Of a stretch of DNA of 64,000 nucleotides, positions 1 to 64,000 are shown piece by piece. The DNA comes from Leucoraja ocellata (Eukaryota), in assembly GCA_036785375.1 (NCBI GenBank), contig JAWMAR010000061.1, positions 8,866,001 to 8,930,000 of the forward strand, given 5' to 3'. Both the position numbers and the translations under genes were made by a program. Within the stretch, counting starts at the first letter, position 1; each line of letters begins with the position of its first letter. The notes under the pieces are model-generated. The model was given only the letters and a program-made list of their open reading frames with translations. It did not search any database and had not been told where the DNA came from.

Positions 1-270
1 TGACGTATATGGGTGTCTGTCAAATCTTGTTTTTTTCTGTCTCTGCTTGTAGAGCCGTGGGTGATTGCATGAACAGATTAGGCCGGACAAACATCCTACT
101 TCATAGCTGCACAACCCATGGGAAGAAACTTCCATTCCATCATTCTAGGGACAAAAATAACCCCAGACCTGGGTTAACAAGAAGCATTTAGCCAGAGGGT
201 GGCGAATCTAGCAATCAGTCAATTGATATTTTTTAAGGCAGATATTGATAGATTATTGGTTAATGTGGGA

Positions 271-420
271 ATGAACTGCAGATGCTGATTTAAACCGAAG
301 ATAGACACAAAAAGCTGGAGTAACTCAGCGGGACAGGCAGCTTCGCTGGAGAGATGGAATTTGTGACGTTTCGGGTCGAGACCCTGTCCTGCTGAAATAC
401 TCCAGCTTGTTGTGTCTATT
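271..420. mobile_element. Penelope-tail-derived short repeat (partial inverted pair)
   Basis: gacacaaaaagctggagtaactcagcgggacaggcagc followed by its partial reverse complement; same family as the 3' end of the element at 28780-29310. Confidence 0.7.
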
Positions 421-1017
421 ATGAATAGTCTTGAAGGCCCTCAACCGTTGCCTTGCAAACTGGATTAACCCTTTCACACCCTTGCTTTCCTCAGGCGGGT
501 ATTAAGTTACAATCAGACTTTGCACTTCACTGAGTCATGTATCAAATCCCATTGGAGACAAGTCAGCCGCCCACAAAACAAACCTGTAGGCAGTTTATTT
601 AAATTAATGGATTATCGATCAGAATTCCCCTGGTTGCCTGAGGGATTCCAGAGTATATACAGCTGGTGTTCATGTGTCTGTGGGCTTGTCGTCACCCATA
701 GCATCAGCCGGGAACCGTGTTGTACTCCCAGTTGTAAGCCACCGCTTTCCAGTTCACTCCTGGAAACTGATGCAATGAATTCAGTTAAAACATCTGCCAT
801 TTCCTGTCACGTTCCTGCCAACGCTGTATCCAAAAGCCTGGCGGGAATTTTGATGACAAGTTGCATTCTTCGGGAATAGCGAAATTCACATGGAAAGTGG
901 CTGTGGTGCTGCCAAAAGGGGTGTGTCCGCTTGGAACTGTGAGAAGCTACTGTCTCTGTGGAGCCTGCAGTGATTGCAGGGGCAGACTGGCGCTGTTGCC
1001 CGTCACACCCAGAAACG

Positions 1018-1252
1018 TGTAGGAAGCAACTGCAAATGCTGGTTTACACTGAAGATAGACACAAAATGCTGGAGTAACTCAGCGGGACAGGCAGCATCTC
1101 TGGAGGGAAGGAACGGGTGACTTTTTGAGACCCTTCTTCAGACTGGAGAAGTGTCTCGACCCGAAACGTCACCCGTCTCTTCTCTCACAGATGCTGCCTG
1201 TCCCGCTGAGTTACTCCAGCATTTTGTGTCTTTCTTCAACTGCAGTTGCTTG
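1018..1252. mobile_element. Palindromic Penelope-tail-derived repeat
   Basis: Two ~110-bp inverted arms meeting at cttcttcagactggagaag (~1141). Confidence 0.8.
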
Positions 1253-1261
1253 TTTCAACTG

Positions 1262-1610
1262 GGACGTGGCTTGATTATTTGATAGAGTTGTTGAGAGACG
1301 CTCTCAGGCAACTGAATCATCCCACCATAACCAGAGAGCAATGCTGAACTACTATCTACCGATTTGGTGACGCTCGGAATTTCCTTGAACGGACTTTGCT
1401 GGCTTTACCTTGCACTAAACGCCATTCCCTTATCATATAACTGTACACTGTGGACGGCTCGATTGGAATCACGTATTGTCTTTTTGCTGACTGGTTAAAC
1501 ATAGAAAATAGGTGCAGGAGTAGGCCATTCGGCCCTTCGAGCCAGCACCGCACGCAACAAAAGCTTTTCACTGTACCTCGGTACACGTGACAATAAACGA
1601 AACGAAACTC
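1262..1610 (+). mobile_element. Rex1/Babar-like LINE 3' end with nested CR1 tail (1497-1550)
   Basis: 3' UTR motif caacaaaagcttttcactgtacctcggtacacgtgacaataaa recurs at ~2750 and ~11750; nested aaacatagaaaataggtgcaggagtaggcc is the reverse CR1 tail. Confidence 0.55.
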
Positions 1611-3358
1611 TACCACTGGGACAAGAACAACATAAGCAGCCCAACACTGATAATGTGTCTAAGAGAGACAACATGCTGGGGTAACTCAGAGGGACATGCA
1701 GCATCTCTGGAAATAAGTAAGAACGAACTGCAAATGCTGGTTTACACACATTACTGGAGCCTGACAGTTGCCGACAATGCCTGGACCTTCAGTGTTGGTG
1801 TGAACTAAGGGCCCAGTCTCGTCAGTTGGGCCACATGCCTCGGAGTAGAAGCCCGCAAACATTGCAAGGATCCAGACACAAGATTCACCAGAACTGTACA
1901 CATCTGGCATCAGTGTTACCAATAAGACAATAGGTGCAGGAGTAGAGGCCATTTGGCCCTTCGAGCCAGCACCGCCATTCAACGTGACTGATCATCATCA
2001 CCACAATCAGTATCAGTTGCACTTGATAACATTTCTGGTGAGGACAGAAGATTTATATAATGTTTTTCCTGGGCTTAGTTGAATTTTAGCTGTTTTTCTG
2101 AACGATGAATTGCAGATTCCTTTCAACCTCACAAACTGAACTCTCAGCAACGCATGTGTTAACAGGGTTAATTTAACATATTCACAGGAGAGTGAGTGAT
2201 TGCAGCTCTGATTTATCCGGCAGGCAAAGCTGACTGGGCAGAGTTCCAGAGTTTCTGGGAATTCCACTGACGGCAGCGAGCCACAGCCGGGTTCACACGG
2301 TGGTGGTGGGTGGGGGGGGGCACACGCTACTGGGGTCACAGGCTGGAGCAGAGGGGGATACACGATGCATGGGGTAGGAGGTGGTCAGAGGATGGGGGAG
2401 GTCAGACAATGCAGCCGGGGAATGGACAGAGCATGGGGAGTGGTTACAGGCTGGGTGGGGGGTGTTTACATGTTGGGGAGGGCTCACACGATAGAGCAGG
2501 ATAATGGACAGAGCATGGGGGTGGGGGCCCAACCCCAGTCGTGTGATTGAATAAAAGGCTGAAGGCCCGCATCAGCAAACTCAGGAACAGCTTCCTCCCC
2601 TCTGTTTCCAGAGTTGTGAACGGTCCTTCCATGCGATTGAGGTCAGTCCCGATTTCCCAATCTGCCTCAACCACATTTTGCTCTACGGGTGGTACATGAT
2701 TTGACATTACATATTCATGCTTTGTATTGTCTGATTAGATAGCACATAAACAAAGGGGTTTTCGCTGTATCTTGGTACACTACACATGACAATAATACGC
2801 CAACATCAACACCAAGAGGCAACCTCTCCTCACTCCGGTGGCGGGGGCCTGAATGGTAAGTCCATACCTTTGTCCTGAGGAACAACGAGAACTGAAGCCG
2901 TCTCTGCTGGGCTGTAACGTGATGTGAGGCAGAGCTAGGACTAGGATTACACTGGCACACTCCCCCTCTTGTTCACACAGCAAAGTCCACAACCATGGGC
3001 TGGGCCCCAGTGCAATGGTTCAATTGTACTTTATTGTCACCTATACCCAAGTACAGTGACATTCTTTCCTTGCATCAGTTCGGTAACAATTCTGTGATAC
3101 ATTAGGCACAATCATACTAAATACAAGAGTATTAGACAGTAGACGTCTCTGAGTCCAGTAGACATCTCTGGGCCAACTTGCACTCTCTCTGGATGCACTG
3201 ACATCAAAGAATGCAGATGCCAAACTAACAGTAAGATGCATTTTGTTCAAAGAATGTAACACAGATTGTTTCATTACGTCAAGACAAGGGAACCTTTTGA
3301 AAGGCATACAGTCATAATGCAGCAATATTTACACAGAGGTACCGTATGGTACGATATG

Positions 3359-3492
3359 GGGCAGCACGGTGTCACACGCGGTAGAGTTGCTGCCTTATCG
3401 CACCAGAGACCCAGGTTCGATCCTGAATGTAAATTGTTCTTAGTGTGTAGGATAGTGCTAGTATAGGGGTGATCGCTGGTCGGCGTGGACTC
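3359..3492 (+). mobile_element. tRNA-derived SINE (HE1/V-SINE-like), internally deleted
   Basis: ggcagcacggtgtcacacgcggtagag (box A-like), ggttcgatcc (box B), then tagtgtgtaggatagtgctagt...ggtcggcgtggactc 3' part. Confidence 0.7.
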
Positions 3493-4320
3493 ACCATGAG
3501 ACATCCAGGCCTCAGCACCAGCTGCAAGAAGCAGCCTGCTGTGCCCATTCCCTCCATAGTGGACAGAGGCACAGCTGTGTGTTGCTCAAGTTCCCAGAGC
3601 CTAGGGAATGGGTGATGAAGATGCAACCTACAGATGCAAGGACCCAGCAACACGATCACTGATGTAACTGCTGCAAGTTATACCCTATGGGCACTATGTC
3701 AGCCTGACCATGGTCCATGGCCATACACCATAGAAGAGAAGCTTGAGGCCATCCAACAACAAAGAGGAGATTTAATTTTAAACAGAGATCTTTTTGAAAG
3801 AGAGGAAGGAATACCACAGCAGGCTGGGCGACTGTGGTGGAGTGTAAGGAATGAGGGGTACAGGTACTAGGCAGAGGCAGGTTGGGGTTGCTACAGTAGG
3901 AGGAAAGATGAAGGGTGTGGATTGCCAGGAGAGTGTTGGAATAGTCTAACTGAAGCTAACCAGTCAGCTGGGTTAGGTCAGGATTGTTGGGTGGTCAACA
4001 GCTCTGGGCAAGTAAACCATGTGTCTCAGGAAGGCTGAACCACACATTGTGTACAAAGTGTGTTACCACAGCTGCTACTTGGGATCAGGACAGAACCAGA
4101 GGGAATCAAGAATCCAGAACCAAAAGCCAGTAGGATTGGAAACTACAACATATGAAACAAGCCAGAAAACACAAGGAAATAATCAAAAGCAACATAACCA
4201 CCACTCAGAAAGCCCCGCAAGTGTTTCAATCCAAAGGAAATGGATGTTGTCATTCTGCAAATCTTGGCCTACCATAGAAAACATTCTGAACTGGAGCAAT
4301 GTCCCACTAAGTCACAAAGT

Positions 4321-4476
4321 TTTATTAACCCTGTTGCAGCATACAACAAACACGGCCAAAATCCCATCACAAGCTGACCACCAGTCCGTTGTCACCAACA
4401 GGAGCAGCACCTCAACAAGGCAACATCTCCGAGGGCTTGCTGGAAATTGGAATCAAGATGATTTCAATATTTTATT
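4321..4476 (-). terminator. Candidate cspg4 polyadenylation signals (AATAAA at 4476..4471 and 4326..4321)
   Basis: First two AATAAA hexamers downstream of the stop on the minus strand; U/GU-rich sequence further downstream. No transcript evidence. Confidence 0.35.
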
Positions 4477-4817
4477 TTAAAGTCAGTTATTTCAATTTTT
4501 GGAATGTGTAACAGGTGAAGTCTGGCAACTACTAAGGTATTGGTTTACCCTTTATCCTCCACGGGATGGTTAGATGCAGCAGAATGCTATCCACTGCAGC
4601 AGATTTTCTTTCAGCTGGGGCTGAACCATCTCTTCTGTGGTGTAATCCTGCTGGTACAGTGGGAACCTTCCTGTCCCGGGTTGATAAGGTGCAGTAACGA
4701 TGTGATGGTGTGTGTTCTGTGACTGGTTTGAAGCACCTTGAGCTGGTAGGATGACAAAGAGACTGGGACCGGGATCATACCTAGTAGTGATTGCTAGCCT
4801 GGCAGACCTGCTTCACC

Positions 4818-6661
4818 TCAGGAATACCGTGGCCACTGTACCTGAGCACCATTCTGAGGCCGGACATTCACCAGAGGCATGGACTGGACATGATCTGTTT
4901 TCCTGAAGGTCTCTTTCTCCACTGCACTATTCCTGGGCTTGGGAGGAGGGGCCTGCACATTGTGCTTTCCCATCTTGTGACGTTTGGTAACGCAGATCAC
5001 AATCACTATTAAAATCAGCAACAGCAAAACCACCAGGATGACAGCAATGATGATGGTGATTAGATTATTGCCTGCAGAAGAGAGAGCTGCCTCATTGACT
5101 GCTGTTGCTTGGAACTCTGTAGATACGCCACCCGATGTAGGATCACTACTTCCAAAGGGGCTCCACGTTACCGCTGGGTAATCCATGTCTCTCTCTCCTC
5201 CATCCTGGGCTGATGGACTGCTGCTGGAATCTGGTGCCTTTGTACTACTCAGGGAGGCGAGGTTGAGCAGTGTGGCATTGTAATGGTGATTGGGTATGTA
5301 TGGCACAGTCTGAAATTCTAAAGCTCCTCTGCCAGGTGGCACTCCATCAGCTTTTAAGAGAAACTGGAAGCTATCCAAGTCTGGAAATAGCCCAGCCTCA
5401 GCGGAATCAAAGACTTCCATGGCAATGCTTCCGTCTTCCAGGTCTGTCTGGGTGAAGTTACTGCCCAGAAGACTTTGTGTGCCATTCTGTCTGTGCACCT
5501 TGATGAGTTTCCCAGCTCTGGGCTGTTGAGTGATGTGGAAGGTGGGAACGCTTTGGGTCTTATTCCCCAGTTCACTTGCATCCAAAACATCCGTGTCGAT
5601 CAAAACGGTGGTACCTTTGGGCCACTGCAGATGTGGGGCCACTCTCACTAGTGGCTGCACTGTGATATTCACCGTGCCTGACATGTTGCCCTTACTGCTC
5701 AGTGCCCAAACCTGGAAGCTGTCCTGGTAAACAGATAAATCCGTCAGCCGGTACTTCACTTCTCCACTGTCAATCTGCTTCTGCAAGAACTCCGTCACCA
5801 CAACCTGGTTCATCGTCACCTGGCCATGCCTTGGCAGCTGAGTTATTCTGTAGAGGGTTTCTCCATTTGCCCCGGTCTCTACCACAAGCTGCTCTCTGGT
5901 TATGGGTGTTGCTGGATCCCCCTGCAGTAGCACAGCCTCTTTGTTGTGGATCACGCTGACAGTGGCTGGCACAACCTCAACAGTGACAGACCCCCTGGCA
6001 GCTGAGTGTGTCCCATCGGAGACTGTGAAGTGGACAGTGCTGGTGGATGGTGGGCCCACTGCTTGGAACAACACAGTGCCAGCATTGACATCCGCCTGTG
6101 TGAACTGTGTTATGGCCGTGTTGCTGTTAGCCAGATGCACAAAGAAGCCATTGTCTGGTCCTGCGACAATTACATACTGGATTTCTTCTGGCGTGTTGTC
6201 TGGGTCTACTGAGCGTATGTGGTCAGGAGACAACACCAAGCGGGAGCCTTGCGGAGCGTGGAGGGCTAGTCCCGTGGTGACAATCCGTGGCGGATACGCT
6301 TTCACCGGCACCACCGTGATGTTAAAACGCTCAGAAATAACGATGACCATTTTGTCATCTCCAGGCCGTGACAGTCGCTTTCTCCTTGGACCCAAGCGAG
6401 CTCGGAAGGTGAAGCTGTCCTCCAGTGCCCCTGACCGGGAGTGTGTGTACTCCAGTGTGGACACCAACAAGTCAGACTGTGTGAAGCGCCGCACCCTCCT
6501 GACACTGGCCAACGACAGAAACCCATGGACAGGCTGAGCGGTCACCTCAAACACCACCTCGTAGCGGGAACGGCCGGGCCTGGGCACTGCGGCCAGAAGG
6601 TTGGAGGCGTCCAGTGCAGACTGGTCAATTGTGGCACTTTGACCTTGAAGCAGAGTAAGGC
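4818..6661 (-). CDS. cspg4: cspg4 exon 10 (last CSPG repeats, S/T-rich stalk, TM helix ~4978-5064, cytoplasmic tail)
   Basis: ctccag|GC acceptor; within the 631-aa ORF; TM LITIIIAVILVVLLLLILIVIVICV followed by KRHK; stop TGA 4820..4818. Confidence 0.95.
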
Positions 6662-9600
6662 CTGGAGAAGAAAGAAAGACATGTTGTTGATTGAGCAGTT
6701 GGAGACAACTCATCTGCCCTGTCCACCATGAGCCGGCTCCACTTCAGGCTTCAGCCATCATGCTGCTGCCATCTGCTCCACTCACTAACCAACATTTGTT
6801 CTGCTCTCTCACACCTGTATCTACAACCTGTTGCTCAAGACCCCTGACCAATTGTGCACAACAACAATCTCAGCAACTCCTCAAAGACTGTGGTGCTCTG
6901 ATTATTCAGCCTATCACTCCAGCAAGTATAGAAGAAGTCAAAACAGAAAGATTGACCACCAGAGAAGGGCTGGAGGAGCTATGCTTCTACACACACCATC
7001 ACTGACCAGAAACATTACTTTGTTGATGTAATTCAGTTTTGAGCTTGGGATTTGCTCTCTTTAAACTGCACGATGTTTACAATAGTCCCATCATTACTGA
7101 CTCACTGGAAATTATTCATTCGCTCCTCCTGACTGTTTTACAAGTCATGTCCTGCAGACTATCATGACATCCAACTGAGTGCAGGAATGGAGAGGGGGTG
7201 AGAGGGGGAAAGGCAATGCATTGTGAGGTTAGGCGTTGAGGTGAAATCGTTCTGATTAATTAAAGTGAACAGAGTGGATGGAGCCAGCTTCTCACTGCTT
7301 CCAGTGCATCACTGATCATCATCCACAATGTGTTTACTGCTCCACAACAACTGTGCTCTCACCATCTTCTGTTTTAATTTCTACATTTACTATGTTTGTT
7401 GCCAAGTGTCAGAGTTTTACTGAACATCAGAATGTGGTGAAAATCCTGTGGTGATGCTTTGTCACCGCCTGTAACCTTGTCCCATCACCGCAGGTCGCAA
7501 GATGACAAGTTGTATGCACTGTCACCAATGCAGCAGCAAGTAACATCAGGGAAATAGGATGAAGGAGATTACTGAGATAGAACGTGAGCAGGTGAACTCC
7601 AGCCTGCTCTGCCATGTCATACAATCATGGCTGCTCTGACACTAACTTCAACTCCACATTCAAGTCACCTCCAGTGGATACACCCCTTGTCTATACAACT
7701 ATTTCTTATAAGACAATCCCTCTATTCCTAGTATTAATCTAGGAAAACATTCTCTGAACTGCTTCCATTGGTTTAAAAACCCTTCAATAAGGAGATTAAT
7801 ATTGTACACAATACCCCAGATGTGATCTCATGGTATAACTGTATAACTGAAGGACAACCTCCTTACTTTTGTATTCAATTCTTTTTGCAATAAATTCGCT
7901 GTTAGCTTTCCTGATCACTTGCAAACTCTATATACCAATCCTTTGTGAATCAGACAGCCGGGACCTCTGCATCTCAGAACTCGGCAAATCACAACGTTTA
8001 GATTTTTCCTTCCAACAGATATTCCCACTTTATATTTGTCACCACATCTTCAGATCATCATGTTAGTTGTAAACATTGTGGTGCTGCCACTGCTCCCTCA
8101 ACACTCCACTCATTACATCTTCCCATCAAACAATGGGACGTATTGGTGCCTCCTCTCCAGATGCCATGAGTCTGCCCGTGCCGATGTGTTGCATCGTTCC
8201 TGATAAGCTTTTATTTTCTGCAATAACCTTTGAAGTAATGTTTTATCAAAGACCATCTGTGAGCATAGCACACCAACTGGTTCTGCTTTATCTGCCTTAT
8301 TCCAGCTGCACTTGGCATTTGGAGATTTTTTAATCATATGAAACTGGAGCCAGGATCAAAAAAATAGAAATGACAAGAAATGAATCGACTGCAACACCTT
8401 TTAGGAGCGATTGCCCTGATTGCTCGGTAACCCAGAGCACTGATTGTCCATGCAAACATCTCCTGAGCATCTCCTGGAGCTGGGGCTGGGGCTGGGGATG
8501 GGGCTGGGGGTGGGGATGGGGATGGGGATGGGGAGGGGGAGGGGGCTGGGGAGGGGAAGTTGGAGGGGGAGGGGGAGGGGGCCTGGGAGGGGGAGGGGGA
8601 GAGCTGTTTGTGCCTACCTTTATTCCTCCAGAGCTGGCTGCCTTGCCCAGGGCCACCATTTTCAAAGGAGATCCAGAGTGTCAGGTTGTGCCTCTGCGTG
8701 ACTGCTGGCAGAGAGGAGACCGTAAACTGGAACGAATCCTGGCTCTTCCACAGGGGCTCCTTGGGCCAATCATGTTGGTAGAAAATGTTGGCAGCCTCCA
8801 GCTATGGGTGAAAGGAGAAGTCATTGTGAACATAGTGGACAAAGGTCACTCTCCTTCACTCTGGAACTCACTGCAGAGGATCACACAGCCTAGCCCAGTA
8901 CCATTACACCACCTATCCACACACACAGGCCTGGATACTACCAACGAGTCTGGATTTGGTGACAGTCCAGAACCCGGTTACTGTTGCTGCCTGGTTCTTG
9001 GTTGCTAGAATTAACCATTCTTTGAAGCCTTGCATCAAAATAACCTTGGTCCTGAAGGTCAAGGAATGTCACAGTATCTTATTGCAAGAGAGAGCTCTGC
9101 GTTGAACATGCTTTGACTTTCTGAAGCCACCATAAAGCTGGCGATCTAAATTGCCCTCAACCAGATTATTCCTAGTTTGAAGAACTTCTCAAGAGGAATC
9201 AGCATTCATGGAAGTTTAAATCTGAGTGCAGACCGTCACGCTAATCTCCACTGGTGGAGGGATGGCTTGGAGATCCTGGGGAGGAGGCTGTGTACACCAA
9301 AGGTTTCTCATACTCACCCCATCTCTGTAACTCCTGCACTGACAGAGGATGATTACAAAACATTTCAGAGCAGTCACAGTCGTACAGCACGGAAACAGGT
9401 GCTTTGGCCCAACTTGCCCATGACGATCAAGTTGCTCCAGCTACACTAGTCACAGCTGATCGCGCTTGGCCCATATCCCTCGAAACCTCTCCTACTCATG
9501 TACCCATTCAAATGTATTTTAAATGCTATTTCAGTACCTGCTTCAACGACCTCCAATGGTAGCTTGTTCCATGATTGACCCACCACCCATTAGGTTCCAA

Positions 9601-12600
9601 TTAAATCTTTTCCCTCTCAACTTAAATCTATGTCCTTAGGTTGTTGATTCACTATCCTGGGAAAAAGACAATGCATTCACTCTATCTATTCCCCTCATGA
9701 TTTTACACAGTGCCCACTAAGTCTTTAAATGATTGGTCAAACAGACACAAGTGCAGGAGCGTTAACTGAGATTTTTGACTCTTATGCATTACCCTGCAGC
9801 TGTTCTGTGAGAGGTGGCTTAGCATAGACATTTTATCATCTAGGACTTGGACAGTTAAAGGAACCTTGAAGAGAATTGCTCAGTGAGCAGTGTGTGAATG
9901 AGTTTCACAATAATCTGACAGATCAGGTAATGGTGCTCATTTATTTCCCTCTGGTTGGAGATATAACAATGCAGTCTACAATTTGGCATTATCTTCACTC
10001 TGGATATTAATTACATTTTTCCATCATGAAGTATGAGCAATGTGATTTCTGAACCTCATTCATCTCCCCTGACACTGGAGAGTTACACATCAGCAATAAC
10101 CCATTAAACTAGAACGCCAATCTTCACATTACAAGTGAATTTATTTGATATCTTCCTTGTCTTGTTTTCCCCTGCACTCTGCTGAAGGTCCCATCAGCCA
10201 TCCGTTCACTGCTGTGCCAAGTAGTTTTTCCTCAGGGACCAGTCTCTGCAGAACAGCAAGGGAGACCATTCTGACATTCATTTCTGCTCTCCATTTGTCC
10301 GACTCCCTCACTCTTCCCAGAGCCTTGAAAACCCTTCAAGCATATCCACAATTTTCATTTGAAACTTATGGCTGAATCTGTAGGCTGGATTTGTCTGTGT
10401 CATTTCCCTCTGATTGGAGATATATAAATGCAGCCTACAGTCTGGTATTATCTTCACTCTGGATATTAATTACATTCTTCCATCATGAAGTATGAGCAAT
10501 GTGATTTCGGAAGCTCATTCATCTCCCCTGACACATCACCAGCCACCCATTTGTAGCCACTGGCTCATTCAACTCAGGCATGGTGAATGTGGATGGCTCC
10601 AATGCAGGTCCCATTGAATGATCTCAGCTGCTTTAGTCTATCCACGGAGCCCTCGTCCCCCCATTCCAGTAAATCTCCTCTGCACCTTCTCCGAGGCCCT
10701 CACATCCTGCTTGAAACATGGGCCCCAGATTGAACACAGTACTTCAACTGGGGTCAAACCTTGTTCATTTTACAATTCCACGATGAGTCTAACATTCTTG
10801 TGTTTGAAATCAATGCCCTAGTTTATTACGCCCAGCTTCCTGTGTCAACTTTTAACATTTAATATTGCCTCCCACTAACTTCCCCACATTAAATAACACA
10901 TGGCCCATGTCCACACTCACCAGTATTATGTGGTGTGTGATTGCCCTCACTATTTATTTTGTGACCTATACAAAGTTTGTACTCATGCCCTATCAAGTTT
11001 AGTTTATGACAGTACTATACATCAAAATGACAGTACTTTCAATATCAATTCCAGGGGAACAATATATCTCTCAGGTACAAATCAACAATGCTTGCCACTA
11101 TTCTCTCTGCTTTCTATCCCCTATCTAATACTGTATCCAGTCTCTGCAATCCCATGAGCTTCACCCATGCTGATGTTTTGTTGCTCCTTATCCCATGCAT
11201 ATTGAAATACCACATGTACAACATTAACCACACTACCCTTATCAATCTACTCCTTGAGACAAAGAACACAAGTTAATTAAATATGGTTTAGGCAGCCATG
11301 TTCTATAGCTATTTTCCAAGTAACGATGAACTTTGCCTGAGTGTTGATCTTTTACCCATCACAGGGCATCTGTTGTTTTCTGTTTAACTTGTTCCCATTT
11401 TGCACACAGGGAGTAACATTAGCAGCACCCCTAATTCCATGGAGCTCTGGGCAACTGGAGTGAAGTCTGTGTAATCTCAACCCACCACAAGATTGGATGC
11501 TTCCAAAGGCAACTGGAAAAAGATGTGTTCTGATGAAGGATTATTTTCCTGAAACATTGACTTTGTTTCTCTCTTCTGGGACAGTTTCTTCACAGCTGTC
11601 ATTGGGCAACTGAACCATCCTCACAGCAGCTGAAGTGCAGCCCTGACTCCCCATCTATTTCATTGGAGACTTCTTGCACTCTATGCTGTACCCTTGACCC
11701 TTTATCTGTGGGTGCACTGTGGATGGCTATAGTCTCTTGACTGGATAGCACAACAAAAGTTTTTCACTGTACTTTGGTACATGTGGCAATAATAAACTAA
11801 ACTAAACACAAAGGCTGTCCAACCTGCTATTGGCAGCATTTTATATATTTTAGTTTGGAATGACAGCATTTGCAATTTCAGTTTGATATTTCCCACCTAG
11901 ACTGGATGATTTGCCCCGAGCCAATGTTGAACATGTCATTACCGTCCATACTCTGATCATTCCTGCACCACATTCCCCTCCCCTGTGGCATTGGCAGTGA
12001 CAGTGAGCAGAACGGCATCACTGCTCAGCTTGTGCCTGTCCACACCCACAGTCACGCCGCCCAAAGACTCTGTGATTGCACCGACTTGGTGCTCAAAGCT
12101 CAGCTCCCAGCTGGAAATCTCCCCAGCACCCTTCTCCAAGGAATCAATGCAGAGTGAAATTAAACTCACGTCTTCTTCAGTGAAGCTGGAAACGATCCTG
12201 GTCACATTCCCTGTGTCAACTGTGATCAGTTGCCCCAAAGCAGGAGGAGTCACAACTGTGTATAGGATTGGTCTGCTATTTGCTCTGCTGTCATCATTGG
12301 TTCTTGCCTTGAGGTGCCGGGTTGTGATCGGCTGGCGTGTCCCTGGTGGGTGGGTGAAATGAAAGGAAGAGTGACCATTTATGTCAGCTCCATCTCCACT
12401 CCGTGCCATGTCTGAGCCATTCACTGTGTCTGCACTCCCCAAACCACTCACACCATTCACTGTGTCTGTGCTCCCCAAACCACTCACACCATTCACTGTG
12501 TCTACACTCCCCAAACCACTCACACCATTCACTGTGTCTGCACTCCCCAAGCAACTCACACCATTCACTGTGTCTACACTCCCCAAGCCACTCACACACC

Positions 12601-15600
12601 ATACACTGTGTCTGCACTCCACAAGCCACTCACACCATTCACTGTGTCTGCGCTCCACAAGCCACTCACACCATTCACTGTGTCTGCACTCCACAAGCCA
12701 CTCACACCATTCACTGTGTCTGCACTCCACAAGCCACTCACACCATTCACTGTGTCTGCACTCCCCAAGCCACTCACACCATTCACTGTGTCTGCACTCC
12801 ACAAGCCACTCACACCATTCACTGTGTCTGCACTCCCCAAGCCACTCACACCATTCACTGTGTCTGCACTCCCCAAGCCACTCACACCATTCACTGTGTC
12901 TGCACTCCCCAAACCACTCACACCATTCACTCTGTCTGCGCTCCACAAGCTACTCACACCATTCACTCTGTCTGCGCTCCCCAAGCCACTCACACCATTC
13001 ACTGTGTCTGCACTCCCCAAGCCACTCACACCATTCACTCTGTCTGCACTGCCCAAGCCACTCACACCATTCACTCTGTCTGCACTCCCCAAGCCACTCA
13101 CACACCATTCACTGTGTCTGCACTCCCCAAGCCACTCACACCATACACTCTGTCTGCGCTCCACAAGCTACTCACACACCACACACCGATTCCCACCCCA
13201 CCATGCCACACATCTCAGTGTGGTGCTGAACACTGAGCCACACAACTAGAGTCTCACGCCTCGCTTCCCTCCGGGTTCTGGAGCAGCGGAGTGTGGGCGA
13301 GAGACCCCGAGTCCTGAGTCTGATGCAACCCACACCAACCTAGTCCTTACCTGGATAAATAACAAGAGGCTCCTCGGTTTTGATCTGAATATTGAGGGAT
13401 CTGGCCCTGACTTTGAAGATGTGGCTGGGTGTGTGGTTAATCCCATCAGACACCTGAAAGTGGAACCCTCCAGACGATGTTGACCCTGTGAGACACGGGG
13501 GGGAGGGGGGGGGGGGGGGGGGGGGGAGGGGGAAGCAATTTAGAATTAGAATATGCTATTTACTTGCACAAGTTTCCTGTTTCAATGTCCACTTGTGGTA
13601 CCACATAGTCATAAAGTCATAGAGCTGTACAGCACGGAAACAGGCCCTTCAGCCCACCTTGTGCATGGCGTCCGGGTTGGCATACTAGCAGAGTCCAATT
13701 TGGCTGCATTTGGCCCATATCTCTGTATACCCTTCCTATCCAGATATCTGTTCCAACACCAGCGAGACCAGCCAGCCTATCACAACCCTTAATTGTATAC
13801 ACTTTGATAGTTTCCTCTGGCAGTTCATTCCAAATACAAACTACCATCTATGTAAAAAGTCCCTCTTAAATCTCTCCCCTCTCACCTAGAGGGTCTGAGC
13901 TACATGGAGCGGTTGATTAGACTGGGTCTATATTCCTTGGAGTGCAGGAGGGTGAGGGGAGATCTTATAGAGGTGTATAAAATCATGAGAGGAATAGATC
14001 GGGTAGATGCACAGAATCTCTTGCCCAGAGAAGGAGAATCGAGGTTCAAGGTGAAGGGGAAAAGAGTTAATTGGAATCTGAGGGTAACATTTTCACACAA
14101 AGGGTGGTGGGTGTATGGAACAAGCTGCCAGAGCAGTTAGTTGAGGTGGGATTATCCCAACGTTTAAGAAACAGTTAGACGGGGTACATGGATAGGACAG
14201 GTTTGGAGGGATATGGACAAACAGGGATATGGACAGGTGGGACTAGTGTAGCTGGGACATGTTGACCGGTGTGGGCAAGTTGGACCAAAGTCATGTATCA
14301 CTCTATGACTCTATGACTAGGTCACTGTCTCAAAATAAGTTTAACTATTCAGGATAGAAATTTCTCATCCCAGATGGTGGTGAATGTGATTCTCAACCCA
14401 AGATCTTTGTCTGAAGTAGAGCTTGATCCAAAAATATCAAATCTGGAAATTAAGTTATTATTTATTAATATTAACAGGACAGTTAATAATGTTTCTTCGT
14501 CCATATTGACAAGAATCCAGGAAAAGGCAATGTAAAGAAGATACCTTGTATCATCTCAGTCTGGAGAAGGGTCTGGATTCGAAACGTCACCCATTCCTTC
14601 TCTCCAGAGATGTTGCCTGTCCCACTGAGTTACTCCAGCATTTTGTGTCTATCTTTGGTTTAAACCAGGATCTGCAGTTCCTTCCTACACTTTGTATCCT
14701 AACCTGATTTGACACTCTGCTTGCCAACCCTCCCTGCCCAGCACCCCTCTCTGTGCCATCACTGCCAGCCTTAGGGATGGGGGTAGACAGTTGTGGCCTT
14801 ACCGTGGTGCACGAAGATGACCTGCCCGGCATTGATCGCAGCCTGGCTAAACTGCAGGATGCTGCCATCCAGCGATGACTTCAGTGCCACGTGTCCATTG
14901 GATGGAGGACTGACAGAATACACCAGCTCATCCGCAGGGCTATCGAGGTCCTGAGTGTACAGCAAATCCCGGGAAATCTCAGCCTCGCTGCTTTCCCACA
15001 TCTAGGAACAGGAGCAGAAGACAGTTAAATTATTTAACCCCAGCCCCTCAACCCCCAGTCTAGACATCAACACCACAGTCATCTTGCTCCCGGCTTGTTT
15101 AATTACCCCACTACAGCCGGCTGTACCATCTGCCCTAATGCTGATGTGTGTCTTAGTATCCAGCCCTGGGAACAGGCCGGGGATCAGAGCCTCCTGTGTT
15201 GCACAGCTGCTCAGGATCAACCTCAGCCAAGACTCATCCAGACCTTCTTAGCAAAAGCACGTGGATGACTATCATACTCTTATCCCTTCCACGAGGATGT
15301 CAGATAATGAGAGAAGAGGAGTGAAATGTAAAGCTTAAGCAATGGATGTGGGTGGACAGAGGCAGGTGGGGAAAGAGCAGGGGGGAAATGAAAATGGGGG
15401 GTTTTGGGATGGAGGTGAATGTACAAAGAAAGGGAAAGGAGCAGCGACTGGGGAGATAATGAGGGAGATGCGTTGGGACCAGGGTGGTCTGGACTGGTAT
15501 CGGAATGCGTGAGGAGGTGGGGGATTACTTGAAATTGGAGAATTCAATGTTCACACCGTTGGGTTATAAGCTAACAAAGTGGAATATGAAGTGATTTTCC

Positions 15601-18600
15601 TCCAGTTTGCGTGTGACTTCATTCTGGCAACGGAGGAGGCCCAGGTTAAAACAAGGAATTACAGATGCTGGAATCTTGAGCAAAAAAAACAAAACTCAGG
15701 GGGTCAGGCTGTGTAGAAACATAGAAATTAGGTGCAGGAGTAGGCCATTCGGCCCTTCGAGCCTGCACCACCATTCAATATGATCATGGCTGTAACTCCA
15801 GCGTTGTGGATTTTGTTTAGAAAGGTGGGTATGGGACAGGGAAGGGAAGGTGATATTGTTGGCAACTGAGAGATCCAGCAGCCCTTGGTGGATAGTTCAT
15901 GTTAATAAGTGATAGGAGTAGAATTAGGCCATTTGGCCCATCGTTTACTCTGCCATTCAATCGTGGCTGATCTATCTCTCCCTCCTAACCCCACTGTCGA
16001 CACTAGAGCATAAGTGTTTAGTCACTTAGTCTAATAAAGAGAGTGCAGTGAGAGCAATGGTTACAGCTTTGTGTAAGGATCAGAGGCAATGGGAAATCTT
16101 TTCCTTCCCCACCACTCTGATGGGGTCTCAGTCAACAGAAGTCAAGAGCTGTCCATTATCAGATGCGTCAAAATAATATCCATCATTAACATACCGAGAC
16201 CACTCATAGATCGGACTTCAAATGTAGGAATCTATTCAGACTGCAGGCCCATTAGTCTACAGTCATTAAACAGGTTCCTCATAATAATGTCCAGAGTAAA
16301 CATCAGTTGAGTTAGATCATTAAAACAAGGAGCTCACAATTTGTGGCTCAACAATTTTTGTGTGTTACACGAAGGAATGTAATCTTTTAAAGCACTCAAG
16401 AATTTCCAGGCCCAATGGAGTATAAATAGACTGCATGGATAATTTCTGTATAATTTCTGTTTAAATAAATAATTTTTCTGTACATATTATGTGTTATGTA
16501 CAGAAGTATTAATGGACAAAGTATACTGTCAGAATATTAAGTGGTTGAAGCTGCTTTGGAATATTAACCATCTCCCATCAGTGTATTAGATAACGTATAT
16601 ATTTTTGTAGTATTAGATGACATTATCTCCTCGGTATATTAATAGCATCAATTCCCAGATGAACAATGATTAATAGCGATTTACGGACTGTTCCCAGGGA
16701 CACATTCAGAGACTGACATCGAGTGCTGCTGGAGGGTCATCAACTCGGTCAAAGACGCTCTTTGGTCTGCCCGAGCGTCGCTCACCACCCAGCAGAGCGA
16801 GATGTCCGTCAGGGAATGTTGCCGACTGGCCCGCTGCAGACTGCAGGAGTACGTGCTAAGGGACTCGCTGAAGCTTGGTGTAGCCAACGCCAAGGCTCGG
16901 TGGGGGAGGGCCACAGTCTAGGGTCCTTCCGCTGCTGGACATAGGGGGCACGGTATGGTGGAGACGCCCCTCAAATTAAGGGAAGGTATCCCACGCCATG
17001 GGGCCACATGAGTGGCACGGGTGGGGGACATTATTTGTGGAAATGAAAAATGTCAAATGGAATTTTCGCACTGTGTAAACATTGTATATATTTATTACTT
17101 GGACAGGGGCCACAGAGTGGCACGGGTGGGGGACTGTTTGGTGAAATTTGACAAATGTAAAAAAATTGTACTGAAAAAACTTGTATAGTCTCCGAAAATG
17201 TCAGATGAATTTTGTTTGTTTGAATGGTTCAGGAATTGTATATATTTATCAATGAATAAAGTCTATTTTGAAATTAAAAAAAAAAAAACAATGATTAATA
17301 GCATTCTTTTCGAGTCAAAATCATACAATATGGAAACAGGCCAATTAACCTATTAGGATAATGAGTACAGAGGTTGGGACTCCATGTTATACAGTAGCTG
17401 TATAGGACATTGGGAAAGGCACTACTGTGTAGAGTCTGGTTGGTTGGCCATGTACAGGAAGGATGTCATTAAAGTGGAAAGAATGCCAAAAATATTCAAT
17501 TTGGATGTCCAGGTCTGGAGGATTTGATAGGCTGTGTCTTTTTCTTCTGGAACATAGGTGGTTGAGGGAGACTTTATAGAGGTATTCAAAATCAGGAGAG
17601 GCGTAGCTAAGGTGAGCAGCCACATGTTTTCCCTAAGGTAGGAATGTCTAAAACTAGAGAGCGTAAGTTTAAGGTGAGAAGGGAAACATTTAAAACAGAC
17701 CCAAGAGGCAACTCTTTCACAAAAAGGGTGCAGGGTTTATGAAATGAGCTGCCAGAGGAAGTGGTAGAGGCAGATGTAATTACAACATTTAACGATCTGT
17801 GGTAGGCTATGTGGTTCCCTCATTGGTTTCATGGGTCACCTCAGAACCCACAAAGCCAGTGAGGAAGGAAGTTCCTCATTCTCAAGCAACAGAACAGATC
17901 AGCCATGTAGGAAGGAACTGCAGATGTTGGTTTGAACTGAAGATATACACAAAAAGCTAGAGTAACTCAGTGAGTCAGACAGCATCTCTGGAGAGAAGGA
18001 ATAGGTGACATATCGGGTGGTGACCCTTCTCTGTCATTCCCTCTTCACAGTCTTCTTTCTACACATTTGCTCCCATTCAGACTACAAGAACTGATCTGGA
18101 GTCAATAGATTTTGGAACACACTCTTTCTCAGGAATCCACTGCTGTGAGCTTTGAAGGTCAATATGTGGACAAAGAAGAATGAGAAATGGAAACACAAAA
18201 GGATCTAAGGACATTGCAGGCTCTGCAACAACAGCAAGCATTTCTATAGCAACTCTGATAAAGCATTAAAGGAGCAGTTGTATCACACTGCAGGAGGAGT
18301 AACAGGAAGCTTTGTAACAAAGGCAGGTGTAGATGGGAGGGTGGCTGGAGAGGCAGAAATGGCAGGGTGTTGAATTACTGACCCATGCAAATGAGAGCAG
18401 GGTTGGCATTAGTGGAGATTACAATGGGTTTGTAAACCTGGAGAAAATATCACTCTCCTCTCCCCTGCTGGTCACAGCTCTGCCTCCTGCTGGTCACAGC
18501 TCTGCCCCCTGCTGGTCACAGCTCTGCCCCCTGCTGGTCACAGCACTGCTCCTGCTGCTTAACCCCCCCACCCCCCCCTGTACTGGTCACAACTCTACCC

Positions 18601-21600
18601 CTGCTGGTCACTCCCCCTCTCCCCTGCTGGTCACAGCTCTCCCTCTGCTGGTCACAGCTCTGCCCCCTGCTGGTCACAGCTCTGCCCCCTGCTGGTCACA
18701 GCTCTGCCCCCTGCTGGTCACAGCTCTGCCCCCTGCTGGTCACAGCTCTGCCCCCTGCTGGTCACAGCTCTCCCTCTGCTGGTCACAGCTCTGCCCCCTG
18801 CTGGTCACAGCTCTGCCCCCTGCTGGTCACAGCTCTGCCCCCTGCTGGTCACAGCTCTGCCCCCTGCTAGTCACAGCTCTGCCCCCTGCTGGTCACAGCT
18901 CTGTCCCTGTTGTTCCTGGGAGTAGCTAAGATGGGGCAACATCGGCATGGACATGTTAGGCCAGAGGGCCTATTTCCATGCTGTATAACTCAACACTGTA
19001 AGAGGAGCAGGAGTCCAAACCTGCAGTTTAATAGCTGTGGCTGATCCCATCTGCTCCCTGTGCCAGTTCCCCATTGCTCCCTGTGCCAGTTCCCCATTGC
19101 TCCCTGTGTCCCATCTGCTCCCTGTGTCCCATCTGCTCCCTGTGCCAGTTCCCCATCTGCTCCCTGTGTCCCATCTGCTCCCTGTGCCAGTTCCCCATCT
19201 GCTCCCTGTGTCCCATCTGCTCCCTGTGCCAGTTCCCCATTGCTCCCTGTGTCCCATCTGCTCCCTGTGCCCCATCTGCTCCCTGTGCCCCATCTGCTCC
19301 CTGTGCCCCATCTGCTCCCTGTGCCCCATCTGCTCCCTGTGCCCCATCTGCTCCCTGTGCCCCATCTGCTCCCTGTGCCCCATCTGCTCCCTGTGCCAGT
19401 TCCCCATCTGCTCCCTGTGCCCCATCTGCTCCCTGTGCCAGTTCCCCATCTGCTCCCTGTGCCCCATCTGCTCCCTGTGCCAGTTCCCCATCTGCTCCCT
19501 GTGCCAGTTCCCCATCTGCTCCATGTGCCAGTTCCCCATCTGCTCCCTGTGCCAGTTCCCCATCTACTCCCTGTGCCAGTTCCCCATCTGCTCCCTGTGC
19601 CAGTTCCCCATCTGCTCCCTGTGCCAGTTCCCCATCTGCTCCCTGTGCCAGTTCCCCATCTGCTCCATGTGCCAGTTCCCCATCTGCTCCCTGTGCCAGT
19701 TCCCCATTGCTCCCAATTCCATAATCATTCACAAATTACTATGCAGCCTCTTCCAGCTCACAGTTATCGTTGTCAATACTGTCCCCTGGTGGCCATCTCA
19801 AACACTGGCACTCTGCAACTACAACTATACTTGTTACTTCCTGTAAATTGCTTTTGCTAGTTTAATAAGCCCAAAGTTTGCAATAAATCTTACAAGCTCA
19901 TGGTTTTGAACTGGGCAATGAACTTGTACACACATTCATGTTTCTTCAGATAGAATTATCAAAATGAATGGACAGACTTTTTTGTCTCACTCGTAGATAC
20001 AAAGTGCTGGAGTAACTCAGCGTGACAGGCAGCATCTCATGAGAGAAGAAATTATGACGTTTCGGGTCAAGACCCATCTTCACCAGTCAGGTGGAAGTTT
20101 ACAGAATTACAGAGTAGTTGCAGCCTCAAGAATCTATAACTTGCAAAGGAAGGATAGATCATTTTTCAGCTGTGCCATCACACCCAACTGCGGGATGAGG
20201 AATGGGTGGCGTTTTGAGTCGAGACCCTTCTTCAGACTAAGGAAGGGTCTTGACCCGAAATATCATCCATTCCTTCTCTCCAGGGATGCTGCCTGTTCCG
20301 CTGAGTTACTCCAGCATTTTGTGTCTATCTTTGATTTAATCCAGCATCTGCAGTTCTTACGCACACACATCTGGATGAGGGACTGGTCGGCCTGTCTGGG
20401 CCTTCCTAGCCCCATATTGCAGTCTGCCAGCCCCTTCCCCTCAGCCTCTGCCCGCAGATCCATCGCACACAGCTACCCTCTGAATGTGGTCACTGGTCTG
20501 CCACCTCTGCTGCCCCAGCCATCCCACATCCCGAGAGGATTTCCTTCCTATCACTGTCAGTGATCATCACCTTCATTCCCCATCCCCAGTCTCCTGCCCA
20601 CTCTTTCTACCTCCACTACATATATTCTTTGAGATTCTAAATCCCTCTATCAGATACCCTTGCCCCTAACTCTACTCCAAGAACAAACCCTCAACCTCTA
20701 CAGTCTCATTGCAAATATAAACTCCTCGTTCTGGAACGAATGTGGTAAATCTTTGTGCTCTCTCTGAAAAGCTGACATATTTTCTGAAGTGGACACAGCA
20801 CTGCACTGGTGGCCCAGCCAGTGTGTGAGCGAGCAAGTGACAGGGATGGAGTAACTGGCCGAGGAAAATAAAGTTTAATATCTTTTAAATAACATTGCCC
20901 TTTAACTAATTGTCACAATGTCCACTAACAGAGTTGAAAATCATCCATCTCTTCCTGCTAAACGTGAGGATGTGTCAGGTTTCCAGCAGAGTTTTTGATG
21001 AATTTGTTTGCACACCCAGACAGCAGCATCACTGTGTGAGCAGAGATCATGTTAATAATGCACTTACCTTCAGTCCGGTATTAATGGTGACAACAGGACG
21101 TTGGTCGTTCACTGGGATCACTGTTACATACACTGCCATTGGTTCACTCAGTCTGCCAATCTCTGAGGCATTTACAATTACAGTGAAGTTGTCCATCAAT
21201 GTTTCACTGTCGTCATGAAAATAAAACACTGCACCTTCTGTGACCTGAAAATAAGCAGGAAACAAGCATTCAAGAGGGGATTGTGAAAACAGTAAGCAAA
21301 TGTTCAACAGATACTACAAAACTAATAGTACTAGAATCACTCAGGTATCAAGGTCAAGCAACATCTGTGGACAATGAAATAGTGACGTTGCAGGTTTGAG
21401 ATCCTTCATCAGAATCTAGTTAATTTTCAGTAGCAGAGACGGTGGAGGAGGGCTGGGTAGAACAAAGGGAATATGTCTGATGGGGTGAGACCTGAGAGGT
21501 TAATGTGGCTGGAGACAGACCTGTCGGAACTCAACAGGTCAGGCAGCATCAGTCTGAAGAGGCACTTTGTGTTTTGGTTGAGTTAATGTAGTGGTTAGAA

Positions 21601-24600
21601 CACGGTTCGGCCTCTTTGCCTGTGTTACGTGTTGCTAATAGCAGGGCTGTGGGGCATGCCCAGCAACCACACTATACTAACAGAGGGAAAATCTGACCCA
21701 AAATGATGACAGGCAGGAATGGCCAGTTCTGAAAGAGACAGAAAGAAAGAAGCAGTTACCTGGATTTGGAGAATTTGATCTTGAATCAGACGTCTGCAGT
21801 GTGTGCTCAGATGGAAAATTAGGTGCTGTCCGTCAAGTTTATTTTGGGCTTTGTTGGGCTTGAGGTCACAGAGTTAGATCAGAGTGGGAGCGAGATAGGT
21901 AATTGAAGTGTCAGGCAACTGGAAACTGAGGGTGTTGTTAGAACATTACTCAGATCATCAACACAAATAGAAAAGAAATATCTGCATCGACATTATGCGT
22001 TCCCAAAACAGAAAAGGCACTGGCGAGTCCACCAGGACCACATTTGAGGACATCCTCATCCATTGGAACCTTACCTCCTTCATGGTGAATGATGAAAGAC
22101 TGTCTTCAGGAAATTGTTGGTTTGCGATCCTGCCGTGCTCCGGGCCCTTCAGAATGTAACATTTGAAATTCAAGGAATTGGCGTAGTTGGAAATGTTGAG
22201 GTCGTCTTCACTGAGGGCCCGTGCATCTCCTTCTCTCACTGAGATGTTCTGGGTTTCCAAAGAAATTCTATCAGGAATGATATCTACCACAACTGTGAGT
22301 CCATCCACTGACTTAAATCCATTGGACAGGTCCAGTATGAAAGCATCAGCCTGAGGGCTGAATCGAAGGTTAACATACTGAACATTGCCTGCATTTATGT
22401 CTTCCTGGGAAAATGACCTGAGGGGTTTCCGCCATGCACTTGACCCACTGTCAGAGCTCATTGCCAATTGCCCATAGACAGGAGGCACTCTCACAGAGTA
22501 GATCAAATCCGATGGAAGACTGTCATCATGAGAGACCTGTCGAAGCAATCACAACACACAGACTTGTTAACATTTATGATTGCTTAATAATTCACTGAGC
22601 AACAGGCAACCTTGTTCAGCTGATCACACAACTGTACAACTTTACACATCCCAAACACCCCATCTCACAACTCTTCTAAATAATACATTTTTGTTTCAGC
22701 GTGAGAGAAATATCCCACCAGAGTTCATATTGGCTTCCAACAAACCGTCTTATGGGGCTTAAAAGCCATGGTCATATAGTCATAGAGCTGCACAGTACAG
22801 AAACAGGACCTTTGAGCCATCTTGTCCCACTGGGCTCGTCCATTTACCTGCATTTATCCCATGGTCTTCAAAACCCTTCCAGAGGAAGCTACAGAAGGGG
22901 AAACAAAACCAACAGACATTTGGACATATGATATGGTTTTTAAACCTACCATCCATTAGCCCCATTCAGCATCTCCTGTCTGAGCTGTGGAATAGCCTGC
23001 CAATCCTCACTGGCCTGATCTGGAGTGGAGGGAACTCATCCTCAATATGTAGGGAGTGTCTAAGAGAATTATTTTTTTGCTTGGATCTCATTGGATCAGC
23101 TTGGCTTCCAGCTAATTTACAAATCTCCCCTTCACAGCGTGGAGTGAGTGACTTCACACATGGCTATCTGCTGAGATTCAAAAGTCATAAGGTCACAAGT
23201 GATAGGAGCAGATTTAGGCCATTTGGCCCATCAAGTCTACTCCACCATTCAATCATGGCTGATCTATCTCTCCCTCCTAACCCCATTCTCCTGCCTTCTC
23301 CCCATAATCTCTGACACCCGTACTAATCAAGAATCTATCCACCTCTGCCTTAAAAATATCCATTGACTTGACCTCCACAGCCTTCTGTGGCAATGAATTC
23401 CACAGATTCATCACCATCTGACTGAATACTTACTCCTAATCTTCCTAAAAGAACATCCTTTAATTCTGAGGCCATGGCCTATGGTCCTAGACTTTCCCAC
23501 TGGTGGAAACATCCTCTCCACATTCACTCTACCCAGGCTTTTCACTATTCGGTAAGTTTCAATAAGGTACCCCCTCATCCTTCTAAACTCCAGCGAGTAC
23601 AGGCCCAGTGCCATCAAACGCTCATCATATATTAACCCACTCATTCCTGGGAGCATAACTCAGATCGGAGGCAGGAAGAGTGAACCTTGGCGAAAGAGCA
23701 CACTTTAATCGCTGGTTGGAACTAACTGTGTGGAAAATGCAGCTCGGGAATCATTATAAGCAGTTCAATCTTGAAGTAACTTGAAACTCACGTGATGGAC
23801 TGGGGCCCAGAGCACATTCTTCCATCTGTTTCTCCTGAGTACCACTTTAATAGAAGCTGCAGCCCCAGCTAACGCAGCTGTCGAACCACTGCACTGTACA
23901 ATATCAAACATTACTGCTTCTATATCTGAACACTAATGTCACCCCTCAGGAATTCACTCATGGGACCTCCTACTTAAAAAAAGTTATAGAGTACTTGATC
24001 AACAAACACTCTGCTGCCTCTTCCAGTATCTCAGTCTCCCCCGCTCCCAAATACCACATTCTGTCTGAAGCTATTCTCAGTATTGCCTCCCTCACCTCTC
24101 TGGAGACAATGTTTTATGTGGTCTCCACACAGTGTAGACATTGAATCCAAACTGTTTGCCCGTCTTTCCTCTGTTGTCACAGTCCCTGTGCTGAATCCAG
24201 ATGCCTGCTCCAGCATTTATCCCCCTCATACCTTTCCGTCTCAGAGCAGCCGAGTAAAGGCCCCACATTCAGAAACACAGTTACTGAGGTAACAAGGGAT
24301 CTGCTCTCTGACAAGACCAGCGTTGACCTAATTCACTTCGAATCACCATAAGATTTAACACCAGTGACTGATAGCAATCGATCTCTATTAATTATTCTAT
24401 AACTGGTCTACACTTTACCAAAGGAAATTACCGTGACCCAAAGGTTTGGAAACATTAATCCAAAGTCAACCATTCCTTTCAGCTGGTTAAACCCCTCTCA
24501 AACTTCTCAAGTACAGCATTCTGAAATATGACTTTCCTAAAGATACCTATTTAAGTTGATGGAATCAGCGCTGTCTGCTTCCACTATTCACCAGGAATGC

Positions 24601-27600
24601 ATCCCATAGGCTGACTACTCAATGAACATGTGTCCACAGATCACTTCATTTTATCCCCTTCACACGTCCTTGAGGCTGTGCACAAGGTGAACAATTCCTC
24701 ACAGTCTACATAGTATGGCCGCTTTGGAATTTTACTCTGTCGGTTGTGTTAATTGTTACATGTACCGATGTACAAAGCTTTTGTTGCGTGCTAGCGAGTC
24801 ACTGCATATACATAGGAATAGAGATTTAAGTGCGGAGTGGTTGCAATATGTGATTGTAGATCTGCTTCTGTGGCTAGCACGCAAATAATCGCCTGGGTTG
24901 GGCGCCATCTTAACTCTCAACCTTTCCTTCTCCAGCGAGATCATGCTGAGTTTGCAGAATTGCTTCTCATCATTCAATTGCTCCACCCCTCAGTTCTCTT
25001 CTTGTTATTACCGTTATCTTGTCAGCAACTGCACAACCCTTACTTTATGAACTATGCCTGCTGGAGCTGTACACAGCGTAGACACACAGTGTAATACAAG
25101 GTGAAAGATCACCTTCACGATAATAATGACCTTTTAACACATCTCAACATCGCAATTTCTTGACTGTATACAGAGCAAGGCTGCCAATCAGAAGCTAATT
25201 CTCTCTCCGTTTCATAGCGTCCAGTCGCCATGGTTTTCTCTCTCCACACCCGAGGGCATGACCTATTTCTCAGCAGCAGATTTCCCCGTCACCTGTTCCC
25301 AGATGTTGATGTTTCTTATTCTGTTCATCTTTGTATCAGCCCCCCCCCCTCCGCCACTAAGTGATGCAGCTCTGCCTGACATCTAGGTCCAGCATGCTGT
25401 AAAGATGCTAAGCAACACCAATTGTTCCCATGTTGTTTATTTCCAGGGGAAATTGTTTAAAGCTCATCCTGAATTATAAACACTTCACATTCATTACTCC
25501 ATCACATCCACAAAGTAAGATTGTGATTTGCTTGGAATTCACAATCTCAGTACATGTGTCAATAATAAACTAATACTAAGAACAATGTCATTGACAAGAT
25601 CACAATGAAGTAAAACTGAAAGCAGAACATGCAGGTAAACAACAGACCATTCTTTCCTGCGTTAAATTCAGATTGTTAGCAACTGCAGTTTTTTTTGTTG
25701 TTCAATCACCACAATCTCTAGTTTATGACTATTTATTCTCCGGATTCTCAAATGATTTTATGAATAAGAGTTTCTGTAAGTTTTGCACGACAAATGTCAA
25801 ACTTGCTAGAGTTTGCAGGTAATCTTTGCCACTATTTAACTACAGGAGTAACATCTGTCCTCCCTATGTCCCCAGTCACCTCCCTGTGTTCAGTACTTGT
25901 GCCAGCATTCCTGTTATTCTCAACCTCAAATCCGTAAGGATCCTTGGATTAAAGATTCAGCTCGGTTTATCTGCTTGGGTCTGCACAGCTGTTCAGCAGC
26001 CCTGCTGGCAGTGATAGAGGTAGGAAGTGGAAACTTCAGAGTGAGTGAACTCTGTTGGTCAACTGTATTAGTGAGGTGTGTCGGTTCATGAACAGTTTTA
26101 GTTCTTAGGGTTAAAGGAATCAAGGGATATGGGGATAAAACAAGAATGGGGTACTGATTTTAGATGATCAGCCATGATCATATTGAATGGCGGTGCGGGC
26201 TCGAAGGGCCGAATAGCCTATTCCGGCACCTATTTTTTAAATGTTTCTATGTTTTGATTAATGAAATGTTAATGAACAATGCTGGTTAATGAACTATTAT
26301 TTAGTGAACTGTGTTACTTAGTCAACATGTTAACTTGACGTACCATCAATCTCACCTCCCCTCCCCTCCCCTCATGCTTCTCTCACTCACTACTGAGAGC
26401 TCAATCCTGACGGCATCTCTCAGACAGTGGGTGAGGTACAAGAGGGTGTGCTGGGATCAATCTGCTGTAAAATCTACAGCCATCAAAGAGCTGAGCTTCT
26501 GGCCCCACAGCATCCAATAAAATATTAGAGCTAAATAATAAACATAGAACGTATGTGCATCATGGGACAAGCCCTTCTGCCCACAACATACATTGCTGAG
26601 CATGATGCTGAATCCTCTAATGCATGTGATCCATATCCCTCCGTTCCCTGCACATCTCCTTTAAACTTTGTCCCACTCACCTTGAACCTATGCCCTCTAC
26701 TCTTTAAAATTTCCACACCGGGAAAAAGTTGCTGACTGTCTACTCCATCTGTGCTTGACATAATTTGTTTTTATCAGCTCTCCACTCAGCCACCAGTAGC
26801 AGAGAAACCAATCCACATTTTAACAACCTCTCTTTATAGCTAATCCCTACCAATCCAGGCAACATTCCAATAAACAAAGCATTAAATGCTGGAATAAGCA
26901 GATCAGGAGCACCTCTGGAGAACATGGATAGGTGACATTTCAGGTCAGGGACCCTTCGGACTACTGTCTTCAGTTCACTCCAGACTACTTCAGCTGCTCC
27001 AGCATTTTGTGCTTTTATTTGTAAACCAGCATCTGCAGTTCTTTTGTTCTGGTAAACCTGTTCTACCCCTTTCCAAACCGTCCACATCCTTCCTGTAATA
27101 GGGGTCAAGAACTGCACACAATACTCCAACCAAACTCCTAAAAAAGCTGTTCTCATGACTTCCTGACTAAAACCATGTTTACTATACACCTTCTTTACCA
27201 CCCTATCAGCTTGTGTTGCCACTATCAGAAAAGCTGTGGGATTGGACTCCAAGATCCCGCTGTACACCCGCTGGGTCTTTGCTGGGTCTTTCCATTAACT
27301 TTATACCTTTGCCTTACATTCAACCTCCCAAAGTACACCACCTCACACTTGCTCAGATTAAACTCCTTCTGCCATTTTTCTGGCCATTCCAGTGGTTGGT
27401 CTCTATCCCACTGTTTATTTTGTTAGCTCTCGTCACAGTCTGCAACTCCGCCAATTTTGGTCTTGTCTTAGGAAGCTGATGATTTTACCGGGATGATTGC
27501 CTGCATCATGCTTAAATAAGAGGCGATAAAACCATGAAAGTAATTCCAGATTTTACAGTGAGCAAACCAGAGAGCTGCACAACAATTTCACCTCATTAAT

Positions 27601-30600
27601 GTGGAATGAATATTCATGGTAAGGCCATGTCCTACTCTTCAAACAAAAACAAAATAATGGCCATATTTTCACAGTGGTGGGGATTGGCCAAGACTGGAAT
27701 CAAGTAAGTAGTGCCTCTGAGATGGAATCATGTTTCCACAAAAGAATTTCAGTAATAAACAAGCTCATTTTCTAAACGTATTAACCTTCTCTGGGACCAG
27801 ACTACAACAGTTGCAAAGGAGAGTCCGATCTTGTCACATCACCACCAGATGGCGGTGTCAGGCAGCGTCGCTCTTCCCACGAGTAACTGTGGTCACAACC
27901 TCAGCCCCACTGTGCACTGCCTACCACCTGCACCCCTTGTCACCCACCACCCACACCCCTTGTCACCTACCACCCACACCCCTTGTCACCCGCACCCCTT
28001 GTCACCCGCACCCCTTGTCACCCGCACCCCTTGTCACCCACCACCCGCACCCCTTGTCACCCACCACCCTCTCACCTACCACCCTCACCCCTTGTCACCC
28101 ACCACCCGCACCCCTTGTCACCCGCACCCCTTGTCACCTACCACCCTCACCCCTTGTCACCCACCACCCTCTCACCTACCACCTGCACCCCTTGTCACCT
28201 CCCACCCGCACCCCTTGTCACCCACCACCCTCTCACCTACCACCCACACCCACACCCCTTGTCACCTACACCCCTTGTCACCTCCCACCCACACCCCTTG
28301 TCACCTCCCACCCACACCCCTTGTCACCTCCCACCCGCACCCCTTGTCACCCACCACCCTCTCACCTACCACCCACACCCACACCCCTTGTCACCTACAC
28401 CCCTTGTCACCTCCCACCCACACCCCTTGTCACCTCCCACCCACACCCCTTGTCACCTCCCACCCGCACCCCTTGTCACCCACCACCCGCACCCCTTGTC
28501 ACCCACCACCCACACCCCTTGTCACCCACCACCCACACCCCTTGTCACCCACCACCCTCACCCCTTGTCACCTCCCACCCACACCCCTTGTCACCTCCCA
28601 CCACCCTCTCACCTACCACCACAATAAGCTGGGTTCCTAGCCTGTCCACTGTTATCAGCCACTAGGGAAGCGAGCCTGTTTGGTGAAGATGAGTATGAAC
28701 CTGATACTTCTCCTGATTTAATTGATCCCGATGATCATTGTTAAAGTGACACGATGAAGGAGCTCATAAGCAATAACTCCTGCACCTCCTCCAACCCCAT
28801 CTACTGCATCCGCTGTTCCAGGTGTCAAATTCTCTACATCGGCGAGACCAAGTGCAGGCTCGGAGATCGCTTTGCCCAACACCTCCTCTCAGTTCGCACT
28901 AACCAACCTGATCTCCCGGTGGCTCAGCACTTCAACTCCCCCTCCCATTCCAAATCTGACTTTTCTGTCCTGGGCCTCCTCCATTGCCAGAGTGAGGCCC
29001 AGCGCAAATTGGAGGAACAGCACCTCATATTTTGCTTGGGTAGTTTCCACCCCAGCAGTATGAACCTTGACTTCTAATTTCAGATAGTTCTTGCTTTCTC
29101 CGTCCTTCCCCTCCCCCTTCCCAGCTCTCCCACAAGCCTACTGTCTCCGCCTCCTTCCTCCCCCCCCCCCCCGCCGATGTCAGTCTGAAGAAGGGTCTCG
29201 ACCTGAAACGTCACCCATTCCTTCTATCCCGAAATGCTGCCTGTGCCGCTGAGTTACTCCAATATTTTGCGTCTATCTTCAGTTTAAACCAGCATCTGCA
29301 GTTCCTTCCAAAACCTTCCAACACAAAACCTGTGCCCTGGTACAGTGTCTTCAATACACTCAGGTGAGATAGAAAGGAAAATGTTAGCGGAGTGAGGGAG
29401 CTACAGTGTCTCAGTATCTACATGAGAAGTTGCCAGAATGAGGATTTGTGTCGCAGTGTGTTATTGGCAAAGGAAGATAGCAAACAATTCATTATTTATT
29501 GGTTTAATTGGAGACGCAAGGACTAAGAGAGGATTCAATTTAGCTTGTTAATTAATTAACCTTGATCAACAGACTGAAGTATAATTAATTAATGTTGATA
29601 AAATTCAGAGATAACGTGCTGGGAATATGAATGAGAGAGTTAGGTAATTACTTATTCGATTGACAAGGACACAAGAACTGCTCAGTGGGAATGTTAAAAG
29701 TGAAGCACAGTAGAAAATAAGGAATAGGAGCTGAACATTTTTAATTCTTCTATATGTTGATTGGCTTCTATCAGTAAAGGAATGTGTATAAATTCTCAAA
29801 TCACCCAAATTATGCCAGGAGGGGTAGGCAGGAGCCCCCTGTGGCAATTCCCCTCTCAAACAAATGACTAAAGGGGAAGTGCCAGCAGGCTAAAGAACAT
29901 TAAAGTGGATAAATCCCCAGGGCTGACCAAGTGCATCTTCAGACCTGGTTGAAAACTTCAACGCTCAGGAATAAAAAGCATTGCAAAAAGAGGTGAACAC
30001 TGCCCAGTCCATCACAGTACTGACCTCCCCACTATCGAAGGTCCATCACAGTACTGACCTCCCCACTATCGAAGGTCCATCACAGTACTGACCTCCCCAC
30101 TATCGAAGGTCCATTACAGTACTGACCTCCCCACCATCAAAGAGATCTACAGGAGGCACTGCCTAAAAAAGGCAGCCAGCATCATCAGAGACCTATACCA
30201 CCCTGGCTCAACTCTCATATCATTTGTGCCATTGGGAAAACATAGAAATTAAACATAGAAATTAGGTGCAGGAGTAGAGGCCATTCGGCCCTTCGAGCCT
30301 GCACCGCCATTCAATATGATCATGGCTGAGAAGAAGGTATAGGAGCCTGAAAATTGTAAAGTTCGGGTTTATGAGCAGCCTCTTCCCAACAACCAGAAGG
30401 CTATTAAACACTACAACTTCCAATTAAGCTCAGAAACACATAGACTAGGAGAGGCATCGTTTTTGTCTTGTTATTATTGAAACGTCACCCATTCTTTCTC
30501 TCCAGAGATTATGTCTGCCTCGCTGAGTTATTCCAGCATTTTGTGTCTAAAGAGTGTCATTGTTCCCTTGTGGGACACATGACAATAAAACACTCAACTC

Positions 30601-33600
30601 GTGACAAGTTGGGATAAGGGTATTTCTGTACAGTATAACTCAATGACATTCCAGTGGTGCATGACTCTATGACATGGGCTGTATTTTATGATATTCATAC
30701 AACATTAGAATTCTGAAATGAATATTTATATAATATAATTGAAATTAATGTAATGATTTATAATAACAAAGCACTTTATCAACCTATAAATTATTTTTAT
30801 AGTGTGGTCACTGTTGTATTCACTTGTCCACAATAAAATACTGCAAGACAGGACTCTCCAGCTGTTCTTCAAATAGTGCATTGAAATCTCTTCCATCTGA
30901 TGATTTGTATAAAGCTCAGTGCAACACTACCTCCATGATACACATATTGTCAGCATCATGGCATCCTTCAGTATGCTGTAGGGTTCAGGTCTAAACTGGC
31001 ACTTCGCCTGCTCATTAGTCAACATTACATAAGAATATTGGCTCCAATAATCAAATTAGTTGACAATAATCAAACCAAATGGAGAAGTAAAATCAAATGG
31101 CCAAGTCGAATACTTTGTTTCCAAAACTAAAACAAATCTTTGGATGCATATTACAGTGATATAAGCACAAGAAAGTACAGATCTTTTCCAAACTGCAGGA
31201 GACTGTCAGCCTCAAGATTGCATGCTGACTGGTACTGTTTAATTTATTGCCACCCTCAGGCCTTCCTCTATCATTTAAACAGGATGCAATTTAAAATGTT
31301 TCTTAAAGACTTTGAAAATAACTATAGGTTAGGAGTTTTGGTAATAAACTACTCTTAAACCAACCATTGATCCAAAGCAGATGTAGCTGATTAGATCCAT
31401 GTGGTGGTAACTATTTAATTAGAAAAAAATCCAAGCAAATAATTCTGACTTTCTCTGCTGCTAATTAGCAGTTTCTTTCTGAGTGGATCAGGGCAATCTG
31501 CAAGATGAGGCTATCTATTCACTCAACGTGAATCAGGGCAGCCTGCAAGATGAGGCTATCTGCTCACTCAACGTGAATCAGGGCAGCCTGCACGATGAGG
31601 CTATCTATTCACCCAACGTGAATCAGGGCAGCCTGCAGGATGAGGCTATCTATTCACCCAACGTGAATCAGGGCAGCCTGCAGGATGAGGCTATCTATTC
31701 ACCCAACGTGAATCAGGGCAATCTGCAAGATGAGGATATCTGCTCACTCAACGTGAATCAGGTCAGCCTGCAGGATGAGGATATCTATTCACTCAACATG
31801 AATCAGGGCAGCGTGCAAGATGAGGATATCTGCTCACTCAACGTGGTCCAGGACAATCTGCAAGATGAGGATATCTATTCACTCAACATGAATCAGGGCA
31901 GCGTGCACGATGAGGCTATCTATTCACTCAACGTGAATCAGGGCAATCTGCAGGATGAGGATATCTATTCACTCAACGTGAATCAGGGCAATCTGCAAGA
32001 TGAGGCTATCTATTCACTCAACGTGAATCAGGGCAGCCTGCAAGATGAGGCTATCTATTCACTCAACGTGAATCAGGTCAGCCTGCAAGATGAGGCTATC
32101 TATTCACTCAACGTGAATCAGGACAATCTGCAAGATGAGGCTATCTATTCACTCAACGTGAATCAGGACAATCTGCAAGATGAGGCTATCTATTCACTCA
32201 ACGTGAATCAGGGCAATCTGCACGATGAGGCTATCTGCTCACTCAATGTGAATCAGGGCAATCTGCAGGATGAGGCTATCTATTCACTCAACGTGAATCA
32301 GGGCAGCCTGCACGATGAGGCTATCTGCTCACTCAATGTGAATCAGGTCAGCCTGCAGGATGAGGCTATCTATTCACTCAACGTGAATCAGGTCAGCCTG
32401 CAAGATGAGGCTATCTATTCACTCAACGTGAATCAGGGCAGCCTGCAAGATGAGGCTATCTACTCACTCAACGTGAATCAGGGCAGCCTGCACGATGAGG
32501 CTATCTACTCACTCAATGTGAATCAGGTCAGCCTGCACGATGAGGCTATCTATTCACTCAACGTGAATCAGGGCAGCCTGCAAGATGAGGCTATCTGCTC
32601 ACTCAACGTGAATCAGGGCAATCTGCAGGATGAGGCTATCTACTCACTCAACGTGAATCAGGGCAATCTGCAAGATGAGGCTATCTATTCACTCAACGTG
32701 AATCAGGTCAGCCTGCAAGATGAGGCTATCTATTCACTCAACGTGAATCAGGACAATCTGCAAGATGAGGCTATCTATTCACTCAACGTGAATCAGGACA
32801 ATCTGCAAGATGAGGCTATCTATTCACTCAACGTGAATCAGGGCAATCTGCAAGATGAGGCTATCTATTCACTCAACGTGAATCAGGGCAGCCTGCAAGA
32901 TGAGGCTATCTATTCACTCAACGTGAATCAGGTCAGCCTGCAAGATGAGGCTATCTATTCACTCAACGTGAATCAGGACAATCTGCAAGATGAGGCTATC
33001 TATTCACTCAACGTGAATCAGGACAATCTGCAAGATGAGGCTATCTATTCACTCAACGTGAATCAGGGCAATCTGCACGATGAGGCTATCTGCTCACTCA
33101 ATGTGAATCAGGGCAATCTGCAGGATGAGGCTATCTATTCACTCAACGTGAATCAGGGCAGCCTGCACGATGAGGCTATCTGCTCACTCAATGTGAATCA
33201 GGTCAGCCTGCAGGATGAGGCTATCTATTCACTCAACGTGAATCAGGTCAGCCTGCAAGATGAGGCTATCTATTCACTCAACGTGAATCAGGGCAGCCTG
33301 CAAGATGAGGCTATCTACTCACTCAACGTGAATCAGGGCAGCCTGCACGATGAGGCTATCTACTCACTCAATGTGAATCAGGTCAGCCTGCACGATGAGG
33401 CTATCTACTCACTCAACGTGAATCAGGGCAGCCTGCACGATGAGGCTATCTACTCACTCAACGTGAATCAGGGCAATCTGCAAGATGAGGCTATCTGCTC
33501 ACTCAATGTGAATCAGGGCAGCCTGCACGATGAGGATATCTATTCACTCAATGGGCACAACTGGGTGCACAAGTGTTCAACTATTGGAACATTGCATTTT

Positions 33601-36600
33601 GTAATAACTAACAATTTATTATAAATATGATCCCTGTCTACAATAGCAGCACTCACTAACAATAAACTGAGTGGCTCAGCCCAGGGCTTGCGATCTATAA
33701 TAGCTACATTTTCCCAAATGTACATGGAGCTATTTATTTCATGCTCATTAGTTGTAGGAGCAAAATTTTAGGCCATTCGGCCCATCTAGTCTACTCTGCC
33801 ATTTAATCATGGCTGATTTATCTTTCCCTCTCAATCCCATTCTCCTGCCTTCTCCCCATAACCCTTAACTGCTGCAATAATCAAGAATTCATCAATCTCC
33901 ATCTTAAAAATATCCATTGACTTGGTCTCCACAGCCTTCAGTGCCACTGAATTCCACAGACTCACCACCCTCTGACTAAATAAATTGCTCATCTCCTTTC
34001 TAAAGGTAATTGCAATTTGTTATTTTTAACATAAATGTTAGAATCTGATTGAAAAAGATCAAAATAACATGTTAGAGGCTCCACTCCAACCTTCCCATTG
34101 GACCTTAACTTCATGTAAATTGGTCCAGTTATGAGAACACAAGGTAATGAATGAAGTAACACACAGCTAGATTGGAGATTGGACTTACGAGAAGTTGTTC
34201 ATTCAGAATGCTCTTCGTTCCTCCTTGGTTTACAAATATTTTCTTATTGTGGACCACGACTGGAGAGTGCTGGTGACTTTCCATAAAGATCAAAATGGGA
34301 AAAGTTCCCTCTGCTTTAATCTCTTCCACTTCAACTATAAAATTAAAGGAATCCCTTAAATGTCTGCTGTTGTCGTGGTAATAATTTACTTGGCCAGTGT
34401 TTATATCTTTCTGTGAGAAAGTCAAATTTGGTTCACCGTTCACGAGAATCTTTCCATGTTTAGGGGGATCTGTTACTTGATATTTTATTTCCGCTTCACT
34501 CCAAATGTCCATATTAGTCTCCACATTAAGAAAATAGCCATGGATATTTGACTCTTGTCCCTGCTGAATCAAAAATATGGAGTTATTGACTATTTCCAAG
34601 TAAGGTTCCAATGCATGAACTTCCAGTACAGCTTCAGTTTGATGAACACCATCAGAGACTTGTAGCCGGAAATTTCCTTGGTGCGCACCATGATGTTTAA
34701 ATAACACAAGCTTCTTTTCCATGTCGTCCTGACTGAAGCGGGAGAGTTCATGGGCAGTGTCATCTGCGGAGACAATATTACCATTGGAGATCCCCCACCT
34801 GGTGTAAATCAATTGGGAATCATCAAAATCTGAATCTGCATCATGAAAACAAAGTTCTGCTGTGGTTAGTAAGTGTTGTCCATGCAGGGTCACGTTAAAA
34901 GTCTTATTCACCACTCGTACAGGTGGCTGATCATTTATTGGTGTTATATAGATTTTCAATGTACCATGAATCACATTTGCCTCGGGTCCAGCATCTTCAA
35001 ACTGTTCCACAACAACAAAACTAATCTTGTCTTCCAGTGTTTCAGTGTCATCGTGCTCATACATCAACCGCTCTTGGAGAATATCATCATTGGTAAAGAT
35101 TGTGACAGGTTCCTTGGTGCTGGGCTGTGTGATCAGTTTTCCATGCTGAGGACCGTGGGTAATGTTATACACAAAAGCAGTGGTACTCTGGCCCACGGTG
35201 AGAAGTTGATCCTTAGTTATGGTTTGTGTACCTCCTTCCACCACAACCAATGCCCTACTCATCAAAATGGGCACATCAGGATCAATGCCAATTAATATTG
35301 GATAAGTATATATGGGAGAGTGCTGGTCTCCAACAAAGACCTGAAACTGGAAATTATCTTGGGTTTCTTCAGTGTTTCTGATAGTGGCCACATAAGTGAG
35401 CCCTTCTTGCTTTAAATCCTCCTGAGTAAAGCTGGACCCGGCTCTTAGTACCTCATCCACCACCATTAACTTTCCTTTATCAGGCGACTTTAGAATCACA
35501 TACCTGAACAGGTTAGCAGGAATTGAAAGTCCTTCTATTGCAGCCTCAAGTTCATTGTGTGTAATCTTTCCTCGTCTTACATTATTCAACTCATTCGGAG
35601 ATATTCTGAGCAGTGTTATTTTGGCGCTCTTTATTTTTATTAAAAATGCATTCTTTTCAAGAACTTGCTTTCCAATTGTCACTGAAAACATAAGTTTCTC
35701 AGTAATGTTTTCTGTACGAAACTCTGGATCTGTGCTGACGTATCGAATGCGACCCTGTTCTAGATCATGCTGATGGAATGCCCTTGCTGCTTTCCATTCC
35801 CCAGTAATATCCGGTTTCTGGACCTCACCATAACGTAATGGCTCAGTAATGTTATACAAGACATCCACCTTCTGCTTGAATGCTTTTGTCTCCACGGACA
35901 GATTGCTGATGGTGATCAGACTCATACCTCCTTGTGGGAGAATTAAACCAGTGTTCTTACCCATTTTTACTTCAGGTTTCAGGGCCACAATTCTCAAGGG
36001 AGTTACATCACTTACTCTTTCTCCGTCATTGACCTGAAGCAACAATTGGGACAATTTCGCCCCATTGTGAACATAGCGTACATTTCCTGCTTTAAGATTC
36101 TGACATGAAAATTCTCTAATTCTCTGATTGGGATTTCTTACATCTTCAACATAGCCTTGATCTTCGCTATTAACTACAATGATCTTTAATTCAGCACAAA
36201 CATTGTCGGCATCTATGGGTAGAATGACATCTGGACTAAGGGTTTTCCTGGTATTTTGAAGAATCATCATAAGATTCCCATTTGGGAAGATTAGTTCTGG
36301 CGCATCATCGACTGGGACGATGTTTACATTTAAAATATACCGTTGACCCTGCTTTAAACAATGAGGGATCTTTTGCTTGCTATGAATGGATACTTCAAAG
36401 ATTATCTGATCAAGTAACTCTTCAGATCCGTCATGATAATATTTAATATGGTGACTGATCACGTCCAACAAAGTAAATGCTCTTCTACTTTTTGCACCTG
36501 GGATATTTAGTTCCAAATGTCCGTGTCTACCATCCTGAGTTATCTTGAAAACTACCTGGGAATTTCTTATTCCAATTCTGTGCAGATCAATTGTGGGGTT

Positions 36601-39600
36601 GATGTGTTTCAGCTCCAAGGTGGAACTTCCTGCTTCCTTTACAGCTAATTGTGTCAGATCTAATAGTCTTGTAAAATTATTGAATATTTGCGACATGTTT
36701 TTTGTGATCAAACATGGTGGGTTGTTCATTAGAATGCCCCTAAAACTTTGCATGGGTACAGGTGAAACCTCACGTTCTAGCCCGTTTTCACCTTCTTCCA
36801 TCCCCTGGCTCTCTTGGTCATTGCATTCAGTGCCAATAGCCCTAGTGACTAATGCATTGGACAAGCTTATTTGATCTGAGTTTATTTGTATATTCTGAAT
36901 ACAACCGATGAATGAGCCAGATATTGTTCTTTCTGCCAACACATAGGTGGGACCATGTTTAATTAATTCAGAAGATGTTTTGTTGTTTATTCCACCAATG
37001 AAGAGATGCCCTTGGAGACCCAGATATGCCTTCTTATTGTTAATTAGTTGCTTCTGAGATAATTTATCATCTACTGTAATTTGTACATAATTTATATTGA
37101 AAACCAGGTGAACACTGTGCCATTTTCCATCACTAACAAAATGAGTATTGTCCAGTACAATAATTCCATTTCCATCATCAATTAAGACACGAAGATGACC
37201 ATCTGCAATTTCTAAGGCAATAAAATTTGTCTGCCATCCCGCATGGTAAAGTAGAGGAGCCTGCAAAACCAGCGTCTTCAGAGAACACTCAAACCTTCTT
37301 TCTTCTTTTGTAGACCAGCTTGGAAAGGAAATAAAGGATCTTGGACCTAGAAAGTTAGCAGGATAATTGTGCCCTGCTGTGATTACATTGCTACATCCAT
37401 GGTCTATGTTATGCTCAGGATAGGCGAGGAATGAGGATAAGATGTTACGATCATTAAACTCTGCCCTGGAAATACAACCTCTGAACATGGTGGATGTCCT
37501 TGATGCATCAGGGATCTTTGCCTCTCCAGGTCCACCCAAATACAAGCCAGAATTAACTTGCAGTTTATTAAAATAGTCAGGCACTTCTACAGCAGTGGTG
37601 AAGTGTCCATCGATACTCAAGGTTAAAGCCCTGTTCTCATGAACAAGATGAACATCATGCCAGGCAAGATTGTGAAGTTTCAGACCTGTCCGAGAAATCA
37701 AAACCACTTCTTTAGATCCAAGTTGAAATTTCACCTGAAAAACAAAAAAAGTCCTGAATTACTTTTAATGGAAATTGGTAGCAATGTGAATGCTCTGTTC
37801 CACCAGAGTGTGTATCCCCTGAAGTTACAGTTGTGCAGTGGAGTGGACAGAAGCTACAGGGAGTCACCAGCACACGGAATGGATAGTTCAAGAGAGAGAG
37901 TTCCAAATATGAGTGGTTAGTGTTGGTCGGAAAAACAGAGACGGGCCTAAAATGAAAGAAATGGTTAAGGATTGGTGAAATCCCATTAGTTCAAGTGTAC
38001 TGATGTTCAAGTGACTACACATGGGCCTCCACTAAGCCAGTTATTTTGCACTGAGTATCTCAGTTTCAGTAGCATTTGTTCAATACACATACAATAAAAT
38101 GTTGATAATCTGCTATCTGGCCATTTGGAAATCTGGATGGTTTGAATTCTGGCTCTTTGGGTAATGTCTGCCACACTCCCTTCCACCCACTGGCTTCCAC
38201 GTTCCCTTCCACTCTCCAGGGCCCCAAACGCCCCTGCTCCCTTCCCCTGTGTGTGGTCCTGACTCCCATTCAACATACTGAAGCCTCCTTTCCCATGTTC
38301 CCTCTAAATGTACTCTGGAAAATTGATCATAATAGCATGTAACATCTAAATAAAAGTACATTTTTAAATGTTTAGGTAGACAAAAATGCTGGAGAAATTC
38401 AGCAGGTGAGGCAGCATCTATGGAGTGAAGGAAATAGGCAACGTTTCGGGCTGAAACCCTTCTTCAGACTGATGTGAGGGTGGTGGGGATGGGGGGGAGG
38501 GGGGTGGCGGGAAGAAGAAAGGAAGGGGAGGAGCCAGTGGGCTGAGGGAGAGCTGAGGAGAAAGTAAAGACTACAGGAAATTAGAGAAGTCAATGTTCAT
38601 ACCGCTGGGGTGCAAACTGCCCAAGCGAAATATGAGGTGCTGCCCCTCCAATTTATGGTGGTCCTCACTCTGGCCATGGAGGCTGAGGACAGAAAGGTCG
38701 GATTTGGAATGGGGAGTTGAAGTGCTGAGCCACCGGGAGATCAGGTTGGTTATTGTGAACCAAGCGGAGGTGTTCGGCGAAGCGATTGTCAAGCCTACGC
38801 TTGGTCTCACCGATGTAGAGCAGCTGACATTGAGAGCAGCGGATGCTATAGATGAGGTTAGAGGAGGTGCAGGTGAACCTCTGCCACACCTGGAAAGACT
38901 GCTTGGGTTCTTGAATGGAGTCAAGGGGGGAGGTAAAGCGACAAGTGTAGCATTTCTTGCGGTTGCAAGGGAAAGTGCCTGGAGAGGGGGTGGTTCGGGT
39001 GGGAAGGGACAAATTGACCAGGGAGTTATGGAGAGAGCGGTCTCTGCGGAAAGCAGACAGGGAAGGAGATGGGAAGATGTGGCAAGTGGTGGGATCACGT
39101 TGGAGGTGGCGAAAATGAAGGAGGATTATTTGTTGTAAGTGACGGCTGGTAGGGTGGAAGGTGAGGACAAGGGGGACTCTGCCCTTGTTACGAGTAGGGG
39201 GATGGGGAGTGAGAGTAGAGTCACGGGGTATATAAGAGACCCTGGTGCAAGCCTCATCTGTGGTGGAGGAGGGGAACCCCCGTTCCCTGAAGAATGAGGA
39301 CATCTCCGATGCCCTGGTGTGGAACGCCTCATCCTGGGTGCAGATGCGGCGAAGACAGAGGAATTGGGAGTAGGGGATGGAGTCCTTACAGGAAACAGGG
39401 TGGGAAGAAGTGTAGTCCAGATAGCCATGGGAGTCAGTGGGTTTATAGTGGATGTCGGTCAGGAGTTCATCACCTGCGATGGAGATAGTGAGATCAAGAA
39501 ATGGTAGGGAGATGTCGGAAATTGTCCAGGTGTATTTGAGTGCCGGATGAAAGTTAGTGGTGAAATGGATGAATTCAGTGAGTTGTGTGTGGGTGCAGGA

Positions 39601-42600
39601 GGTAGCACCAATGCAGTTGTCCATGTAGCGGAGGTAGAGTTCGGGGATAGGGCCACGGTACGTTTATGTATAAAATGTTTATGTGTATTAATTTAGAAAA
39701 GAATTTTCAATAGTCTGAACAATCTGTTGGTCTGGCAGCACTTAAATCCCAAATGTATCAGATTATTGGAATTTTACTGTAAGACAATAGACTTTAGGTC
39801 ACATTTCTTAAGACATTGACTCCTCATGACTATTTCTTTATCAACTGTTTCTTTATCCTTTATTTATTTCATTTATCCCATTGCCTAAATTATATTTGGA
39901 AACCCTGGTTCACCAGGTGGTGGATAATCTTGTAAAACTTCAACACAGGACAATTTGTAAGCAACATGTGTGTTCCCAAAGCATAAAGCAGGATGTCTGG
40001 AAATATGCTCTCTGTTTTAGCTCTAGTTCAATATTAAATATAAATAATTACTAATGTGGTTAAACAGTTTATTCCATATATGGTAACTGTGGTTTATGTT
40101 TCCCAGCCTAGGTACCAAAGCAGGGTTTGACTGTCTGCTGCAGACATTGCTTGCAGAAGAAGTCCCAAGTTTCCATTCATATCCTCTCTAATACCCAACA
40201 TATCTGACCCAGTAAAGATGGTTTAGAGTAGAAAAAAAAGATCTTTCCAGAGTTAACCTTTGAAAGATGAAATTGGTGATCGTAACCCCGGAAATACTTC
40301 CCACATTCGAATAATCGCTGCCCATTAGTGATTTGGGCTGGACTCACTGTAGTACATGTCCATTGTGTTCTTTAAAAAAAAAATTGAGGTATCTGATCAA
40401 GGACCCAGACTCTGTACCCGAACGTCACAGCTGTGATGTACAGGAAATCCCTTCCTATTTTCACAGTCGATAGCTTAAATGGGACTTATTTTAAGCAGTT
40501 GCAGTGTTTATTTGAAGATATTTCAATGTTTCTTTGTCCATGACTGGTTTACTTGTTAATTTGATCATCTTGCTTGGTTGCTTTGCAAGATTTCCACATA
40601 CCTTTTCATGGCTACACCACAGTGTGGCCCTTGGCACTTTGTGGAGCTAGAATTTCATGAAAGCTACGTATCTTTTACCAGTTGTCAGAATTGGAAACTT
40701 TGTCCCTGGGTACACAGGGCTTGACACATGCTGGTCATTTGTTTAACTCTGCTGTCCACTTTTCATGATACTGAGTCAGCTCCTTCACTGTAGGCATGTG
40801 CACTGCAAACACAGTCTTCAATACAGACAAGACCATTGATCAATGTGTGATCCATGCGACTGACAAAAACAACACAGGGATACTGTATTTAGTCTAGGTT
40901 GGGTGTTGACTTCATATAAACCTAAAACATGGCTCTGTTCATATAAATATCGGCTTGGTACATGTCTGATGTAATGTTTGCTTCTTGCTAACTTGACGTG
41001 TGTAAACACCGTATGGGACATAAGGCAAAAGACATCTAATTAAGAGGATGGACTAAGGAACATAAATATTCAGAGAGGGGAGAGTCTTGAATGTTTCTTA
41101 ACATTTTTGTGGTCTGGGAAAATCTTTTTTGAGAGACTAACTTGCTTTGGAAAGGATCCATAATAGATCAAGTTATATAAATATCCTAAGGTACAAACAC
41201 ATTTAATATACTAAATGATATTTCCTGTTTAATGATTCCTTATATTATGTAGACAATCCACATCTGGAATTCCCTTGGACATCCTACTTTGCCATTACAA
41301 ACTCAATTATGCTTATAGGTGAGGATGTTGAGATGAGCGAGCGGGAGGAACCCTGAGCAAATCCAATATTTTTATTGATTTGTTTACAGAATATTGGTAT
41401 CACTAGCAAGGCTGACATTTATAGCGCACCCCTACTTGCCCACGTGAAAGTGGTCGTGAGCCATTTGTTTAACTGCTCTGATCCTTTTGTTGAAGATGCC
41501 ATTTGGTATGGAATTCTAGGATAGATCCAATGATGATGAATGAGGTGATATATTTCCTTTATGATGGAGGGGAACCTGCAAATAATGGTATGATGCTATG
41601 CACATATGCCGCCTGGCCCTATCCGTCTTGCTAATGATGATCATGTGTTTAGGAGGTGCTGTCAAAGTGGCTTGAGTGAATGAGTGTAATGTTGGAGGTG
41701 GCACACACTGCAGATACTATGTGCTGGTGGTGGAGAGAATGAAGATGTAGTGCCAAAGTGTCCTGCTTTGTCCTAAATTGTAGTGTGTTTTTCAATGGAG
41801 TTGTGAATGCTGCAAACAAAAAATGTGCCATATTAGTGGAGGATCCAGGATTACATGTAAAGGACAGAAAAACAAAATGTGTTTGTGTATGGGGATGACT
41901 CAAGGTGCTCACTTCTCCATTGATTCTACAAAGTCAATTATCCTGTGGCATTAAACAATGGAGGAACTCGGTGGATCAGGCAAAAGGGGTTTGGATCAGG
42001 ACTGAGAGTGTGGAGAGAAGTGGGCCAATATAAAGAGGTGAGAGGTAGGGGTGAAATGTGCTAGTAAGTAGGGGATAAGGGACAGGCAGATGGAGTCAGG
42101 TTATAGGAATGAGATAAGAAGAGTAAGCCAAGAGAGGAGAAATCCAGATGGATCGGTATGGGTGCTGAGCAGATGGAACCAGTTGGGGAGGGCAATGAAC
42201 ATGGGTAATGGGGATGGGGGTGCATGAATGGAAAAGTTGAACAAATGGAGAGAGATTTGAGGTGAACTAGTCAGCCTGAGAAAGTGACACAGGGGATGTG
42301 GATTACCTGAAATTGAAAACTTCAATGCTCATTTCATTGGCTATGGAAAATCCAGGTGGAATATAATGCTTATTCTGCAGAATGTTTCTCAACGTGTGAC
42401 AAACTATTGCCAGAAAGGACCTGATCTAAAAGACCAGGATTGTATTTTACACCTGTTAACCACATTGGATACCCAGTGTAATACCCTACCTGTATTTCTC
42501 CAGCATGTAATTCCATGAGCAGGTAATCACTGTGGCCTGCAGCCAAGAAGAGAATCCCGCTGTGTTTACTAGTCAGGAACTTCATGGAGAGCCTACTGAA

Positions 42601-45600
42601 AGTAGTTGACTCAAGCTCTCTCACTTCCACATAGCCATCTCCAAAGAAAGACACTGCAACACATAGTAAAATATATCAGTCAATGTGAGGACAGATAGAG
42701 CAGTATTAAATAGACAGGCATAGCATGTACAATGATTCAAGAGCAATGTTCTTCTTGCTAAGTTTCTCCCAGCTTGCTAAGATCTTAATTCTTTATTTGT
42801 GTTGTCTTGAAAATACGAATTGTTTTTGCTCAAAATGGTATTATTCTCAGTGCGTTTTTTTTACAATAATTCAACCACTGGATTTATCATTTTGACGTGT
42901 TTTGTTTTCCAATTTACCCGCCTTCTGCCAAAGGACGTTGATTAGGAATATACCTATTCCCTCTACTTCATTCAATGATGCTCAGATTAGTTCCAACGCT
43001 GTGTCCATATGGCCACCTTGATCAGGGAACTTTGTAAAGGTTAAGGAACATATTTGGGAATTTCAAGTTCTGCTTGATTTCAGCTCCCACGTGTGAACCT
43101 GCTGAGTGTGAGTAGCTCTTTCCAGCAGTATTTAAACGGCACAGCTCTTCAACCATCTCAACGATGACTACACTCCAAATGTGCTTCTTCGGATGGAGGC
43201 TGCATGGAAATTCTGAGGTTATGGAGGATGCTATTGAAATTCTCTCCGTAAATGCACAGGAGAAAGTGAGCAATAACATTTGAGCTGGAAAAGAAACACA
43301 CCCTGACATTGCAAGGAAAGAGAGAGAGCTTGGAAAAAAATGTACGTGAGGGAATGTCAATGAAAAATAGGCGACTGGTGGGTGAGGTGCATGTTTATAG
43401 TCTACAGTAAGTTTGGCAGGTCAAAGACGGAGATGAGAGTATATTTTCTATCCATACTATCTATAATCTATAACCCAAATTGCTAAAAATAGGCCCCATT
43501 CCTTTACACGGAAAATATCTTAGTGACTTGGCTCCAGTCTGGTTTAGTCAGTTTGTATAGAGCAGGAGCACTGAATGAGTACAGTGCTGTTTTATGATGT
43601 ATCCAACAGAATGACTCACTCTTTCCTGAGTAATTCTAGCAACCCTCAGATTATTTTCTTCTCTGACAGAATGTCTAAAATCCAAATTTAGTTGTTGGGC
43701 AGCAGTTCCCTTAGAGTACGATCCAAGCCCATCACAAAGCCCTTCTTGAGAATAGCAGGCACACTGCCCGTGACTGGCCTTTAGTTCTGTGTTTTATAGC
43801 AAGTGATTTTCAGTTACTCAAAGAAGCCCTGCTTACAGCTGCAGCAACAAGCTACAACACAAACCATGTTACTTTCTAAAGCAAATGTGCATCAAAGAAT
43901 ATCCACCAACACTGCCCTTTTGAAATACAAGGGCATCCTTTACAGAAGTAAAGTTAGTTCCGGGAAGAGCATTTGACATTTCAACTGCATAAAATTTAAA
44001 ATGCAGTTTTCAATGTAGTTTAGCCTTCCGCTGTACTTAACATTTATGGGGAAATCCTGCTATTTTTAGGATTGGCTTTCGAAGTAGAATGATAGTAAGC
44101 CAGCATTTGGTGCCCCTAATTTTCTCCCCCTTCCTCCAGAAGATGCTGACAATCCATCTCTTGTTAGTTTGCGCACCTTTTAATATGATCACTCTTCACA
44201 TTACCAACCCAGATAATTAATTTTAGCTAGTTATTTGACCATGAAAGGCCCTGAAAATGGTGTTCTAGATGGACAGTGGTGAAGAAGGCTTTGCTATGCC
44301 GTCCTTCATCAGTAAAAGCATTGAGTACAAAATTCGGGTTGCTATGTTGCAGTTGTACAAGATATTGATGAGGCCATATGTAGCATATTTTGTTGAGTTT
44401 TGGTCACTCTGTTATAGGAAAGATGCCAGTAACCTGAAAGAGTTTAGAGAAGATTGATGAGGATGTTGCCAGGATTCAAAGAGCTGAGTTATCGGGAGAG
44501 GTTGAGCGGGCTGGGACTTACTTCCTTGGAATTTAGGATACTGAGGAGTCATGAAGGGAATAAATAGAGTGAATGCTCAAAGTCTTTTTCCCAGAATTGG
44601 GGAATCAAGAAATAGGGTTAGGGTGAGAGGGGAAAAAAATAGGAGTTAAGGTGAGAGGGGAAAAAATGAACAGAAACCCGACAGAACTTGAGAAGCATAG
44701 ATTGGACATTTAGTCAGAATCTTTTTACAAGGTGGAAATATCATATACTAGAGGGCATAGTTTTAAGGTGTGACGGGCAAAGTTTAAAGGAGATGTACAA
44801 GGTGTGTTTTTTACAGAGTGGCGAGTGCTGGAACTTGCTGCCGAGGGAGGTGGTAGAGGTAGCTATGGCAGACACGGTTCTGAGGCATTTAGCAGGCACA
44901 AGAACAGAGAGGACATAGATGATATGCACCATGTGCAGGCAGATAGGATTAGATTGGCATCATGGTCAGCACAGAGATGGTGGGCTGAAGGGTCTGTTCC
45001 TGCAGTGTGTTGTTCTATATCCTACATAAGATGGTCCTCCCTTCCTGCTCGTAATAATTATCCAAAATGTTTAATATAGGGATGAACATTGGGTGAGAAC
45101 TAGTCTGGCTGAATAGTGCCTTAAGACAACGAGTCGCCTGAAGAAATCACCACCCAGGCTCATGTAGACATAAGGAATGGACACTTGGACCAGGTACAGA
45201 AGGGCTGAAAGACTACACAAAAATATTCCCCAGCATGTCAACATCTGCTAGAAAGAGAAAGTTAACCAGGTGAACATGAAGACAGCCAAATCTGCTAAAA
45301 TACAAAGCCTTGGAAAGCTCTTGTAAAATAGTTTGGAGTCCTTAAGGATTATAATTTTGAGCATTATGGCAAGACATACATATCGGTCCTGGAAGAGATT
45401 ATGCTTCTAGTTCACTCATGGTGACCTGCCTGCCTTTGTTACAGTTGTGCAATAGAACCAATGCTTATCTGAACAAGGCGCAGTAAAAGTTAACTTTGTC
45501 CTTTTGATCCTTGCCTAGCAGGAATGAATTGAGACTCGAAAACCCAATTCACAAGGCATCCTTAAGAATTTCAATGTGAACCAGATTTGAGCGCAAAACT

Positions 45601-48600
45601 CCAAGGTTTCTGTTCAATATATTATGCTAATCATTCTCCCCATCCACCCACAAGCTTTCTTAAATTAAGGCGCCACACAAAATGTAATTCCTGTTTCCCA
45701 CAGTGGAATAGAAATCCATCTGTCCCCATAAACATGCTGTGAACACGGGCTGTTTATTGTATCCAATGTATATTTTTAAACAGAAACTTAAAAGTACTGT
45801 ACAGCTGTTTAATTAATTATTCCAAACTTTGTCCATGATATTCTTATGGGAACTTCTTATTTTACAATTAACTTCCTTGTGGGACACATTTGTGGTTAGA
45901 TCTGAATGTCATAAAGTTCTGATAATTAATAGTTTCCATTATAAATAGCATTGTTTTTACAACAGCCTGAATTGCCTGTTAAGAATAACAGGTAGATCCA
46001 AGCCAGAACAAAAAATGTAGAGGTAATTGGGTTTATGTTCAGAGGGGAGAACTGCATTCTCATTCACGTTCTCATTCAGAAATGGACACTTTAACAGAGA
46101 TTTGGGTTAATATACAAAAACAAATTTCTAGGCATGGCTGAGTGTCGTGCTGCACACAGTAGGTTTTAATCCATAACAATCAGTATCAGAATAGATGGTG
46201 GATTATTATCTGTTGGATTGTTAGAATTTGCTCTTGAAAATGAAATATGAGGCAAATCAATCCTGAGTGGAGAATTCAGGAATGGATTAAAACAAAGTGT
46301 TGCTTTTATACAAACGGGAGGGGTGCTGACATCAGGTGTTTCCAGCACTTGCTCACACGCCGAGTTAAGTTTTCAGCATCAACCAGAAACAGCTGAAATC
46401 TCACAACCCTTTCATTAAAGCTTTTCAAAGCAACTATGTAAAAATGTCAATAAATATTCACATGTATAATTGGTTAACAATTTCAGCAGAGGAGAGATAG
46501 TATAGGAAAGGATGTTTTTGATATATTATCAGTTTGGTGCTGCGGGAGCTTTGCTCATGACAGATAACTCAACTCAAGTCGGTACACAAACGAGGGTTGA
46601 GGTGGGCTCAGGAAATGTGGCAATGAGATGCTGGTGATAAATCAATGACTATTCGACCTGCTGGAAAAATGCAGCTGGAGCAGGAATTGAACAAAATGTG
46701 CTGGAGAATGTCGGCCAACTTCAACTCTGAAACAAGACAACTCTGACTGTGCACACATTCAGCCAGAAGAGTCATCGTAATTGTATGTGAAACTGAAAGC
46801 TGAATGTGTGCTCAGTTCAGGATTTTATTTTAAACACATCAAACACCATCCACCAAGGTAGATTACTAAGTTAACACAACCCTCATTGTGACACCGAAGT
46901 ATTACTGTACATTGAATGGTTTCCACCACCTATAAAATTATGAGCGATTGGTGAAGGAGCCAGATCAACTGACTCAGGCAAAGGACCCTCAGCAAAGGGA
47001 GCATCAGCCCTGGACTAGTGGTCAAAGGATTATTAGTATAGGACATTGGCAAAGTGACATCAGTCAACGGTGACAATGAAGCTTCTGAATTGTCAAGGAA
47101 TCCCACCTGGTTCACTATTATCCACCATCGTGAGCAAGGGCAATCTGCCATCCTTACCCCAATCTGTGCTAACTGTGGCAGACAATGCCCTCTAAAATAT
47201 TTTATTAAACCTTCAGTTCTGGGGCAATAAATCTAGGTCTGGCTTCTCACCCATATTCTACAAACAAAACCTAAATTCCCGCCCCCAATTACTGCACCTC
47301 ATGGAAAATGCTCATATTGTGAAATTGGCAGATACGGTAACTGATGTAAGTCTGTTCTTGATTTTAATCTCATGCAGTGAAGTACTTAGCAAAAGGTAAT
47401 ATTCAATAGAATTAAAATAGCATTTCAGCAAATAGATTCTAAACATTTTTTTTGCATAAAATTAGACATAGTACAGTAAAAATGCCTTTTTACTAATGGA
47501 ACTTTTGTTAACAAATGTTTTGTTTTAAGTTACCCTAACGTTCACTTTAAATGCTTTCAAACTGGTTTGCTTCCAGAGTTCTGACAGAACAGGTTGCTAA
47601 GTTTGCTGGATGCAACAGAGTCATTTCTATCTTTCCCTTCATGGTTGGCAGGATAATTCAGAATGTGGGACTGTGGTTTATATGTTGCTCCACTCTGTAC
47701 TGACTTCAATATTTTGGAATAAACAAGTTAATCCTCCCTCTCCTGTTCCTGGTCTGATATAATTTATCTTTAAATTCATCGTACTGGAGAGAGTCTCTGA
47801 TCAAAATATAATTTACAAGACATAAGAAAAACTAAAAGGACATTTGTTTTAAAATCCTGTTTGTAACTGAAACTTGCTGTAAGACAAACAATAAAGAACC
47901 TACTTTTACATGTACAATGTTCAAAACCATGCTTTCTGCTTTCTTACAGTAAATATTAATTTTGGAGTGCTATCTTTCACGAACAATAAGTGGTATCTGA
48001 CCAAGTCCACTGAAGGAATTAAAAATCATGGTTACATAGAAACATAGAAAATAGGTGCAGGAGGAGGCCATTCGACCCTTCAAGCCAGCACCGCCATTCA
48101 TTGCGATCATGGCTGGTCGTCCCCAATCAATAACCCGTGCCTGCCTTCTCCCTATATCCCTTGATTCTACTAGCCCCTAGAGCTCTATATAACCATGTAA
48201 CAAAATAGTCATCATTTGGGGGAGGTATTGACTTTGGAAGAATGTTAGAATGATCCTCCTGAAAAGAACCAATAATTAAATTGTTTTACTGACCAAATTG
48301 TTACTTCTATATATGGTTCAATGTGTTTTCTTCCACTTTTATGAAGGTACCATTTCTATGCATAAGCTGAAAGTGGATTATCTTTTTCCCCTACTCTTAA
48401 AGGTACTTTGAAAATAAGCAAAAAACATGATGTTAAACGATACATTTGTTAAGTATATGTGCAATTGAGCCCTGGAGGAGCCTTTTTTTTAATTGGAGCT
48501 TCTAACCAAATGAGTTGTTTTATTTAAACTAAATTATATATCAGTTCTTTTTAACTGATTTCCAACTTATCAGCTGCAGCACACAAGGAACTCTTTCCTA

Positions 48601-51600
48601 CTGTTAGTCTCAACTGGAAGCCAGACTAATTAGTAACAGATCTAAGGAAAGTATGCATCATGCCACCCTCATGCTCATTCTGCAGTTACTCAAGAGAAAT
48701 GGTCCTCCCAACATACGGTTACAATAAAGGGAAGCAAAACGTTGTGAGGAATGTACTGTCATTCCGCAAGAGTGGAAACACTTTAAGCTCCTCAACCACT
48801 GACTGAGCTCAAGTGGCCCAACATCCCTGTTCCCCTCCCATGTATGATGAACAGTGAAGGCAAACTAAACCAAATTTATCTGAAAGAAATAGCAAACACC
48901 TACTTTCGTTCACTGTAATTTCTCATTGCAGGACATTATTAAATGTTCAGATAATAATTTGCACAGAGATCTTTTGTTAAAGCATATACAATGCACCATA
49001 TAGTACTGGTTTTCATTGCAAAAAGAGGATATTCAGTCAGTGGAGAAGGTGCAAAAGCTATTTGCAAGGATGACCCCTGGACTGAGAGTTTATCACAATC
49101 ATTACAAACTCACCAGACTGTGGCTCTTTTCTCATTAAATAAAATATAAGCTAAAGGGTGACTGTCAGAATACCTTATTTAGAGGTTTAAAAGATAGATA
49201 CTGAGGCATTTCAACTTGTGGAAATGTCTGGAACGATGGTTAGTAAATGTTAAATAATCATGAATGACTAATAGAAAATTCTGCTGAAAGATTTTTAACC
49301 AAGGAACATGTTGATTGTACATGGAGCTATTGAGGCAACAGCAGGAATACACTGAAATGGAAGCCAGGTAAGAATATCAGGGAGAAAGGAAGGAAAGATA
49401 TATTAACATAGTGAAATGTCTAGCTGGTTCATCCAAATTGCCTTTTCTGGTGTAAATTCTAAGCACCTGAATATCAAAAACATTATTTTATTCGTGCTAT
49501 GGCATTGGATAATTTCACCCTGGTAGACTTCACATACTCATCCTACACAATCTTCTGTTTTGTTAAAATCTCCTCATTCCACAAAACTCAGTTCCCTCCT
49601 TCACACTTGCATCAGTTTTCTCACTTTACATATTATCAAGCCACTAAAACTCATCTACATCTGAGGGATTTGTCCTGTCTTTGTGAAGAATGATAACCCT
49701 GTTAAGGCTGTAGATTCAAATGGAATGTGGAGCACTTCTACAGAGCTACCAAGCAGAATTAAGTTAATTAATTTAGATTATCAGATGTGATTGTGTCCTT
49801 ATCATCGAAATTGACCCTTTAACTAAAACATAATCATACAACAATATTGAAGAAGGGTCTTGACCCGAAACGTCAACCATTCGTTCTCTCTTGAGATGCT
49901 GTCTGTCCCGCTGAGGTACTCCAGCATTTTGTATCTATTTGCAATACAGCTTCTGGATTGCACGAGGAAAAAGGTGCAATTATAATTCAAAATCGGGCTT
50001 CAATGAAGATCAATAAAAGAGGACTCCAATGTTGATCACAAGAAGAGAACCAATAGCAGGAGTAGCTATTTAGCCTCCCAAGCCTAATTCACTTTTATTG
50101 AGATTGTGGCTAATCCAAAATTGTTGCTACCAACATGTTCCCTCCATATTCCTTAACTCTCAGCCTTAAATATATTCAATGGTGCTATTTTGACTACTCG
50201 CTGGGTTGATGGAGAATTCCCAAAACATTATCATGCTCTCGAAAGAAGTTTCTCCTCATTTCCATCTTAAAAGCCAATGGCTGCCTCGCCAACAGTCTGT
50301 CTGTCCTTTCTTTCTTTGTGTTTTAATAGTATGTGCTAAATGTATGTTTTAGTGTTCTTTGGCTTGTTTTATGTGTGTGTGTGGGGGGGGGGGGGGGGGG
50401 GGGTGGTGGGGGGTTTGGGGAAACTTTTTTCTAATCTGGAGGAGTCAAGCACAAACCAGAAGACTGCATTTCCCATGGGTCTTTATAATCACAACATGCA
50501 TCTTATGTTCTATGATGGGAAAAGGTCATTTGAGTCATTGTTGACATTTCCATTAAGAAAACTTGGGAACATTTTTTAAATTTAGTTCTTGTGCTATATT
50601 GATATTATAATTCTACTGAGGAATGAGAGTGGAATACAGTAGGTGGCTGATGCTATGGTGAACATTAAACATCAATGACCAAAGCCAAATCTCTACCCTG
50701 GGAATTTATACTCACCATCTGTTTCACTAGATTCTTCCAGAGGTTGACAACTGTCCAAGAACCAATGTTTATCAGCATTTAACCTAATCTTTTTCCTTCC
50801 AAATGTTCATGGATACAGTTTCAATTAAATTATCTGATTGAATTTCATCTGTCCCAATGATCTGGATTATATGCCTGTTATGTCCCTTTCATACTTCGAG
50901 ATCCCCACAATCCTTGCTGCGTGAGCCAGTTAGCTTTATTTTTACTTGGGATAGGAGGGGCAATGGGTGAGAAAGGATTTTTTGATGGAAACCCCAAGTT
51001 TGTATCCACCTGCTGCCTCTGGTGCGGCAAAGTAGCTGGGATAGATAATCAATAAACTGTAGGGAAGTGGGACATTACAGAGACCTGGACTGAATTAGAT
51101 ATCATCGAGAATGCGTTAATTATCAGAGGTTGTGGGTTGGTAATCACAGGGTTCCAGTCGTACTCTGATAAGCTTATTGGGTCTGATTCTCCTAGTCGAC
51201 GCACATGAAGCAATACCTCTTAAGCTTAACCTATGTTGGAAGGGCTGGATCTATAAGAGGCTTTCTCCATGTCGGATAAGATGGTGAAATCCATCTTCTT
51301 AAAGAGCTTGGTTGCCTGCTCCTCATCCTTCCAATTAAAGCAATGTTGCAATGTGGTTGGGTAGAGCTTGTGAAGTTAAAATGGTCCCCCCTCACCCATC
51401 ACAACCCATCCATTTTGGAGGTATATTTCCCTACTGATGCATACAGTTTTATAATCACTCATAACTATCTACAGACTGTCACAATTATTAGGGTGTGGAA
51501 TTCTTGGTTATATTCAGTCTGAAGTAGGCATGAACTAATGAATTCACTATGGTGAACACCGCCCAAACCATCATGGATACTAACCTCCTCACCATCGAAG

Positions 51601-54600
51601 GGATCTACAAGAGTCGCTGCTTCAAAAAGGCAGCCAACATCATCAGAGACCCACACAACTCTGGCCACGCTCTCCTTTCACTCCTGCCATCGGAAAGAAG
51701 GTACAGGAGCCTGAAAACTGAAAGGTTCAGGAGCAGCTTCTTCCCTACAACCATCAGGCTGTTCCGTTTCAGGATATATGGCAATAAAACAAACTTAACT
51801 CCTGGCATGTGTAAGAGTTCTGCTCACTCAGTCTGACAACGCCCTCAGATTCATCGACGGATTTATTTTTAATAATAGTCAAAGTCAGGCACAAAGATGT
51901 CCATTGAAACTCAGTTGTTAGTTACATTTATGTTTTGTTTCCATTTATTTAATGTAACCACAGTGAGGAATCCCTGTGTTTTTCATTGAATCACAAAATT
52001 AGACAATTGGGATATATCTGTTCAATTACTCATGCGGACTATTCCAGTGCATTTAATGTAAAATGAGCTTCCAACATTTGTATTTGTGGAAACATTTTTT
52101 TCTTGTATTTTTAGCTGTGGATGGGAGTGAGGGATATACTGACTGGGTCACTGTGAAACGGTATGAAACAAGTTTAGCCTTTCATTGAAACTTGGAAAGG
52201 ATGACTAACAAATACGTTAGTTTCCATGTGTTTCGTCAAACAGGATTTGATTTAAAAATAAATGACTAAAATATAATTATTTTTTAAGCTATGCTGAAAG
52301 AAAAGCCTGAGAACTGGGTTTGATCATAGGTTCATAAAGGTCAGGGTATAAGAGCATAAGAATGTAAGAATTAGATTCAGAAGCAGGCCATGTTGCTTCC
52401 TGTGTGTGCAGAGTTAAAGGTGCAAATTTTCAGTTGAGGCATTAAACTGACTGTGCTGGTACTTCAGGTAGTCATTAAAAAACCCATCATGCTATAATTG
52501 ACGAAAGAGTAGAAAGTATTCCACGTCAACATTCCTCCCTCAACTCTTGCTAACAAATATTGGGTAACTTGATGTTGATGGATCTACTGTCATGCCTCAC
52601 CTCCATCAGCCACTTCAAAATTGATCAATTGATTGTGAAGAACCTTGAAGTTTTGCACAGACATGAAAAGACAATACTTACTTTTATTTCTACCATAAAC
52701 CTTCCTAAAGGGCATAAATAAACAAGGGATTGAGATTTCACCTGAGAGTGTAGCTTGATTTATTTATCAACAAGATGTACTTTTGACTGGCAGGAAATCA
52801 TATGATGCATATATTTCTTTAAGACATGCAGTCTCAATATTGATTATCATTTCTACCTTTTTGTTGGCGGAAGGATTCCCAAATCAAATTGCTTACCTTG
52901 CACATGTTTTAGTTTAGCAGAAGTGATAAACTATGCAGGTTTCATTTCATCTGATGGTCTATGTAATTCTCTTGGAAAATTTATGTTTGTGAAAATTGTA
53001 TATTGCCAGCACTCGTGATCATGGCTGCATCTGTACTAGTAATTTAACTTTAGCCAGACGGATAATCGGTAGAGTATACCATGCTTATGAATTTATAAAT
53101 ATATGAACACGAAAATAAATTCATATTTTATTTTTTATATCAATAAAAAAAATCTCAGGAAATAAATGGATATGATCTATAATTAATGGTATATAAATAA
53201 TTTAAAGGATAATTATAACGTTGCCATTCTTTTGCAAAAGACATGCTGCGTTATCTGAAGCCATCCCACAGATAGGCTTGAATAATACATTTATTTTGTC
53301 AGAGACCACAAAATCTCAAAGAAGTGTAAGTATTGACTGTGATTGGTAATCATATCACAATAAACCAATTGAAGTATTGAAGTCAATAAAAATAAAAATG
53401 GACAAAGATGTAAAATGGGCTGTCACCCCATCACCATCTGTTCTACATTACTGCACTAATTCAGGATCAACCCCATGCAGGATTACTGAGGCAAGAGCTC
53501 AGTGCTCAACTGTAAACTGCACAATGCTCCAGAAGCAATACTGACCCATCCTATTTTATTTCATTCACTTTCACCAACACAATAAAAGTTCTATATTTTA
53601 GTCGCTTCCAGGACATCAGGTACTTCTTGAAACTCTGCCAGTTCCCTGCAGAAGAATGCCCACAATATAATTAACATTATTTATGTTAATTATAACAGTG
53701 TTAATTACATCTCCAGCTTTTCTTCATTACAGACCTCTTTCATCATTGACAAACCTCAATTGTGCACGCTTCAGCATCCATGTACCACAAACTTTCACAT
53801 CGTTTGCCCTCCAATATCGGACTACTTTGTGAATTGATCAGTTCCTTCACAATTGCTGTCCATCCTTACATTACTGGTTAAAGATTAGGAATAGTGATGC
53901 CTTAGTCCTTTCTGTCTTCTCTGTGCATCCCGCTACAACTGGACCCTTGAATCCTTATCAACAGATCATAATCTGTAAGAATTGCCAGCAACACTTCCTC
54001 CTCGATAACCTTCAGCATGGGGGCACCTCAAGGCTATTTGCTCAGCACCCTGCTTTACTCAATTTATACTCATGGCTGTGTAACCGGACACTGTTCGAAC
54101 TCCATCTTCAGGTTCGCCGACAACACTACTGTTTTTGGACAAATTATAGGTGACAATAAATCGGAGAGGGGGAAATCGATTGACTGACCAAATGGTGCCA
54201 GAACAACAACCTTGCTGTCAATGTCAGTAAGATCATGGAATTGATTATGGACTTTGGAAGAGGAAGGATGAGCGACCTGGTTCAGCAGCTCAATCGCTGG
54301 AGAAGGAAGAAGATTGCCAAAAGTGGTGAATGCTGCCCATTCATATATTATTGGTCCATTTGGGTCAGAAGTAAATAAAACATACTTGACGCTTGACCAA
54401 TTTCCACCCTTTCACTGGCCATTACCTTTGGCTGACTCAGACAATTAACAACCTATGCCTACAATTGGACACTAAGCTAAACTTTGATTTTGTACCTTTG
54501 ATCATCTGTCTCCAACTACTTCAAACTTCTGCTGCTGAAAGCATGACTGTCACATCTAGATGAGTATCCTGATGTGCTCTGATCTGCCCTCCATCTTGCA

Positions 54601-57600
54601 TGGACTAGTTCATCCAAAAATCTCATTGCATTAGTAATGTGACAACATGAAACATGAATTGACACCAAATGGGAAGGAAAGGCAGGCAGATTGAATCTGA
54701 ATAGTAAAGGTAATAGCTAGGTAATGGAAAACAGAATGGTTGGAGCAGGTTTTTGAAAGCAGGGCAGAGTTGAGACTATATATAACTATATCATGACGAG
54801 TCCTTGAACTCACAATAATCATGTCAAGTTTCTGCAGGATGTTAAAGAGTTAATAAACAACATAACTGGGTTCAGCTGAAGCCAAAATGTGTTCTAGGAA
54901 TCCGCAGCCAATCTGGCAGAGCATGGTTCAAAGTTAAGGCATAATTCCAAATTCCTTTTATTGAAAACTGACATTGTAAAGAAAATGGCAGAGGTTACCA
55001 ATCTACTCTGAACAAACGGTACTCAGCTGTGTCACCTAGCTCAGAATATTACACCAACAACTTTCACTTATAAGGTGCAAAAATGTGCTATGTAGAATTA
55101 TCAACATAGCTAAATGATGAGATGTCAGCAGATGACCAAAGGCTTAGTCAAAGAAATAGACATTTAGGAAAAGAATGCAAAGAAATAAAAAGGTTTCAAG
55201 AAATAAAAAGTTTCCAGAATTTGGATGTTGGCAGCTAAGGAACTGACCACAAATATTTAAAGCTGGAATTGAAAGAAAGAATACAGAAATTAAAGCAACG
55301 CAGAGATCTCTGAGAGTCATGATGTTGTAAGGAGCTTACAGAGGGAGGGAAAGGTAAGAACATGGAGCGCCTTGAAAACAAGAAAGAGAATTTTGAAATA
55401 GTAAACATAAATGAATTTGTTAAATTAAATTGTGCTCATCCTCAGTGGAATGCAGGATCTATATATATATAGATAGATTCAAATTTATTTCTACAGGTTA
55501 TCTGTTTGTACAGGAAAATGCTGCTATGCTCTGATGTCATGCAGATGTAATGCGGCATGAAGGGAGATATACCTCTCAATGAAGCCTGTTTCTTCAACAA
55601 ATCACATAATTATATGACATATGTTATCGATACAAGTATTAATCTCCTGGAATATATTGGCAAGGCTGCTGTCTCCAGAGATAAATATAGTGGAACTCCA
55701 AATGCCAAATGATTCACTCCCAATTTGGCATCATCATGACTCCAGTAGCACAAGAAATATCACACTTGACTTTGTATAGTTCTGTCAAACACACACTATG
55801 TTACATTTATACTCAAGTTTTGTAGAATCGAAAGACTGGGCCCTTTTTTTGCTTCAAAGATCAGGTATAACAAATTGCTCTATCCCAATCAGCAGCAACT
55901 AATGAAGAACTGCTGGAAATTCTTATCCTGCCAAGCAGAGAATCCACACATACACAGCTTCAACCAAAAAGTGAATTTGAGAAAATAAAATAAAACTAAA
56001 ACAAATATAAAAGTTCCAACCTCGCTGTCCAGGATTATGCCCCAGAACACTAATGCCAAATTCATGGGATACGAGTCATTTTAATTGCATTGTACAACTC
56101 ATCAAAGGTAAATCAAAAGCTTCAAAAGTGCTTGAAAATTACAAGATGAAATGTGCAATTGTCATGAGATTTAGGGCAACGTTTCAAGTATGTGAGGATA
56201 ATTTAAACTTGAGGCCCAATGTTCCTTTCCTTACCCATCTGTTTTTTCAAAAGCCTCTGTAACACATGGACTGGGATCAAGTCTAAGAAATTGAATTTAT
56301 GAAAACGTCTAATTTTTAATCTGTTCTTTGTAAAGCAAATATTTATTTTTAAGTTGAAGGAAAAAGAATAAGAACGTTTCTTGGTGAATAATTTTTGTGA
56401 AAGATGAATGGCAATGAGGAGTAATTGTTGTCCATTAGTTACTATTCCTATGAGAGAGATATCACAATTATGTAGAAAAAAAGGGAACAAAAGTGGAGGG
56501 TATGTGGAATTCTTGAGATACACATCCCAGACACGGCCTGAAATGTGGGTGCTCCATTAAAGTCAAACTTGGGAGTAATAAATGCTAAGAGCATATTCTA
56601 TAACAGCAGATTGTTTGCATGATTGCTTCACTGTAGAAAAAACAATCTCAATTTCACCACTATCCTTGTGCTATGGCCTTTTATTTGGTCATATTTTTCT
56701 TTTCTTTTTGATGTTAATAATCCTACAGTCAGTTCTTTGAATTTTCATTTATTGGTCTTCCTAAGCTCCTACCCAACCTTCCATGCAGGTATACTCACAA
56801 TGAATAAACTTAGAGCCATGGGCATGCTGCCTGTAAACAGGTCCTTCGGCCCTTCAAGCCCATGCCAACCACAATGCCCCAGCTACACAGTACCACCTGC
56901 CCATATTCCACTATATCTTTCCTATCCAGATACCTGTCCAACTTATCTTTTAATGTGATAACAAGGAACTGTAGATGTGTTATACCAAAGATAGACACAA
57001 ACTGCTGGAATAATTCAGTAGCATTGTATTGTATTGTATTGTATTGTATTGTATTGTATTCAAATTTATTGTCATTGCCTCAATTTGAGACAACGAAATT
57101 GAGACAACTTTGAAACTTCGACTTCAACTTCAACTTCAACTTCGAAATTGAGAAATTGAGACAACAATTTGAGACAACGATGAGCATCTCCGGAGAATGC
57201 TGCCTGACCCACTGAGTTACTCCAGCATTTTGTGTCCAATTAATTGTTTATTTTTCTTCCTCATTTCACCCAGACTTCATAACTATATAATTACTCAGCA
57301 TCACCACCTCACCTGCCCCACAAAGTCATCTTATTTACTAGAATTCACACAGTGTTAAAAGCAACACATGGCATTAATTATGTCCAGGGTCTTACCTCCC
57401 CAGAGGAGCATGGGTGAGCTCAACAGATTTCAAACTAGGATGGAGTGTGACATAATTAATTCAGAAACAATGGTTCTGAACTTAAAAAAAGGGTAACTTT
57501 GAGGGTATGAGATGTGAATTGGCCAAGATAGACTGGCAATTGATTCTTAAAGGGTTGACGGTGGATATGCAACGGAAGGTGAAGCAGTGAAACTGAACCT

Positions 57601-60600
57601 ATCCAACTCTTCACCCTAAGACCACCCAACTGATGTTTCCAAGGGGGATCATTTGACCATGAACAGGTTGAGAATACTTATTTGTGTTTTTCACTCTTTC
57701 AGTGACGTGATGAGAGTAACCTTCACACTCCAGCTGCTGCCAAAACTGAAATAATTTAATCCAACACGTTGGAAACAGGAGCACATGGCAGCCCCATGGC
57801 TTCACCCTCACCGCCTTTCTTACACATTTACATTTTGTCATCCAGTTCTCTGGTCCCTGCTTACACTGCATTATAAAAATATTTTTACTCAGTCTAGAAT
57901 ATATTCTGTCTTCAAATATCTCTAATGGAGAGAATTCCAATGATTCACAATGTGGGCAGACAATATTTTCCCATTAAGCCCCTGGGTATCGAATTTCCAA
58001 CCAAAGGAAAAAGTCTCTCAGCATCTGCCCTGTCAAATCGTTTCATGTCCAAATCTTCTACTCCTAAGTCCTAAGAATATTACCCCAATCTGTGCAACCC
58101 TTCCTCACAGGATTGGTCTCTCAACCAGTTCTATGTGGAAACTTTTCTGGTCAGTTTCAGTGCATCCTAAGTGGTAAATTTAGCACTGAGTCGCAGCGGA
58201 TTTCATGAAGTGCTCTTTGATTGTTGTGTCTGCAGGTATTAAGCACCATGACTCCGGCCAACAGCCTCAGTTCAGTGTTGGGGAAGAAAAGGCTGGTGAT
58301 TGAAGTGATGCTTTACTCCCTGAACGACGAATAAAGAATGAGAGAGCAGGAGACAGAGAGGAACCGTTTTAAATGTGCTGGTATTCCTGAAAAGATATAG
58401 TTGGAAATTCCAATGAAGATTTAACCCTGCTTGGAGCACTATTAATTATAACATTGATAAGTCCCTCTCTCAATTGCAATGTTACAGTAAAAGCAACATC
58501 TCCTGCAATGGGCAGAGTTGTCTGCTGCTCCCATGTAACCCCCTTCCACAGGTCTCTGAACATCTTCACAGACATACCAGGGGATTTGACCTCCCACTTG
58601 ACCACTTTCAGACTTTCTGCCCCCTCTACTGCCATTCCAGTTGCCCCTGTACTCCTACTCGTCTGCTCCCAGGTAAACTAAATAATTAGTCAAAATGAGC
58701 CCCAAGCCTAAATTGTGCCATCAGCAAAGATTCCAAAAGATGCAAGAAACATTCTTCCCCATTATCAAGAATGAAACAATATTCAAGGTTTTAAACTTTT
58801 GAAACACTTGGACAGGTCCTCAAGCCCCATGTTCTGGGTCAAGAATACAAGAATACCGTATGTGAACCCAACGTCAGGTGCAGACTATCATGCTGAAGTA
58901 GATCATCAGGAGAACAATCCACAGTTAGTTCTTATAGAAACATAGAAATTAGGTGCAGGAGTAGGCCATTCAGCCCTTCGAGCCTGCACCGCCATTCAAT
59001 ATGATCATGGCTGATCATCCAACTCAGTATCCCGTACCTGCCTTCTCTCCATACCCCCTGATCCCCTTAGCCACAAGGGCCACATCTAACTCCCTCTTAA
59101 ATATAGCCAATGAACTGGCCTCAACTACCCTCTGTGGCAGAGAGTTACAGAGATTCACCACTCTCTGTGTGGAAAAAGTTCTTCTCATCTCGGTTTCAAA
59201 GGATTTCCCCCTTATCCTTAAGCTGTGACCCCTTGTCCTGGACTTCCCCAACATCGGGAACAATCTTCCTGCATCTAGCCTGTCCAACCCCTTAAGAATT
59301 TTGTAAGTTTCTATAAGATCCCCTCTCAATCTCCTAAATTCTAGAGAGTATAAACCAAGTCTATCCAGTCTTTCTTCATAAGACAGTCCTGACATCCCAG
59401 GAATCAGTCTGGTGAACCTTCTCTGCACTCCCTCTATGGCAATAATGTCCTTCCTCAGATTTGGAGACCAAAACTGTACGCAATACTCCAGGTGTGGTCT
59501 CACCAAGACCCTGTACAACTGCAGTAGAACCTCCCTGCTCCTATACTCAAATCCTTATGTTCTTGGAGATATCATTATTGTGTTGACCCAAGAAGCAGGG
59601 TGATTGCTGAGAAGATGTAAAGTGCCAGTAGAGTTAAGTGTGCACCTGATAGTTCAGAGCTCAATCTAGATTGTGATTATGGAAACACAAGGAACTGCAA
59701 ATGTTGGAATCAATATTAAAACACAAAGTGCTGGAGTAACTGAGTGGGTCAGGCAGTATCTGCGGGGGCTATGGATAGGAACCATTTTGGGTCGAGAGCC
59801 TTCTTCAGATGATTGTTATGGTTAGGAGGGAAGACATTACAAGGATACAGAGAGAAGGAACTGCAGATGCTGGTTTATCAAGGAAAGACACAAAATGCTG
59901 GAGTGATTAAGTGGGTCAGGTGGCATCTCTGGAGAACATGGATAGGTGACATTCCAAATCAGGACCCTTCTTCAGAATATACAGCACACAGGCATCAAGC
60001 CCAGTTTGTAAAGGTAATGTGAGTGTTCCAGACTCACAGCAAGGGGCCAAAATAAGTATGATATTTTACATTCATCCAGTGGAGAATGAGCACATGCACG
60101 TCACGCTGAATACTACGGTGCTTGATTGCTTTCAATTTAAAATCAGGTGCTGCACTATCTAATTTTTTGGGCATCAATGCTCCAGGTGATGTTTGTTTCT
60201 CTGCTGCAGATGCATTCCAATTGAATACATGTTGCTATTTAATATCATTCATTGATTAGATTTAGGAAATATCCAGCCTGAAGAAGGGTCTCAACTTGAA
60301 ACGTCACCCATTCCTTCTCTCCAGAGGTGCTGCCTGCCCCGCTGAGTTACACCAGCACTTTGTGTCTATAACTGGGACAAAAAAAGCTGTCTATCTTCGG
60401 TGTAAAATAGCATCTGCAGTTCCTTCTTACACATCCAGTCTGTGAATTTATGGTTTTAGAATTAAAACATAATTTATGCCAAACAATATATAAAGATTAG
60501 ATTATAGTTTTTAGATTTTGTGATTTTCAGTTAGAATGGTAAATAAAATGTACCATTTGCCTTGGCCAGCAGCCCATGAATTTCTCTGAAGGTCGTCTCC

Positions 60601-62397
60601 ATTGCAGTTATTATTTCTATAGTGGGAGCCAACATGTTGGCTAACATTCTACTTAATATGGAACTGAATCCATAAAAAAATTAAGAGTTTGAAGACTGCA
60701 CAGTTGATCCATTACAACATCTACACATGCGGTAGCAAATCTATTTACGTACAGTTACCCTAGCGATATTAAACATTACAGTTAACTACAACAATCATGA
60801 GAGATTTGGGCTGTGCATGCATGTTAAATCAGATCTATTTATGGAAATAAAGTTTGGCAGAGAAATCAGGCTCCTGTAACATATGTAATAAGCTGCTTTA
60901 CCCATGCCCCAACAATAGACCATTTTTAGACATAACTTCAAATCTAACTCAGGGATAACATCAAGAGACTGGTTTGAAAGTGCACAAGAAAGGTTTGCAA
61001 TTCTGTACTTTCTCACTTGAACATTTTTTTGATAACTTTTTACACATTCTCTGATTTTGGACCATGCTTTGATTGATGAGTCAGAGCTATCCACATATTT
61101 TGTGATTCACAGGTTCACATCAACCAGAGGGAATGAACATCCTGAATCATTCCCAAGCACACCACGCCCAGCTTCACCGCTCAGTTCTTCTTGAAATGAT
61201 TTCTCCATGTCTGTTTCTGATAGTTCTGCTACTTAAATACGAATTATACAACTATAATATAGACGATCTTTCTCACTTGAACAAGGATGGCCAAAAGGGC
61301 AAGGCTACAGTTCCACTTGTACAAATCAAACAAATTCAAATCTCACTATAGACACAAAAAGCTGGAGTAACTCAGGACAGGCAGGCATTTCTGGAGAGAA
61401 GGAATCGGTGATGTTTCGGATCGGGACCCTCCTTCAGACCCGAAACCTCATCCATTCTCTCCTTAGTTACTCCAGCATTTTGTAACTGTCCTCGGTGTGT
61501 AATCCAGCATCTGCAGTTCCTTCCTACTTAAATCTCACCGTATTCCCTTTACAATTGAATCTCATTATCACACTCTCAACCAAAGCTCTGCTCTGTGATC
61601 TTTGCTCTCAACCAGTTAGATACAGTATTGTGATGAATGGTTCAAATCTTCCCTGCTTGTACGGACTTTCCTGCTGTGATATATCCGGTAGATACGAATA
61701 TAAAACTCTGCGATAAAAGTATGTGCTGTGATCATCGGTGGGTTTGTTTCGTAAACACAGAACGTGAACATGTAATAGGAGAAAAACAAATCATACATAA
61801 TTGTAAACCCCCCACCCCGGCAAGGTATACCTCCTCACTTTCCGCTCTCATTCCGCGGACCTGTGTACTGTGCTCGACGATACTTTAAAGCAATTGATTT
61901 AATTGCTTGGGGATTAAAATGACTTACGAATTTATTTTACAAATAACTATTCGACTCGATCCTGGATATTACCCCTTAAAAAGAGGTGGAATCCGTCAGC
62001 ACTTCTATCGGGTGTTACATGAGAGTTGTTGCTTGGAATTGTTAACGTTGCACCAGAACTCCCGGTGGAAAGAGTAAATAAACACCACAAATAACATATT
62101 TTACTGCACTGATCTTAACAAGTGGAATCTGGTTAACAGGCTCGTAGTCAGAAACCTCTTACTGAAATGCCAGAGCTGTAGCATGCGCTCAACTTCCCGA
62201 CAGCTAGCTAACGACTGATCCAATCTCAGATTCGCTTTAAGCGAAAGTTAGCGTACTGGAGGAAAAAGTGAAACAGTTGAAGTGTTGAAATAAGATCACT
62301 CACCACCAGAAGCTGATGCAATATCAGCAAGGAAGATGTATAAAAGATGTAACAGTGAAGGGGTAGCCAGCAAGACGGATCTCTTCCTAGGAGCCAT
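4818..62397 (-). CDS. cspg4: Chondroitin sulfate proteoglycan 4 (NG2)-like gene, 10 coding exons: complement(join(4818..6661,8618..8801,12170..12342,13351..13485,14803..15001,21068..21244,22075..22536,34189..37734,42490..42653,62304..62397)), 2325 aa
   Basis: All introns GT-AG with compatible phases. Exon lengths 94/164/3546/462/177/199/135/173/184/1844 sum to 6978 nt (2326 codons). Sizes 164, 177, 199, 135 and 184 match recalled human CSPG4 exons. Tail KRHKMGKHNVQAPPPKPRN..ETFRK resembles human RKRNKTGKHDVQVLTAKPRN..ETFRK. Ortholog versus paralog is unresolved. Confidence 0.93.
8478..8600 (+). repeat. G-rich hexamer microsatellite (GGGGCT/GGGGAT/GGGGGA)n
   Basis: Directly visible; begins ~17 nt into intron 9. 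Confidence 0.9.
8618..8801 (-). CDS. cspg4: cspg4 exon 9 (LEAANIFYQHDWPKEPLWKSQDSFQFTVSS...SQLWRNKG)
   Basis: cccatag|CTG ... AAAG|GTAGGC; 184 nt; similar to human VYAGNILYEHEMPPEPFWEAHD...LWKNKG. Translated by hand. Confidence 0.92.
9373..9710 (-). mobile_element. CR1-like LINE 3' fragment
   Basis: gtacagcacggaaacagg...ggcccatatccct...ctatctattcccctcatgatttta, reverse of the CR1 ORF2 end. Confidence 0.7.
12170..12342 (-). CDS. cspg4: cspg4 exon 8
   Basis: ccaccag|GG ... GAC|GTGAGT; 173 nt; ILYTVVTPPALGQL...SFTEED. Confidence 0.92.
12417..13180. repeat. 36-bp minisatellite, ~21 copies (ccattcactgtgtctgcactccccaagccactcaca)
   Basis: Directly visible; 12-aa periodicity in overlapping ORFs; fills most of intron 7. 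Confidence 0.97.
13351..13485 (-). CDS. cspg4: cspg4 exon 7 (GSTSSGGFHFQVSDGINHTPSHIFKVRARSLNIQIKTEEPLVIYPG)
   Basis: ctcacag|GG ... CCAG|GTAAGG; 135 nt, phase 1-1; GGFHFQVSDG motif. Translated by hand, this frame is not in the ORF track. Confidence 0.92.
13497..13532 (+). repeat. Poly-G run
   Basis: ~36 nt G tract with two A interruptions, 11 nt from the exon 7 boundary. Confidence 0.95.
13605..14320. mobile_element. Two CR1-like LINE 3' fragments joined back-to-back (minus 13605-13888, plus 13889-14320)
   Basis: Plus part encodes ERLIRLGLYSLECRRVRGDLIEVYKIMRGIDRV and ends in ctctatgactctatgact; minus part starts with the reversed tail. Confidence 0.8.
14803..15001 (-). CDS. cspg4: cspg4 exon 6
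   Basis: tcctag|ATG ... CACG|GTAAGG; 199 nt; QDLDSPADELVY, FSQAAINAGQVIFVH. Confidence 0.94.
15500..15710 (-). mobile_element. Degraded Penelope-like element 3' fragment
   Basis: tcaatgttcacaccgttgggttataagct...aatatgaagtg resembles 38590-38680. Confidence 0.6.
16678..17286 (+). mobile_element. 5'-truncated Tx1/L1-clade LINE: ORF2 C-terminus, 3' UTR, AATAAA, poly(A), 16-bp TSD
   Basis: Open frame 16679-16921 IYGLFPGTHSETDIECCWRVINSVKDALWSAR...LQEYVLRD...KARWG; poly(A) 17276-17288; TSD aacaatgattaatagc at 16662-16677 and 17287-17302. Confidence 0.88.
17355..17800 (+). mobile_element. Degraded CR1-like LINE ORF2 3' fragment
   Basis: aggaaggatgtcattaaagtggaaaga, gactttatagaggtattcaaaat, tttaaggtgagaaggg motifs. 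Confidence 0.7.
18460..18905. repeat. 22-bp minisatellite (ccccctgctggtcacagctctg), ~18 copies
   Basis: Directly visible; frame-cycling peptide repeats in the ORF track. Confidence 0.95.
19046..19712. repeat. Compound minisatellite of 18-bp (cccatctgctccctgtgc) and 24-bp (plus cagttc) units
   Basis: Directly visible; 6-aa and 8-aa periodicity in ORFs. Confidence 0.95.
19995..20368. mobile_element. Cluster of Penelope-tail-derived repeats including a palindrome centred near 20236
   Basis: gagacccttcttcagactaaggaagggtcttgacccgaaa centre; arms match 1018-1252. Confidence 0.75.
21068..21244 (-). CDS. cspg4: cspg4 exon 5
   Basis: tttcag|GTC ... AAG|GTAAGT; 177 nt; YFHDDSETLMDNF, PVNDQRP. Confidence 0.94.
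22075..22536 (-). CDS. cspg4: cspg4 exon 4 (CSPG repeats)
   Basis: acag|GTC ... GAG|GTAAGG; 462 nt; SFSQEDINAGNVQY, GPEHGRI motifs. Confidence 0.94.
23185..23655 (-). mobile_element. CR1 (HER1-like) LINE 3' fragment
   Basis: ORF MLPGMSGLIYDERLMALGLYSLEFRRMRGYLIETYRI; characteristic 3' tail. Confidence 0.88.
26535..27460 (-). mobile_element. Degraded CR1-like LINE with nested Penelope-tail repeat (~26885-27050)
   Basis: LEYCVQF, LPGLVGISYKERL, RGHRFKV peptides interrupted by the short repeat. Confidence 0.75.
27925..28620. repeat. Imperfect C-rich minisatellite (caccccttgtcacc core, variable unit length)
   Basis: Directly visible; G-rich on the minus strand. Confidence 0.93.
28780..29310 (+). 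mobile_element. Penelope-like element 3' fragment (GIY-YIG endonuclease and 3' tail)
   Basis: SSNPIYCIRCSRCQILYIGETKCRLGDRFAQH; followed by tail ctgaagaagggtctcgacctgaaacgtc. Confidence 0.9.
29955..30420 (+). mobile_element. Rex1/Babar-like LINE fragment with internal 34-bp tandem repeat and nested CR1 tail (~30238-30328)
   Basis: Homologous to 51549-51770 (VNTAQ, LKKAASIIRD, RYRSLK). Confidence 0.75.
31484..33552. repeat. 45-bp minisatellite, ~46 copies (aacgtgaatcagggcagcctgcaagatgaggctatctattcactc)
   Basis: Directly visible; 15-aa periodic ORF; no indels. Confidence 0.98.
33750..34005 (-). mobile_element. CR1 (HER1-like) LINE 3' tail
   Basis: Highly similar to 23200-23450. Confidence 0.8.
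34189..37734 (-). CDS. cspg4: cspg4 exon 3 (3546 nt; LamG1/LamG2 and first CSPG repeats)
   Basis: Covered by the 1201-aa ORF; acceptor tttcag|GTG, donor CTC|GTAAGT; LamG motifs (DGKWHSV, LFIGG, SFIGCI) and CSPG-repeat motifs (YYHDGSE, FTQEDL, YEHDDTET, PINDQPP). Confidence 0.96.
38372..39660 (-). mobile_element. Penelope-like retroelement, 5'-truncated (RT C-terminus, GIY-YIG endonuclease, 3' tail)
   Basis: RT YMDN motif, LPFLDLTI, YKPTDSHGYLDYTSSHP, SIPYSQFL; SSNLIYSIRCSQCQLLYIGETKRRL; frameshift near 38710. Confidence 0.93.
42490..42653 (-). CDS. cspg4: cspg4 exon 2 (start of LamG1, SFFGDGYVEV...ELHAGEIQ)
   Basis: Acceptor ttgcag|TG, donor CAG|GTAGGG; 164 nt; similar to human ASFFGENHLEV...LYSGRLQ. 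Confidence 0.93.
44280..45020 (+). mobile_element. Two tandem degraded CR1-like LINE fragments
   Basis: MLQLYKILMRPYVAYFVEFWS peptide; gggcatagttttaaggtg motif; 3' tail. Confidence 0.75.
48035..48190 (-). mobile_element. CR1 (HER1-like) 3' tail
   Basis: catagaaacatagaaaataggtgcaggaggaggccattc. Confidence 0.75.
51549..51770 (+). mobile_element. Rex1/Babar-like LINE ORF C-terminal fragment
   Basis: VNTAQTIM...KKAANIIRDPHNSGHALLSLLPSERRYRSLKTERFRSSFFPTTIRL. Confidence 0.8.
57023..57180. repeat. Compound microsatellite (ATTGT)n and (AACTTC)n with repeated aatttgagacaac, inside a Penelope-tail repeat (56960-57240)
   Basis: Directly visible. Confidence 0.85.
58934..59555 (-). mobile_element. Young 5'-truncated CR1 (HER1-like) LINE
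   Basis: Uninterrupted 164-aa ORF2 end YRVLVRPHLEYCVQFWSP...LGLYSLEFRRLRGDLIETYKIL, 3' UTR and (TTTCTATG)-type tail. Confidence 0.93.
59683..60435. mobile_element. Three Penelope-tail-derived repeats (minus 59683-59808, minus 59855-59975, plus 60278-60435)
   Basis: Same ~130-bp family, each terminating at the CTGAAGA motif. Confidence 0.75.
61349..61527. mobile_element. Palindromic Penelope-tail-derived repeat (partly deleted)
   Basis: tagacacaaaaagctggagtaact ... agttactccagcatttt inverted arms. Confidence 0.7.
62304..62397 (-). CDS. cspg4: cspg4 exon 1 (signal peptide MAPRKRSVLLATPSLLHLLYIFLADIASASG)
   Basis: ATG at 62397; basic n-region, hydrophobic h-region, ASASG cleavage-like end; donor G|GTGAGT in phase 1 joins exon 2 to give ASG-V-SFFGDG. 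Not in the ORF track. Confidence 0.82.
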
Positions 62398-62720
62398 TTG
62401 ACTCTCATGCACTTTCCAAATGCCTTCGAAAGGATTTTTTTTCAGTAGTGTGTGTGCATGTGTGGTGGGAGTGACTAGCCCACTGTTCCAGAGGCCAACC
62501 CTCTCACACAGAGACGCTCACACATTACAATCCCAGGATATTTTAAAACACGATATATCTAATGGGGCTCAACACAGCTCCATTCATAAAGTGATGAGTC
62601 AATCCAACCGTTCTCTGTGCGGCTTCACTTGAGGTTTAAAGTATGCGGAGATAAACTCCCGGACCACGGTGTTCTGGGTGGAGTCACTGCCCGAGTCGCC
62701 CATAATGTTTACTTTGGTGG
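62398..62720 (-). promoter_or_regulatory. Putative cspg4 5' UTR and proximal promoter, AP-1 consensus TGAGTCA at 62595-62601
   Basis: Repeat-free sequence upstream of exon 1, visibly more CpGs than the flanking intron; TSS not determinable. Confidence 0.4.
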
Positions 62721-64000
62721 GAATCCCACTTTTGATGTGATTGCCCCCAAAATCCACATTTTCCACTTTGAATTAAGCTTTATGATGCAGAATGACTAAA
62801 GTACTGTATCATTGAAGGTTGAACTGAAATGAGCCAAATAACACATTTTCTGCATTTCCTTCTTGTTCCCCTGCTGCATGGACAGAGTGAGCCAATTGAC
62901 AGCTCTATTACAGAAGTCACCCATCATCCACATGTGCCTTTCCTGGCAGGATTGGAGCATCCATGACTGATGATGCAATGTCCAGCATGTTATCCTGTTA
63001 CAATTATTTACATTGATGCATTCGAAGTAAATCAAATAATTATTTTTTGCTTCATCAGAGCTGAGAGTCACCACCATTTGGATGAGTGTGGATCAAGCAA
63101 AGCTTGACTTTTTCAAGGCAGATTAGACTAGTTATATAATTGATCAATGGTTTTGCTATTGGTCTCAAGTTTTCACCTCAACCACTGATATGATAAGGAT
63201 ACAATCTGTACTGTAGTAACTCATTTTGGTTACTTTGACAGATTTCACCTGCAATATTTTGGGAATCGATGATGAGCTACACAGCACCTCTGGCAGCTCG
63301 TTACATATAACCGACAACTTTTGTGTGAAAAGATTGCCCTTCAAGTTCCTATTAAATCTTTCTCCCCTCACCTTACATCTATTGATCCTCCAGGTTAGGG
63401 AATCTGGAAGGGGGTGCATATTCTGGGGTAAATATTCAACATTCCAGAGAAGAGGAAGGAAGACATATTCCTCTCAGTGGTTCGTAAATCTTCGAATTCA
63501 CCAGAGAAAGCTATGGTTACTGTAGCTTCAACAGAGATGGATAGATTGTTTACTGTAAGGAATTTGCCTGCGGATGGAGCCCAATGTTTTTATCAGCCAT
63601 GGTTGTACTGAATAATGGAGCAGGCCGGAGGACTACCTAACCGACCTGCTTCTGTTTCTTTTGAAAGCACCATCATTCATGTCATCCACAGTTCAGACCC
63701 AGAGGTAACAGTTGGAAAAAGTTACTTTAATCTTTATATATTAGGGTGATAAGGGGTATGATATGGAAAGCACCAACTACTTTACACAAGAGGAGAGGAG
63801 AGAAAGTTGGGGGGGGCGGGGGGGGGGGGTGGTTGTAGAAAATAAATTATTAACCAGCTTGACTGCACATTGTATTAGGAGAAAAGGCACAAATAATGGT
63901 GAGGACTTACATGACACCGATGACAATTATTGTTGTAAAGTTCCTCATTGCATCTTTTGAAAGGAGTGGCATTAACACATGGATGTCAAGGTAACTCTGC

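Follow-up and report, generated by a model that had tools for sequence, protein, structure and literature searches.

The window, a stretch of 64,000 nucleotides from Leucoraja ocellata at G000:C61:8,866,001-8,930,000, contains a whole orthologue of CSPG4/NG2 on its minus strand. The gene runs from 62397 to 4818 in ten exons, which join to a coding sequence of 6978 nt with 2325 codons and one stop. The introns have AG/GT borders throughout and the gene span is 57.6 kb. The initial annotation had counted about 2300 open codons upstream of the tail, and the gene structure agrees with this. The exons and the membrane-associated parts are as follows.

62304..62397, minus strand: cspg4 coding exon 1, with the start codon and a predicted signal peptide; matches residues 1-31 of P0058
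42490..42653, minus strand: cspg4 exon 2
34189..37734, minus strand: cspg4 exon 3 of 3546 nt, which encodes laminin G domains together with cadherin-like repeats of the CSPG type
22075..22536, minus strand: cspg4 exon 4
21068..21244, minus strand: cspg4 exon 5
14803..15001, minus strand: cspg4 exon 6
13351..13485, minus strand: cspg4 exon 7
12170..12342, minus strand: cspg4 exon 8
8618..8801, minus strand: cspg4 exon 9, found spliced to exon 10 in the X20 contig
4818..6661, minus strand: cspg4 exon 10, coding part, covering the final CSPG repeats, the stalk, the membrane anchor, the cytoplasmic tail and the new stop
4989..5063, minus strand: predicted transmembrane helix, a 25-residue hydrophobic run read from the sequence by eye that aligns with orthologues
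4821..4985, minus strand: cytoplasmic tail, 55 residues (78 in Rhinoraja)

Pfam domains (PF02210 twice and PF16184) were identified in exons 3, 4 and 10. Of the 2325 residues of the encoded protein, 27 differ from Leucoraja erinacea CSPG4 and 59 from Amblyraja radiata CSPG4. A quick IQ-TREE search over 26 rows of the last-exon region, rooted at the midpoint, placed the window protein in the CSPG4 clade as (Rhinoraja,(Amblyraja,(window,Leucoraja))), grouped with bony-vertebrate CSPG4, and placed the second gene of the genome in the CSPG4B clade. The split between CSPG4 and CSPG4B has an SH-aLRT of 100 in this sample, whose 25 selected proteins comprise 15 members of the CSPG4 list, nine of the CSPG4B list and the C75 copy of CSPG4B.

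A two-exon SNX33 gene (C61:8,851,453-8,860,460; 94% to Amblyraja SNX33) is positioned tail to tail with cspg4 at a distance of about 10 kb, and the CSPG4 and SNX33 entries of Amblyraja, Rhinoraja, Pristis and Amia lie on contigs of equal size. From its domains, tree position, SNX33 neighbour and single predicted membrane anchor, the window gene is assigned by sequence to CSPG4/NG2 as an orthologue by descent. It resembles the RefSeq orthologues of Leucoraja (XP_055518824.1), Amblyraja (XP_032870976.1) and Rhinoraja (XP_078285949.1) in the laminin G domains, the cadherin-like repeats, the one anchor, the SNX33 adjacency and the placement in the tree. When compared to non-rajid orthologues, the rajid protein lacks the YWV end, has a tail of 55 rather than 78 residues, and carries Met at the PKC site.

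The window protein also differs from mammalian CSPG4 in lacking the T-P ERK site and a Ser-Gly at the aligned position, both of which are missing in all of the cartilaginous fishes aligned. The mammalian Ser-Gly (residue 997 of P0038, corresponding to residues ~985-1000 in exon 3 of the window), which we take to be the chondroitin sulfate attachment site, had no counterpart in 10/10 cartilaginous-fish rows. Two other Ser-Gly pairs are present within residues 640-1600. The cartilaginous-fish CSPG4 proteins in this alignment may not be proteoglycans at the mammalian Ser-Gly site.

Some minor features accompany the two genes. Intronic frames at 38557-39663, 28745-29077 and 59024-59554 resemble decayed pieces of retrotransposon reverse transcriptase or endonuclease, and long intronic tandem-repeat arrays (12358-13249, 18333-19860, 27721-28665 and 31483-33624) produce spurious open frames, the longest with 713 codons. 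Below the window, the assembly shows a frameshift of 1 nt close to the end of SNX33 exon 2 (G000:C61 ~8,860,340; L005 ~638-645). The SNX33 proteins of Amblyraja, Leucoraja, Rhinoraja and Pristis have the normal frame at this site, and the shift probably reflects either an error of the assembly or an allele private to the individual.

The cytoplasmic tail and its former end show the following features.

4971..4973, minus strand: Met at the PKC-alpha site (rat NG2 Thr2256), common to rajids and Rhinoraja
4835..4839, minus strand: lesion 1, junction of a net 8-nt frameshifting deletion, its size taken from protein alignment
4818..4835, minus strand: W-P-R-Y-S-stop, the C-terminus newly formed in the shifted frame
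4775..4837, minus strand: fossil tail, the +1-frame remnant of the ancestral tail up to its former TGA (4777..4775), most of which is now 3' UTR
4789..4792, minus strand: lesion 2, junction of an 18-nt in-frame deletion of six codons present in Rhinoraja
4781..4783, minus strand: lesion 3, a TAG where the H-Y-W-V motif has its Trp codon, present likewise in runs X1, X2 and X4

The main frame of the minus strand ends NGAQVQWPRYS with a TGA at 4820..4818. From 4837, the +1 frame reads SGHGIPEVKQVCQASNHY followed by a stop, Val, and a second stop (TAG at 4783..4781 and TGA at 4777..4775). The frames and coordinates given in the initial annotation were exact on re-reading. The tail of Rhinoraja longicauda, a softnose skate of the Arhynchobatidae, ends NGHGNPEVKQVCQASNPKVKTNHYWV. 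The fossil tail aligned to it with a score of 77 and 14 identities in the first 16 residues; the best of 10,349 downstream 21-codon control windows scored 34. Against the mammalian tail (P0038), the score of 31 was equalled or exceeded by 150 of the 10,349 control windows and is not above background. Since the mammalian tail does no better than controls, the identity of the fossil rests on the close outgroup Rhinoraja. The earlier proposal that the +1 peptide is the decayed ancestral tail thus stands when judged by Rhinoraja, but not by the mammalian tail to which it had been compared.

Counted from the Asn-Gly anchor, 12/12 intact elasmobranch tails are 34 residues long, or 105 nt with the stop. 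The corresponding length in the window is 79 nt, which equals 105 - 8 - 18. From protein alignment rather than outgroup DNA, 26 nt were lost in all, 8 nt near 4839..4835 and 18 nt near 4790, and the last ~28 residues were exchanged for WPRYS. A frameshift and a TAG at the Trp codon had been proposed as the lesions; both are present, but the proposal was incomplete, as it missed the 18-nt deletion. As read from the sequence, either the frameshift or the TAG would abolish the motif by itself and the 18-nt deletion would not. The three lesions do not imply three selected events because, after the first null lesion, the others were free to drift. As a guess, the 8-nt deletion may have arisen by slippage between short repeats: the lost codons, with common codon choices, would hold a second copy of the five-base word that remains at the first junction.

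The altered end is not confined to the window. P0058 and P0059, the RefSeq proteins of Leucoraja and Amblyraja (both Rajidae), and two Logan proteins end QWPRYS, and the WPRYS is identical in all four rajid proteins (P0001, P0058, P0059, P0060) and in runs X1, X2 and X4. Seven runs from five organisms (A to E) cover the tail with one contig each at a divergence of up to ~4%. Both deletions are common to all of them, and no indel relative to the window was present at 4770-4860 in 7/7. The TAG is unchanged in X1, X2 and X4, for which all differences were listed, and probably in X11, where it was judged from a listing of 40 of 151 differences. An assembly or sequencing error behind the lesions was considered, since the same contig seems to carry an indel error nearby (the SNX33 shift, missing in Amblyraja and Leucoraja) and the window itself may derive from the sample of X1 or X2. 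The other organisms are not its source, however, and the lesions are common to two independent RefSeq proteins and to the runs of five organisms. Independent genomes rule out an assembly error as the source, and the chance of an artefact is negligible. The original argument that one sequencing error does not account for the tail is therefore upheld.

At 6663 the X20 contig departs from the genomic sequence and passes into exon 9; in the other direction it runs unspliced through the tail past 4300. The entire 2325-residue product of P0001 is encoded on a contig of 8844 nt, and with a gene span of 57.6 kb this contig must be spliced. By these contigs, the gene is spliced and appears to be expressed in this truncated-tail form; none of the listed runs that carry it is on record as RNA. 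The X20 contig extends ~1450 nt past 4300, and the 3' UTR may be near 2 kb. AATAAA words occur past the stop at 4476, 4326 and 3035 on the minus strand, the first of which is altered in X11, X14 and X20.

It might be argued that a PDZ end is still produced by some other means: a splice that joins a donor-like GT within the tail to an exon further downstream, readthrough of the stop, a frameshift by the ribosome, or another CSPG4 copy that is intact. Donor-like GT dinucleotides are present at 4841 and 4780, and assembled contigs drop rare isoforms, so a minor isoform is conceivable. Yet no splice joint was observed within the tail in the seven covering runs, and X20 and X4 continue straight into the 3' UTR. 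No YWV-stop was found in any frame of the gene strand, either in the window from 1 to 4900 or in the 5.7 kb down to SNX33, which leaves no downstream YWV exon on that strand. Downstream WV-stop (two bare) and FWV (two internal) matches all lack a tail-like context, and a ribosomal shift would meet the TAG ahead of W-V. Two genome searches, with match counts that are lower bounds, returned no second intact CSPG4 copy: one gave three matches among 75 candidates, namely the gene itself and two CSPG4B copies, and the other, made with the Rhinoraja tail, gave one match among 15 candidates, the cspg4 locus. Such an alternative source is very improbable. Two checks had been proposed, for an in-frame YWV end over 4770-4860 and for a second cspg4 with intact YWV, and both came out in favor of the loss; the QYWV that does occur in the genome belongs to the paralogue CSPG4B.

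The C-terminal motif is otherwise nearly invariant. Among 57 CSPG4 proteins (55 search matches, P0058 and P0059, with two CSPG4B-like proteins moved out and three fragments omitted), 48 end QYWV, six HYWV and three PRYS. All three PRYS proteins are rajid, and a YWV end is present in the remaining 54, Rhinoraja and 53 other non-rajid orthologues. For CSPG4B-like proteins, 121 of 122 end QYWV and one QFWV, among the matches listed (120 of 311) and the two moved from the CSPG4 set. With CSPG4B counted on the same listed matches (120 of 311), the end motif is retained in 176/179 vertebrate CSPG4 and CSPG4B proteins. Drosophila Perdido has a C-terminal PDZ-binding sequence too (PMC4095857). A comparison of the exon 10 tail across skates, rays and sharks had been suggested; carried out on proteins, it located the lesions in rajids and found Rhinoraja, the one non-rajid skate sampled, intact. 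The lesion appears to have arisen once, after the split of Rajidae and Arhynchobatidae. The RefSeq models carry the end uncommented, and no paper on an altered skate CSPG4 end was found in a search that covered few of the subscription journals.

The end motif of mouse NG2 binds GRIP1, syntenin, MUPP1 and HtrA2. Hydrophobic residues are required at positions 0 and -1, and it is the W-V at these positions that is tied to HtrA2 binding (PMC4560422). Deletion of QYWV abolishes the binding of Stonin1 (PMC4600748). The rajid R-Y-S end has neither the QYWV/HYWV sequence nor hydrophobic residues at both 0 and -1. As a Y-S end is unfit for the 0/-1 requirement, PDZ binding is likely lost and, by analogy with the mouse mutagenesis, rajid CSPG4 likely no longer docks on PDZ scaffolds. 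In the initial annotation the gene was described as a retained CSPG4 without PDZ coupling. The constraint on the gene, its splicing and the missing canonical end support this description, with the loss of binding itself carried over from mouse mutants.

In rat NG2, PKC-alpha phosphorylates Thr2256 and ERK phosphorylates Thr2314, which is followed by Pro (PMC2064431). The two sites were placed on the otter protein P0038 by the 58-residue spacing between Thr2256 and Thr2314. The PKC position is Thr in 52/57 proteins (47 by pattern and five by reading) and Met in 5/57: three rajid proteins, Rhinoraja and Pseudorca crassidens (P0039), in which the change is apparently independent. Since Met is found in rajids and Rhinoraja, the PKC threonine was lost before the PDZ motif. 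The initial annotation had overlooked this change, as it had the paralogue CSPG4B with its QYWV end. The ERK position is out of frame in the window. A T-P at the Thr2314 equivalent is present in only two of 54 intact orthologues (lizard and otter) and in 0/13 intact cartilaginous-fish tails, with Ala-Ser in Rhinoraja. The claim that the skate gene had lost an ERK T-P site therefore fails, and the ERK switch in its T-P form is not ancestral to jawed vertebrates.

Outside of the tail, the gene shows the marks of constraint. Compared with run X11 over 4821-5826, the window has 13 replacement and 14 silent differences over 737 and 233 sites (omega 0.29, binomial p = 0.0016), a value that covers ~1 kb including the fast stalk and assumes that the listed differences (40 of 151) are complete for X11 up to 5826, as the totals suggest. 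The comparison with run X4 gave five replacement and six silent differences (omega 0.27, p = 0.03). By these estimates the gene outside the lost tail is still under purifying selection with an omega of about 0.3. Relative-rate tests gave no speed-up over Rhinoraja, with 79 vs 73 and 60 vs 74 lineage-specific changes, and 55 vs 59 and 56 vs 57 for the CSPG4B control. The rate of CSPG4 exceeds that of CSPG4B among rajids and over the older split alike, in an unchanged ratio (Fisher p = 0.57). An acceleration of rate after the motif loss was rejected, as neither the relative-rate tests nor the ratio gave a sign of it. A generally fast rate in skates was discarded also: skates have 229 vs 113 changes against Pristis but are not faster than Hypanus or Narcine, which points to a slow Pristis. 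The membrane-proximal tail is identical at 49/49 positions in Leucoraja, 47/49 in Amblyraja and 42/49 in Rhinoraja, and a rajid excess of changes in this part (5 vs 1) was not significant (p = 0.10).

These data bear on the possibility that the tail lesions are the first sign of whole-gene decay. The idea draws on three lesions in ~60 nt, a PKC site that is gone as well, and a Leucoraja-Amblyraja difference of 2.91% for CSPG4 compared to 1.85% for CSPG4B. However, the higher rate of CSPG4 relative to CSPG4B predates the loss, and the ratio is unaltered. There are ten canonical exons and 2325 open codons, the protein has the same length in two other genera, spliced contigs exist and omega is 0.29. 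None of a disabled frame, gene-wide neutral evolution or a lack of spliced RNA, by which a pseudogene would be recognized, was found for cspg4. An early pseudogene is accordingly a poor candidate with a low probability.

The paralogue CSPG4B has the same architecture as the window CSPG4 and is 36% identical to it where the last exons match. It forms a separate, fully supported clade and keeps QYWV, as seen at the ends of both copies on C75 and C758 and of the Leucoraja and Amblyraja orthologues. Its neighbour is a different two-exon sorting nexin, presumably SNX18, with a lower score against SNX33. All 54 non-rajid CSPG4 orthologues keep YWV, many of them in lineages that also have CSPG4B; the presence of CSPG4B thus does not normally free the motif.

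Taken together, rajid CSPG4 is an intact, spliced gene in which an inherited 8-base deletion put WPRYS in place of the last ~28 residues, leaving what is likely still a membrane-anchored adhesion and matrix receptor without PDZ docking, and it is probable that this loss was tolerated. Constraint on the distal tail would have weakened in skates with signalling sites already going, as suggested by the PKC Thr to Met change in common with Rhinoraja. One null lesion in the last exon would then have been fixed in the rajid ancestor. A stop in the last exon normally spares an mRNA from nonsense-mediated decay, and the cspg4 mRNA would have escaped for this reason. The later lesions would represent neutral drift of a dead tail. 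The receptor would have been kept for its ectodomain and proximal-tail roles, with CSPG4B possibly supplying a PDZ-linked role. Mammalian NG2 binds collagen VI, growth factors and integrins (PMC4859157). NG2-null mice are viable with mild phenotypes (PMC10662293), which makes a partial loss plausible. Against a tolerated loss, the conserved membrane-proximal part indicates that the cytoplasmic tail is not wholly relaxed, and the retention of YWV in other lineages with CSPG4B also speaks against cover by the paralogue. The identity of WPRYS in four rajid proteins could be explained by selection too, though five codons hold little information. On the whole, the loss appears to have been tolerated rather than selected.

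Alternatively, the frameshift may have been favoured, either by uncoupling CSPG4 from PDZ scaffolds and endocytic adaptors or by making a new signal. The R-Y-S end fits the CUL4-TRPC4AP pattern and could hasten removal of the receptor or of a cleaved tail; a degron with Arg at -3 has been described (PMC7458402), and R-Y-S-stop does place Arg at -3 of the free C-terminus. The constancy of WPRYS across the rajid proteins and runs agrees with selection, as does the fixation of the loss of an otherwise invariant motif while the gene stayed constrained. Chance, however, supplies Arg at -3 in 23/255 off-frame stops of the same CDS, or about 9%. Selection cannot be shown from five codons at 1-4% divergence, the earlier PKC-site loss fits gradual relaxation, and the rest of the protein has no rate shift. 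A favoured frameshift is therefore considered unlikely. Its bolder form, that rajids rewired NG2 by swapping a PDZ motif that dates back to the divergence of insects and vertebrates for a degradation signal or a scaffold-free decoy with labour divided with CSPG4B, is a shade less likely again. If true, the rewiring would alter how glial precursors, pericytes or cartilage cells use NG2.

With respect to known parallels, the tolerated loss resembles the cell-culture constructs that lack the terminal motif, in which the anchor and proximal tail are also kept. Unlike those constructs, the rajid form is a fixed natural allele in which ~24 upstream residues are also replaced and a new end is gained. 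Small C-terminal changes, frame shifts included, can rewire PDZ links without gene gain or loss (PMC3276551). The cases there are gains of a motif (PBK, EXOC4) and CSPG4 is unmentioned in the main text; rajid CSPG4 is a loss, and of a motif held in common with Drosophila Perdido. Loss of the motif by a last-exon frameshift is an ordinary process, which in this case has cleanly removed a very old motif in nature. The hardnose-skate group lives without the NG2 end motif while the remainder of the gene stays selected. The little skate, a laboratory species, thus offers a natural tail-deletion allele with a close intact outgroup in Rhinoraja, by which PDZ-dependent functions of NG2 may be separated from those of the ectodomain only.

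As a minor observation, the two CSPG4B copies of the assembly (G000:C75:3,368,000-3,373,500 and C758:177,400-182,900; L007 and L008) are 98.2% identical over 5.5 kb, and each lies beside the same sorting nexin. A further nexin occurs twice, on C556 and on C183. The duplicates of CSPG4B and of the nexins likely mean that the assembly retains both haplotypes, and its size of 3.44 Gb may be inflated as a result.
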